Assembly: GCA_000004695.1 (NCBI GenBank)
Contig: CM000151.3
Location: 3,360,001 to 3,424,000, forward strand
Reading direction: 5' to 3'
DNA from: Dictyostelium discoideum
Lineage: Eukaryota
Length of the DNA stretch: 64,000 nucleotides
Both the position numbers and the translations under genes were made by a program. The notes beneath the pieces are model-generated. The model was not told the DNA's origin, searched no databases, and worked only from the letters and a program-made list of their open reading frames with translations. Below are positions 1-64,000 of the stretch, one piece after another. The stretch's first letter is position 1. Every line of letters begins with the position of its first letter.

Positions 1-514
1 TTCAATTTTTTTAATTACACAAAGTGATACATTTACTCATTTAAGGGACCATTTTTCTTTTTATGTACTTCTTTATCTGAACCTAAAATTTTAATGAATT
101 CCCAATCTTCATTTTTATGTTCTAAAATTTCTGGGTTCATTTTTTTTTTTTTTTTTTTTTTTGTTTTCAAAACAAATTAATTATTGAAATTTCAGATTGA
201 ATATTTGTTTAAACCATCAAATAAAAAATAAAAAAATAAAAAAAAAAAAAAATTAAAAAAATGAAAATAAAAATAAAAAAAAAAAAAATTATAAAAAAAA
301 AAAAAAAAAATCTTTCTTAAATCTCGCCATTATAAATAGAAGTTCAAAATATAATTTAATTGTTTATTTTATATATTTTAGCCATTTTTGTTTTTTTTTA
401 ATTTTATTTTATTTTATTTTTATTTTTTTTTATTTTTTTTTTTTAGTTAGCACAAATTTTTTTTTTTTTTTGTAAATTTCATTGTTCATATAATTCTACA
501 ACAACAGTAAGAAA

Positions 515-3060
515 ATGGTTAGTCTTGATGAAAAATATAAATTCAAATACAGAGTAAATATTTTTTTTCTTTTTTTTTTTTTTTCTTTTTTTTTTTTAAA
601 GGGTTTGGCTCATCTGATAGAGCATTCAGAAATTTTAGAAAGATTTTTTATGAAAGATGGGAAAAAACTTATGCAGAATATAAAGAGGGTCCAGTTGGAG
701 GTGAATTCTTAATTAAAAATACAAAATTAAGATATCTTAAAAGTGAATTAATGATGAAAAAATTAGCAGTTGGTCGTACTTCTGATTTTGATTTCAATCT
801 ATTTGTTGATGTTTAGGTTAGTCATCCATGGAAAAATATACCATCAAGTCAATTAGAAAATGAAAATGAAATTATTTTAGCATGTGGTAGTCATTTTTAT
901 GAGGTATATATTCATATATACAATATAATATAAAATAATAATAATAATATTAATAATAATAATAAAATTACAAGTATTAACATATATATATATATATATA
1001 AAGGGATTTTATGATACAAATAATGATAAAGAACCAACTGAAAAATCAAGAAAATGTAATGAAGGTTGTGAACATAGTGAACAATTCAATTCATGGAATC
1101 ATTTAAAATTAGTTACACTTAAAGTTGTTGAGAGTATATTTGTATTGGATAAAACTATGAGTGTTGCAGATTGGACTAAACAACTTAATTCATGGACTGA
1201 TAATTCAGATGATTTGGAGTTGAAACCACTTTATCCACATTTAGATGAAATGGCAGAGGCGATGGTATATAAGTATCAAGCTGATGAAATGATTAAAGCA
1301 GGTAATGGGCAAGCAGCAATTCAATTCATTAGCATTGGATTATAGAGGTTTGACAGAGAATTTCATTTCTGATCTATACCTTTCAAGAGGAAAATGTTGG
1401 TTACAGTGGTGTGAAAAGGTGAAGACTAGAATGCAACAGCATTTAAATATTGCGAAATCTGATATTGAAAGATTACTTTACATTCGTCCATGCAGGGCAG
1501 AGGGGTATGCTGTGATTGCAAAGTGTTTTACACTATTGGAAAAATCAAAGAAGGCAGCCTACTTTTATAAATTAGCTTTGGATCTTGAGCCAAATAATAA
1601 AAAGTATAAGGATAGCGTCAGGTCAGTAATGGGTACAAAACAGAAATCAGCATTTACCGAGCCGATAGATTCTGATAACGTTTTACCAATATGACAAGGG
1701 CGGGTACTTTACCAGAAATGGATACTGTTAAACTTGCTGCAGAGATATCAGAGCCTGAAATTGATTTTGGTTAGTGATGCATTGATTAAAGTAAATGTAA
1801 AGCAAAGAAGGGAATACTTCGATAAGAATCCATCATTGGAATATGAACCAGCTGCACAGACAAGTAAATTCTTTTATCAAGATTTAAAAAATGCTGAGAA
1901 AATGTTAATCAAAAGTAAAGGTTTAAATGAAACGGTGTTTGCTGATGTATTCGTTGCACCCATGGGTGATTATTATCGTAGTCAAGGTAATTTATAAAAG
2001 GCAAAGCAAATGTATACAAAAGCTACAAACTTATCAATTGCAATGTCAACTGGTTATAAAATGAATACTGGTATTGGTGAAGCAAATTTAAATTTAGGTA
2101 GATTATTATTATTGAAATCATCTGAATCATCTGCCATTTCAAAAGCATTGGAGAATTTTCAAAAATCTTTGGAATATAATGATGGTGAAAATAATATAGT
2201 TCAAGCTACATTTGAATTGGGTAAATTGTATTTACAAATTGATGGTCATGGCAAAGGTATCAATGTCACTAAAAATGGTAAATTAGGTTTAACATATTTA
2301 GAGGTTGCTTCAATCAAAGGCTCAAGTAAAGCAAGTCAAATCTTGGCTAATCTCTCAAAGAAAGCCACATCTAAATGGGAAGAAAGGTAAAGGTTGATCT
2401 CGATCAAAAAGTACCATTTGTATTTGCAAACGCTCAAGAAGCAAAGGTTAAAAAGTCTGCTAGAGAAATTCAAGTGATTAAAGAGTTTCGTCAATTATTA
2501 AAAGACCATGAAAATGATAAACTCATTAGACATAAAGAGTATGGTGGCTACTCAAAGGGGTTTCCAGAGAATCCAAGAATCACAATGAAGGATTATAAAC
2601 TTGTTGCTCAGTCTTCATTTGATCAAGGTGGTACAAACCCATTGGCTGATCTAATGCCAGACATTAGAACTGTCTTTGAAAAATGTTTTTTCCAAGTACA
2701 CTCGCCGCTCAACCGTTGGTCAGAGGTGATGATATCGAATTACTCTTATGGGACGTCCAAGGTTTCCCATGTAGATTCGCTGTCGAAGGTGGTCAATGTA
2801 TCGATCCTTCAAGCTTGAAAGTTGGTGGTAAATACTCGTTTATTGCCTTTTCAACATGTCGTTCTAAATTTGATAATCAAAAAATTCACGATTGTGATTG
2901 GATCATTCAAGGCCCCACAACTCCATCGCTATGCGCAAATTGTGGTAAAATTTGCACTTCAAAATGTACAACAAACTATTGTGATCGTGATTGTCAAACT
3001 GTTGATTGGCAAAGTGATCATAAATTAATTTGTGGTTTAAAATCTTTTAAAGACAGATGA
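515..3060 (+). pseudogene. Multi-exon gene encoding a TPR/Sel1-like repeat protein with a C-terminal MYND-type zinc finger (CANCGKIC..C..C..H..C). The 5' exons have normal AT-rich introns (~552-600, ~903-1002). The 3' 1.8 kb has at least 5 frame changes and in-frame stops (TGA ~1695, TAA ~1995) with no GT..AG intron signals, so it is probably decayed or frameshifted.
   Basis: Six-frame ORFs 1145-1345, 1305-1694, 1734-1997, 2010-2390, 2375-2818 and 2683-3060 tile the region in shifting frames. Cys/His spacing at 2930-3040 matches the C-terminal half of MYND. GC content here is clearly above the local norm. Confidence 0.4.
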
Positions 3061-3342
3061 GATGAAACACCAATTAAAAATTAAATTAAATAAAAAAAAA
3101 TTAAATTAAATAATAAATATTTTTGGTTTTATTACACCGAAATTTTATTTTAACCATAAGTGGTACCAATCATAACGTAGTTGTACCATTAATGGCTTGA
3201 TTGGCAGATTTGTATACTAACTAAAATTTGTTGTTGTTTTATTAGTTTTTTATTATTTTTTAATTTTGGAAAAAAAAAAATTTTGGCGCCAAAATAATAA
3301 AAAAAAAAGAAAAAAAAAAAAATTCATTCATTCATTTTGAAA

Positions 3343-3399
3343 ATGATTGATAATGAATACAACTTTCTAAATAGAAATAATAATAATAATAATAATAAT

Positions 3400-3473
<74 letters not shown>

Positions 3474-3552
3474 CAATAAAATAATTTTCCTTTTTCAATA
3501 TAAAAATAGAAAATTAAGATTTTGCCCAATTATTTCCAAAGATGTAAATACT

Positions 3553-3594
<42 letters not shown>

Positions 3595-5349
3595 TTTTAC
3601 TCACACTCACAAAACTATTAAACAAAGGAAATAAATAATTTTTTTTTGAATATATTTAATGAAATTGAAGAAACGGTACTTGATTTTAATAGTAAAGGGG
3701 GTACCACCAAAGAATTTATTAAATTTTTTAAAGATTTAATTACTTATTTTACAAATAATAATAATAATAATAATCAATACCTTAATGTTTATAATAATAC
3801 ATTCATTAATTGCTTAATTTATAGAATTAAACATTATTTAAGACGTATGTATAATTTTAATAAAATAAAATTCATTTAATCAAATAATATTTTATTAACA
3901 TAGTAAAAAAAAAAAAAAAACAAAAAAAAGAGAATGTTTATTCTTTAGAATTTTTAATTAGTCAAAAATCAACATTATTAAATGACCAAATTAAACAATT
4001 GAATCATAGTTTTTTAATTAATTCAATTTTAGCCCAATTATTTAAAATATCAGTTTATGATAATACTACTTTTATTTTAGATGATGATAATTCAAATATA
4101 TTAGATTCAATAATTGATTCATTTTTATCAATTATCTTAATATCAATTTCAAAATTAGATTCACTTAAAAGGTAAAAAAAAAAAAAAAAAAAAAAAATCA
4201 TTATCAGATTTTTTATCGTGTATTTTATAATATTTTAATTTACTATACTAATCTTAAATAAATTAATATTTTAGAGGAGGTACAATTAATAATAATAATG
4301 TTAGTTATAAAAGTAGAAATAGTAGAAATAAAAATAAATATGATAATGATGATGATTATGAAGAAGTAGAAGAAGAAGAAGAAGAAGAAGATAACGAAGA
4401 TGATGAATATAATCTTCAAAAATTTATATTCAACTTTTTAAAATTATTTAAAAAAGATAATCAAGATAATTTAGCACCAATAACATCAACATTTTGGGAT
4501 TACTTTAATTTATATATAAATAATAAAAATAGGAATAAAAAGTTTGAATTATACAATCAATCAATAATACATTACTTGAATATTACTTTAGAGATAACTA
4601 AAGCTTTATTAAAATTTCAAAAAAATAAAGATCATCAAAACAATAATAATAATAATTATTTAATATCACCAATTTCTAAACTTTTAAATTATCAATTTGA
4701 AAATAAATTTGAAAATTGGAGTTTAATTTCAAAATTAGTTTTAAATTTCATTAAAAAAAATACTCAAATATTAATAAATCTCACCACCGCCACTACTACT
4801 ACAACTACAACTACTACAAATAATAATAATAATAGTAATAATAGTAATAAAAATTATAATAATAATTTGGAATCAATAATAAATCAATTTTCAAAAATAA
4901 TGGTAATTTTATTTAGGTATATAGAGATAACATCACCATTAATTAGTTTAGATACACTATTCGAAGAGATTTATAAATTTATAGTTTTGTTATCATTTTT
5001 ACAAGAATCAGCATCAAATCCTTCTATTAATGATACTGCACCATCTTATAATAAAATTATAGAATTATTTAAACCAGATTATTCATCACCATCATCTTTA
5101 TCTTCCTCTTCTTTTTCAGATCTCTATTTAAAATCAAATATTGAACCAGCATCATTAGATTTAATTAATACGAGTTTATTTTTATGTTTAATAAATTACT
5201 ATAAAAGAAAATTAAATTCTCCTTCTCCTTCTACCACACCACCAAAATCAAATAACAATAATAACAATAATAACAATAACAATAATATAATTCAGAAATT
5301 GATAAATATATATAATAATGAATCACCAAGTATAGTATCAACATTATTA

Positions 5350-5425
<76 letters not shown>

Positions 5426-5658
5426 GTCAAATAACACCAATCGTATATAGAATTATAACATTTAAAAGAGCATTTAACAGTTTTTCATTTGAACAAATTA
5501 AAAATCCATATGAAGAATTATATCAACAATTTAAAAAGAGTAAATTGAATTCATCTTCTGTTCAAGTCATTAAAGAATTGGATACACCAATTTCAACATT
5601 TAAATGTTGGTTTTCAAATTTAATTTCAATTGCAGTTTTATGTATTGATAGTATTGGT

Positions 5659-5736
<78 letters not shown>

Positions 5737-7287
5737 TCAATAGTAACAACAACAACAACTACAACAACAACAACAACAACTACATGTGATCAATTAAAAA
5801 GAATTATAAAATCAATGACATTATTAATTGATTTTTCAAGATCAGAAACTATACTTTTACAAGCTGGTTATTTAATATTAAATGGTATTTTCAGTGTAAT
5901 GAATTTAATGATTCAATATCTATTTTCTTTTGAAGATATTTTAATTTCATTAATTAAAGATATTACAACAATCATTGTAACAAATATTTTTGATAAAATG
6001 TATCCAAATCAAAATTTGAAATCATTATTTTCAAATATTAATAATAATAATAATAATAATAATAAAAATAATTTTAATAGAGAATTATGGTCAAAATTTA
6101 TTTTACATCAATATATTAGGTTTATAAAAAAAGATTCAAAATATTTTAATAATTTCTCATTCAATTTAGAAAGACATTTTAAATCATTTGAAAAATCAGT
6201 TCAAGAGAAATATATCGAATATATTCATTTATTAGTATCAACTTTTGTAAATAATCCAATTAATAATTTATCATTATTAAATAATCAAAATAATAATAAT
6301 AATCAAAATAATAATAGATATAAGATAGTATCAAATAATCAATCATTTTTTAATCCAATAACAGTTCAACTTTATTCAATTTATACAAAACAATCAATTA
6401 ATTTTATAAAGAGTATTGGTGATTGTTTAATTGGGAAATTTAAATTAACAACTTTACCACCAACAACAACAACAACGACAACAACTACAATTGATATTAA
6501 TCAATACTTTTTAAATATTAATATACCACCAACATTTAAAAATAATAATAATTTTCAAATTTCAAATGATTATAATATATTTTTAATATCAATTTATTGT
6601 TTTACAAAGATATTAAAAGATGAAGAATTTAATGAACATTTTTTAAAGAGATATCAAAATCAATTTATAAATATATTTATGTTGGTACTAATTGATCCAA
6701 TTTTATTATTTGAAATTGAATTACATCAAAAGTATATCGATCAATTCCTTTTACTATCAATACCGACTTCAACTTGTTTAGTATTTAAAAATCATTACCT
6801 TTTCAAGGATAATCAATTCATGTTATCAACAAATCTTTCAAAAACTTCTGAAAAAAGAAAATTAATTTTACAATTTTTAAAAAGAATTGAAAATCAATAT
6901 CAAATTGATAAACCATTACCAACTTCAAAAATTAATTTAACAATTACAACAACAACAACTTCACCCCAAAAAACTTTACCACAACAACAAAAACAACAAC
7001 AACAACAACCTTCAAAAATACCAGAATTCGATTGGTTCGATTATCAAATTAGATTTTTAAATTCATTTGAAGAAAGATCAAAAGTTTATGATTTAGAGAA
7101 TAAACATATATCAAACAGTATTTCTAAAATGTCAGTTTTAATGGCCTATGTAAATATGGTAGTTGTAATTTGTCCACATTTTATTATTGATTTAAAAGAG
7201 AGTAATAAAATTAATAATATTAATAATAATAATAATAATAATATAAATAATAATATAAATAGTAATAATACAATAAAAACTATAACA

Positions 7288-7349
<62 letters not shown>

Positions 7350-7808
7350 TCAAAAGAATTTAAATAATAATAATAATATTATTAGTAATAATAGTATTGG
7401 ATCAAAATTTATAGATTTATTTTTAAAAGATTTAGAATATAAGAATGTAAAAGATTTAAATCAATTGATTTATTCATTTGATAAAGTATTTCCAAATTAT
7501 AATTATTGGTTTTCAAAGATTTTCATTCACATATTAAAATCATTTGATCAACAAATGAATCAAAGGAAAAAGAAATCTTTTAAAAATTTATCAATTCATT
7601 TATTAAAATTTGAAAAGTTAAAATCTTTTATATTGAATGATTTATTTGGTTTTTATTTTAGTGGTAATGGTAGTGCTTGTATTCATACACAATTGGTTTT
7701 AATTAAATTTACAAAATATTTATTTAAAAATAATATAAAATATCAAGAAATTGATTTACATAATATAATTCAACATAATTTTATTTTAATTTTTAAATCA
7801 ATTTTTAT

Positions 7809-7891
<83 letters not shown>

Positions 7892-8502
7892 GTTTTATAA
7901 ATTTCAACCAAAAGTCAATATCAAGTAAAATTGAAATTTTTAAATTATTTAATTCTTTCCTTTATTGTTATTCTTCAAGATTGGATTTATTATCATTAAC
8001 AAATGAAAATGAAAATAGTAATAATAATAATAGTGATGAAAATCAAAATGATAATATAAATTTAATTATAATGAAATTAATCAAACATTTCATTAAAATT
8101 ATAATTCAAATAATTTATAATGATCCAATAAATCAAGTACAACAAAATTTAAAGGAATCTCATAATACAAGTATAAGAAATAGTTTAATTAAATTAAAAA
8201 CTTATTTCTTTCAAAGAAATACTAATAATAATAATAATAATATCATTGACTTTGAAAGATATCCAAATGAACAAACAATTATAGATAATAGGGATTCAAA
8301 AGAATTATTAGAGTCAATATTTAAATTTTTAATAACTCTTTATGATTTTGGTAATTTTGGAAGACAATTATTTTTTAAAACCTCTCAAAAAATCTCAAAA
8401 TACCTAATTTCAACACAAGCTAAAAATATTCTTACAAAAAGATATTTTATATTAATTGGTCAAATGCATTTTACCCAAAATATAATACCAATCAATTTTA
8501 TA

Positions 8503-8566
<64 letters not shown>

Positions 8567-8673
8567 GTAATAACCAAAATAATAACCAAAATAATGGTAT
8601 CATTCCCAAAGAAAAAATTGAAATGATGTATTTTAGAAGAGAGAGACTATTAAATAAATTTTTGAAAAAATAA
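3343..8673 (+). CDS. Large Asn/Thr-rich hypothetical protein of about 1680 aa. Proposed model: join(3343..3543,3628..3844,3949..4171,4275..8673).
   Basis: ATG at 3343; the ORF-track starts at 3337, 3646 and 4576 are TTG. The three donors are GTAAAT at 3544, GTATGT at 3845 and GTAAAA at 4172, and the acceptors at 3627, 3948 and 4274 keep the frame. The long ORF 4576-8673 continues upstream in frame to the 4275 acceptor. Several in-frame (AAT)n poly-Asn tracts. Confidence 0.5.
3361..3478. repeat. (AAT)n microsatellite of about 38 units, read in frame as poly-Asn in exon 1 of the 3343 gene
   Basis: Direct reading of the sequence. Confidence 0.9.
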
Positions 8674-8699
8674 AATTTAGCTTCTCCCTAATTAAAACA

Positions 8700-8935
8700 A
8701 AGTATTTTTTGTTTGTTAATTAAAATTTGTTTGTTTGTTGGTTGGTTTGTTTGATTGTTTGATTGTTTGATTGTTTGATTGTTTTTTTGATTGTTTTTTT
8801 GTTAGTTTTTTTGTTTGTTTTTTTGTTTGTTTGTTTTTTTGTTTGTTTGTTTGTTTTTTTGTTTGTTTGTTTGTTTTTTTGTTTGTTTGTTTGTTTTTTT
8901 GTTTGTTTGTTTTTTTGTTTGGAGAATCGATCCCT
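8700..8935. repeat. (GTTT)n/(GTTTGTTT) microsatellite immediately 3' of the 8673 stop and abutting the tRNA-Thr 3' end
   Basis: Direct reading: gtttgtttgtttgttttttt... repeated. Confidence 0.9.
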
Positions 8936-8961
8936 TGATCTATTTAACAGAATTTTTTAAA

Positions 8962-9033
8962 AGGCTCCTATGAGGATCGAACTCATGACCTCTTCCTTAC
9001 TAGGGAAGCGCAATACCACTATGCTAAGGAGCC
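8962..9033 (-). tRNA. tRNA-Thr (anticodon AGT, decodes ACU)
   Basis: Reverse complement GGCTCCTTAGCATAGTGGTATTGCGCTTCCCTAGTAAGGAAGAGGTCATGAGTTCGATCCTCATAGGAGCCT folds as a 72-nt cloverleaf with a 7/7 acceptor stem, a GTTCGATCC T-loop (box B) and a CTAGTAA anticodon loop. A TTTT Pol III terminator lies just downstream (plus 8951-8958). Confidence 0.85.
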
Positions 9034-9169
9034 ATTTTTGAAAAAAAAATTTCAAATAGCAATATTTCACAGATTAATCAGAATTAATTTTTCTCAATAA
9101 TAATTGTTATCCATTTTATTTTATTTATTCAAAAATTTTTGGTCATCCTTCAGACCCCTTGAAAAAGAT

Positions 9170-9850
9170 AATTAATAAATATTATTAAGAACATTGTGAA
9201 ACAATTTATATTGATAATCCAAGAGATGTTTTAGATTCAATTATTTCAGAATATAGAAAAGTAAATGGAAAAGAAGAGTGTTCAGTTATTTCAATTACAA
9301 ATGAATTTTAGCTGCAGTTGAAAATAATAGTGCTACAATGAAATGGTTTACTCTAGAGTAATGTAATCGCAAAGAATTTCAATTAAAACAATTACCAAGT
9401 GAAAATAAATTAATTAATTTATCTCACCGGCCATTGACACCTTTATTTAATGCTTCATTAAAAGAAGTATTAAGATTATACCCACCAGTAGCATTGGTGT
9501 ATCACGTTTAGTAATTGAAGAATTTACAATTGATAATGGTAAATATACATTTCTAAAAGGTGCTCAAATCATTCAATCACTTTATTCAATATTTAGAGAC
9601 GAAAAATACTGGTCATCACCAAATGAATTTATTCCAGAAAGATTCATTTATCAAAATAATTAATCAAATAATTGGTTTCCATATAGTATTGGTGTTAGAA
9701 ATTGTGTTGGTATGGGTTTCTCCCAAGATGAATTATATCTCTTATTAACCAATTTGGTCTTAAATTTCCATATTTTACCACCATTTGAAAATACTAAAAT
9801 TGATGGTACTCCAATTTTTGGTTTTTCATTTAAACCAAAACTTAGATAAT
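9170..9850 (+). pseudogene. Cytochrome P450 pseudogene, 3' fragment running from the I-helix to the heme-binding loop and C-terminus, interrupted by in-frame stops and frameshifts
   Basis: Shifted frames encode I-helix-like AAVENNSATMKWFTLE, the K-helix/PERF region KEVLRLYPPVALVYHV.., EFIPERF and the heme loop PYSIGVRNCVGMGFSQDELYL, then ..FKPKLR*. Several TAA/TAG stops interrupt it. The N-terminal half of a P450 is absent. Confidence 0.6.
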
Positions 9851-10119
9851 AAAAAATTTGATTTTTCCTTTTAGAAAATTTTTTACTATTATTTCTTATT
9901 ATGTGTTTTGCTAGAATGGCCAAAATCCAACATATCTAAGCCACCGTTTTTTATTTATTATTGGATTGTGTATTTGGTGACGAACAATCTCCAGTTTTTT
10001 TTTAATTTTTTTAAATAATGTCCATCAATTTTATCTAGATTAAGTTTTTATTTAATAAATGTTTAAAGGATTAAAAAGGAGTCGAACATATGATCCTATT
10101 AATGAAGTTGAAAAATCAT

Positions 10120-10202
10120 TGCAAGAGGCGAGATTCGAACTCGCGAACCGAATGGATGAGATCTTAAGTCACACGGATTTAACCAGACTTTCCTACCCTT
10201 GC
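10120..10202 (-). tRNA. tRNA-Leu (anticodon TAA, decodes UUA), long variable arm, 83 nt
   Basis: Reverse complement GCAAGGGTAGGAAAGTCTGGTTAAATCCGTGTGACTTAAGATCTCATCCATTCGGTTCGCGAGTTCGAATCTCGCCTCTTGCA has the acceptor stem (one G-U pair), D-arm, a CTTAAGA anticodon loop, a long extra arm and a GTTCGAATC T-loop. The anticodon stem has one mismatch. A T-run lies downstream on the minus strand. Confidence 0.8.
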
Positions 10203-10234
10203 TTTGTATGTAAGTTGTAATAAAGCTTGTTAGC

Positions 10235-10248
10235 TTTATAAATATATA
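10235..10248. repeat. 5' target-site duplication TTTATAAATATATA of the TRE5-A insertion (3' copy at 17252-17265)
   Basis: Identical 14-mer directly abutting both element ends. Confidence 0.7.
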
Positions 10249-10250
10249 TG

Positions 10251-11870
10251 GATTATTTCATTTTTCATATAAAAAAGACTTAAAAAACAAATAAATAAAT
10301 AAATAAACTATCTTAAAAAGCCATCTTTTTACTTTATTGTAATTTATTATTTGTTTCGTTTTGAGAATTTTGCGTAGCAAAATTTTCAAAAAAAAGCAAA
10401 AAATAATCAGATCGAAAAAAAACAAACAACAACAACAATCTCTTTTTTTGATTATTTCATTTTTCATATAAAAAAGACTTAAAAAACAAATAAATAAATA
10501 AATAAACTATCTTAAAAAGCCATCTTTTTACTTTATTGTAATTTATTATTTGTTTCGTTTTGAGAATTTTGCGTAGCAAAATTTTCAAAAAAAAGCAAAA
10601 AATAATCAGATCGAAAAAAAACAAACAACAACAACAATCTCTTTTTTTGATTATTTCATTTTTCATATAAAAAAGACTTAAAAAACAAATAAATAAATAA
10701 ATAAACTATCTTAAAAAGCCATCTTTTTACTTTATTGTAATTTATTATTTGTTTCGTTTTGAGAATTTTGCGTAGCAAAATTTTCAAAAAAAAGCAAAAA
10801 ATAATCAGATCGAAAAAAAACAAACAACAACAACAATCTCTTTTTTTGATTATTTCATTTTTCATATAAAAAAGACTTAAAAAACAAATAAATAAATAAA
10901 TAAACTATCTTAAAAAGCCATCTTTTTACTTTATTGTAATTTATTATTTGTTTCGTTTTGAGAATTTTGCGTAGCAAAATTTTCAAAAAAAAGCAAAAAA
11001 TAATCAGATCGAAAAAAAACAAACAACAACAACAATCTCTTTTTTTGATTATTTCATTTTTCATATAAAAAAGACTTAAAAAACAAATAAATAAATAAAT
11101 AAACTATCTTAAAAAGCCATCTTTTTACTTTATTGTAATTTATTATTTGTTTCGTTTTGAGAATTTTGCGTAGCAAAATTTTCAAAAAAAAGCAAAAAAT
11201 AATCAGATCGAAAAAAAACAAACAACAACAACAATCTCTTTTTTTGATTATTTCATTTTTCATATAAAAAAGACTTAAAAAACAAATAAATAAATAAATA
11301 AACTATCTTAAAAAGCCATCTTTTTACTTTATTGTAATTTATTATTTGTTTCGTTTTGAGAATTTTGCGTAGCAAAATTTTCAAAAAAAAGCAAAAAATA
11401 ATCAGATCGAAAAAAAACAAACAACAACAACAATCTCTTTTTTTGATTATTTCATTTTTCAAATAAGAAAGACTTAAAAAACAAATAAATAAATAAATAA
11501 AATATCTTAAAAAGCCATCTTTTTGCTTTATTGTAATTTATTATTTGTTTCGTTTTGAGAATTTTGCGTAGCAAAATTTTCAAAAAAAAGCAAAAAATAA
11601 TCAGATCGAAAAAAAACAAACAACAACAACAATCTCTTTTTTTGATTATTTCATTTTTCATATAAAAAAGACTTAAAAAACAAATAAATAAATAAATAAA
11701 CTATCTTAAAAAGCCATCTTTTTACTTTATTGTAATTTATTATTTGTTTCGTTTTGAGAATTTTGCGTAGCAAAATTTTCAAAAAAAAGCAAAAAATAAT
11801 CAGATCGAAAAAAAACAAACAACAACAACAATCTCTTTTTTTGATTATTTCATTTTTCATATAAAAAAGA

Positions 11871-11877
<7 letters not shown>
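10251..11877 (+). repeat. Tandem array of 8 complete plus one partial 199-bp TRE5-A A-modules. Copy 7 carries about 5 substitutions; the others are identical.
   Basis: The same 199-bp unit (gattatttcatttttcatataaaaaagactt...caatctctttttttt) recurs at a 199-bp period. The six-frame track shows an identical 69-aa minus-strand ORF 8 times at 199-bp spacing, with the copy at 11452-11661 differing by a few residues. Confidence 0.9.
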
Positions 11878-11916
<39 letters not shown>

Positions 11917-11992
11917 GGAACCCAAGTTAATCAGAAAATTTCCAGATTTTTAACTTTTTAAAGAAAAATATAAAAGATAGAAAGAAAATAAA

Positions 11993-13327
11993 ATGAAAAT
12001 CACAAACAACACCACAAATATTAAGCAACACAAATGCCTACAAAAAATAAGCGAAATTGTGGATAAAACTCAATTAAAAAAAAAACAATTCAAATACGTC
12101 ATAAACATCAATCACGAACCAGACGATAAAATAAAAAAAGATTTAGAAAAAAGTTTGGACAAAAAAGATGTTTTAATCAAAAGTAATAATACATTCAAAA
12201 TTCTCACAGACAGTATTAGTACAGTAATCTATTTTGTAAATATGTTCGATGCAGAATTAAAAGGACAATTTATAACCACTCTAAGACCAAAAAATATGTA
12301 TACGGATTTCGATTGGTATAAATCACTCACAGAAATAGAATGGGTAATAGAAAATGAAGGATGTAAACTAATTAAATCTGAAATTAAAGGCGAAACTCTA
12401 ATTATCAAAACAGTGAAAAGAGTCGTAGAAGAATATGACACTATCATTGAACTAGACAATCTAACATTAATTGGTCACTCCAACAAAGGATGGAGAGATC
12501 AAACCTCATTACCAGAAAATCAAGAAGAAAACAAAAATAAAAAACAATCAGATGAACAACAACCACAATCTACATCAGAACAAATACCAAAACAAGGAAA
12601 AAGAACAATCATTATCCCACCAATCACCTCCTCATCTAATGATAAAACATTTATGGCCCTAGATGATACAGCTCAAAAGGTAATAGATGCATCACTAGAA
12701 AACGTAGATGAACTAACAAGAATAGAGAATGAGATCAATACCCAATCGATAAACAATCAAGAAATTAAAACAAAATCAGAAAAACCTATTGAACCACCAT
12801 CTCCATACAATACACCAATAAAACAACACGGCGAAACAAAGAGACTAACAACGGAAGAAAAACTTAGAGAGGTAAATGATATCTTCGACTTCACCAGCCC
12901 AAACACTGATGCAATAAGAAAAATAGAATTCCCACTTTCAATCCCTTCAAATCAATGGTTCTTCTCCTCTCCAATAAAACATATCATGAGTTTCAGCCCA
13001 ACCTATGGTACACCATCGAAAATTATCGATTCACCAAGTAAATTGTTAAACACACCAAAAAACAAACAACAAGACAAAACAAACAGGACCAACAAAACAC
13101 CAGTCAAACCAAAATTGGGTGAATATGGACAAAAAAGCATAAAAACAAAAATGGATGAAGATATAGACAACTTCAACAAGGAAATTCTAAAACAAATCAG
13201 TAAATCAAAAAACCCCACAAACACACAAGACCAACAACACAACGAACAAAGTAAAGATCAGTTAGAAGACAAAATAAACCAGAAACTTCAAAAGGTAGAT
13301 AAAAATCTACCCCAAATAAAACTATAA
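11993..13327 (+). CDS. TRE5-A ORF1 (444 aa, basic, Lys/Gln-rich), beginning inside the B-module
   Basis: Uninterrupted ORF. Its first 81 codons are duplicated at 16896-17141. Confidence 0.8.
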   Translation: MKITNNTTNIKQHKCLQKISEIVDKTQLKKKQFKYVININHEPDDKIKKDLEKSLDKKDVLIKSNNTFKILTDSISTVIYFVNMFDAELKGQFITTLRPKNMYTDFDWYKSLTEIEWVIENEGCKLIKSEIKGETLIIKTVKRVVEEYDTIIELDNLTLIGHSNKGWRDQTSLPENQEENKNKKQSDEQQPQSTSEQIPKQGKRTIIIPPITSSSNDKTFMALDDTAQKVIDASLENVDELTRIENEINTQSINNQEIKTKSEKPIEPPSPYNTPIKQHGETKRLTTEEKLREVNDIFDFTSPNTDAIRKIEFPLSIPSNQWFFSSPIKHIMSFSPTYGTPSKIIDSPSKLLNTPKNKQQDKTNRTNKTPVKPKLGEYGQKSIKTKMDEDIDNFNKEILKQISKSKNPTNTQDQQHNEQSKDQLEDKINQKLQKVDKNLPQIKL

Positions 13328-16300
13328 AGAAAAACACAATAAGAATAGGTGTTTGGAACGTCCAAGGATCCAACACCATCCAATCTGCCAGCATAATAAA
13401 CACCGTATTAGACAACAACAAGCTGGACGCAGCACTTCTAACTGAAACAAATATAAAAACAAATAAAATTTACTCAATAAATCAACAATATAAAAACAAA
13501 ATAACACACCACGCACCAATTGATAAAACAGGACAAGGGGTGTCACAAATCATCATCAACACCCAAATAAAAACAACAACAAAAACAATAAACGAAAGAA
13601 TTATATCTTCCGAATGGATGATTGCAAAAACACAGATCAAATGCACAACCATTTATGCCCCAGCAAAGTCAAACGAAAGACATGAATGGTATAAGGAAAA
13701 TCTCACAGAAGAAATACTACACAGCGATATTATAACTGGAGACTTCAATGTAGACTGTTCAGTGGATAATAACCTTAACAAATATATTAAAACAATCTTC
13801 GACGAATTCGAATTTACAGAAATTAAGAATGGAATCACATTTCCAAGAAACAAATCAACCATCGATAGGGTCTTTGTCTCAAAGAAGATACTCCATCTAA
13901 ACCCAATAGTTACTACTAAGGAAATCAAATTAAAATCTGATCACAACATGGTAATCATTGAATTAAAAATACCAGAATACGAGCAACAAAAGAAAGGAGA
14001 AAGACTATGGAGACAAAACCTAGAAACTCTCAAAATGAATTCAACCAGCCTCAAAATTAATAAAACAATTAAATACTACAATAAAAAATTCGAAGAGAAC
14101 ACCAGCAAATGGTACAAATTAAACATTTGCGAACAATGGTTGAAACTAAAAGATGAAATAAAGAAACTGTCAATTAATATAGAAATTAGAGAAAGCAATA
14201 AAACCAAAAACAAACTAAAAGAACTCGCAGAAAAACTCGAAACAGCCAAAGATTCAAGAGCAATCTTCCTTAAAGAAGAGATCAACAATATTCTAAAGGA
14301 ACAAGTAAGAATAAAACAAGCAAACCAAACCAACACCCACATCAACAACAAAGAAACACCATCAAAATACTTAACCAGAAGGTTAAAAGTCCAAAGAAAG
14401 ACAAATGAAATCCCTCAAATTCTAGATCCAAGCAACAATTGTTTGGTAACAAAACACGAGGATATCCTCGAAGTAGCAAGAAGATATTACGAGAACCTGT
14501 ACCAGAAGAGAGAATGCAACGAAGACACTCACCACGAACTCCTAAAAACATTCAATAAAAGGATTGATCAAAAGATATTGGACGAAATTAATCAACCAAT
14601 AGAAGGATATGAAATCAGACTAGGCATTGAAAAAATACAAGAAGGAAAAGCACCTGGTAAAGATGGACTCCTTCCAACATTTTACAAAAACCACATTAAT
14701 GAAATTCTACCAATAATATCAAAACTATACAATCACTTCTGGAACACAACAATCCCAAAGGACTTCAAACAAGGGATATTGATTACTATATATAAAAACA
14801 AAGGAGACCCAAACAACCTGGATAATTATAGACCAATAACACTTCTAAATGTCGATTACAAAATCTATTCGAAAATAATCAACAATAGGATCCTGAAGTT
14901 CTTAAACAAAATAATCTCACCATTCCAAACTGGATTCGTACCAAGAAGACTACTGCACGATAACATCATCACCTTAAACTCAACAATAGAAATAATAAAA
15001 CGAGAGATTAACACAAAAGAGGATATGGAACCAATCATAACATTTTATGATTTTGAAAAAGCATTCGATTCAATCTCACATAACGCCATTCTACGTACTC
15101 TTGCACATCTAAAACTACCACTCAAAATGGTCCTCACAATAATGAACTTACTCAATGAATCAGAAACATCAGTGTACATCAATAACTCATTATCTAAAAG
15201 CTTTACATCAAAAAGAGGAACCAAACAAGGTGATCCTATCTCTCCCACTATCTTCGCATTAGTGGTTGAATGCATGGCAACTACTATAATAAATGACCGC
15301 TGCATCAATGGTGTAACCAAAGAAACCATTAAAATACTACAGTTCGCCGATGATACAGCAACAATAGCATACAACTTTATGGACCATTTCCTCATGAATG
15401 AATGGATCAAGAAGTTTTGCCAAGCAACCAGCGCAAAAATAAACCAAACCAAATGCTCGTGTATCACTTTCAAATGGAACACCAGAACGCTATACACCGT
15501 CATAAAATCAAACGAAAGGTACCTCGGCTTTGACTTCAACAATAAGGGTATCAAATCCAAAATCAATACAATCTCAGACAACATCAGAGCTAAACTAGTA
15601 ACATGGAACTCAACTTCATCAACCTATATGGGCAGACTCATAATGGCAAAAACATATGCACTATCTCAGTTAACGTTCCACACTTACATCAACACCACAC
15701 CACAACACAATAGTATTGAAAATAACATCGTAAAATTCGTTTTCAACACAAAATCTAAAAACTCTCTTTCACTACAAAGAAGACAAAACAACTATATCAA
15801 TGGTGGCCTAAACTTATGGAACCTGAAGACAAGAGAACTAGCACAGAAAGCATGGTTATTCGAAAGATACCTCCACCAAAGAGTAAGTAACACTCCTAGT
15901 TCATATATAAAACTGTGGGAAGAGGAACTCAAAAACAACAACAACAACAAAACAACAACAAAACAAAATCAACTACAACTACACTGGCAATGCAAGCAAG
16001 CATGGACCCAATTAAAAACTCCACAAAATAAACAAACACACTACGAACACCTCCCAAAATTAAAAAAAATATACGAAGATATGATGACAACTCAATCTCC
16101 TGAACACAACAAATTCATACCAACTCCTGGCCAAAAAGAAATAATGACCAAAATTAATAGCAAACACCTTCCATTTAAAGAAATCAAAAAAATAATAAAC
16201 ATGAAAGGTAGAGATCTATTATGGAGATACACACTGAAAGCACTACCAAAAATATACAACATGCCATGCCAACAGTGTGGGGAAGATGAGACCTCAGAAC

Positions 16301-16761
16301 ATATATTCTTCAACTGCAAAGCCCACATCAAAAACACACAAGAAATCTTCAACTACACCCTAACTAAGTGTGGACACACCACTCACACCTGGAATGTGAA
16401 GATTTTAAACCATCTACAAATTGCACTAGTAGCCAATTTAATAGCTATTATATTCGATAAAATCTGGCACAAAAGAAATAAACTCATTCACGATGAAAAA
16501 GAAATAATAATTCACAGACAACAAGTCATACGTGAACTAATTAAAACACAAAGAGCTGCATGGGACAGGACACAAGCGGTTATAAACAAAACATTAAGAA
16601 TCAAATCAAAGCAACGGCCAGAAGAACAAAATAAATTAGACTCACTAATCTCGCTAAAGCTATTACAATTTAGCAGACAATGGAACTCACCTCTTCACGC
16701 AATAGAACTTCCTAAACATCTCAAAAAATACAATAATTCACTCAGTACTTTCTATAAATAA
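13303..16761 (+). CDS. TRE5-A ORF2: apurinic-type endonuclease + reverse transcriptase + C-terminal Cys-rich (CCHC-like) domain. The frame is open from 13303, in the -1 frame relative to ORF1 with a 25-nt overlap; the first ATG is at 13540.
   Basis: N-terminal IRIGVWNVQGSN...TETNIK (APE/L1-EN-like) is encoded upstream of the first Met. RT motifs are FYDFEKAFD, KRGTKQGDPISPTIFALV and LQFADDTA. The C-terminal CQQCGEDETSEHIFFNCKAH is CCHC-like. Confidence 0.85.
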   Translation, partial: KSTPNKTIKKNTIRIGVWNVQGSNTIQSASIINTVLDNNKLDAALLTETNIKTNKIYSINQQYKNKITHHAPIDKTGQGVSQIIINTQIKTTTKTINERIISSEWMIAKTQIKCTTIYAPAKSNERHEWYKENLTEEILHSDIITGDFNVDCSVDNNLNKYIKTIFDEFEFTEIKNGITFPRNKSTIDRVFVSKKILHLNPIVTTKEIKLKSDHNMVIIELKIPEYEQQKKGERLWRQNLETLKMNSTSLKINKTIKYYNKKFEENTSKWYKLNICEQWLKLKDEIKKLSINIEIRESNKTKNKLKELAEKLETAKDSRAIFLKEEINNILKEQVRIKQANQTNTHINNKETPSKYLTRRLKVQRKTNEIPQILDPSNNCLVTKHEDILEVARRYYENLYQKRECNEDTHHELLKTFNKRIDQKILDEINQPIEGYEIRLGIEKIQEGKAPGKDGLLPTFYKNHINEILPIISKLYNHFWNTTIPKDFKQGILITIYKNKGDPNNLDNYRPITLLNVDYKIYSKIINNRILKFLNKIISPFQTGFVPRRLLHDNIITLNSTIEIIKREINTKEDMEPIITFYDFEKAFDSISHNAILRTLAHLKLPLKMVLTIMNLLNESETSVYINNSLSKSFTSKRGTKQGDPISPTIFALVVECMATTIINDRCINGVTKETIKILQFADDTATIAYNFMDHFLMNEWIKKFCQATSAKINQTKCSCITFKWNTRTLYTVIKSNERYLGFDFNNKGIKSKINTISDNIRAKLVTWNSTSSTYMGRLIMAKTYALSQLTFHTYINTTPQHNSIENNIVKFVFNTKSKNSLSLQRRQNNYINGGLNLWNLKTRELAQKAWLFERYLHQRVSNTPSSYIKLWEEELKNNNNNKTTTKQNQLQLHWQCKQAWTQLKTPQNKQTHYEHLPKLKKIYEDMMTTQSPEHNKFIPTPGQKEIMTKINSKHLPFKEIKKIINMKGRDLLWRYTLKALPKIYNMPCQQCGEDETSEHIFFNCKAHIKNTQEIFNYTLTKCGHTTHTWNVKILNHLQIALVANLIAIIFDKIWHKRNKLIHDEKEIIIHRQQVIRELIKTQRAAWDRTQAVINKTLRIKSKQRPEEQNKLDSLISLKLLQFSRQWNSPLHAIELPKHLKKYNNSLSTFYK

Positions 16762-16814
<53 letters not shown>

Positions 16815-16819
<5 letters not shown>

Positions 16820-17110
16820 GGAACCCAAGTTAATCAGAAAATTTCCAGATTTTTAACTTTTTAAAGAAAAATATAAAAAATAGAAAGAAAATAAAATGAA
16901 AATCACAAACAACACCACAAATATTAAGCAACACAAATGCCTACAAAAAATAAGCGAAATTGTGGATAAAACTCAATTAAAAAAAAAACAATTCAAATAC
17001 GTCATAAACATCAATCACGAACCAGACGATAAAATAAAAAAAGATTTAGAAAAAAGTTGGAACAAAAAAGATGTTTTAATCAAAAGTAATAATACAATTC
17101 AAAATTCGAA
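16815..17110 (+). repeat. 3' duplicate of the TRE5-A B-module plus the first 81 ORF1 codons, about 98% identical to 11912-12205, flanked by internal oligo(A) tracts (16763-16814 and 17108-17128)
   Basis: Direct alignment of cctgggaacccaagttaatcagaaaatttccag...aaaagtaataatac at both locations. Divergence begins near 17100. Confidence 0.85.
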
Positions 17111-17740
17111 ACAAAAAAAAAAAAAAAAAAAAGTAAACTAACCCCTCTTTTAGAGACCCTGTAAAAAAAAAAAAAAAAAATAAAATAAAATGAGATCTAG
17201 CATCTCAAGGAGAAGCAAATAATAATTGCGTTATCCAATTCAAAAAAAAAATTTATAAATATATAATTAATAATTATATAATTGAATAATACTTTGTTAT
17301 CTTTATTTAATATTAGTTTATATTTATAATATTCAATATTGTTTATAAAATTATTCTTTAGTATTTATATTATTTATAATGAGTTGACAGTATTATTATT
17401 ATTATTATTATATTATTTAAATGTGTGTCAACTATAATTAGTAATGTAATATGCATATTTAATATCTATTAATTTTATAGAGTAACTTTATTACAAAGTT
17501 ATTATTTTTAACAAGTTAAAGCAATTTTTTCTTTTTTTTTTAGAAATTATTTAATTTTTTTTTTATAAATTTTATTTTTTTATTTGCTTTCGATGAAATT
17601 TTTATTTTAATAGCAAATAATTTGAGAACTGATACATTTTTATTTTTGTTGTACTTTAAAAAAATAAAAAGAAAACAATTATATTTCTAAATTAATTTTT
17701 ACAATTTAATAAATAATTTTTTTTTTTTATTTTTAATATT

Positions 17741-19158
17741 TTAACTTGGATCTTTTAAAGAAGAATTAATTAGATCACTTTTGCTATTACTAAAACTTGT
17801 TGAAGATTTATTTGAATTTTCAATTTCAATTGAAATTTCCAAAGTATTAAAATTTGAATTTGTATTACCACTATATCCTAAATCAAATGTTGAACTCTTT
17901 TTACCTTTAGAATTACTATTTGAATTTTCCATTTCACTAGAACTATCATTATGAGTTTTAATTGATTTAAATAATACATAAACTTTCCATTTACCATCTG
18001 ATAATACTAACATTACAACTAACTAATAATAATAATATAAAAAAATAATTTTATTAATAATTAATAATATTTTTTTATAATTGGTGTAATTAATTTTATT
18101 TTTTAAAATATTAAAAATATTTACCAATTGAAAAAATTCTATTACACCAACAATAAATAATTTTAAATATTGTCTTGGTGTTTCATAAGTGTCTGTATAA
18201 TACATATTGAAAATAAGTTCTTGTATGATAATTGTTACTGCTACAAAAATAACTGTTGATAATAAAATCTTGGTTTTTAAAATCATAATATCAAAATGAC
18301 TAAATGGTGTTGACTTTTTATGTTTTTTTAAATGTCTTAATAAATAATAACCATTAAACTTTTTAAAAAAAAAATATTAAATAATTAAAATTAATACCAT
18401 TAAAAAAATAATAATAATAACTAAAATAATAATAATAATAATAAAATTAATTACCGAAACTATTGATGCATAAATTAAAAGTAAAATTAAAAATCCAACA
18501 GACTCTGCTGTTTCAATATTTTTACGCAAGGTTATACTTGAAACTGTAAATTGATAAATTATAATAACAAGGGCAAAAATAAATGTTGAATAATTAATTG
18601 GTTTTGCTCGATTTAGTCTAACTTCTTCTGAAATAAAAAATTTATACATAATAAGTAACCCTTTTTTTAAAAAATAAAAATAAAAATAAAAAATTAATAA
18701 TTATATTAAAACATAAAGAAAAAAATTAAAAACTATATGATTCTACTTACAATAATGTTGAATAAAAACCCAAGCAAGGAAAATTGCTGCAGTACCTAAT
18801 GAAAAGAAAAAAAAATTTGGTGTTCCAATACCTAAAAATAATTTGTTTAGAATTATTATTGATTGAATTTTTAAAATAAAAAAATAAAAATAAAAATAAA
18901 AAATTTACCTAATTGGTGGTTATCATAGAAAAATGCTGTTTGAATTGTTCTTAAAATACAAAATAAAGATTGAAAAAAAAATACAAAAAATCTTGTTGTA
19001 GTTTTTGATTGTTTTTTAATCATTTTAAGAATTTCTAAAAATGCTTGATAAAAACATATAATAAAAAAATATGTATATGCTATTAATCTTAAACCCATAA
19101 ATGAATATGTTAATTTATCAAATGAATCTGAACCTGTAAAATATTCTGTTGATTCCAT
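17741..19158 (-). CDS. Multi-exon gene for a hydrophobic multipass membrane protein of unknown family. ATG at 19158, first donor about 18912, with further exons around 18763-18838, 18480-18650, 18023-18290 and 17741-18010.
   Basis: A string of minus-strand ORFs (18871-19158, 18377-18649, 18023-18286, 17741-18013) encode TM-helix-like segments and are separated by AT-rich GT..AG intervals. Exact splice sites are not fully resolved. Confidence 0.45.
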
Positions 19159-19276
19159 TTTTAGAAATTATTTTTTTTTTTTTTTAAACAATTTTTTTTT
19201 TTTTTTTTTTTTATTTTTTTTTTTTTTAATTATTTTTGTACAAGATAATTTCTATTTTTATTTTATATGATTGATT

Positions 19277-19308
<32 letters not shown>

Positions 19309-19795
19309 AAAAAAAAAAAATTATTAAAATAAAAAATCAAATTTTAAAAATAATAAACAAAATAAAAAAAATTGTGCACATGGTTAAACCGTTTTGAGTG
19401 TAAAAAATAAAAAAATAAAAAAAAATTAATTTTAAATAAAAGAAAATAAAATATAGGTTGATTGATGAGATTGCAACGAATAGTTTCACGGCACAATCAA
19501 AAAACAAAGTGTTTTAAATAAAAACCACAAAATTTTCAATCATCAAAAAAATATCTTTTTTTTTTATTTTATTTTAGTCATATGAAAATTATAGGCTTTA
19601 TCAAAAATAAAAATAATATTTTTAAAATAAAAAAAAAAAAAGATATTTTTTTATTTTTTTTCATTTTTTTTTATTTTTTTCATTTTTTAAAAAAAATAAA
19701 TTTTAGACAAAAAAAAAAAAAAATAAAAAAAAAAAAAAATTATAAAATTTTTTCAAAAACAATTTAATTAAAAAAAAAAAAAAAAAAAATTTCAA

Positions 19796-23938
<4,143 letters not shown>

Positions 23939-24121
23939 ATAATAAATAATAAATAATAAATAATAAATAATAATAAATAATAAACAATAATAATAATAAA
24001 ATTAATAATAATAACAATAATAAAATTAATAAAATTAATAAAATAAATATAAATTATTTGTTTTTAATTATTTCTTTTATTTTTTTTTTTTTTTTTAAAT
24101 AATTGTAATATTTTTTAATTT

Positions 24122-25750
24122 TTAATAACAGAACCTTTTAACTGGGATCAAGGTACAGAATATATTTTTAAATGAATCAGCAATTGTTACACGATGATAT
24201 TTTTGATGTGCAATGTAAATATTTTGTAAATGAATATCATCATGGTATTCTGATCCTAAGTTATTTAAAATTGGTGATTTTGATGTTGATTTATATTTTT
24301 TTGATTGTTGTTGTTGTTCAGTTTCTTGTTGTTGTAGTTGTTCGTTCTCATCAATACAACGATTTTCACCATTTTGTAAAATTGTAGAAGTAGTTGTTGT
24401 TGGGGTGGTTGGTTGATAATTTTCAATATTATGAATAAAATTATAATTCTTTAATAAAACTTTGTGTTGTTGTTTTAACTGTTCACTTGTTATACTATCT
24501 GTACTTTCATCATTATTGTTACTACTACCACCACCACTTGTTGAACTACTACGAACTATTGTTGGAAAATGAAAATTAACTTGTTGTTGATTATTTGGAT
24601 TATTATTTGAATTTAATACATTTGGACTATAAAGTGATGAATGACAAACAAAAGAACTAAACTTTTCATCTTGATTTTTTAATTTACATGATGAAAATAT
24701 TGATGCTGAATCACTATTAAAATATTGATCAAAATCACTTTCAAATAATTTTTCATTCAAATCTTTTCCTTTATTTTTGATATTAATATTGTTATTATCA
24801 TTATTATCATTTTTATTATTATTTTTATTTTTATTATTATTACTTTGAATTGAATTTACATTATAATGTTGATGAAAGTTAAGTTGTGCTGCTGAAGAGC
24901 TACCTCCCGTTGAAGATATATAAATTGATGGTGAAGAAGAAGATGGATAAAAACTATAATAAGAAACTGATGGCGAATTTAGAAATCCTGGATTATAACC
25001 AGCAGTGGTTGTATCTCCATTAATACCAACTAGTGGATTATAATTCATAAACATGCCACCTCCACTAACCTCATTTGAAAATGATATTATACCACCATTA
25101 AAATTATTAAATAATAATGAATTTACTGTTGCACCACCTGTTCCACTACCACCACTACCACTACCAACACCATTATTATTGTTATTATTATTTATATGGT
25201 TATTTAAAATTGTGTCGACACCATAATAAATTTTTGAATTTTGTTGTGGTAGAGTTGAAGGTAACATTAACATACTTAGTGTACCCATAAAAATTAATAA
25301 TGCAAAATAACTTGAACGAGAGAATTCAGTATTTGAATAGATTGGTGGTAAATTCTTTAAAACTCCTTTTCTTTGTAATTTCATTACACAATAATGTAAA
25401 TGATGTGGTGATAAATTATAAACTCTATGACAGATTGAACAATACCATTTATTGCATTTACCAATCCATTCACAAAGACATTTAACATGTACATGTCTTT
25501 GAGTACCTTTACAATCACATGGTCTAACTAATCTATTACCAATATTCTTACGTTGTCTCTTTGATTGTGAAATTGGTGTTAATTCTACATATCCGCCATT
25601 ACTATTTCGATTTAATTTCTCTTTAAATTCTAATTCTTCTATTTCTATATCTTTTGATTTTATTGAATTTTCATTTAAATTAAATTCTTTTTTATCATAA
25701 ATTGGATCTTCAACTTCAATTTCTTCTAAACAAAATCTACATTCAATTAA

Positions 25751-25753
<3 letters not shown>
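24122..25753 (-). CDS. RING-CH (RINGv, C4HC3) MARCH-family E3 ubiquitin-ligase-like membrane protein, 543 aa
   Basis: N-terminal CRFC...RPCDCKGTQRHVHVKCLCEWI...CSICH matches the RING-CH spacing and is followed by a hydrophobic segment FALLIFMGTLSMLMLP. The tail is long, low-complexity and Ser/Asn-rich. Confidence 0.7.
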
Positions 25754-25783
<30 letters not shown>

Positions 25784-25807
25784 CTAATATTATTTTTATT
25801 ATTTTAT

Positions 25808-25975
<168 letters not shown>

Positions 25976-27179
25976 ATTTAATTTTTAATAAGGTTTTAAT
26001 AACGAGGAAGGATTTCCAATAAATAATAAAAAAAATTAAATGTGAAAAATATGGAAATCCTTAAAAAAAAAAAAATTGTTTAATGTGTTTTTTATTTTTT
26101 TTTTTAATTTTTTTTTACTAAATTATTTTAAAAAGGTAAATTATTGTTAGAAAAATTTAAAGTGAATATTTTTTAAAGTGAAATATAATAATAATAAAAA
26201 AAATAAAAATAAAATAAAATAAAAATATGTGTTTATTACTATTGGAATAGTTAAAAAAATGAAATAAAAATAAAAAATTAAAAAAAAAAAAATAAAAATA
26301 AAAAAAATAAAAAGAGTAGAAAGTTATAAAAATCAATGTTTGAATTTGGGGTGTATTGAGAAATTTTTTAAAAAATCTAATTATTTTCGTTTTTGGGGGT
26401 GGGTTTATTTGGTGTGTTTATGAAATGAAAGTTAATTAAACCACAAACACTATACCAGTATTAAAAAATAATTATTATGGTAAATGTGGGGTTCCTAAGA
26501 TCGAATGTTTGTTTAAATATGAGAAATTCCAAATTTACCAAATAAATAAATTACCGCACATAACAATATTAACAATAATCATAATTAACCACCTGGTATT
26601 AAAAAAAATAAAAAATTAAAAAATTAAAAAAATTAAAAAATAAAAAAAAATTTAAAAAAATAATGCATATTAATTACCTATAGAGCTAAATGGGTGTTAA
26701 ATTTAAATAAAAATTAATAGATAACAGTTGAAAAATATTTATCTCTTTTTTTTTCTTTTTTTTAATTTTTTTTTTTTGAATTAATTTTTTGTTTAATAAA
26801 AAAAAAAAAAAAAAACAAAATAAAAAAAAAAAATTGGTGGTTTCTTCCTTTTAAAAAATTGTAACCTATATAATTTAATTTAATTAATTTTTTTTTTTTT
26901 TTTTTTGAAAGAAGTAAATTATTCATAAGAACGAGAAACCAATCGTTTTTAAATTTTTATTTTAATAATATTTATTTTTTTTATTTTTTTTATTTTTTTT
27001 TTTTTTTATTTTTTTTATTATTTTTTTTATTTTTTTATTATTTTTATCAAATAATGTGATATATACTAAAATAATTATTTTGTTTTTATTATTGTTTTTT
27101 TTTTAAAAATACATCTTTATTTATTTTTTTATTTATTTTTTATTTATTTATGTTATTTATTTAGTTTTAAATAATTTAA

Positions 27180-27268
<89 letters not shown>

Positions 27269-27273
<5 letters not shown>

Positions 27274-27893
27274 GTTTTAATAATTTAATATTATTAATAT
27301 TTAAATTAGTAAAAATTGTATAATCAAAAGGATCACTATAAAAGATTTCAAGCACAATTGAATTAGGTATTGATGAAGATGAAAATAATTTTTGATTAAA
27401 ATTTGGGGATAAATATAATTTTTGAATACTTGTTGGAATGATACCAGATTCAAGTGGGTGGTTAAAACCATCTTTTAAATAAACATTCTTAATATTTGAT
27501 AATGATCCAATTGATAATGGTTTACTTATATTATGAATGATAATGGTTGTGACAGTGTTTGGAAAATAGTTTTGAGGTATCTCTTGATTGAAACCATCCA
27601 ATAAAATGACATTTTTAATATTTGAAGGTATTGAAAATGTTTTAATATCAATTGTATTTGGTCCAAATGCTATTGATGTAATTTCATAAATATCAACATA
27701 ATTACCAATTGTATAATATGTTTGTCCATTACCTAAAATTATTAAAAAAAAATAGTAAAAAAAATAAAAAAATAAAAAAAATTTTAATTTATTAAAATTA
27801 TTATTTATAAATTATAAAATATATATTAATAAAAAATAAAGCTCTCATACTATCAAATGAATTTGAAACAGGTATTAAATTATTCATATGCAT
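27269..27893 (-). CDS. FNIP-repeat-containing protein of about 183 aa; join(27269..27732, 27851..27893) on the minus strand
   Basis: Repeated DGFNQEIP.../LKDGFNHPLESGIIPTSIQKLYLSPNFNQKL motifs are typical of Dictyostelium FNIP repeats. The donor is GTATGA after the 43-nt exon 1, the acceptor is AG at 27733-34, and the frame is maintained. Confidence 0.55.
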
Positions 27894-28447
27894 CTTTATT
27901 TAAAAATTTTGATAAATTATTTTTGTACGTTTAATTTTTTTGTATGTTTAATTTGTTTTTTTTTTTTAACAAATTAAATTTAAAACAAAAAAAAAAAAAA
28001 AAAATTAAAAAAAAATAAAATTTAATTATGAAAAAAAAAAAAAGAAAAACCCATTTTGATTTTTTTTTTTATTAAATTTTTGTTTTTGTGACATTTTATT
28101 TTTTTTTTTTTGGTATTCAAATTTATTTTATTTTATTTCATTTTATTTTATTTTATTTTATTTTTTTTTTTTTTTTTTTTTGATTCAATTGGATTATTTT
28201 TTTCTGATTTTATTTTATTTTTTTTTTTTTTTGATTTATTTGGTATTCAAAATTATTTTATTTCAGATTTTATTTTATTTTTTTTTTTTATTTTTTTTTT
28301 TATTTTAAGAATTAGTTAAAAATTAGTTTGGAATTGTTTAGTTTATATTATTGGCTCTGTGCCAAAAAAATAAAAAAAATGATTTGTTTTTTTATTTTTT
28401 AAATTTTTTTTTTTTTTCCAATTTTTTTTTTTTTTTTTTTTTTTTTT

Positions 28448-28478
<31 letters not shown>

Positions 28479-28528
28479 CGTTTTATTGGAGTGATAATAA
28501 TAAATTTCATTTTTGTGCAACCAGAAAA

Positions 28529-28846
28529 ATGAATATTGATAAAGTTTTTAAATTAGCAAAAGGTTTTTTTGGTAGATCAAAGAATTGTAAAAGTTTAGCA
28601 AGAGAAAGAGTTGAAAAAGGTTTAGAATATAATTATGTTTCACGTAAATTAAAGAAAAGAGATTTCCGTAAAATGTGGATTGAACGTATAAATGCAGGTG
28701 CTCGTCAACATGAAATGACCTATAGTGATTTTCAAAGAGGTTTAATTGCTAGTGGTGTTGAAATTAATAGAAAGGTACTATTATTTTCAATTGGTGGTTT
28801 TTTTTTTTTTCACAAACAGAAAATTAATATTAATACTAATATTATA

Positions 28847-28886
<40 letters not shown>

Positions 28887-29023
28887 TTAAAATAATTTAG
28901 ATTTTATCAGAATTAGCAGTTTCAGAACCATTTAGTTTCAAAGTATTAGTAGATCATAGTAAAAATACTGTATCAAATCTTCACCCAAAATCTTATATTC
29001 CATTGGATCAACCTAAAAATTAA
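28529..29023 (+). CDS. mrpl20: Mitochondrial ribosomal protein bL20; join(28529..28774, 28901..29023), 122 aa
   Basis: LAKGFFGRSKNC...RKLKKRDFRKMWIERINAGARQHEMTYSDFQRGLIASGVEINRK|ILSELAV matches the bL20 signature (KRDFRRLWIARINAAAR...LDRKILADLAV). The intron has a GT donor at 28775 and an AG at 28899-900 and contains an (ATT)n run. Confidence 0.8.
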
Positions 29024-29375
29024 ATAAAATATATATACAGAAATAAATAAATAAATAAATAAATAAATAAAACATACGAAAACAATAAATTACTTTTTAA
29101 AATTGATTATTCAATTTACAATTTTTAAAATTGAATAACAGTGGTTATCAAAAATATGGTTTTTCTAAAAAAAGAATTAAAATTTTAAAATAGATTTGGT
29201 GTGTGTATATATATGAAAATATTTTTATTTTTGTTTGTTTTTAGGTTAAGTTTATGTTTTTTTTTGTTTTTTTTTTTTTTTTTTTATTTACAGTTTTTTT
29301 TTTAAAATTTTTTTTTTTTTTATATACATTTAAATTAACTTTAATGGTAGTTCTGTTTTTTTTTTTTTTTTTTTT

Positions 29376-29852
29376 TTAAAGGCTACCTGAACCTATTGCT
29401 TCTTTTCTTTCTCTCTCTTTTTTCCTGAATTTATTAGTAATAAAAATAATAATAATAACTATTAGTAAATAATAATAATAATAATTTTGAAAAAAAAAAA
29501 AAAAAAATTTAAAATAATCTACATACAAAAGTAAATCATCAGCAGAATTACGTTCAAATGAAGGAGCTTTCCATTCTGGGAAGAAAGTGGACTGGGATGT
29601 ATTTGTTGCATTTGATTCAAATTTACTACCATGAACACCAATATTAATTGAAGCGGCTATATTTTCGTCTTTGAAACTTGGTGATTTGTTCAATGGAGTA
29701 CCTTTAAGGTGACCTCTAAGTTTAGTTCTTTCTTCCAAACCTTGTTTCTTTAACATGTCATTTCCTAAAACATCACCCCACCAAGTTTTCCATTCAGCTT
29801 TCCATAATCCCCATGGGTCTTCTTTTGGAATTTCCATTTGTTTTGATTCCAT
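29376..29852 (-). CDS. Hypothetical Trp-rich small protein (MESKQMEIPKEDPWGLWKAEWKTWWGD...). The 3' end is probably spliced, with a GTATGT donor near 29537.
   Basis: ORF with an ATG start. The C-terminal part of the ORF reads through a poly-T/ATT tract and is likely intronic. Confidence 0.35.
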   Translation of the reverse strand: MESKQMEIPKEDPWGLWKAEWKTWWGDVLGNDMLKKQGLEERTKLRGHLKGTPLNKSPSFKDENIAASINIGVHGSKFESNATNTSQSTFFPEWKAPSFERNSADDLLLYVDYFKFFFFFFQNYYYYYLLIVIIIIFITNKFRKKERERKEAIGSGSL

Positions 29853-30662
29853 TTTTTTTTTTTTTTTTTGTTTTTTTGGTTTTCTTTATTTATAATTTAT
29901 TAATTTAATTTAATCTATTTATTTATTTAATTTAATTTATCTTTATTTTTATTTTTAATATTAGTAATTATTTTTAAAATAAAAAAAAAAAAAAAATAAA
30001 AAAAAAGAAAAGAAAACTTTTAAAAATTAAAAAAATAAATTTAAATAAAAAAGAAATTAAATTCTAAAAAAAAAAAAATTAAAATAAAAAAAAGAAAATT
30101 ATACTAAAAAGGTAATGATAGAAAAAAAAAAAAAATAATATTTATTTAGAATTAGGGATTTTAAATGAATTTACCTTTCTTACTATCAAATCCTAATTCA
30201 AAAAATAATATTAATATTAGAAAAAAAAAAAAAATTAAATGAATATTAAAAATTAATAAAAAAAAAAAAAAAATTAAAAAATAAAAAAATAAATAATTAA
30301 AAAAAAAAAAAAAAAAATAAAATAAAATAAAAAATAAATTTAAATAAAAGTGTTTTTTTTTTTCTCAATCTCTACAATTATCATTCACTATCTTGAATTG
30401 GGCATTTTTATCATTTTCAAACATATCATAAGAAAAAAAAATTAATAAAAAAAAAAAAAAAAATAAAAAATAAAAAAAGTGTTTTAAAAATAGAAAAAAA
30501 AAAAAAAATAAATAATTCCATTGATAGGAACATTAATTTTGTTCAACAAACGCAAAAATTTTTTGAAAAAAAAAAAAAAATACACACAAATCTAAAAAAA
30601 GAAAATATGTTGTGTGAGATAATAAATTTACATTCACTTTTAACCAAGTGATTTATTGGTTA

Positions 30663-30697
<35 letters not shown>

Positions 30698-30842
30698 CAT
30701 TTTTTTTTTTTTTTTTTTTTTTGTGTGGGGTAAGGGGTCAGGGGAGTGTGGTTAATGGGGTCAAGGGGAGTACATTGTATATTTCTATATTTGATTAATC
30801 CTTTCAATAATTAAAGTGGGCTCTTAATTGAACATTGGCTAT

Positions 30843-31457
30843 TTATTTGAGTGGTTTGCCAATTTCTTTTCCTCTCTGTAATTTTTAAATAAAAGTATTA
30901 TGTTAATAATTTAATTCTAATAATTTGAAAAAAAAAAATAAAAAATAAAAAAAAAAATTTTGTGGGGATTTTTGGTGATTAAGGGGGTGAACAATGGAAA
31001 AAAAAAAAAGAGAGATTGAGAAGAAAAAGATAGAAAAAAAAAAAAAATATACCACATAAAATAAAATCAACATAAAAAATCAATTAAAAAATTTACACAT
31101 AAAAAAAAAAAAAAAAACAACATACTAATTTAACATTCAAAGCCTTCTCTAATTTTGAAAGAACAGCTTGACTTGGGATGGCAGAACCACTTTCATATTC
31201 ATTGATTACACCTGGTCTTTCATTAATTTTCTATTTAAATAGTAATAATATAATGGTGATAAAGTTAGAAATTGAAATAAAATTAAATTAAAATAAAAAA
31301 AAAAACTTACAAATGCTAATTCTTTTTGTGTCATTTTCAAAGCATTTCTGGCTCTTTGAATTGCTTGTGGTACTGATGGATTTAATTCTGGGACTGTAAT
31401 ATAAAAATTAAAATAAAAATAAAAAAAATATTAGAATGAATTATTATAATTTTTTTC

Positions 31458-31491
<34 letters not shown>

Positions 31492-31711
31492 GATGTACAT
31501 ACGAGCAATATCTTCTTCAGATTCAACAATCTTTTTTTGATTGGCACCACCTAATACTTTATTTTGACCAGCTCCGTCTAATTAAAAAGAAAGGAAATAA
31601 AAAAAATAAAAAAAAATATATCAGTATTGGTGGCCAATTTTAAATTAATTTTTTTAAAAAAAATTAATAAATTTTATAATTTGATATGTTACATTTAGTT
31701 TGAACGTCCAT
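30843..31711 (-). CDS. Multiprotein bridging factor 1 (MBF1, HTH transcriptional coactivator). Minus-strand model: 31693..31711, 31503..31577, 31311..31393, 31126..31230, 30843..30875.
   Basis: The encoded [10 protein letters not shown]...[27 protein letters not shown]|[35 protein letters not shown]|[10 protein letters not shown] aligns with the MBF1 HTH core and C-terminus. All junctions have GTATGT/GTAAGT donors and AG acceptors in phase. Exon 1 (MDVQTK) is the least certain part. Confidence 0.7.
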
Positions 31712-32001
31712 TTCTTTTATTTGATTTTAAATTAATATACAATTTGTTTTATAACTATTACTAACTAAATAATAATATGTGTGTTTTTAAGTGAGTTTTT
31801 ATGAAAAATAAAAAAAAAATAAAAAAAAACAACTTTTTTTTTTAAATGAAAAAATATGAAATGCAAAAAAAAAAAATTAAAATAAAAAATAAAATTAAAA
31901 TAAAAAAAAAAATAAAAAAAAAAGGAAAAAAAAAAAAAGATTTTTAAATTCTTATTGATTTCGCGATTCCCAATTCCTAATTATTTCAATGAAAAATAAA
32001 A

Positions 32002-33188
<1,187 letters not shown>

Positions 33189-33366
33189 AAAAAAAAAAAA
33201 TTAAAAAATTAAAATTTAAATAAAATAAAATATATATATACGCAAATGCATACAAAAAAACAAAAATAAAATAAAATAAAAAAACAAAAAATAAAAAAAT
33301 AAAAAAATAAATTATTATTATTAAATAATACAATAATTATTATCTTTTAAAATTTTAATGGGTTTT

Positions 33367-33402
<36 letters not shown>

Positions 33403-34302
33403 TTTTATTTTCTTATTTTGTTTTTTAAAGAGTAGATTAACAATAAATATATTTATAAACTTTTATTAGTAGTGATTACTATTATTGAAGAGATTATTCC
33501 CATTTCAAGTATATTATTATTTTTTTTTTTTTTTTTTATTGTTTTTTTTTTTTTTTTCTTTATTTTTTATTTTTATTTTTTTCAATTCATTTAAGGGGGA
33601 AAAAAGGAGAAGTATTTAAAATATTAACCTAAACTAAATTGTATATATTAAAAAAAAAAAAAAAAAAAAATTTTTGGTAAAGTTTATTTTTTTTTATATG
33701 TATAATACCGATATTAATAATATTGAAGGGGTTATCGAGAGATAAAAAATAATAATAATAAAAATAAAAATATTAATAGTTCCTATTACAGAAATTTACA
33801 ACATTTATAATTTCATAGGACAACACCAGGCGGACTTAGGAAATTTCTTTTTTTTAATTTATTTTTTTTATTTTATTTTTTATTTTATTTTTTTTATTTT
33901 TTTTTTTATTTTTTTTTATTTTTTATTTTTTTTTTTAATTAACTATTTAAATTTTTTTTTTTTTTTTATTTTTTAATAATTGAATTATAAGTATTAAAAA
34001 CAAAAAAAAAAAAAAAAAAAAAACGAGGGTGTCTTTTTTAATTATATTCTTTATTAAAATACAAAATTCCCATTTTTTATTAATTTAATTTTTTTTTTTT
34101 TTTCAAAAAAAAAAAAAAAAAAACTACCCATTTTTATAAACACATTAAATTAACAAACCCCCCAAAACAAATAATTATAATAATAATAAAAATATAAATA
34201 AAAAGTAAAAAAAAAAAAAAAAAAAAAATTTAAAAATTTTTATTATTTTTTTTTTTTTTTTGTGCGAGCTTTACCCCACCCTAAAGATCTTCCTTTTTAA
34301 AA

Positions 34303-35619
34303 ATGTCAACAATTAAAATTAGTTCGTTTTTTAAATCCATTTTTTCAACAATAAATGGTAAAGATAAAAGTATTAATTTAAATAATAATGACAATATAAA
34401 AAATAATAATAATAATAACAGTATAAAAAATAATAATAATAATAATATAAAAAATAATAATCCTAGTGATAATGATATAAAACCAACAGAAGGAGGGATT
34501 GACGATATGACATTAATAACTGCAACATCATTAACAATACCTCCAACTAAAGGTGGAGATTATATTGAAAGCGATACATTAAAATCAATGTTAATCATTG
34601 ATGATACAAATGATGATAATAGTAGTACCACTACAGTTGGTTGTGGTGACAATAATGAACAACAACAACAACAGCAACAACAACAAGAACAACAACAAGA
34701 ACAACAACAAGAACAACATGAAGAATTTAAAATACCTATGATTCAAATTCAAACACCACAAATAAATGATAATAATATAGAATGGCCAACGTGGTGCAAA
34801 GATTATGAAAATCGGTATGATCTTAGACCAATATCAAGGAATGGATTAGATGATACAAGCAATAGATTAAATTCAGGATTCAAAGGTGAGAATTTTGTCT
34901 ATCAAAATACAAAATTTGTTTCAAAATTATATTGGAAGGGTAATAGCCCAATATTTGGTGATATTGAAGTTGACCCTGACAATAATAATAATTTTGACAT
35001 AACAGCCAGTCCAACTAGTGGTGGTATCAAACAATTAAATATAAGAACAAGTTATAATGGTATAGTAAATGAAGATGACGATAGAATGTTATTGGGTATT
35101 GTTTATTGGAAAAACACAAGCGAAGGTCCACCTGGTTGTGTTCATGGTGGTGCCTTGGCGAGCATGTTTGATGATAGTATGGCATGCTGCATAAGATATT
35201 TTTATAATAATAATTTTGATGATTTAAATTTACAAAAACAAAAACAAAAACAAAAACAACAACAACAAGAACAAGAACAACCACAAGGAAATAGGAATGG
35301 TATAGTTATACCACCAATTACAAATTCAAAAACTTATGTTGTAACAGCAAATTTATCAGTAAATTATAAAAAGTTTGTTGTATTGGAAAGTTTTAGTTCG
35401 GTTGAAACAAGAATTCAAAAAAGAGATGGTAAAAAGATTTTTATATCCTCAACTATTAAAGATCAAAATGGTGTTATTAGAGCCGAATCAACTGCAATTT
35501 GGATCGTCGTAAAAATTGATACACCAATTAGTACAACTTCATCACCACCTTCATTCCTTTCACCATTACCTTCTCCAACTTCAAATAAATTAAATGAAAA
35601 TAAATTAAATGAAAACGAA

Positions 35620-35671
<52 letters not shown>

Positions 35672-35715
35672 TTCAATTTGATAATAATAGTTGTAGTAGT
35701 AAAAATTCAAATTAA
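34303..35715 (+). CDS. Hotdog-fold acyl-CoA thioesterase (PaaI/THEM2-like) with a long low-complexity N-terminal extension
   Basis: CVHGGALASMFDDSMACC followed by a ..VTANLSVNYKKFV..ETRIQKRDGKKIFISSTIKDQNGVIRAESTAIW.. core matches the HGG..A.L.D thioesterase signature. Confidence 0.65.
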
Positions 35716-36864
35716 TAAAAAAAAATGATAATAGCGCATCATCATTAATTTTATTAATAAACTAAAATAATATTTAAAATTTTTTTTTTTTTTTTTACAA
35801 AAAATATATATACTTTTTTTTTTCTAATTTTTTGCTCGAAAATAACAATTAAATAAATATGACCAATGAAACGAAAAAAAAAAAAAATAAAAAAAAAAAA
35901 GAAAAAAAACTTATACAATTGGAAACTTTTTTATTTTTTTCTTTTTTTTTTCTCAAGTTTAATCATGATGTTAAAAAAAAAAAAAAAAAAAAACATACAC
36001 ACATATAAACAAACACATACTGATTATAAATACAAAAAATTAGAATGTCATTCTTATGACACGATTGATATGTTGTCGTTTGGTTTTGGTATGAAACGTC
36101 TAGAAAAAAAAAAAAAAATTAAAAAAAAGCAAAAAAAAGCAAAAAAAAGCAAAAAATAAAAATAAAATAAAAAGCAAAAAATTTAAAAAAAATAAATTAA
36201 AAAATAAAAATAAAAAATAAAAATAAAAAAAATAAATTAAAAATAATTAAAATAAGAACAAAAGACTTCAAGGTTCGCGAACCTTTTTAGATTTGTTGGG
36301 CGATTTTAAGTTAAAAATAGGTTTTTAAAAAAAAAAATAAAAAAAAATAAAAAAAAATTAAAAAAAAATTATAATAATAAATTGGCGTAGCAAATTGTTA
36401 CATATTATATTCTACAACCATTTTATTTAACAAAAACATTAGATATTTTTTAATTTCCTTTTTTAAATTGATTAGTATTCATCATTATTCTACACCCCTT
36501 CTTTTTTTAAAAATAAAAAATTAGATATTGATTATTTGCTTCTTATTTTTTAATGAAGCCTCCAGGTTTTTTTTTTATTTTAAAAATAATAAAATAATAT
36601 TTTTTTAATTATTTTTTGAGTTTAAGGATAATTTACCAAAAAAAAAAAAAAAAAATATAAATTGATTGAAAAATTATTTTTCTAATCATTTCAAAAAAAA
36701 ACAATAATTTAAAATTATAAATTTTATTTTGACTAAATAAAATATAAATAATATTTAAATAAATAAAATTTTAATTTATATTATTAAATTAAATTAAATT
36801 AAATTAAATTTTTTAAAAAAAAAAAAACCCGAACTAAAAAACAAATCATAAAGCTAAAAATAAA

Positions 36865-36904
<40 letters not shown>

Positions 36905-36908
<4 letters not shown>

Positions 36909-36946
36909 AAGAGGATAAAACTTTTCAATCAATTAGAATTTCCGAA

Positions 36947-37003
<57 letters not shown>

Positions 37004-37440
37004 TTAAATAATAATAATGATAATGATTATGATTATGATTCAATAAATAATATTGAAGAAAAATTTGAAAATGTTTCAAAAGAATTAGAAGGACAATCAA
37101 TCAAATTTAGAGAAATTGATGGTGGTAAAAATAATAATAACCATGATATTGAGTTGGGTGAAAGAAAACCAGAAAATGAAGAAGATTTTAAATTAAGACA
37201 ATATTTTGAGGATTCTCAAAGACAAAAAATGTTAATTAATCATAAACCAAAGAAAATGGGTGTTTCAATTAAAAATTTAACTGTTGTTGGTCAAGGTGCT
37301 GATAATTCTGTAATTGTTGATAATTCAACACCATTTAAAGCTTTAGGAAAATTATTAAATCCTTTTAATTAGTAAGTAAAATTTTTAAATTTTTTTTTTT
37401 TTTTTAAAATAAATTGAATTCAAGTATTAATATTTATTTA

Positions 37441-37478
<38 letters not shown>

Positions 37479-40400
37479 AAAAGTTTTAAAAAAGATAAAA
37501 ATAAAATTAATACATTTAATATATTAAATGATATTAATGCATTTATTGAAGATGGTAAAATGTTATTAGTATTAGGTAGACCAGGTGCAGGTTGTTCAAC
37601 TTTATTAAGAGTAATTGCAAATCAACGTGAATCATATATTTCAGTTGATGGTGATGTAACATATGGTAATATTGCAGCAAGTGATTGGTCAAAATATAGA
37701 GGTGAAACTCTTTATACAGGTGAGGAAGATATTCATCATCCAACTCTAACAGTTCGTGAAACATTGGATTTTACATTAAAATTAAAGACACCAGGTAATC
37801 GTTTACCAGAAGAAAGTAAAAGAAATTTTAGAACTAAAATCTATGAATTATTAGTTAGTATGTATGGTTTAGTGAATCAAGGTGATACAATGGTTGGTAA
37901 TGAATTTGTTAGAGGTTTATCAGGTGGTGAAAGAAAAAGAATAACAATTACAGAGGCTATGGTTTCAGGTTCATCCATTACATGTTGGGATTGTTCAACC
38001 AGAGGTTTGGATGCAGCATCAGCCTATGATTATGCAAAATCCTTAAGAATCATGTCTGATACATTAGATAAAACTACAATTGCATCATTTTATCAAGCAT
38101 CAGATTCAATTTATAATTTATTCGATAAAGTTATTGTTTTAGATAAAGGTCGTTGTATTTATTTTGGTCCAATTGGTTTGGCAAAACAATACTTTTTAGA
38201 TTTAGGATTCGATTGTGAACCACGTAAATCAACTCCAGATTTTTTAACTGGTATTACAAATCCACAAGAACGTATTGTTAAAGTTGGGTTTGAAGGTAGA
38301 GTACCAGAGACTTCTGTCGATTTAGAAGATGCTTGGAAGAAATCACAATTATTCCAATCAATGAAACATGCTCAATTAGAATATGAAAAACAAGTTGAAC
38401 AACAAAAACCATCTGTTGATTTTAAAGAACAAGTATTGAATGAAAAAAGTAGAACAACTTCTAAAAACTCTGAATATAGTTCTAGTTTTTATGCTCAAAC
38501 AATTGCTTTAACTCAAAGACAATTAAGTTTAACTTGGGGTGATAAATTTACATTAACTTCACGTTTTCTAACTATTCTTGTATTATCATTTATTTTTGGT
38601 GGTATTTATTTCCAACAACCATTAACAACGGATGGTTTATTTACAAGAGGTGGTGCTATTTTCACTTCTATCATTTTCAATTGTATTTTAACTCAAGGGG
38701 AGCTCCACGGTGCTCTATCAGGTCGAAGGATCTTACAAAAACATAAAAGCTATGCTCTATATCGTCCTTCAGCTTATTTTGTTTCACAAATTCTAATTGA
38801 TATTCCATTTATATTGGTTCAAGTATTTTTACATTCATTCATAGTTTATTTCATGTATGGCTTTGAATATCGTGCTGATAAATTCTTTATATTTTGTTTC
38901 ACATTGGTTGGTGTATCATTATCAAGTGCTTCATTATTTAGAGGTTTTGCAAATTTTACTCCATCTTTATTTACTGCACAAAATTTAATGAATTTTGTTT
39001 TCATTTTTGAAGTAAATTATTTTGGTTATTCTCAAACTCCAGATAAAATGCATTCTTGGTTTAAATGGACTTATTATAGTAAGTTTTTTTTTTTAACTTC
39101 ACTTTATTTAAAATATATTTTAACTTTTTTTTTTTTTTTTTTTTTAATAATAGTTAATCCATTAGCATATGCATTTAAAAGTTTAATGATTAATGAATTT
39201 AAAGGTTTAGATTTTTCATGTTTAGATAGTGCTATTCCATTTGATCATTTTAATAATTCAACATATTCTGATATGTCACATAGAATTTGTGCAGTACCAG
39301 GTTCAATTGAAGGTTCTTTGTCTGTTAAAGGTGAAAATTATTTATGGGATGCATTACAAATTAATAGTGATCATAGAGCATTAAATGTTGTAGTAATTTT
39401 CTTATTTTGGTTATTTTATATTGGATTGAATTTATTCGCCGTTGAATATTTCGATTGGACAAGTGGTGGTTATACTCATAAAGTATATAAAAGAGGTAAA
39501 GCTCCAAAATTAAATGATGTTGAAGAAGAAAGAAATCAAAATCAAATCGTAAAGAAAGCAACTGATAATATGAAAGATACTTTAAAGATGAGAGGTGGTC
39601 TTTTCTCTTGGAAATCAATTTCTTATACTGTACCAGTAGCTGGAACAAATAAATTACTATTGGATGATATTATGGGTTGGATTAAACCTGGTCAAATGAC
39701 TGCTTTGATGGGTTCATCAGGTGCTGGTAAAACAACCCTACTCGATGTATTGGCAAAAAGAAAAACCATGGGTACTGTAACTGGTGAATCATTATTAAAT
39801 GGTAAGCAATTGGAAATTGATTTTGAACGTATCACTGGTTATGTTGAACAAATGGATGTTCATAATCCAGGTTTAACAGTTAGAGAGGCATTAAGATTCT
39901 CTGCAAAACTTCGTCAAGAACCATGGGTACCATTAAAAGATAAATATCAATATGTTGAACATGTTTTAGAAATGATGGAAATGAAACATTTAGGTGATGC
40001 TTTAATTGGTACTTTGGAAACTGGTGTTGGTATTTCAGTTGAAGAAAGAAAAAGATTAACAATTGGTGTTGAATTAGTTGCAAAACCACAAATTCTCTTC
40101 CTTGATGAACCTACATCAGGTTTGGATGCTCAATCATCATATAATATTATTAAATTCATTCGTAAATTAGCCGATGCGGGTATGCCATTGGTTTGTACAA
40201 TTCATCAACCATCATCAGTATTATTTGAACATTTCGATCGTATTCTTTTATTGGCTAGAGGTGGTAAAACTGTTTATTTCGGTGATATTGGTGATAAATC
40301 AAAAACTTTAACATCATACTTTGAACGTCATGGTGTTCGTCCATGTACTGAAAGTGAAAATCCAGCAGAATATATTTTAGAAGCAACTGGTGCAGGTATT

Positions 40401-41522
40401 CATGGTAAGACCGATGTTAATTGGCCAGAAGCTTGGAAACAATCATCAGAGTATCAAAATGTTGTCAATGAATTGGATCTTTTAAGAACAAAAGAAGAAT
40501 TGGGAAAATATATTTTAGATAGTGATTTGCAAGTCGATGGTAAGCAAGCACCACCAAGAGAATTTGCAAATGGTTTCCTAACTCAATTCATTGAGGTTTA
40601 CAAACGTTTAAATATCATTTATTATCGTGACGTTTTCTATACAATGGGTAGTTTTGCTCAAAGTGCTGTATCTGGTTTAGTAATTGGTTTCACTTTTTAT
40701 GATTTAAAAAATAGTTCATCCGATCAACAACAAAGAATCTTTATGAGTTGGGAAGCAATGATTCTTGGTGTATTATTGATTTATTTGGTTTTACCAATGT
40801 TTTTCATTCAAAAAGAATATTTCAAACGTGATACTGCTAGTAAATATTATTCATGGCATGCATTCTCCTTGTCTATGATTGCCGTTGAAATTCCATATGT
40901 AGTTTTATCAAGTACTTTGTTTTTCATTGCAACCTATTGGACCTCTGGTATTGATTCAACCGCTAGTGCAAACTTTTACTATTGGTTAATGCATACAATG
41001 TTTAGTGTTTATATTGTTTCATTTGCTCAAGCTTTAGGTGCTGCATGTGTTAATATCGCCATTTCAATCGCTGCTTTACCAATTGTTCTCTTTTATCTCT
41101 TTTTACTTTGTGGAGTTCAAATTCCACCACCAGCAATGAGTTCATTCTATCAAGATTGGTTATACCATTTAAACCCTGCTAAATATTTCTTGGAAGGTTT
41201 AATCACTACTGTATTAAAACCAATTGAAGTTTTATGTACTGATGTAGATTTAATTAAATTCACTGCTCCAAGTGGTACCGATTGTCAAACCTATTCTGCA
41301 CCATTCCTCCAACAAGCTACTGGTTATGTTGTTCCATTAAGTAATACTACAAACGAATGTGGTTATTGTATTTACAGTTCAGGTTCTGATTATTTCGAAA
41401 CAAGTTTAGGTTGGGATTATGGTCATCGTTGGAGAAATTTTGGAATTATTGTTGCTTATTGGGGTAGTTCAATTTTAGCAGTATTATTCTTTGTTTATCT
41501 CACTCAAAAACCAAGACGTTAA
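36905..41522 (+). CDS. Full-size ABC transporter, G subfamily (PDR type: NBD-TMD-NBD-TMD), about 1478 aa; join(36905..37371, 37484..39078, 39154..41522)
   Basis: NBD1 has Walker [10 protein letters not shown] and signature LSGGERKR; NBD2 has [22 protein letters not shown] and [11 protein letters not shown]. There are two ABC2-type membrane domains. Introns have GTAAGT donors at 37372 and 39079 and AG acceptors at 37482-83 and 39152-53, in phase. Confidence 0.85.
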
Positions 41523-41996
41523 ATAATAATAATAAAAATAATAATAAAAATAATAAATAATAATAAATAATAAATAATAATAAATAATAAATAAATAATA
41601 AATAATAAAAATTAAATTAATTAAATAAATATTAAATATTCTAAAAAAAAAAAAAAAAAAAAAAGAAAAGAAAAAAAAAAATTTCTTTTAATAAAATAAA
41701 ATAATATTAATTGAAAAGACTTTTTAATGGTATAACCAATCTTGATAAAATTAAATCATTGATGTTGCAACTTGCTAATTTACACTTTTTTTTTCTTTTC
41801 TAAAACACTTTTTTATGTTTTTTTAATAAAATACAAAGTTAAAAAATTAATTATTTAATTCAAAATTACAAAAAAAAATAATGGCTTGGAGTATCATTTA
41901 TTAATTCGATCTCAAATGAGCAATGTTTGATATTATTTTTAATATTTATATAACTTTAATCAGATTATCTTTTTTTTTCTTTTTTTTTTTAAATAC

Positions 41997-42034
<38 letters not shown>

Positions 42035-42430
42035 AATCTTAGATTTAAAAATAAAAACATTGGTTTTTTTTTTTTTTTTTTTTTTTTTTATTAAATTTTA
42101 TATTTTTATTATTATTTTATTGGTTTTTTATTTTTTTTATTTTTTTATTTTTTTTTATTTTTTTTTTGGTATCCCAACAATCCCAATTAGATATCATCAC
42201 TCAAAACCAGTGAAAATAAATTTGCCGAAATTTCTTATTTTCATTTTTTTTTTGATTTTTTATCATTTTTTTTTAATGAAAAAAATAATAAAAAATCAAA
42301 AAAAAAAATTAAAAATAAAATAAAAAAAAAAAAAAAAAAAACCTCTAAAGGAAACGAGGTTTTTTTTAAAAAATAATTCGGCAAAAACACATTAACATTT
42401 TTAAAAATAAAAAATATATAAATTTTAAGA

Positions 42431-43471
42431 ATGAATCAAAATAAAAATAATAATAATAAAAATCCAAAAATTAATTTATTAATTATTGGATGTGGTTGTA
42501 TTGGTTTATCAACAGGTATTATTGCATTAAAGAGTGGTAATTATAAGAGTGTATCAATTTGGGCCAAAGATTTACCACCAAATACAACCTCAAATAAAGC
42601 AGCAGCATTATGGTATCCATTTTTATGTAATCCACTAGATTTAGTTGGTAAATGGTCAGCAGAAACCATGCAATATTATAAAGATCATATTATTAATGAC
42701 CCAAAATCAGGTACAATCACAAAGAAAGTAAATGAAATTTTCAGACGTCCACATCCAGAAGATCCAGAATGGAAACCATACATTAAATCATTTAGAAGAG
42801 CTAGAAAAGATGAACTACCAGATGGATATGTAGATGGTTATGCAATTGATGACGGTTTCGTTATGGACACTGATATGTATATGGATTATTTAGTCGACCA
42901 ATTCAAAAGTTTAGGTGGAATCATTGAACAAAGACACCTCGTTGATATTCGTGAAGCTTTTGTTGACCATGATGTAGTTGTAAATTGCACCGGTTTAGGA
43001 TCACGTGAATTATTCAATGATCGTACAATTTATCCAGGTCGTGGTCAAATTATCGTTATTAAAAACTCAACCGATCGTTCAATCATGGATGAAGAAGATC
43101 ATATCGCATATGTAATTCCACGTTTAACAAATACAGTTTTAGGTGGTACAAATCAAGAACACGATTACAATACAAATCCAACTAAAAAAGATACTGAAGA
43201 AATCTTAAAACGTGTAGCCATGATTTCACCACGTTTTGCTAAAAATAGAATTGAAATTCAAGGTGTTAAAGTTGGTCTACGTCCTGCTAGACATGAAATT
43301 CGTTTAGAAAATGAATTCTTTGAAGGTGGTTCAAAATTAGTAGTTCATAACTATGGTCATGGTGGTAGTGGTTTCACTGTAAGTTGGGGTTGTGCTATTG
43401 AAGCAATTAAATTAGTTGATCAAGGTTTACCAAAATTATTACATTTTAATAAATTAATAAGTAAATTATAA
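42431..43471 (+). CDS. D-amino-acid oxidase / D-aspartate oxidase family flavoenzyme, 346 aa, ending in the peroxisomal targeting signal -SKL
   Basis: N-terminal Rossmann IGCGCIGLSTG, an internal VVNCTGLGS, C-terminal HNYGHGGSGFTVSWGCA typical of DAO, and a terminal SKL. Confidence 0.8.
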   Translation: MNQNKNNNNKNPKINLLIIGCGCIGLSTGIIALKSGNYKSVSIWAKDLPPNTTSNKAAALWYPFLCNPLDLVGKWSAETMQYYKDHIINDPKSGTITKKVNEIFRRPHPEDPEWKPYIKSFRRARKDELPDGYVDGYAIDDGFVMDTDMYMDYLVDQFKSLGGIIEQRHLVDIREAFVDHDVVVNCTGLGSRELFNDRTIYPGRGQIIVIKNSTDRSIMDEEDHIAYVIPRLTNTVLGGTNQEHDYNTNPTKKDTEEILKRVAMISPRFAKNRIEIQGVKVGLRPARHEIRLENEFFEGGSKLVVHNYGHGGSGFTVSWGCAIEAIKLVDQGLPKLLHFNKLISKL

Positions 43472-43595
43472 AAAAAAAAAAAGTAATATTAAAAAAAAAG
43501 TAATAATAAAATAAAAAAAAAGAAAAGTTTTTTTAAATTTTAATTAATTTAAAAAACAAATATTTAAATGTTATTATTACAATAAATTATTATAA

Positions 43596-43647
<52 letters not shown>

Positions 43648-43674
43648 TTTATTTTAAACTAATTCTTAAACGAT

Positions 43675-43930
43675 ACTCATTTTTTCAAAAATTTCATCTA
43701 TTTTTAACTTTTTAAATTTTTTAACATTTTCAAATAATTGAACGTTACTCATTTTTTAAAAAATTGTGAGGTAACCATGGGATTTTTTCTCTCATTTTTT
43801 CAAAAATTTCATTTATTTTTAACTTTCTTAATTTTTTCTCATTTTCAAATAATTAAACGTTACTCATTTTTTAAAAGTTTGGGTGGTAACGTTGGGATTT
43901 TTTCTCTTATTTTTTCAAGTTTTATTTTAA
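43675..43930. repeat. Tandem repeat, about 2.2 copies of a 114-bp unit, roughly 90% identical, intergenic
   Basis: ctcattttttcaaaaatttcat[c/t]tatttttaacttt...gggattttttctc recurs at 43675, 43789 and (partial) 43903. Confidence 0.8.
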
Positions 43931-44066
43931 CAAATTCTTAAAAAAAAAAAAAAACAATATAAATACCAATTATGTATTGAAAAAAAAAAAAATCATTTCA
44001 AAAACAAATAAACTAAAAACAATAAATTTTAAAACAAATTCTTAAAAAAAAAAAAAAAAAAAAAAA

Positions 44067-44843
44067 ATGACAGCTGTTGACAATACTAATACTGGTTCAA
44101 TTCAATTTAATTCAAATTTTGTTTGTCCAAAGAATAGAAAAGAAATTGGTGAACTTATTGATCAATTTAAAAACTCATCTGATGGTGTTCCAAAAACCAG
44201 AGAAGAAATTAAGGAATATATTTCATTAATTAAGAAACAATATCGTGGAGATAAAAGAAAATTAAGACTTGAAAATAAAAGTCAATCTGGTAGTTCCAAA
44301 ACCACTGAACAAAGTGCTACAAATATAAATCCAATCCAAGTTCCTTCAGTTACTACAACCACCTCAACAAATGATAGTGATGAACAAAGTGTTACAACTA
44401 CAAATACTACAAATTCAAATCAAACCCAAAACCAAGTTCCTTCAGTTACCTCCACTACTACAACCACTTCAACAAATGACAGTGACGAGCAATGTGTCAC
44501 AACTACAAATACCACAAACTCAAGTCAAACTCAAATCCAAGCTCCTTCAGTTGCCTCCACCACTACTACAACTACTTCAACAAATAATGGTGATGATGTT
44601 AAAAAATCAATTAAAGAATTAAGAGAATTAATTAGAAAATTAAAAAAGTCATCTGAAACCCCAAAATCAAAAAAAGAAATTCGTTCAATTCAAAATCAAG
44701 AAAAATCACAAACATTAAATTATAATGAGTTTAAAAACACCAAAAGTGAAAATGTTCAAGTTGGACAAAATACTAAAAAACCATACTGTCATCATTATCG
44801 TAGAAATCGTTTAAATGATTGTAATACAAATTTAATTTCTTAA
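44067..44843 (+). CDS. Ser/Thr-rich hypothetical protein (258 aa) with three tandem ~39-aa repeats (..QVPSVTTTTSTNDSDEQSVTTTNTTNS.QTQ) and basic ends
   Basis: ORF with a nucleotide-level internal triplication across 44330-44600 and a probable mucin-like O-glycosylation region. Confidence 0.5.
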   Translation: MTAVDNTNTGSIQFNSNFVCPKNRKEIGELIDQFKNSSDGVPKTREEIKEYISLIKKQYRGDKRKLRLENKSQSGSSKTTEQSATNINPIQVPSVTTTTSTNDSDEQSVTTTNTTNSNQTQNQVPSVTSTTTTTSTNDSDEQCVTTTNTTNSSQTQIQAPSVASTTTTTTSTNNGDDVKKSIKELRELIRKLKKSSETPKSKKEIRSIQNQEKSQTLNYNEFKNTKSENVQVGQNTKKPYCHHYRRNRLNDCNTNLIS

Positions 44844-45129
44844 GTTGAAACCAATGTCAAACCAAAACTCCAAAATGAATCTGATCATAGTCAAGCTAGT
44901 TCACAAAAACTTGAAAAATTAAAATTTAAGAAAGAAATGTTATTAAGAAAAATTTCAATTGTTGAAAATAAAATTGAAACACTCAATAAATCTCAATCAA
45001 CCACAGTATCCCTCTAAACTATACAAAATCACCTCCTTTTATAATAAAATAAAATAAAATAAAAGTTATTAACTGTTTCTATTAAAATTATATTTTATTA
45101 TATTTTTTGTTGTACTATTAATTATTATT

Positions 45130-46719
45130 TTATAAATTTAAATTAATAAAATCAAGTTTATCTTGAAGTATTGCATTTGTAATTTCTCTAACATCAATAT
45201 CAGTTCTTCTATCATTTTCAAGTATTGGAATAATTTTTATAATTGAAGAATAAAGTTTTTGGACTTTATTTGGTAATTTAAAATTTTCAATAGATTTCAT
45301 TCTAAGACTAATGGCTTGAAAAGCTATGATTAAAGTCATTGAAACAATATCACATAGTTTAATTAACATTGATGCAGCACCATTTGCAGAGTGTAATCCT
45401 AAACTAACAATATCTTGATTAAACTGTTCAGTTGTTAAACTATGTATACAAGCAGGTGCGGCTTCTTGTCTTAACCAAACTACTAATGAAGTTTGAGAAA
45501 TTTGCATTCCTTTATAACCTTGATAAATTCCAGGATTTGGACTTAGGGAATTTGGTAAACCTTTAGAGAATTCACTATGCATCATTAAAGCAACTAATGA
45601 ATGTAAATGATTGGCAACCAAAGATATATCCAATTTAATACCATCCATTATTCTAGCAATATGATTACCCATAAAATTACCACCACTTAATACATCACCA
45701 TAATAAGGATCAATTAATGGATTATCATTAACTGATAAAATTTCTCTTTTTATTACAATTTTTGCATTACTTATATTTTCAGATATTATACCCAAAATTT
45801 GTGGAGCACAACGTAATGAATAAACTTCTTGTACTGATTTATCCAATTTCTGAACATTTTCAGATTGATTGAATGTAATATTACTGCTTTTGGTATTATT
45901 ATCGCTAGTATTAAAATATTTATTTAAAATTTGTGCAATTAAAATTTGACCTGGATGATTTTTTAAATTATGAATTCTCATATCGTAATGATCTTTTGAA
46001 GCTAATAAACCTTCAACTGCCAATGCGATACTACCAATTGCAGCTTTAAAAATAGTTTCAAATTTATTAATTGAAATACAACTAACTGAACTCATTACTC
46101 TTGTACCATTTACTAATGCCAAACCTTCTTTTGATTTTAAAACTAGTGGTTCAATAGATGTAATTTTTAAGGCATCTGAAGCATTCATTAATTTTTCATT
46201 ATACTTCACCATACCTTTTCCACATAGCACATTAGCAATATAACTCAAAGGTACTAAATCACCACTTGCCCCTACTGATCCATGCATTGGTACTTGTGGA
46301 ATTATACCTTTATTTAAATGTTTAGCCAATGTTTGAATTACCATTGGTCTAACACCTGACCAACCTCTTGAAAGTGCAATTATAATAATAAATTGTATAC
46401 CTCTAACATATTGATCATTAAAAAAATCACCAGTGCCACAAGTTAAAAAATCCAATAAATTACTTTGATGATAATCTAATTTATCAAATGGAATTATTAA
46501 ATCACCATTACCACCAAAACCAGTGTTTATACCATAAATTGCAACATTTTCTTTTAATTTATTTTCTAATTGATCTCTTCCTTTTTGTAAAAATTCTAAT
46601 AATTCATTAGTGAAAATAATATTTTTTTCACCTTTACTAATACTAATAATATCATTAATTTCTAAATTTTTATTTTCACCATCAATTAAAAAATTATCTT
46701 TATGGTTTGTTTCTATCAT
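45130..46719 (-). CDS. Histidine ammonia-lyase (aromatic amino acid lyase family, MIO cofactor), 529 aa
   Basis: GSVGASGDLVPLSYIA contains the Ala-Ser-Gly MIO-forming triad. Length and flanking motifs (GFGG, NGT, NPLID) fit HAL rather than PAL. Confidence 0.8.
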   Translation of the reverse strand: MIETNHKDNFLIDGENKNLEINDIISISKGEKNIIFTNELLEFLQKGRDQLENKLKENVAIYGINTGFGGNGDLIIPFDKLDYHQSNLLDFLTCGTGDFFNDQYVRGIQFIIIIALSRGWSGVRPMVIQTLAKHLNKGIIPQVPMHGSVGASGDLVPLSYIANVLCGKGMVKYNEKLMNASDALKITSIEPLVLKSKEGLALVNGTRVMSSVSCISINKFETIFKAAIGSIALAVEGLLASKDHYDMRIHNLKNHPGQILIAQILNKYFNTSDNNTKSSNITFNQSENVQKLDKSVQEVYSLRCAPQILGIISENISNAKIVIKREILSVNDNPLIDPYYGDVLSGGNFMGNHIARIMDGIKLDISLVANHLHSLVALMMHSEFSKGLPNSLSPNPGIYQGYKGMQISQTSLVVWLRQEAAPACIHSLTTEQFNQDIVSLGLHSANGAASMLIKLCDIVSMTLIIAFQAISLRMKSIENFKLPNKVQKLYSSIIKIIPILENDRRTDIDVREITNAILQDKLDFINLNL

Positions 46720-46904
46720 TTTTTTAAAATTTTTTGGATTTTAAATTTAATAGTAATTATATATTCTTTTTTTTTTTTTTTTTTTTTAAAATTTAATATT
46801 AAATTTTTATTTATAAAAAAGTGTTTAAAAAATAAAAAATAAAAAAAATATATAAAGATAATTTAACATGTGTTAATTTAATTAAATTAACACATGTAAA
46901 TACG

Positions 46905-46955
<51 letters not shown>

Positions 46956-47006
46956 AATATTAATCTTATATTATTTCTAACCCAATATTATTTATTTTTA
47001 TATTTT

Positions 47007-47043
<37 letters not shown>

Positions 47044-47141
47044 ATTTAATTTTTTTATTTTTTTTATTCCACCACCCAACAGAAAACACAAAACTATTAT
47101 TTTTAGTTTTTTTTATTTTTATTTTTATTATTTTTCAAACA

Positions 47142-47181
<40 letters not shown>

Positions 47182-47289
47182 TTAATATTATTATAATTTT
47201 ATAATTATTTTTTAAAAATTAATAGATTAATTAAAAGATCTTTCACTGGTACTGTTAATATTAATAACAGTAAATTTTTAAATTTTAAA

Positions 47290-48210
47290 ATGGCACAGTC
47301 AACAGTGTTACCAATGCATTGTTTATATGGCATATTTTTAGAAGGAAATTTAAAAATTCAAAAAAATGACCAAGAGGGATTAAAGAAATTTAAAGATAAT
47401 ATAAAGAAATTTACATTAGAATTGGATGAAATCGATAAGATATCACCACAATCTAGAATTGGAGGTGCAATTTGTTTTAGTTCTGATATTTGGGACACTG
47501 TAACAAAGAAAATATCAAAACCAAAAGAATTGAAATCCGTAAACACTTTAAGTTCATACATGCCAGGCACATCTCAAAGAGACATCCTCATTCATATTAT
47601 CTCTGATAGAATGGATACGTGCTTTAAACTAGCACAAGATACAATGAGAAATTTCGGTGAAGATCAATTAGATATCAAGCAAGAGATTCACGGATTTCGT
47701 AGAGTTGAAGAAAGAGATTTGACCGACTTCATCGACGGTACTGAAAATCCTGACGGTGACGAACTGCGTACACAATATGGTCTCGTTGCAGCCGGCCAGC
47801 CAAATGAATTTGGCAGTTACGTTTTCACTCAACGGTATGTTCACAACTTAAAGAAATGGTATCCTGAACCATTATCAGTTCAGCAAGATACAGTTGGAAG
47901 AACTAAAAAAGATTCAATTGAAATACCAAGAGATAAACGTCCAATTACTTCACATGTTTCACGTACTGATCTAAGTGAAAATGGTAAAGATTTGAAAATA
48001 GTTAGGCAATCTCTCCCCTATGGTCAAATTACTGGTGAAAAAGGTCTGATGTTTATAGCATACGCTTGTAGTTTACATAATATTGAAAAACAACTTCAAA
48101 GTATGTTTGGTCAATTAGATGGTAAACATGACCTACTCTTAAAATATACAACACCAGTAACTGGTAGTTTTTATTTTGCACCATCAAAAAAAGAATTATT
48201 AGAATTGTAA
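47290..48210 (+). CDS. DyP-type (dye-decolorizing) heme peroxidase, 306 aa
   Basis: A DFIDGTENP motif (DyP GXXDG), a distal Asp/Arg context and a protein size typical of class P/I DyPs. Confidence 0.75.
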   Translation: MAQSTVLPMHCLYGIFLEGNLKIQKNDQEGLKKFKDNIKKFTLELDEIDKISPQSRIGGAICFSSDIWDTVTKKISKPKELKSVNTLSSYMPGTSQRDILIHIISDRMDTCFKLAQDTMRNFGEDQLDIKQEIHGFRRVEERDLTDFIDGTENPDGDELRTQYGLVAAGQPNEFGSYVFTQRYVHNLKKWYPEPLSVQQDTVGRTKKDSIEIPRDKRPITSHVSRTDLSENGKDLKIVRQSLPYGQITGEKGLMFIAYACSLHNIEKQLQSMFGQLDGKHDLLLKYTTPVTGSFYFAPSKKELLEL

Positions 48211-48280
48211 ATAAACAAACAAATAAATAAATAAATTAAATAATAAATTTTATTTTATTTATTTTTGTTTTTGTTTTTTC

Positions 48281-49106
48281 TTATGGGACAATTACAAAAC
48301 CACTAAATGGAATACAAAGTATATTCTTTGGATTACAACTATGACCACCCCATGCCTTATTGAAAGAACCATCAGCTAAATTATAAGATTGAATAATATC
48401 TGTTTTAGCTTTATGGGATGATTCTGAATCAGATGTTGATTCTGATCCAAAATAAAATTCATCATCATCACCACCATCATTTCCATTTCTTTGAATATTT
48501 TTAAAACTACCATGTCCACCAAATGATAATGGTGATGAAAGTCCAGTACCTGATGTACCTGATGTACCTGATGAACCTGATGCTGAGCCTGATGCTGAAC
48601 CAGTTGAAAATCCACTTGATTCTGATGATGATTCTGATGATGACTCGGATGATTCTGATGATGATGATTCTGATGATGATGGTGGATTTTCTTTTTTAGA
48701 AGCATATGGTACTTCAACATAAATATGATTTTTAGTTAATGCTAATGAACCAGGTAAACCACTAACTTGACCATTAAAAATACCAATTAATTTAATTGAT
48801 CTAATTAATTCACCAGATTTACTAATTTGAATGATCATATCACCTTGATAGGATGGTACTGAAACGTAGATACTATCTTGAGAATCTTGTGAAATGGTTA
48901 TACCATTATAAGCTATTCTATCATTCTCATTGATTGGATTAAATTGTTTTAATAATTTACCAGAATTATCATAAACATAAATTACATTTATATCTGTAAT
49001 CCAAATATTACCATCACTATCACCTGCAATACCAGTTGTTGTATTAAATTCTGAATTTGAAATTATAAAATCTAAGTTTCCATCCTTTTTTTTTTTAAAA
49101 AAAAAA

Positions 49107-49150
<44 letters not shown>

Positions 49151-49867
49151 TTATTTTTACTAATTTAATTTTATTTAATAAACTTACGGTTGTATAAACA
49201 AATACTGCTGGTTGATAAGAATAATCACAATTACTATTTAAACTTGCAATGTAAACTTTATTATTTAGTTGGTCAACATTTAATCTTGAAAGTCCACAAC
49301 CAACTTTACCTTTAGTGTTGGTTTTTAAATTATTCCAAACTCCTTTAACAACTCCATTTTCATTAGCTTGATAAACACCTTGATGTGCATCTAATAATAA
49401 TAATGTTGATCCTAAAAATCCCATATCAACTGGTACACATCTTTCTGATTCATTCTATGTATATATATTTTTTTTTTTTTTTTTTTGTGATTTTATATGT
49501 TATATCAGAGGATGAATATATTAATAAAATTATTAATTTTCTAAACACTTTTCTTTTCTTTTTTTTTCTTTTTTTTTTTTCTTTTTTTGTTTATAAATAT
49601 ATTTACAGTTGATAAAAATGTTGTATAATTATAAATTGAATCACCACTTGTTGTAAATTCATAAAATTGGTTTGGATTTAAAGAAGTTGGATCTGTTAAT
49701 AAAATATTACCAGATTGAAAAGTTGAGGTTGATTCAGTACTACTGCCAGTACTACTATCGTCTTTATGATGTTTTCCAACAATTGAAATCAAATTTTTAT
49801 TATTGACAGAAACACTAAAAACACAACCAACAAAAATTAAAACAATAATAAAAGTGATTGATTTCAT
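48281..49867 (-). CDS. Secreted protein with a signal peptide, a possible beta-propeller (NHL/SGL-like: DGNIWITD, NHIYVEVP) and a Ser-rich linker; minus-strand model 49607..49867, 49187..49454, 48281..49084
   Basis: MKSITFIIVLIFVGCVFSVS is a signal peptide. The exon 1 donor is GTAAAT and the exon 2 donor is GTAAGT, with an AG acceptor at each exon start. The domain assignment is weak. Confidence 0.5.
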
Positions 49868-50552
49868 TTTTTTTTTTTTTTTTTTTTTTTGATGTTTTTA
49901 TTTATTAATTTTTAGTGTGTGTGTGATTATACATAAATGTAATTTATATAATATGAATAAAAAAAGCACATAAGACAAAAAAAAAAAAAAAAAAATAAAA
50001 TAATAAAATCAAAGACAAACAAAAACAATCAAAAAAAAATGACAAAAAAATGAAATTTAAAAAAAAAAAAAAAAAAATATTATTGGCCAGTAGGAGAAAA
50101 TAAAAAAGATTTTTCAGATATTTTTAGGTTTTTTTTTTTTTTTTTTTTGTCGGTTTTAATTCTTTATTTATTTTCATTTTAATTATTTTTCTATTTTTAT
50201 TTATTTTTTTTATTTTATTGTTTTAGTTTAAAAAATAATAAAAATATAAATAAATTAATGCACTGCAATAATTAATAAAATAAAAATGATTATTATTATT
50301 ATTTTTTTTTTTTTGTTTTTTTTTTTTTTTTTTGAAAAATATCATTTTTAAAACAGATATGATTATTCATTGAAACACAATCATTGATATTATTTTTAAA
50401 ATTTATGTACTTTGAGGTGGGCATTTTTTTGAGATTCATTCAATAAAGTGTGTTTAGATAAATATAGTAATTTTTTTTTTTTTTTATTTGTTTATTTTTT
50501 TTTTTTTATAATTTTTTTATATTTTTTTATTTAATTTTTCGACAAAAGAGCG

Positions 50553-50583
<31 letters not shown>

Positions 50584-50758
50584 TTTTTTGAAAAAATTCA
50601 TTTTTTTTTTTTATTTTTTTTTTTTTTCATTTTTCATTTTTGATGATCATCAAACTTGTATGATAAAGGGTGTTTTACATAAATTTTAAATTTAACAAGC
50701 ACAAATAAAAAACACCCTTCTTTCATTATTTCATATTCATATAGATTTTTAAACGAAA

Positions 50759-50813
50759 AAATCAAATCAAATCAAATCAAATCAAATCAAATCAAATCAA
50801 ATCAAATCAAATC
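50759..50813. repeat. (AAATC)n pentanucleotide microsatellite of about 11 units, just upstream of the 50837 ATG
   Basis: Direct reading of the sequence. Confidence 0.9.
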
Positions 50814-50836
50814 ATATATAAATATAAAATAAAAAA

Positions 50837-53800
50837 ATGGATGAAGAAATATTTGATAATCCAATTCAAAAATTAAATTATAATATAAGAACTGAAGAAT
50901 CAGGTTCATTATTAAAATATTTACAATCACAAAAATCAAATTTCACAGATTCTAAAAAATTCATTTCATTTAAACAAAAAGGAAATGATTCAGTTGGAAT
51001 TCGTAAAGAAATCACTCAAAAAAAGTCATTCCCATTAGATAATGGTTTCATTGGTACTGTAGCAGATCCATTCATTGCAATTGCATTTCAAATATCTGAT
51101 AGATTTAATATTGATGAATATTTAGCTTGCAGAATTTTATATTCAGTAGTTGATCATGTATGTAATATTATTAAAAAATAAAAAAAAATAATATTTATAA
51201 ATTTACTAATTTAGTTTTTATATTATTAAAAAAAAAAAAAAAAAAAAAGAGTACCACAAGAGATGAAAAAGAATTAATTGAATTATCAGAAAAATTTATT
51301 TACCAAAATAGATCATGCTATTTACAATTTTTAAGAGAAATATTACATGTAAATTTTATAATAAAAAAAAAAAAAAAAAAAAAAATTAATTAATTAATTA
51401 ATTACTTTTACTAATTAGTTTTTTTTATTTTTTATTTTATCAATATATATTGTAGACATTACAAAGTAGAGATTCTGTTAATGATATTAATCATTCAAAG
51501 ATGAAACATGATATATTACAATCATTTATTGGTGAATTAATTTCAGAGCAAACTAATGATAAGAATATAGTAACAATTTTAATTAAAACATTAGAAGAGA
51601 AAGTTAAAGATATGAATGGTACTGTAAATCCATTAGAATGTTGTTTTAGAGTAAAAGAATGTATTCAAATTGTTGAATGTTTATTTTTAATTTCAATTCA
51701 AGTAAGTATTAATTTATTTTTTTTTTTTAAAAAAAAAAAGATATTAATTTTAAAATTTAAAATTTAAATATTATTAGTTTACAATTAAAGAAGATATTAT
51801 TAAATTATATATCAGAGTTTTAAATCAAGTAATTGAGAAAGAAAAGAGGGAAGATTCAATTTTAAAGAAATCATTATTTGAAATTATGTTTACATTATAT
51901 TTCACAATTTTTGCAGTTTTTGATAATGTTAAAAATAGTCAAGTATTTAATGCAATTGAAAAAAGATATACTTTTAATGAAATTAGTTCAACTGATTCAA
52001 TTGAAAATGAAATTAAACAAATTGATAACCAACATCCAATTAAATCTTCATTATATGCAATTTTTAATATAATTTTAGTATGTAATTTTTTTTTTTTTTT
52101 AAAAAAAATATTTTAAGTTATTATTAATTAACAATTTTTTTTTTTCTTTTTTTTAATAGATTGCAAAAGAAAATAATAATAGTAATAGTAATAGTAATAG
52201 TAATAGTAATAGTAATAGTAATAGTAATAATAATAATAATCGTATTACCCCTGAAAATGATTCATATAAATTCCTTTTACAAGCAGTTCAAACACAAGAA
52301 TATCAATTGTCACCTTTAAATATCCTATTTGGTTCATTTATAAATATTTTATCTTGTAGATTTTTATCAAATTTATCAAGTCACCCAACTAGTATGTATT
52401 TTTATTTTTTTATTTTTTATTTTTTTATTTTTTTATTTTCTAAATTTAAAAAGAAAAAGACATTTTATATTAATATTTTTTATTTTAAAAAAAAATAAAA
52501 TAAGATATGGAATTTATAAATTCATTTAATTTAGTAATGTCAAATATATTTGATAATCATAATAATAGTTCAATTGAATTTTGGAGAATTTGTGAACAAA
52601 TTAATTATTTTCAAAATCTTTGGTTTAGAATTCATGATGATTTAATCATTTCATCATTTAAATTAATGGGGTCATTAGCTAGATGTAATACAAATGAAGT
52701 TTTCAATTTCTTTGCTCAAGGTAGTGCGCAATTTACATGGGCAAAATTATTCCAAAATTTTTCATCCTATGCTCATGCTTTAAATAGTATTGAATTTAGT
52801 CAATCAATTCAATCGAATCAAATGAATTCATCAACGACTACAACTCAACAAATTTCATCAACTCCACAACAACACCAACAACATCAGCAGCAACAACAAC
52901 AACAACAAGGTTATAATAACCAACAAATACCAAATACACCATATCAACAATTCCAACCAACAATGCAATACCAAGGACAACAATCGTCAATGCAACAAAG
53001 TGTAGGACAACAACAACAACCTCAACAACAACCTCAACAACAAAATACACCAAATACACCAAATTCAACAACAAGTTCAAATACAGCAAATACAACATCA
53101 CCTGTAAAGATTACACAATTATTATTATCAGAGAAAGATAGTGATGCACTTTCAAGTATTTTCCAATTGATTTCAAGATTGGTTGAATCTTCAATGGCAG
53201 TTGGAAATGTATTTTTAAAGATTGGACCATTGATTTCATTAGCATTTCAATTTGCAGTATCACAAGTTGATTCAAAATTAAAATCTAGTGCATTATCAGT
53301 GATTACATCATATTCTCAATATCCAATTTATGTAGCTGATATTTGGAGATTAATAAATGAAACCAATCTATTCAATAGTGGTCTTAGTGCAATTGGTGGG
53401 CTAAATGAATTATCTTTCACTCAACAATCATTAGAGTTGTTATTACAATTGATTCAACAATCATCATTCCTATTCGATAAGAGTAATCATTATCAAGAAT
53501 CTTTGAAACTCAAATCCTATTTAGATAGTTGTATGGATTTATTCAATTTATTAAATATAAAATCATTTAATACTTTGGATGAAAAATGGAAATTTGCTTT
53601 AACTTTGATGAAAATATTTGAATTCTCAATCATTCAATTCAATCAATCAATTCAAAATTTTCAAATTGATAAACAACATCCATGTTATCAATTATATATT
53701 GAATTAAATCGTTCTTCTTTATCTAGTAATTTGTATCAACAACAACAACAACAGCAAAATAAATATCAACAGCAACAACAACAACAACAACAAAGTAAAA

Positions 53801-55089
53801 AAACAACATTAGAGAATATTATAAAGATAATTGATTATTCAAATGATCAATCAATATTAATTCAACAACAAATTCAACAACAACAGCAACAACAACAACA
53901 AGGTTATAATCAAGATTCATCAAGAGTAATTTTAAATTTAGTATTCCAACAATTACAACAACAAGATAATGATGATTTTAATTTATTAGTATTGAAATGT
54001 TTAGATTTGTTATTGTTAATCTCTGATAATACAGTTTACGATATTGAAAATGCAAAGAGTTTAGTTGTTAATTTATCAAATATGGATTATAGCAGACCAA
54101 TTGTGTCAATTGCCAAATTGATTGACCATGAATTACCAGCTATTTCATTACGTGCAATTAGATTAATCTATAGTTTCGAATGTTATACTCATCAAATTTC
54201 AACGGTTTTCTTGGATAGTGATCCAAATTTAATACTTTCCAAGTTTATAAAGATGATGGAATTCAATGAATCCAATTTCGAGGATTTCTCTGGTACAAAC
54301 TATGATCAAACCATTTCATTCATTAGATATGCAAGTAATTCCGTACAATGGACAATAGCTCAATTGATTATGTTATGTCTTTCAAATATTAGTAGTGGAA
54401 GATATACATTGGCTCATTTCCTATTGGGTTGTTCATCAAATTTAGATCTTTCAAAGGATTTCATACCAAATAGTAAATCATGTTTAACTTTGATCATAAA
54501 GAATGTTATGAATTCACAATTCGTAGAGAGATATCCACATTTGGTCGATTGTTATCATGAAATCATTTGGAAAATGTCAAGTGATCCAATCACTTGGAAA
54601 CCAATGATCAAATATATTCAAGAGGAATTTCCAAACTATTATCATGATAGTTTATTAATATTAAGAAATGCAATTACAATCAATGGTTCATCAGAGAGAA
54701 GAACTGAAGCATTGATCTCTTCAATGTCATGGGTTTTCAAGACTTGTTCCATTTCAATTCAAAATTCTTATTCAATCGAAATGAAACAATTCTTAACTCG
54801 TTTAATCTTTCCATCATTGATGAACTTAAATCAACCTTCAATGAATGGTGGTATTGGTGGTCTTAATGGTACAATTAATAATGGTTTAATCATGGGTATT
54901 TCACCAATTAATATCTTATCACTCTATAATACAATTGAATTTCAATTACCTGAAATTAATAGACCAAGAATATTTTCAATGTATCCAAATTTAATTGAAT
55001 ATTTTACAACAAATATTAATATTAATAATTTAAATTCAAATAATAATAATAATAATAATAATAACAATAATAATAATAACAATAATAAC

Positions 55090-55159
<70 letters not shown>

Positions 55160-58100
55160 TTACTAATGGTGGTACAAGTCAATTATTAGATATTATTAAA
55201 ATTAGAGAGGTTTTAAAGAATGATTTTAATAGATTTTCAAATGAATTTGAAATTGAAAGAGAATTAGAAGAATGTTGTTTAATTAATTCAAGTATTCAAT
55301 TATATAATAGTAAATTAAAAGCATTAGATGGTTGGAAATCATTTATTAATATTTCTTTAGCTCAAAATACAATTGAAATTGATACATTGGATGAATCATT
55401 ATTATTATCATTATTACAAAGAATAGTTATTGATTTCTCAAATGAACGTAATCCAATTGAATCAACATTATCAATTGGTTATACAATTTTAACCATTTTA
55501 TTCACATTGAAATTGAAAAAAGATAGTTATCAATTATTTATCAATTCTTCACTCACTACCAATAGCACAGATTCAAATGTAATTGAACAAAAGATGAAAT
55601 CAATCTTTGAAGGATTATTACAAACTGTTTTAAAATCACCACATCAAGCAATAAGAGGTATTAGTTATACTTGTTTAATTCAATATTTGGATTTATCAGC
55701 TACAACTCCAACAACTCCATCATTATCACCTTTATCAACCTCAATTAATAATGTCGTTGAAATGAATAATAAAAGTAAAAATAAAAATAATCAAGATAAA
55801 GAACAAGGATATGGTAATTTAAATATTGGTTTAATCATTAGTAAAATTGAAGATAAATTTATTAGAATCTTATCGAGTGATTGTAATTCATTTAGTAGAG
55901 GTTGGAGAATTACCGCTATAAGTTGTATGCAAAGTATTTTATCAATTGACAATCTTTGTGGACATAGATCATTAATGTTTTTACAAAACAAAGGATTCAT
56001 CATCAATATGATCAATGATACTTGTTCAAAATATTTATCAGATAATTGGGAAAACATTGATCCAAAGGATTTACATGTCTATAAATCACAAATGTCCTTA
56101 CTCTTAAAGATTTCTCAACAAATGGATGGTGTTCACCTCTTAATGAATAATAATGTAATTGGTAGTTTTGTTAAATCACCATTTTTAAATTATATTCCAA
56201 CCGATAAAATCTTTGGTAAATTTATAGAGATACTTTTACCAATTTTACAATTATTCGCTTCATTATGTTGTTATTGTAATAATACTTCAAAGAATAATGG
56301 TAATATTAATAATAATAACAATGTTGGTGGTACAGTTTTAATTGGTAGTGATAGAAATGAAATTTATCAAGAATTATTTGATTTCCTTTCAAATCATTCA
56401 GATTTATTCATCATTATTTTATCAGATCAAAGTAGTTTTAGTCATCCAACTTTATCAAGCTTAAAAGTTTTAAAATTAACTTGTTTCTTATTTTCAAAAG
56501 TTTCAAGTTTATTCTTTAAAAAATCAACTACCACCTCTTCTTCAACTTCAACTACAAGTAGCCATAATAGAACACAATTTAATAGATTCCATTATTGTTT
56601 AATTAATTTATTAGTTAAATATTCAGTAAATTCAAAACAAATCATTGAATTGGTTAAACCTGAAAATATTGATGAAGAATTATTAACCGAGAAAATTGAT
56701 TTTAGTTATTTACCAAAGAGTTCAATTGAAAATCAATTTAAGAATATTCCTGATGATATTAATATTGGTGGTGTTAATATTGGTTTAACAAGTAAAAACT
56801 CAAATAATAATAACAATAATAATAATAATAATAATGGTAGCATCAATGGTAAGAAATCAAAGAGAAAGAATCAATTCCAAATTTTAATTAAAGAAACTAT
56901 CACTTCAATCATTCATGATTTATTATTATATTGCAGAAAAGTTTCAATTGTTCAAGATTCAAATTTTGGTTTCGTTTGTTTTAATTCAAATTTAAATATT
57001 TATCAACAATTCCAATCATTTTCAAGTTTAAGATCAACTAATCGTAATAATAGTAATAATAATAATATTAATAATAACAATAATAATAATAGCAACAATA
57101 ATTATAATAATAATAGTATGAATAGTGATATGGATAATGATGATGATAATATAATTAATAATAATAGTTATAAATTTAATAATAAAAATAATAATAATAA
57201 TAATGATAATAATAATCAAAATAAGAATAGTATATTTGGTGGCTTTGGAGTGAATAATAGTATTATCAATGGAAATAATAATAATAATAATGGTAATAAT
57301 AATAATAATAATGGAAATAATGGAGTTAATATTTTACCATCAATTGATTTAGCTATTAATATATTGGTTGATAATATTCTTCAATATTCATTCTATAAGG
57401 TGGATTTAAGTCAATGTTTCAAATTATTACAATCCTATGATCAATTAACCAACTATCAATATCAAGAGATCTTACAAACTGGTGAAGATTATCCTGCATT
57501 TGGCCCAACTCAAAGAAATCATATGGTTGAAAATATTTTGAAAGAGAAAATCATTGATATTGAAACTCAAATCTCTATCATCCATGAAAATATTGAAATC
57601 CTATTGTTATTGATTGTTTCTCATTCTTTCTACTTTTGTAATTCTTTATATTTGTTATTCCAAAATTCAAATAATAATTTCTATAGTAGTGCAATTGGAG
57701 GCACCATAAGTCCAACTTTAGCTAGTAGTGCTTATTATCCAACAACACAACAACAACAACAACAACAACAACAAGGTGGTTCAAATTTAAAGATTACAGA
57801 TTTAAATGCTTCAACAACTACCTCAAACATTAAAAAGAATAATGAATCAGCATTTTTATCTTCAAAAACAAATCAAAATAGTGGTGGTATGTTATCATCA
57901 GTTTTCTCTTACTTTAAAGGTCAACAAAATAATACACCATCAGCTCAGGTATCACAAATTCCAATAAATTCAACACCTTATTCAACAAATTATGCAACTC
58001 CACATCAACATCAACAACTTTTACAACAACAACAACAAAGACAACAACAAATTCAACAACAAATTAATCAAACACCATCAAATGAATTATCTCCACAAGA

Positions 58101-58257
58101 GATTGAAGTATTCCTTAAACGTTTAAAACAATCCATTTTTGAACGTGAAGTTAATCAATTAGGTGGTAAATTATCTGACGTCATTTTAAACCAAATCGAT
58201 AAAAAATCAACTCTCATTGATTTATTATTGAAAAAATTACAAGATTTAACAAAATAA
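50837..58257 (+). CDS. Giant nucleoporin-like protein, probably the Nup205/Nup192 homologue, of about 2300 aa; join(50837..51157, 51250..51348, 51456..51701, 51778..52077, 52160..52391, 52505..58257)
   Basis: All five introns have GTATGT/GTAAAT/GTAAGT donors and AG acceptors in phase. N-terminal exons (AIAFQISDRFNIDEYLACRILYSVVDH; YQNRSCYLQFLREIL) show patterned similarity to the Nup205 N-terminus as I recall it, which is not a database hit. There are long Q/N low-complexity insertions. Confidence 0.45.
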
Positions 58258-59301
58258 TAAATTATAAATTTAAAATAAAATAATAAATAAAAATTTTAAA
58301 ATAGTATTAAATAAAAAAAAAAAAAAAACACTGTTTGTTTTGATATATAAATAAATAATGTATCATTTTAGACAATTTTTTGATAATTAATTAAATAATG
58401 AAAAAAATTGGAAGAACAGAGATAAATAAATTCCAAATACTAAATATAAAAATATTAAAATAATTTTTTGGGGAAAAAAAATAATGATAATAATAATAAA
58501 ATTAAACAATTATAAAACAATTGTTTTAAATTTTTTTATATTTTTGTTTTATTTAATAGATTGTGAAATATAAACATTGTAATGATTTGAACAATAAATT
58601 TTGCATCTTATAAGTTAGTACAATCCTTTGAATAATATGGGTCACAATCTTAAAACATTTGTTGGTTGGCTACAACAGTGTTTATTGTTTTCTTAATGTA
58701 TTTGTTATTGACTTTAAAATAATTTGTGAGGTTGATGTTGTAATGATGGTGTATATGTTGGAAATTGGTTTACTATATCATTTGTTTTCTGTCGTGGTTG
58801 ATTTGCATTTATTTCAAGATTTTGAGTAATATCTATATTTAAATCATTTCCATACCTGCTTCTGGATTATCATTACCATTACTAGTTGTTGACATATTGA
58901 ATTACTAATTTTATGAATAAAATTATAGATACTTGATAATATGATTTTAAAATAATAAAAATAAAAATAAAAAAAAAAAAAAACAAAATAATTAAAAATA
59001 AAAAATAAATAAATAAAAAAATCTCGTTCATTTTGGTTTTAATTTTTTCATAATCATAAAATATATATTCACATTTTCTCATACCAAAAACTTTTAAACT
59101 AATACAAAGATTAAATGTTTTCTTTATATTTTTTGAATACATTTTAAACAATTTAATAAAATTAAAAAATTGTTATGTTTTTTTGGTTTTTTTTTATTAA
59201 TGTTTATTTGTTTTATTTTTTAAACAAACTTTGTTATCAGACATTAAGTCCATTTTTTTAAACAAAACCTTGTGACCAGCCCATTTTTTTCATAATTTTA
59301 A

Positions 59302-59526
59302 TTATCTGGCATTTTCATAAGCTTCTGCGCATTCTATTGCACATTTTTTTAATAAATCTCTACATGATGGGAAACTCCAGTTTGCACATTCATATGAATA
59401 ATTTGGTGCATTTTTAACACAACCTATGGCACACTGGGCTTCATTTTGATAATCTCCTATATCTATTGCATTTACATTTGAAAACAATGAGATCACCACT
59501 AAAATTGCTATTAAAATTTTTAACAT
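59302..59526 (-). CDS. Small secreted cysteine-rich protein (74 aa; signal peptide plus 8 Cys)
   Basis: MLKILIAILVVISLFSNVNA signal peptide followed by a C..C..C..C..C..C..C pattern. Compact ORF with ATG and stop. Confidence 0.45.
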   Translation of the reverse strand: MLKILIAILVVISLFSNVNAIDIGDYQNEAQCAIGCVKNAPNYSYECANWSFPSCRDLLKKCAIECAEAYENAR

Positions 59527-59985
59527 GATTTTTTTTATTTTTTTTATTTTTTATCTTTTTTTTTAAAAAACTATTAATATATATATTTAAAGTTTATGAT
59601 ATATTTATTTTTTACCTTTTTAAAATATATTTGTATTTTATAATAAAATAAAAAAAAAAAAAATAGTATCCTTTTTTATATAAAATAAAAAAATTAATTT
59701 AAATTTCCATTTTTAGAATATATTAATTAAAATTGATTTTAATTAAAGTATATTAATTAAAATTGAATTTAAAATATTAAATTTGGGAGATTCGGTTATT
59801 AATGTAAAGTTATTCCCGAAAAATTATTATATTCAGTCTATTCTATCACCACTTTATATATTAAATTCATTTAAATTAAAATGTTTTTTTTTTTTAAAAA
59901 TAACAAATTAATTGTAAATAAAAATAATTTACTTATATTTGTACAAAAATCAAAAGAAATTTCAAAATTCAGAAAAAATAAAATA

Positions 59986-60133
<148 letters not shown>

Positions 60134-60302
60134 ATTATATAAAATTAAAAAAATTATAAAAAATAATAAAAAAAAAAAAAATTTAAATTGTAATTTTAAT
60201 TAATATTTAATATATGTTTAGTCAATGCATTAAAATGTTGGTGTGCGTAAGGCAACGTAAAATTAAATTTAGTTAATTTAAATCCCACACACCACATTAT
60301 TT

Positions 60303-60342
<40 letters not shown>

Positions 60343-61346
60343 ATTTTCACCCACACAAAACAAGAATTGATTGGAAATTAGAAATCTAAATAATTTTAAA
60401 ATAAATTCCTATTATTTAATAAAATATAAAAAAAATAAAAAAAAATTAAATCACAAATACAACAAAAAAAAAAAAATTAAAATTGTAAAATTAACCAAAG
60501 GTTAAATTAAATTTAGGTCTGTTTTACATTCGACTCACTTGCATATTAATTTTATTTTTTTTTTTTTTTTAAAAATTGTAATTTTATTTTATTTTCACCA
60601 TATATAAACAATTTGTTTTTTTGGATTTGGTTGGCAAAAACTTAAGGGGACTTTTATTTTTATTTTATAATCTGCATATAAAATAAAAATAAAAGTTAAA
60701 AAGTAATTATGTGCTAGTTGGTTGCCTCTTTTTTTTTTTAACACTTTAGTGCTGAAATTTTCAATGAGGTTTGATAAGAAATCCTTTAGAGAAATATTTT
60801 TGAAATTCCTAAATAAAAATTTGCTTGATGATTCAAACTTTATTAAATTACAAATTGATGATCATTCAGTTTACAGTAGATTTTTAAAAAGAGGGCCATC
60901 GTTGATGATCTTGTAGTTAGTGTTGATAATATTTTACTTGATGATTCAATGAATACAATTGATTCAATGAATACAATTGAATCAAATACACATGCTCAAC
61001 AATCCTATATTGGTATAATAATTCCACATTATAGTGAATCTGTATCGATTGATCCTGATTTTCACTTTTAATCGACCAAAATGCGGCATCACAATCAAGT
61101 GAAAATTCAATATGTTCAAAGAAATCTGGTTTAACAAAAGGTCAAATCGCTGGTATTACAATTGGTTCTGTTTGCTTTGCAACTGTAATTGTTGTTAGTA
61201 TTGTTTACTCTGTTCACAAAACAAAGAAAAACAAAAAATGCAAGGAAATTAGAAGCCTTTAGTAAATAAAAAAAAAAATAAGAAAAAATTAAAAAATATC
61301 AGGAAAATTGGATACAGGACGCGTTTTTTAAAAATATCTTTCGTTT

Positions 61347-61379
<33 letters not shown>

Positions 61380-61743
61380 TTACAATTTTTCCAAATAACT
61401 GATTCTTTTAAAACAAAAAAAAAAAAAAAAAAATAAAAAAAAATAAAATTAAATAAATAAAAAAAAAAAATGCAATCTAATTAATTAATCTAGATAAAGC
61501 AACGAATTTTGTGTGAAAGAAATTAATAAAATAAAAGAAATAGTAAAGATTTTCAATTTGAAAAAATATCTTTAGCTGGGTTTTTTCGAGCTCGAAAAAA
61601 TATCTTTTATTTACTTCTTTTTTTTTTTTCAACTTCTTTCCTACGAAAAAAAAAAAAAAAAAAAAAAAATTATCATTAAATAGAAAATAAATAGAAAAAT
61701 AAATAAATAGAAAAATAAATATAAAATAAATTATTTTTAAAAA

Positions 61744-63395
61744 ATGAAATTTTTTTATTTATTTTTTTATATATTATTAATAAATTTTGGATTTATTAAA
61801 TCGCAATTTATATTAACAGATATTACTCCAAATAATCTATTAATAAGTTACCCTCAATATTTGACACAAAGCGTTTGTGGTGTTTATCATTATATTTTAG
61901 TAAATAATTCTACTCAACAATCCAATATAGATAATTTATTTCCAGCTAGTTTTTTTTTAACTTCAACCAGTGATTTTAGTCTTTATAGCCATTTTGAGTA
62001 TTTAAACATTGGGGAAACAAAAAATATTATTTTTACAGTTAATGATGGTAATCAAAACAATGGATATTTAAATGTTAGTTATATTTGCAAAGGTAATTAT
62101 TTTATTTTTTTTCATTTATTTTTATTTTTTTTTTTCATTTATTTTATTTTATTTTTTAAACAAATAATTTTTTTTATTATTATTTATTTTTTATTTTTTT
62201 TTAATTAAATTTTTATCCTTTTTTTTTTATTTTTTTTTATTAATATCTTTTTTAAATTCTACATTTCAAAATAAAATTTAAATAGAGGTTGAAGTATCAT
62301 TAGTAACAATAGATATTATTCAAGAGGTTACTTGGAATGATGTTTATAAATATTCATCAATTGTAAGATTAAATGGAGTACCAGATGAAAGTACAATGCC
62401 TGAGAGTGATTTTGCGACATTAAATAGAATGGGAAACTCTCAATACCGAATTTTATATAGTGAAAATTATTATTTAAAAATTGCACCAAATTCAAATATA
62501 TGGGATATTGATTTAAAATTTACAAGTAATCAAGTTTTAAAAGTTTCAGTACCATTTAATCTTTTAGGTAAGTTTAATATAAATCAATATATATATTAAA
62601 AAAATAAAAAAAATAATAATAATATTAATATTAACAATCAAATTTTTTTATTATAAAAGATCCAATTATTTCAATAACTGATATTCAAGAATACAAGTGG
62701 AGAGACCTTCGATACAATGCTTTGTATGGTACTGGAATTGAATTCACATCAAATTCATCAATTCAAAGACCAGTTTATTCTTTTGAAAGTAGTCCGTTCT
62801 ACTTTACTCCTAAACCAATATCTGGTGTAAAAGGTAAGGTTAAATATTTCGTTAACCCAATGCCACTTTTGTTTGGAGAACAAAATTTTAATTTTTATTC
62901 CCAAAAGGAGGATAACTCATTCAAGAATGATTTCAATTCAACATTTAATTTCCAAAGTAAGTTTTTTAATATTTTTAAATTTTAAATTTTAATATTCTTA
63001 TGATTTTAAACTAATAAACCATACAAACTATCTATTAGTAACAACTTCAAATCCATTGGGTACACCAACCGTTAGCCTTGATAATACCACAACATCAAAT
63101 TTTATAACTGTAAAGTTTAATGGTTTTTCCAGATATGATTTTAAAACTTTGACTTGTAATTTCAAACAAATATTTGATTCTGGTTTTATTTATGATTTCC
63201 CATTTGGATTTATTAATGGTAACAATGATAATAATCAAATGAGTATTTCCACTCCTATTTCACCTAAATCATTTCAACAAAGTTTTTCTTGGAACTGTGG
63301 TTCATCATTTGTTGAAGTAAATAAAGATTTTTATAAAATTGGTATGATATAATTAATACTTTTGTTTCTTTTTTATTAAAAATTAACTAACAGAG

Positions 63396-63431
<36 letters not shown>

Positions 63432-63864
63432 TAATTAGTCAATGGAAGTCTAGGAAAGATTACATCTGTTGAAAGGATTAATATTTTCCAATTTTCATTT
63501 TTAGTCATTTTTAAAGCTCAAGATGATGTAGGTGTTAAATATATCGATCATATTATAGATGGTGTTTATTTAAGATTTGGATCTCAAAATTTAGTATCAG
63601 GTAATAATTTAAATGGTGCTTGGGAATATGTGCATGATGGAGTAAACTTGGGAATTGATACCCAAAATGCAGTTTCACTTATTAATGAATTGGATTTAAA
63701 AACAACTTATACCCCATTATATCCATTTTCAATTACCAATCCTGATCAAATTATGATTTTACCTGGAATTCAATTAAATAGTAAGTTATAAATATATTAA
63801 TATATACTATTAAGATGTAAATTTAAAAAGAAATGGTTTAAAATATTAATTTTTAAATTTTATT

Positions 63865-63899
<35 letters not shown>

Positions 63900-64000
63900 T
63901 AAAAATAGATACAGTAAATTATTATAAAGATTTAAAAAATATTTCATTCTTATTTAATAATGTCCATGTTACAAATCAAAGTGTAGATAATATAATGTAT
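61744..64000 (+). CDS. Secreted protein of unknown family, multi-exon, 3' end beyond the window; join(61744..62092, 62286..62576, 62660..62956, 63039..63341, 63439..63780, 63909..>64000)
   Basis: N-terminal signal peptide MKFFYLFFYILLINFGFIKSQ. Five introns with GTAATT/GTAAGT/GTATGA donors and AG acceptors preserve the reading frame across the ORF-track pieces 62396-62599, 62722-62985 and 63056-63352. Confidence 0.55.

Follow-up and report, generated by a model that had tools for sequence, protein, structure and literature searches.

Outside Dictyostelium, the gene analyzed here has full-length relatives in two proteins of Heterostelium album PN500, PPL_08368 (857 aa) and PPL_08366 (890 aa), both annotated as "MYND-type domain-containing protein," both uncharacterized, and the only other full-length members of the family that we found. 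They are the products of two neighboring, intact paralogs, in contrast to the single locus in Dictyostelium discoideum, and align along the full intact frame of the latter (34% identity over 99% of the length), with which they have in common the N-terminal region, a TPR/Sel1-like middle, a beta-rich region that is conserved, and the MYND finger at the C terminus. Judged by these sequences, the gene is older than the Heterostelium/Dictyostelium split. Three proteins from other eukaryotes, with TPR-Sel1-MYND or HEPN_DZIP3-TPR-Sel1 architectures (P0031, P0008, and P0016), weakly but significantly resemble the N-terminal and TPR part (E values of 3e-6 to 6e-4) and have an analogous domain order, with P0031 ending in a MYND finger. 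They differ in showing 24-27% identity and in carrying clear Sel1 repeats, which Pfam misses in the Dictyostelium gene; all three score above the Sel1 cut-off of 30.7 bits, whereas PPL_08368 scores weakly (17 bits). Further, the dictyostelid proteins do not conserve the Rx4-6H motif seen in the HEPN-like relatives. Among the distant relatives of this small dictyostelid family, HEPN-like, TPR/Sel1, and MYND modules are brought together. An N-terminal HEPN_DZIP3 domain (PF18738) was considered and rejected: Pfam gave no match in P0001 (the intact ortholog described below), P0003, or the translation of the locus, the match in P0008 reached 20.6 bits against a cut-off of 27, and the dictyostelid residues opposite the R..H motif of P0008 and P0016 are not conserved.

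We analyzed a 64-kb stretch of D. discoideum DNA (hereafter the window), in which positions 515-3060 of the + strand hold the remnant of a three-exon TPR/MYND-finger gene whose ancestor had ~820 codons. As shown in Table 1, the remnant retains both introns and a series of coding segments in alternating frames. A protein search with the frame-corrected translation, which the preliminary description had proposed, matched an intact 819-aa hypothetical protein, ACTFIW_011930 (P0001), from an assembly labeled Dictyostelium discoideum (GCA_054859355.1), which is 89% identical to the conceptual translation over 100% of its length (protein identity range, 89-91%). The P0001 locus (L001) is collinear with window positions 14-10210 and 17600-18569 at 87-96% DNA identity; the two copies of the gene are syntenic, share flanking genes and the three-exon structure with both introns at the same positions, and are 92% identical in DNA. 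They differ in that the ORF of ACTFIW_011930 is intact and its MYND finger scores above the Pfam cut-off, whereas the window copy has six frameshifts, two nonsense codons, and a damaged finger. We note that dS between the ACTFIW_011930 host genome and the window is ~0.07-0.12, and this host is therefore probably a cryptic sister species or a citrinum-like isolate deposited as D. discoideum, of which examples have been described (PMC12745789). The window itself contains a DyPA ORF 100% identical to PDB 8OHY and 7O9J, which places it in the D. discoideum AX lineage.

Table 1. Features of the TPR/MYND-finger gene remnant, in window positions
Feature	Position	Strand	Details
Exon 1	515..553	+	13 codons, MVSLDEKYKFKYR; undamaged; protein same as ortholog exon 1; followed by GTAAAT donor
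Intron 1	554..601	+	48 nt, 92% AT, GT..AG; counterpart in ortholog 116 nt
Exon 2 remnant	602..903	+	1-bp deletion after 609, 3-bp deletion after 673, TAG at 814-816
Frameshift 1	609..610	+	1-bp deletion (A), no run; 8 nt past exon 2 acceptor
Nonsense 1	814..816	+	TAG for ortholog TTG (Leu); H. album also Leu
Intron 2	904..1003	+	100 nt, 93% AT, GT..AG
Exon 3 remnant	1004..3060	+	segments alternating between frames 2, 3, 2, 3, 2, 1
Frameshift 2	1324..1325	+	5-bp deletion, one copy of tandem TTCAT TTCAT; 6-bp flanking repeat
Best TPR unit	1497..1598	+	AEGYAVIAKCFTLLEKSKKAAYFYKLALDLEPNN; Pfam TPR_1 27.7 bits, cut-off 27.8
Frameshift 3	1691..1692	+	1-bp deletion, TT to T; makes TGA 1692-1694 in incoming frame
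Frameshift 4	1756..1757	+	8-bp deletion (GAGGCTGA); 2-bp flanking repeat
Nonsense 2	1995..1997	+	TAA for ortholog GAA (Glu)
Sel1-like helical repeat	2205..2354	+	by eye (ATFELGKLYLQIDGHGKG...ILANL); no match to Pfam Sel1
Frameshift 5	2382..2383	+	7-bp deletion (AAAGAGT); 4-bp flanking repeat (AAAG)
Frameshift 6	2695..2696	+	1-bp deletion, GG to G; T6 run 4 nt upstream, deletion outside run
MYND zinc-finger remnant	2932..3033	+	9-bp in-frame deletion after 2957 takes out QKC, including one CxxC cysteine
Early stop	3058..3060	+	TGA for ortholog TGG; ancestral stop TAA 3082-3084; 8 codons lost

The lesions were placed by DNA alignment of the window copy to the intact syntenic ortholog. Five of the six frameshifts fall within 1290-3060, the interval in which repeated frame changes on the + strand had first been described, and the break sites proposed there (1300-1340, 1690, 1995, 2385, and 2700) coincide with the lesions at 1324, 1691, TAA 1995-1997, 2382, and 2695. 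A tblastn search with the intact ortholog, which spans ortholog residues 19-816, gave the same picture (frame 2 at 995-1342, frame 3 at 1317-2387 with a frame-2 island at 1691-1759, frame 2 at 2384-2734, and frame 1 at 2680-3072), and three-frame translations of the window agree with these changes. The frame breaks are more numerous than the preliminary description reported. Its implication that the 5' part is healthy fails, because the 1-bp deletion after 609 and the TAG at 814-816 lie in exon 2, and its statement that several breaks sit at homopolymer runs is not borne out either: none of the six frameshifts lies inside a homopolymer of three or more bases, the single-base losses being A, TT to T, and GG to G and the larger deletions being flanked by direct repeats. 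Translation from the ATG at 515 with canonical splicing is predicted to shift frame 8 nt into exon 2 and to stop near position 710. As the window copy reads, no full-length product would be made.

Overall, we consider it very probable that the locus is a unitary pseudogene, eroding through the deletions and the changes to A/T that are known to predominate among D. discoideum mutations. A pseudogene was among the explanations listed in the preliminary description and is strongly supported. We found full-length homology to an intact gene, disabling lesions (six frameshifting deletions and two nonsense codons against the intact syntenic ortholog), and an orthologous position with introns in place; on this reading, the copy of the D. 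discoideum laboratory-strain lineage would be neither a processed nor a duplicated one. A tblastn search with the intact ortholog detected no second copy in the 64-kb window, protein searches with the family sequences detected no family protein of the D. discoideum reference strain, and a literature search returned no paper joining D. discoideum, pseudogene, and MYND. Both H. album proteins keep Leu at the TAG site and a CSKC motif missing from the window copy; because of this and their end-to-end alignment, we take the intact frame to be ancestral and the state of the window copy to be derived.

In the product of the ancestor, a conserved helical region at the N terminus would have been followed by TPR/Sel1-like repeats, a beta-rich region, likewise conserved, and a MYND zinc finger at the C terminus. 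The TPR/Sel1-MYND architecture first proposed for the locus was borne out for MYND and probably for TPR (PF00515 and relatives), for which the best unit (conceptual residues 279-312) falls just short of the gathering cut-off, but Sel1 (PF08238) went undetected by Pfam, both in the window translation at E ≤ 0.1 and in P0001 at E ≤ 1. The zf-MYND domain (PF01753; gathering cut-off, 22.7 bits) scores 26.1 bits in the ortholog and 18.8 bits in the window copy, in which the 9-bp deletion has converted C-TQKC-SKC to C-TSKC and one zinc ligand cysteine of a CxxC pair is gone. By this profile, the ancestral gene is a zf-MYND member, and the window remnant is one no longer. An AlphaFold2 model built on a four-sequence alignment showed helical repeats at low confidence and was too poor for a fold search because its mean pLDDT was 39.8 and its pTM 0.28.

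In its lineage, the window copy has accrued no fewer than eight independent disabling lesions: six small deletions that shift the frame and two substitutions to stop codons. It has also gained in-frame deletions, one of which harmed the MYND finger. Relative to the ortholog, the coding sequence shows 10 deletions and 1 insertion (five of the indels are in frame, including that which takes out the zinc ligand cysteine), and the window copy has A/T where the ortholog has G/C at 62 sites, compared with 40 sites in the reverse direction (p = 0.037). In D. discoideum mutation-accumulation lines, the indel rate is 2x the substitution rate, deletions are 4.5x as frequent as insertions, and G/C to A/T changes are ~10x as frequent as A/T to G/C changes (PMC7466956). 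We infer that selection on the gene was lost and that its sequence drifts under this species spectrum, in which deletions outnumber insertions and G/C to A/T changes dominate. However, the substitutions give no signal of long neutral evolution because dN/dS between the window copy and the intact ortholog is 0.30, compared with 0.27 for an intact neighboring gene, and outgroup polarization assigns 5 replacements to the window copy and 12 to the ortholog. To account for the missing neutral signal, a recent loss of constraint must be invoked together with the indel-rich mutation spectrum. The label "recently inactivated" given in the preliminary description is only roughly right: DNA identity to the ortholog remains at 92%, and dN/dS is no higher than that of the neighbor, but the copy already carries at least eight independent disabling lesions.

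A third isolate (GCA_054859385.1) retains the same locus (L005), with flanks collinear with the window, and encodes ACTFIR_009569 (347 aa), the 3' part being 96-97% identical to the intact ortholog. Unlike the window copy, it has no frameshifts but was disabled by a single clean 1.66-kb deletion, which took away the promoter-proximal region together with the start codon and codons 1-473. This loss is independent of the window lesions, and the gene is dispensable in relatives too. One isolate thus keeps the gene intact, a near-identical one has lost its 5' end, and the copy of the laboratory lineage carries multiple frameshifts. We regard it as a fairly unlikely, though not negligible, reading that the locus is a presence/absence-polymorphic gene with repeated loss in the D. 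discoideum species complex; this, with the modules of its distant relatives, would suggest a conflict- or immunity-type gene under fluctuating selection and not a chance casualty, and the decayed P450 gene nearby and a tRNA-targeted retrotransposon would mark a fast-turnover region.

It is very improbable that the gene is intact and only appears broken through clustered indel errors of sequencing or assembly, as the preliminary description had also considered. The lesions are read from one assembly, three of the six frameshifts are single-base (after 609, 1691, and 2695; each known from one sequence), and one of these losses lies 4 nt from a T6 run, as might be expected of errors. Against this, short direct repeats (6, 4, and 2 bp, respectively) flank the other three frameshifts, which are deletions of 5, 7, and 8 bp, two further lesions are base substitutions to stop codons, and the 9-bp loss takes out a conserved cysteine. 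Further, clustered errors are unlikely because the adjacent gene maintains a 1365-codon frame across long tracts of poly-Asn and poly-Thr, long AAT repeats included, and other long ORFs of the window are undamaged as well (four of 1300-1900 codons, with 1916, 1380, and 1320 codons among the lengths). The P450 remnant 6 kb downstream shows multi-bp decay of the same kind. The reconstructed spliced product of the adjacent gene, which together with an FNIP-repeat kinase gene brackets the locus, is 1685 aa; querying a word index with 241 aa of this product gave no match, but the index is evidently incomplete, as it also missed P0002 and PPL_08368.

Slightly less probable still is that the gene remains functional through micro-introns, programmed frameshifting, or expression in several shorter pieces, for example a MYND fragment from the C terminus. 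The locus still has individual open segments of 100-147 codons, and the 347-aa product of isolate L005 is annotated from the 3' remnant, both of which could be taken as signs of retained function. However, rescue by introns is rejected because there is no AT-rich, intron-like stretch near any break: no 50-bp window in 1004-3060 reaches 86% AT, which upholds the original remark that intron signals are lacking, and the ortholog is continuous across all of the breaks in exon 3 in a single unbroken exon (L001 10556-12670). Full rescue would require six frameshift events of four sizes and two stop read-throughs, and the MYND finger, minus one ligand cysteine, is under the Pfam cut-off. No gene product on record matched the two lesion-spanning, ATG-started ORFs looked up by exact product (2375-2818 and 1305-1694), a null result from which we draw no conclusion by itself.

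D. discoideum exons average ~27% G+C. The GC enrichment first reported for the 3' part stands in so far as GC3 is 0.249 for 1326-3057 and 0.149 for 515-1324, while 12 host ORFs of the window range from 0.06 to 0.22, but its size is modest, and the accompanying codon argument (tcg, ccg, and gcc) rests on 2, 2, and 5 codons, respectively. It is highly improbable that the 3' part came in by horizontal transfer and still keeps an un-ameliorated composition, for although its GC3 exceeds that of all 12 sampled host ORFs and of its own 5' part, the syntenic ortholog shares this composition (GC3 of 0.234), a GC3 of 0.25 is near that of DyPA, a host gene (0.218), the protein aligns over its whole length, 5' and 3' parts alike, with the two H. 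album proteins, the nearest homologs are dictyostelid, TPR and MYND are typical eukaryotic domains, two spliceosomal introns are present, and differences from the ortholog lean to A/T in the window copy. The somewhat raised GC3 of the pseudogene would instead be the composition of the ancestral gene, slowly eroding, and not a foreign signature.

The importance of the unitary pseudogene is mostly one of annotation, as it is a clean case in a model amoeba with an intact ortholog at hand for comparison. In practical terms, frame-broken genes in D. discoideum need not involve homopolymers, and mildly raised GC3 is by itself no evidence of foreign origin in this species. The locus also illustrates, on a small natural scale, the bias to deletions and to A/T that was measured in mutation-accumulation lines, and it indicates that at least two lineages can do without this uncharacterized TPR-MYND gene.

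The plus-strand TPR-MYND gene copy begins with an ATG at 515, and three-frame translation shows protein-like open stretches that switch frames between this position and 3060. When its conceptual frame-corrected protein (795 aa) was used as a query, a single protein was matched, P0001 (ACTFIW_011930, 819 aa), with 89% identity at 100% query coverage, from an assembly that carries the label D. discoideum. The locus of P0001, L001, is collinear with the window on either side of the gene (87-96% DNA identity), which indicates that P0001 is the syntenic ortholog, and the protein gave a unique solution for its exons (see the table). The frame changes were also recovered, independently of the DNA alignment, by tblastn of P0001 against the window. 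The frame hopping that the preliminary description reported between 1290 and 3060 is thus seen by all three approaches, and each of the break positions it proposed (1300-1340, 1690, 1995, 2385, and 2700) is correct in the ortholog alignment.

We tabulated the lesions from the pairwise DNA alignment, with the ortholog as the reference for every deletion and insertion.

Coordinates of lesions, gene structures, composition, and neighboring features (window positions unless L001 is named)
Feature	Position	Strand	Change or value
Frameshift	after 609		-1
Frameshift	after 1324		-5
Frameshift	after 1691		-1
Frameshift	after 1756		-8
Frameshift	after 2382		-7
Frameshift	after 2695		-1
Nonsense	814-816		TTG to TAG
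Nonsense	1995-1997		GAA to TAA
In-frame indel	after 673		-3
In-frame indel	after 1636		-3
In-frame indel	1959-1961		+3 (CCC)
In-frame indel	after 2434		-3
In-frame indel	after 2957		-9
Early stop	3058-3060		TGG to TGA; eight codons trimmed
Intron 1, window copy	554-601		48 nt
Intron 1, ortholog	L001 10040-10155		116 nt
P0001 exons	L001 10001-10039, 10156-10461, 10556-12670
GC3, gene 3' part	1326-3057		0.249
GC3, gene 5' part	515-1324		0.149
GC3, whole gene			0.221
GC3, intact ortholog			0.234
GC3, 12 host ORFs in window			0.06-0.22
GC3, retrotransposon ORFs			0.26-0.36
Intact gene	3343-8673	+	introns 3544-3627, 3845-3930, 4172-4274
P450 remnant	9111-9840	+
P450 ortholog	L001 19624-21182		460 aa
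tRNA-Leu(UAA)	10120-10202	-
Insertion	~10210-17600	+	7.4 kb
Insertion ORFs	11993-13327, 13540-16761	+
DyPA ORF	47290-48210

Several of the breaks had been placed at homopolymer runs, yet none of the six frameshifts lies in one: one single-base deletion took an isolated A, the other two shortened TT to T and GG to G, and direct repeats of 6, 4, and 2 bp flank the 5-, 7-, and 8-bp deletions, respectively. Nor are the 5' exons healthy, as had been implied, since exon 2, whose start at 602 follows from the only available AG acceptor (600-601), is broken by a 1-bp deletion 8 nt into the exon and carries the TAG further on. The statement that the breaks lack intron signals stands: AT content around them is 64-80%, compared with 92-93% in both real introns, which have GT..AG ends, and no 50-bp window across 1004-3060 reaches 86% AT. 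The 68-bp difference in intron 1 length between the window and L001 falls in a T/A-rich repeat, and intron 2 shows further indels of 13 and 7 bp.

It is very unlikely that sequencing or assembly errors have broken an otherwise intact gene. The three 1-bp deletions do rest on this one assembly sequence, but three of the six frameshifts are deletions of several bases at sites of microhomology, and two lesions are substitutions. Further, the gene directly downstream keeps a 1365-codon frame open through many poly-Asn and poly-Thr tracts and encodes a full product of 1685 aa, its introns lying at positions homologous to those in L001, and further window ORFs of 1916, 1380, and 1320 codons are intact. 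An assembly that broke one 2.4-kb gene fourteen times would also damage such long ORFs, which are untouched. Horizontal acquisition of a segment that has not ameliorated is less credible still, because the GC enrichment cited for it, although real in the 3' part, is small and common to the intact ortholog, and the gene contains introns and is matched over its full length by dictyostelid homologs. Of the codons described as atypical, only two TCG, two CCG, and five GCC occur. Where the two copies differ, the window copy more often carries A/T (62 sites versus 40, binomial p = 0.037), the direction expected of a slightly GC-richer gene now decaying. With six frameshifts and two nonsense changes against an intact ortholog, the pseudogene explanation is the right one of the three put forward, and we conclude that this copy is very probably a textbook unitary pseudogene, an ordinary finding.

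Proteins of Heterostelium album align across every break in the frame of P0001, carry Leu where the window copy has TAG, and keep CSKC in the MYND finger, which indicates that the intact state is ancestral and the window state derived. The dN/dS of the gene against its ortholog is 0.30 (dS 0.124), and that of an intact neighbor is 0.27 (dS 0.072). Outgroup-polarized replacements number 5 on the window branch and 12 on the ortholog branch, and codon changes on the window-plus-stem branch number 25 nonsynonymous and 17 synonymous in the 3' third. These ratios and counts indicate that the substitution signature of long neutral drift is absent. Deletions in the window copy number 10, set against one insertion at most. 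In D. discoideum mutation accumulation, indels arise at twice the rate of base substitutions, deletions outnumber insertions 4.5-fold, and changes from G/C to A/T are about ten times those from A/T to G/C (PMC7466956); a deletion excess without a neutral-drift substitution signal fits these data. Constraint was probably lost late on the branch between the laboratory and L001 lineages, after which small slippage and microhomology deletions would have outpaced point changes.

The MYND finger of P0001 scores 26.1 bits (Pfam cut-off 22.7), with weak TPR matches, and that of the window copy scores 18.8 bits; its 9-bp deletion takes out QKC and with it one of the two cysteines of a CxxC pair that all relatives conserve. 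Of the Sel1 plus MYND architecture suggested earlier, the MYND part is upheld in the ortholog. Pfam did not detect Sel1 in either Dictyostelium copy, although to the eye the likeness is a reasonable one. Among 1.84 billion representative proteins, an exhaustive phmmer scan returned two strong relatives only, P0002 (a 347-aa model from a third isolate) and P0003 (H. album PPL_08368; 34% identity, residue 2 to residue 814), and a profile search added PPL_08366 (P0037), a neighboring paralog. These two H. album genes, near-adjacent on one contig, are the only distant full-length homologs found by these searches. Weaker phmmer matches (E 1e-6 to 1e-3) are TPR/Sel1 proteins, among which P0031 has a MYND finger at its end and P0008 a sub-threshold HEPN_DZIP3 match. 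An AlphaFold2 model from a 4-sequence alignment was too poor for use (pLDDT 39.8). Neither search returned a reference-strain protein of the family, which is compatible with a locus that lacks annotation or is listed as a pseudogene, and neither returned a distinct member from any other dictyostelid; the family may have a patchy distribution, or its members may have been merged or overlooked in clustering. We conclude that the parent family is a small, uncharacterized dictyostelid TPR-MYND family.

A second pseudogene, 6 kb downstream, is what is left of a cytochrome P450 gene that is intact in L001 (PF00067); it lacks roughly the first 800 bp, has deletions of 3, 4, 30, 1, 6, and 21 bp plus stop codons, and retains no ORF of at least 90 aa. 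Between the two pseudogenes lies an intact gene for a low-complexity protein of ~1685 aa; its three introns were positioned from L001 homology, no Pfam domain is recorded for it, and a 241-aa segment drew no match in a word-index search. A 7.4-kb insertion missing from L001 sits immediately 5' of tRNA-Leu(UAA). It is rich in G+C for this genome (0.30-0.36), with a strong A-skew, and its second ORF is a reverse transcriptase (RVT_1, E = 2.9e-33); from its position, we take it to be a putative TRE5-type non-LTR retrotransposon that targets tRNA genes.

With 12-36% G+C per kb, the window has an extreme AT bias, and it contains long homopolymer and AAT tracts. One ORF matches the D. discoideum DyPA peroxidase (PDB 8OHY, 7O9J) with 100% identity across 306 residues, which assigns the window to the laboratory (AX) lineage of D. 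discoideum or to a nearly identical one. L001 and L005, the same locus in a third isolate (GCA_054859385.1), are collinear with the left end of the window (1-18569), from which their DNA differs by 4-13% (dS 0.07-0.12). For like-labeled assemblies, this is far above within-species diversity, and it agrees with the description of cryptic sister species and of citrinum-like isolates assigned wrongly, for both of which long-read assemblies were deposited as D. discoideum (Holland et al. 2025; PMC12745789). In L005, a clean 1.66-kb deletion spanning L001 9970-11628, with ~7 bp of filler and no Ns at the site (L005 6735-6742), has removed the 5' two-thirds of the gene, start codon and codons 1-473 included. 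The 346 remaining codons are open; ten differ from L001 and are assignable to either isolate's branch, and three more differences cannot be polarized. The annotated 347-aa ACTFIR_009569 was drawn from this remnant, with an invented N terminus. The loss in L005 is independent of the lesions in the window copy, and this deletion indicates that the TPR-MYND gene is dispensable, or at least repeatedly lost, in the species complex.

Follow-up and report, generated by a model that had tools for sequence, protein, structure and literature searches.

How does a retrotransposon come to carry eight near-identical copies of a single module at its 5' end? The question is raised by a stretch of 64,000 nucleotides of Dictyostelium discoideum AX4 chromosome 2 (referred to here as the window), and whether such arrays lengthen by slippage during reverse transcription or by unequal crossing-over is a legitimate matter to ask of it; the window locus itself does not decide the point. 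As a finding the locus matters little. TRE5-A is well established together with its targeting and its modular build, copies with several A-modules have been recognised before, and the reference annotation already includes this one. The value of the locus lies in a clean pair of filled and empty sites, one in each of two laboratory strains that are close relatives, by which ongoing TRE5-A activity is confirmed, and in a small survey of the family, where A-module number ranges from 0 to 36 and 5' ends are phase-locked after a cap-like G. How LINEs replenish their tandem promoters is an unsolved problem, and TRE5-A is a simple system in which to approach it.

A full-length non-LTR retrotransposon of 7003 bp, TRE5-A.1 (formerly DRE), occupies positions 10249-17251 of the window; its parts follow one another as A(8.2)-B-ORF1-ORF2-B-C-oligo(A). 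A first-pass annotation had described a complete TRE5-A with both ORFs open, and the full set of modules and the two open frames bear this out. The copy is very likely a genuine, full-length TRE5-A.1 that inserted recently and is apparently still able to retrotranspose; its array is most economically explained as copied from the RNA of a multi-module donor. The features of the locus are as follows.

10120..10202, minus strand: tRNA-Leu(UAA) gene, the Pol III target (ARAGORN; Rfam RF00005 tRNA, 49.1 bits); its 5' end (10202) faces the element
10235..10248, plus strand: 5' copy of the target-site duplication, TTTATAAATATATA, 14 bp, at -33 to -46 relative to the tRNA
10249..10250, plus strand: two bases, TG, absent from the empty site and from the A-module unit
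10251..11842, plus strand: eight complete 199-bp A-modules, the putative plus-strand promoter module (TRF and unit-by-unit comparison)
11445..11643, plus strand: A-module copy 7, variant unit 'e', with exactly four substitutions (T18A, A23G, C58A, A81G)
11843..11912, plus strand: A/B junction, constant in all arrays examined: 37 nt from the start of the A unit (11843-11879), merging with an A tract of 39 nt (11874-11912)
11913..12202, plus strand: 5' B-module, ~290 bp, holding the ORF1 start codon at 11993 (module definition from PMC3159450)
11993..13327, plus strand: ORF1, 444 aa, intact
13303..16761, plus strand: ORF2 frame of 1152 codons; it is shifted by -1 from the ORF1 frame and overlaps ORF1 by 25 nt (13303-13327)
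16756..16815, plus strand: A tract of 60 nt, leading from the ORF2 stop codon to the 3' B-module
16816..17106, plus strand: 3' B-module, which shares 98.6% identity with its 5' counterpart
17106..17251, plus strand: C-module of ~136 nt (17106-17241) and a 10-nt oligo(A) tail (17242-17251)
17252..17265, plus strand: 3' copy of the target-site duplication, 14 bp, an exact match to the 5' copy

TRE5-A copies in a second D. discoideum assembly (GCA_054883475.1) share 98-100% identity with the window element in its modules, A and B on the 5' side as well as B and C, followed by oligo(A), on the 3' side. [quoted passage not shown] Computational folding of the 3' part of the window C-module (17188-17251) predicted two hairpins (MFE -11.3 kcal/mol, z = -3.4 relative to shuffled sequences), and the 3' terminal stem-loops of the published TRE5-A model are thus predicted to be kept in this copy.

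The geometry of the insertion is that of the family. With the tRNA gene on the minus and the element on the plus strand, the two are divergent and the 5' end of the element faces the tRNA; the distance from the tRNA 5' end (10202) to the junction (10248/10249) is 46 bp, and 48 bp to the first templated base. In the first-pass annotation this head-to-head spacing of 46-48 bp had been called canonical. It agrees with the published integration distance of 47+/-3 bp upstream of tRNA genes (PMC5391098) and with 14 other elements that we checked, all of which combine a minus-strand tRNA with a plus-strand element at 45-51 bp. The TG at 10249-10250 represents non-templated 5' junction bases, the G of which may derive from the cap; an extra, cap-derived G at 5' junctions has been described for endogenous TRE5-A (PMC3159450).

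Whether the two flanking 14-mers are a genuine duplication could be settled by comparison with an unoccupied site. Exact matches of at least 14 nt are shared by ~8% of random AT-rich 60-mer pairs drawn from the window, so that the 14-mer alone is weak evidence, and a coincidental AT-rich match with element boundaries elsewhere was weighed as a rival reading. The empty-site allele, a check that the first-pass annotation had proposed, was found in GCA_054883475.1. A locus of that assembly (L010) is collinear with the window on both sides and has no element: its positions 1-7470 align to window 2770-10248, and 7457-24143 to window 17252-33977. The 14-nt overlap of the two alignments (7457-7470) is a single copy of the 14-mer exactly at the junction, with window position 10248 joined precisely to 17252. 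The reading as a chance match is rejected by this allele despite the appreciable background rate, and we give it practically no credence; the 14-bp target-site duplication is real, as had been claimed, and the insertion is recent and polymorphic. Over 24 kb, the flanks of the two alleles differ by 2 isolated SNPs, by homopolymer lengths and by one low-complexity cluster, and such near-identity indicates that the strains are very close and that the insertion is young. From this near-identity and a preprint (bioRxiv 10.1101/2025.08.01.668227), the second assembly is probably that of strain AX2-214. The element very likely entered by target-primed reverse transcription, which gives TRE5-A.1 target-site duplications of variable length, at a tRNA-Leu(UAA) gene occupied by Pol III/TFIIIB; nicks in the bottom strand at -32/-33 and in the top strand at -46/-47 gave rise to the 14-bp duplication, and the two extra bases were gained at the 5' junction.

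The array itself was resolved by TRF as a 199-bp repeat (10251-11899, 8.3 copies, 99% matches). Unit-by-unit comparison upheld the earlier description of eight near-identical units with substitutions only in copy 7, and their assignment as A-modules also stood; copies 1-6 and 8 are identical to one another and to the TRE5-A.1-type unit of the second assembly. The window belongs to the Sanger-era AX4 reference, in which the exact number of identical 199-bp units is not verifiable from sequence alone. The four changes of unit 'e' fall within 64 nt of one unit, in an element that differs overall from its relatives at ~1 site per 450 nt; the chance that four independent, uniformly placed changes all fall in the same unit of eight is ~(1/8)^3. 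Uniform mutation does not account for them because of this clustering. None of the four changes was present in ~120 other surveyed units. An origin of the copy 7 substitutions in another TRE5-A lineage, by gene conversion or template switching, was considered and set aside, as none of the loci compared provided a match.

The arrays of the family were surveyed in 18 TRE5-A elements sampled from GCA_054883475.1, a long-read (Nanopore plus Illumina) assembly. The A-module counts were 0, 1 (seven elements), 2, 2, 3, 3, 7, 8, 8, 10, 21 and 36. Three interpretations in the first-pass annotation did not survive this comparison. Arrays of this length had been thought unusual; at least seven modules were found in a third of the elements (6/18), with 21 and 36 in the largest, and eight modules are common and within the normal family range of 0 to 36. 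The identity of the units had been taken to argue for very recent amplification or homogenisation, but all 67 TRE5-A.1-type units examined in nine other elements are 100% identical to the window unit. Because the unit is identical family-wide, identity within the array is uninformative on local amplification; from the compared sequences, it reflects the youth of the whole TRE5-A family and not events in the window array. The partial ninth copy, which had been counted as part of the amplification, is a fixed A/B junction: all 17 arrays examined end with the same 37-nt partial unit, followed by poly(A) and then B. The arrays are free of internal junction scars, and homopolymer-length changes are their only variants. 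Units of 200 nt (types c and d) were inspected as possible marks of template jumps and rejected as such, since they have no extra G at the presumed transcription start and differ only in A-run length, possibly through long-read errors. Reportedly, the tRNA-proximal end of DRE was described as early as 1992 as having a single A module or several, together with one B module; no statement on multiple or tandem A-modules was found in the open-access literature.

The 5' ends of the elements suggest why module number varies. Six of 14 elements begin exactly at unit position 159, each after a non-templated G, and 13 of 14 begin within unit positions 147-180; elements ~90% identical in two other isolates begin at the same position 159. 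Transcription thus appears to start within each module near unit position 159. The phase-locked ends and the non-templated G fit a start in the module, which would act as a Pol II promoter for the plus-strand RNA. The window element starts at unit position 1 and not at the usual position 159, which would reflect either a template RNA from a minor start site or a slight 5' truncation of the cDNA. Since each module appears to carry its own start, progeny would inherit as many modules as the donor has, or fewer.

From where, then, did the window copy obtain its eight modules? On the most economical reading, it took the array over from a multi-module donor, through copying of the donor RNA, and did not build it at the window site. 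A donor with the exact window ORF1 and ORF2 or with unit 'e' was sought in the indexed assemblies, among which the AX4 reference DNA is evidently not included, and none was found; neither window ORF is encoded in any of these assemblies, and the cluster representative (P0001) is likewise unmatched. This lack of a matching donor in the indexed assemblies counts against inheritance of the eight-module array. Growth in place after insertion is an alternative. Either unequal sister-chromatid exchange or slippage in replication, acting on the run of identical units upstream of copy 7, would have brought a shorter array (e.g. a-a-e-a) to eight units; the presence of just one 'e' unit, close to the 3' end of the array, and the lack of junction scars are compatible with this. 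Arrays of 21 and 36 units exceed anything easily inherited, and the locus of the 36-unit array (L016-L018) is the only one where B-ORF1-ORF2 is also repeated in tandem, as three identical copies of 4.89 kb, which suggests locus-specific recombination. However, the insertion is absent from a strain with only those 2 SNPs in its flanks and is so young that little time was left for growth, and the frequency of donors with 7-10 or more modules (6/18) makes expansion in place unnecessary. We therefore regard in-place growth as unlikely, while giving it some weight.

A gain of units during the very reverse transcription that created the window copy is considered improbable. The end of the cDNA would have re-annealed on a unit further downstream in the RNA, or on a second RNA, and units would have been recopied. 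Template switching is established for reverse transcriptases of the TRE5-A class, such as those of L1 and R2; when guided by homology it would leave no scars, as observed, and a switch from the 5' B-module to a 3' B-module could also yield the B-ORF1-ORF2 tandem of L016-L018. On the other hand, end-to-end template jumps would leave non-templated or cap-derived bases, which the internal unit boundaries lack, and retroviral reverse transcriptases lose direct repeats far more often than they gain them. The count of eight, and possibly the odd copy 7, might also be a product of assembly. Sanger reads of 500-700 nt are unable to count seven identical 199-bp units, the window is part of the AX4 reference, and the changes of unit 'e', clustered as they are and confined to this one unit, could have been introduced by a low-quality read. 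Yet the independent Nanopore plus Illumina assembly has arrays of 7, 8, 8 and 10 units, so an array of eight is entirely plausible, and both junctions are exact in an element that is otherwise intact; an assembly artifact accordingly carries a low probability. Copying from donor RNA remains our preferred reading for this copy.

Across the family, a scarless, homology-driven process would have to add modules back, and the candidates are unequal sister-chromatid exchange or replication slippage, template switching by the reverse transcriptase, or both. We tentatively propose, as a possibility we hold to be somewhat doubtful, that A-module arrays are fast-evolving promoter minisatellites, in which capped transcripts starting in each module erode the number at every retrotransposition cycle and scarless homology-driven regrowth restores it on laboratory time scales. 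The clustered changes of unit 'e' could then be the footprint of exchange with a diverged module. If true, the proposal would explain both why arrays can reach 36 units and why 4.89-kb repeats were co-amplified at one locus. The upkeep of monomeric LINE promoters (e.g. those of mouse L1) could then be studied in the AX2/AX4 pair, a haploid and tractable system in which strain history dates the insertions.

All features tested match TRE5-A.1 (DRE), including the AB-ORF1/ORF2-BC order, targeting, fixed orientation, duplication, extra 5' bases, C-module hairpin and oligo(A) (PMC3159450; PMC5391098; PMC5911963). Canonical TRE5-A.1 is ~5.65 kb long with one A-module, whereas the window copy has eight; nothing essential differs. 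The non-autonomous TRE5-A.2 has the same A/B junction, tRNA targeting and multi-module arrays, with 8 (L001), 8 (L007) and 21 (L006) units. Its A unit (type 'b') differs from that of the window by C62T and two compensating 1-nt homopolymer changes, and TRE5-A.2 is a derivative from which ORF2 and some of the B/C region have been lost; the window element is the autonomous form. Functionally, the closest analogy is with the 5' UTR monomers of mouse L1 (Tf, Gf and A subfamilies), tandem promoter units of ~200 bp in variable number. Mouse L1 elements have 3-4 monomers on average and >10 at a few loci, a first unit that is usually truncated, and a fixed 'tether' to ORF1 (PMC9022269); TRE5-A has a 199-bp unit, 0-36 units, a 5' partial unit in most elements and a constant A/B junction. 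The two have no sequence relationship and differ in host and targeting, and in Dictyostelium arrays reach 36 units among only 18 elements, with 5' ends tightly phase-locked and a cap-like extra G. The Pol III complex on tRNA genes also serves as a safe landing site for yeast Ty3 and Ty1 and for Dictyostelium TRE3 and DGLT-A (PMC5911963; PMC5006619). The Ty elements differ in being LTR elements that use an integrase, and TRE3 in inserting downstream of tRNA genes; none of the four has an A-module array.

ORF1 encodes a TRE5-A-specific protein, of a kind not homologous to ORF1 proteins elsewhere, identical to the AX4 proteins EAL70570 and EAL70891 among others (cluster member P0010) and 97-100% identical to the rest of its cluster. 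No Pfam domain or family was matched, as reported for TRE5-A ORF1. The frame of ORF2 agrees with the published -1 frameshift from ORF1 to ORF2 in TRE5-A (PMC5911963); the annotated product begins at the ATG at 13618 and is 1047 aa long, identical to EAL70571 and EAL70890. ORF2 is an L1-type endonuclease-reverse transcriptase-zinc finger polyprotein, with a Pfam match to RVT_1 (3e-33) and similarity to human L1 ORF2p over residues 184-843 (1.7e-46). Exo_endo_phos (residues 18-195) and zf-RVT (residues 951-1007) were matched only below Pfam thresholds, and the endonuclease and zinc-finger calls are thus weak on their own. The window protein carries H280 and G330, where the seven compared copies of the second assembly have N and E. 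An antisense ORF of 179 aa (15045-15584), nested within ORF2, was taken to be a chance ORF.

The features that the first-pass annotation had described (array, tRNA gene and flanking 14-mer) were all found in the sequence of the window, which has a G+C content of 21.9%. Tandem Repeats Finder placed the 199-bp array at 10251-11899 (8.3 copies, 99% matches). When the array was cut unit by unit, A-module copies 1-6 and 8 were identical and copy 7 (11445-11643) carried four substitutions (T18A, A23G, C58A, A81G); the ninth copy is 37 nt long and is followed by a 39-nt A tract. Exact copies of the 14-mer TTTATAAATATATA lie at 10235-10248 and 17252-17265. The remaining features are as follows.

tRNA genes and parts of the TRE5-A.1 element in the window
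8962-9033, minus strand: tRNA-Thr(AGU), Rfam-confirmed
10120-10202, minus strand: tRNA-Leu(UAA), Rfam-confirmed
11913-12202: 5' B-module, 290 bp, with the ORF1 ATG inside it at 11993
11993-13327: ORF1, 444 aa
13303-16761: ORF2 frame, open from 13303
16756-16815: A tract, 60 nt
16816-17106: 3' B-module, 98.6% identical to the 5' B-module
17106-17241: C-module
17242-17251: oligo(A), 10 nt

The ORF2 frame is -1 relative to ORF1 and overlaps it by 25 nt, an arrangement likewise published for TRE5-A (PMC5911963). ORF2 matches RVT_1 at 3e-33 and human L1 ORF2p at 1.7e-46; its endonuclease and zinc-finger matches were under the Pfam thresholds. Stem-loops were predicted at the 3' end of the C-module (z = -3.4), in agreement with the published requirement of a C-module 3' stem-loop for retrotransposition, and the AB-ORF1/ORF2-BC layout is that of TRE5-A.1 (PMC3159450). 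By every testable criterion the element is a member of TRE5-A.1. Long A tracts precede both B-modules (11874-11912, 39 nt; 16756-16815, 60 nt), and the A-module block and ORF2 each end in the manner of a retroposed RNA with its poly(A) tail. This hints, as a speculation, that the modular structure of TRE5-A arose by read-through of tandem insertions.

The element is already annotated in the reference genome, since AX4 proteins EAL70570 and EAL70891, among others, have exactly the sequence of ORF1, and EAL70571 and EAL70890 that of the 1047-aa ORF2 product. The neighboring 543-aa RING-CH protein (24122-25753) also has paired gene identifiers, DDB_G0273077/DDB_G0273767. Together with the consecutive accessions, such pairs (EAL70570/EAL70891 for ORF1) place the window within the large AX4-specific duplication of chromosome 2, so this TRE5-A copy is present twice in the reference. 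The finding is real, and both the element and the property concerned were known already; its remaining value lies in the pair of filled and empty alleles and in the family-wide survey of arrays.

The 14-mer by itself is unconvincing as a target-site duplication, because exact matches of at least 14 nt occurred in ~8% of random AT-rich 60-mer pairs drawn from the window. The empty-site allele (locus L010) was found through the 1380-aa product of window 19796-23938, which is encoded once in the long-read assembly GCA_054883475.1. Positions 1-7470 of this locus align to window 2770-10248 and positions 7457-24143 to window 17252-33977; the 14-nt overlap of the two alignments is one TTTATAAATATATA beside the same tRNA-Leu gene. 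This puts the insertion at exactly 10249-17251 (7003 bp) and shows the proposed duplication to be genuine.

Only two isolated SNPs (29879, 30621) separate the window from the empty-site locus in 24 kb of flanks. Nearly all of the differences are in homopolymer length, with the window longer by 8-13 nt, as in the T runs at 25753, 28437, 30690, and 33369. A cluster within ~105 nt of low-complexity intergenic sequence (26837-26941) holds 11 of 13 mismatches and two 1-nt indels. Sequencing errors, long-read or Sanger, may account for part of these differences. Such near-identical flanks indicate that the source of GCA_054883475.1 is a very close relative, most likely AX2-214, whose genome is described in bioRxiv 10.1101/2025.08.01.668227. 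Among laboratory strains derived from NC4, this young insertion is polymorphic. ORF1 and ORF2 of the window are encoded in no indexed assembly (the index includes GCA_054883475.1 and evidently lacks AX4), which is compatible with a subfamily of the AX4 lineage.

The junction lies 46 bp from the tRNA 5' end and the first templated base 48 bp from it; the two extra bases at the 5' junction are TG. In 14 other elements, all divergently oriented, the distance was 45-51 bp; the published value for TRE5-A is 47±3 bp (PMC5391098).

The first-pass annotation had called arrays of this length unusual. A lookup of two ORF1 protein variants (P0007 and P0009) in the long-read assembly gave 19 loci and 18 distinct elements, picked by protein sequence and not by array length, and seven or more A-modules were present in 6 of the 18. 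Long arrays are accordingly common in this family.

Complete A-modules per element in the long-read assembly
0 modules: 1 element
1 module: 7 elements
2 modules: 2 elements
3 modules: 2 elements
7 modules: 1 element
8 modules: 2 elements
10 modules: 1 element
21 modules: 1 element
36 modules: 1 element

The original description of the element (as DRE, 1992) reportedly gave its tRNA-proximal end as one or several A-modules and then one B-module. Among the non-autonomous TRE5-A.2 elements, one beside tRNA-Ala(AGC) (L006, 5628-9905) has 21 A-modules and two others (L001, L007) have 8 each. TRE5-A-like elements were also seen in two further assemblies labeled D. discoideum (L021 7994-13779 in GCA_054859385.1; L022 8055-14209 in GCA_054859355.1); their modules are only ~90% identical, with one A-module, an unchanged layout and a 5' start at unit position 159. 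The promoter monomer arrays of mouse L1 are functionally similar to the A-module array, without a sequence relationship (PMC9022269).

Recent local amplification had been deduced from the identity of the copies. This does not hold, since nine other elements together contain 67 TRE5-A.1-type units, every one of them 100% identical to the window unit, and identity across elements reflects how young the family as a whole is. The TRE5-A.2-type unit is equally uniform; one substitution and two homopolymer changes that compensate each other set it apart from the window unit. Nor is the partial ninth copy a trace of amplification: the 37-nt partial unit, followed by poly(A) and B, closes 17 of 17 arrays and is a constant A/B junction. 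The four substitutions of copy 7 were found in none of ~120 other units. Comparison of the element body with its relatives gave differences at 10-13 of 5339 positions, so four changes in 1.6 kb are no excess. Uniform mutation would not be expected to cluster them within 64 nt of one unit. They may stem from exchange with a diverged module, from a donor outside the sample by inheritance, or from an error in the Sanger assembly.

Unit position 159 (AGATCG...) is the exact start of 6 of 14 tRNA-adjacent elements, whatever their module number, and each of these starts is preceded by a G that belongs to neither unit nor target; a cap-derived extra G has been reported at TRE5-A 5' junctions (PMC3159450). 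Seven other elements start at 147, 156, 158, 164, 164, 165, and 180, and the window element is an outlier in which TG is followed by unit position 1. Because the start phase does not depend on module number, these junction sequences suggest that each A-module has a capped transcript start near position 159. Progeny would then carry as many modules as the donor or fewer, and any gain would need another process. For a one-module canonical element, A sequence of 42 + 199 + 37 nt, the A tract and a body of 5339 bp would add up to ~5.65 kb, matching the published TRE5-A length (PMC3159450).

As to how units are added, no array had scars at unit boundaries, the sole length variants being A-run changes. 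This argues against end-to-end template jumps, and is compatible both with growth in place by unequal exchange or slippage and with homology-guided template switching during reverse transcription. Locus-specific recombination is mildly favored by one TRE5-A.1 element upstream of tRNA-Pro(UGG) (L016-L018, one locus at ~3.02-3.05 Mb of CM142511.1 in GCA_054883475.1; L018 2639-9907 and beyond), in which 36 A-modules are followed by three 4.89-kb B-ORF1-ORF2 repeats, identical except for A-run length, and B-C; the longest array and the only internal tandem among the 18 elements thus share a locus. For the window array itself, the simplest reading, although not proven, is inheritance, given the very recent date of the insertion and how common multi-module donors are: the array would have been copied from a multi-module donor RNA.

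Some tRNA sites have been used repeatedly. At L019 (8300-8415), a 100-nt remnant consisting of C-module only, with its own duplication ATCGCAATTTTAA, separates tRNA-Val from an older element with 7 modules; at L002 (9380-12075), a TRE5-A.2 element flanked by TTAATCACCAAT has landed in front of a TRE5-A.1. In neither strain is tRNA-Thr(AGU) of the window associated with a retroelement; a long (TTTG)n/T-rich microsatellite (8800-8920) lies directly downstream of this gene. Between the tRNA-Thr and tRNA-Leu genes, 9102-9849 holds a C-terminal cytochrome P450 fragment that includes the heme-binding region and is interrupted by stop codons and frameshifts. Its stitched frames match PF00067 at 3e-29, and it is a pseudogene remnant.
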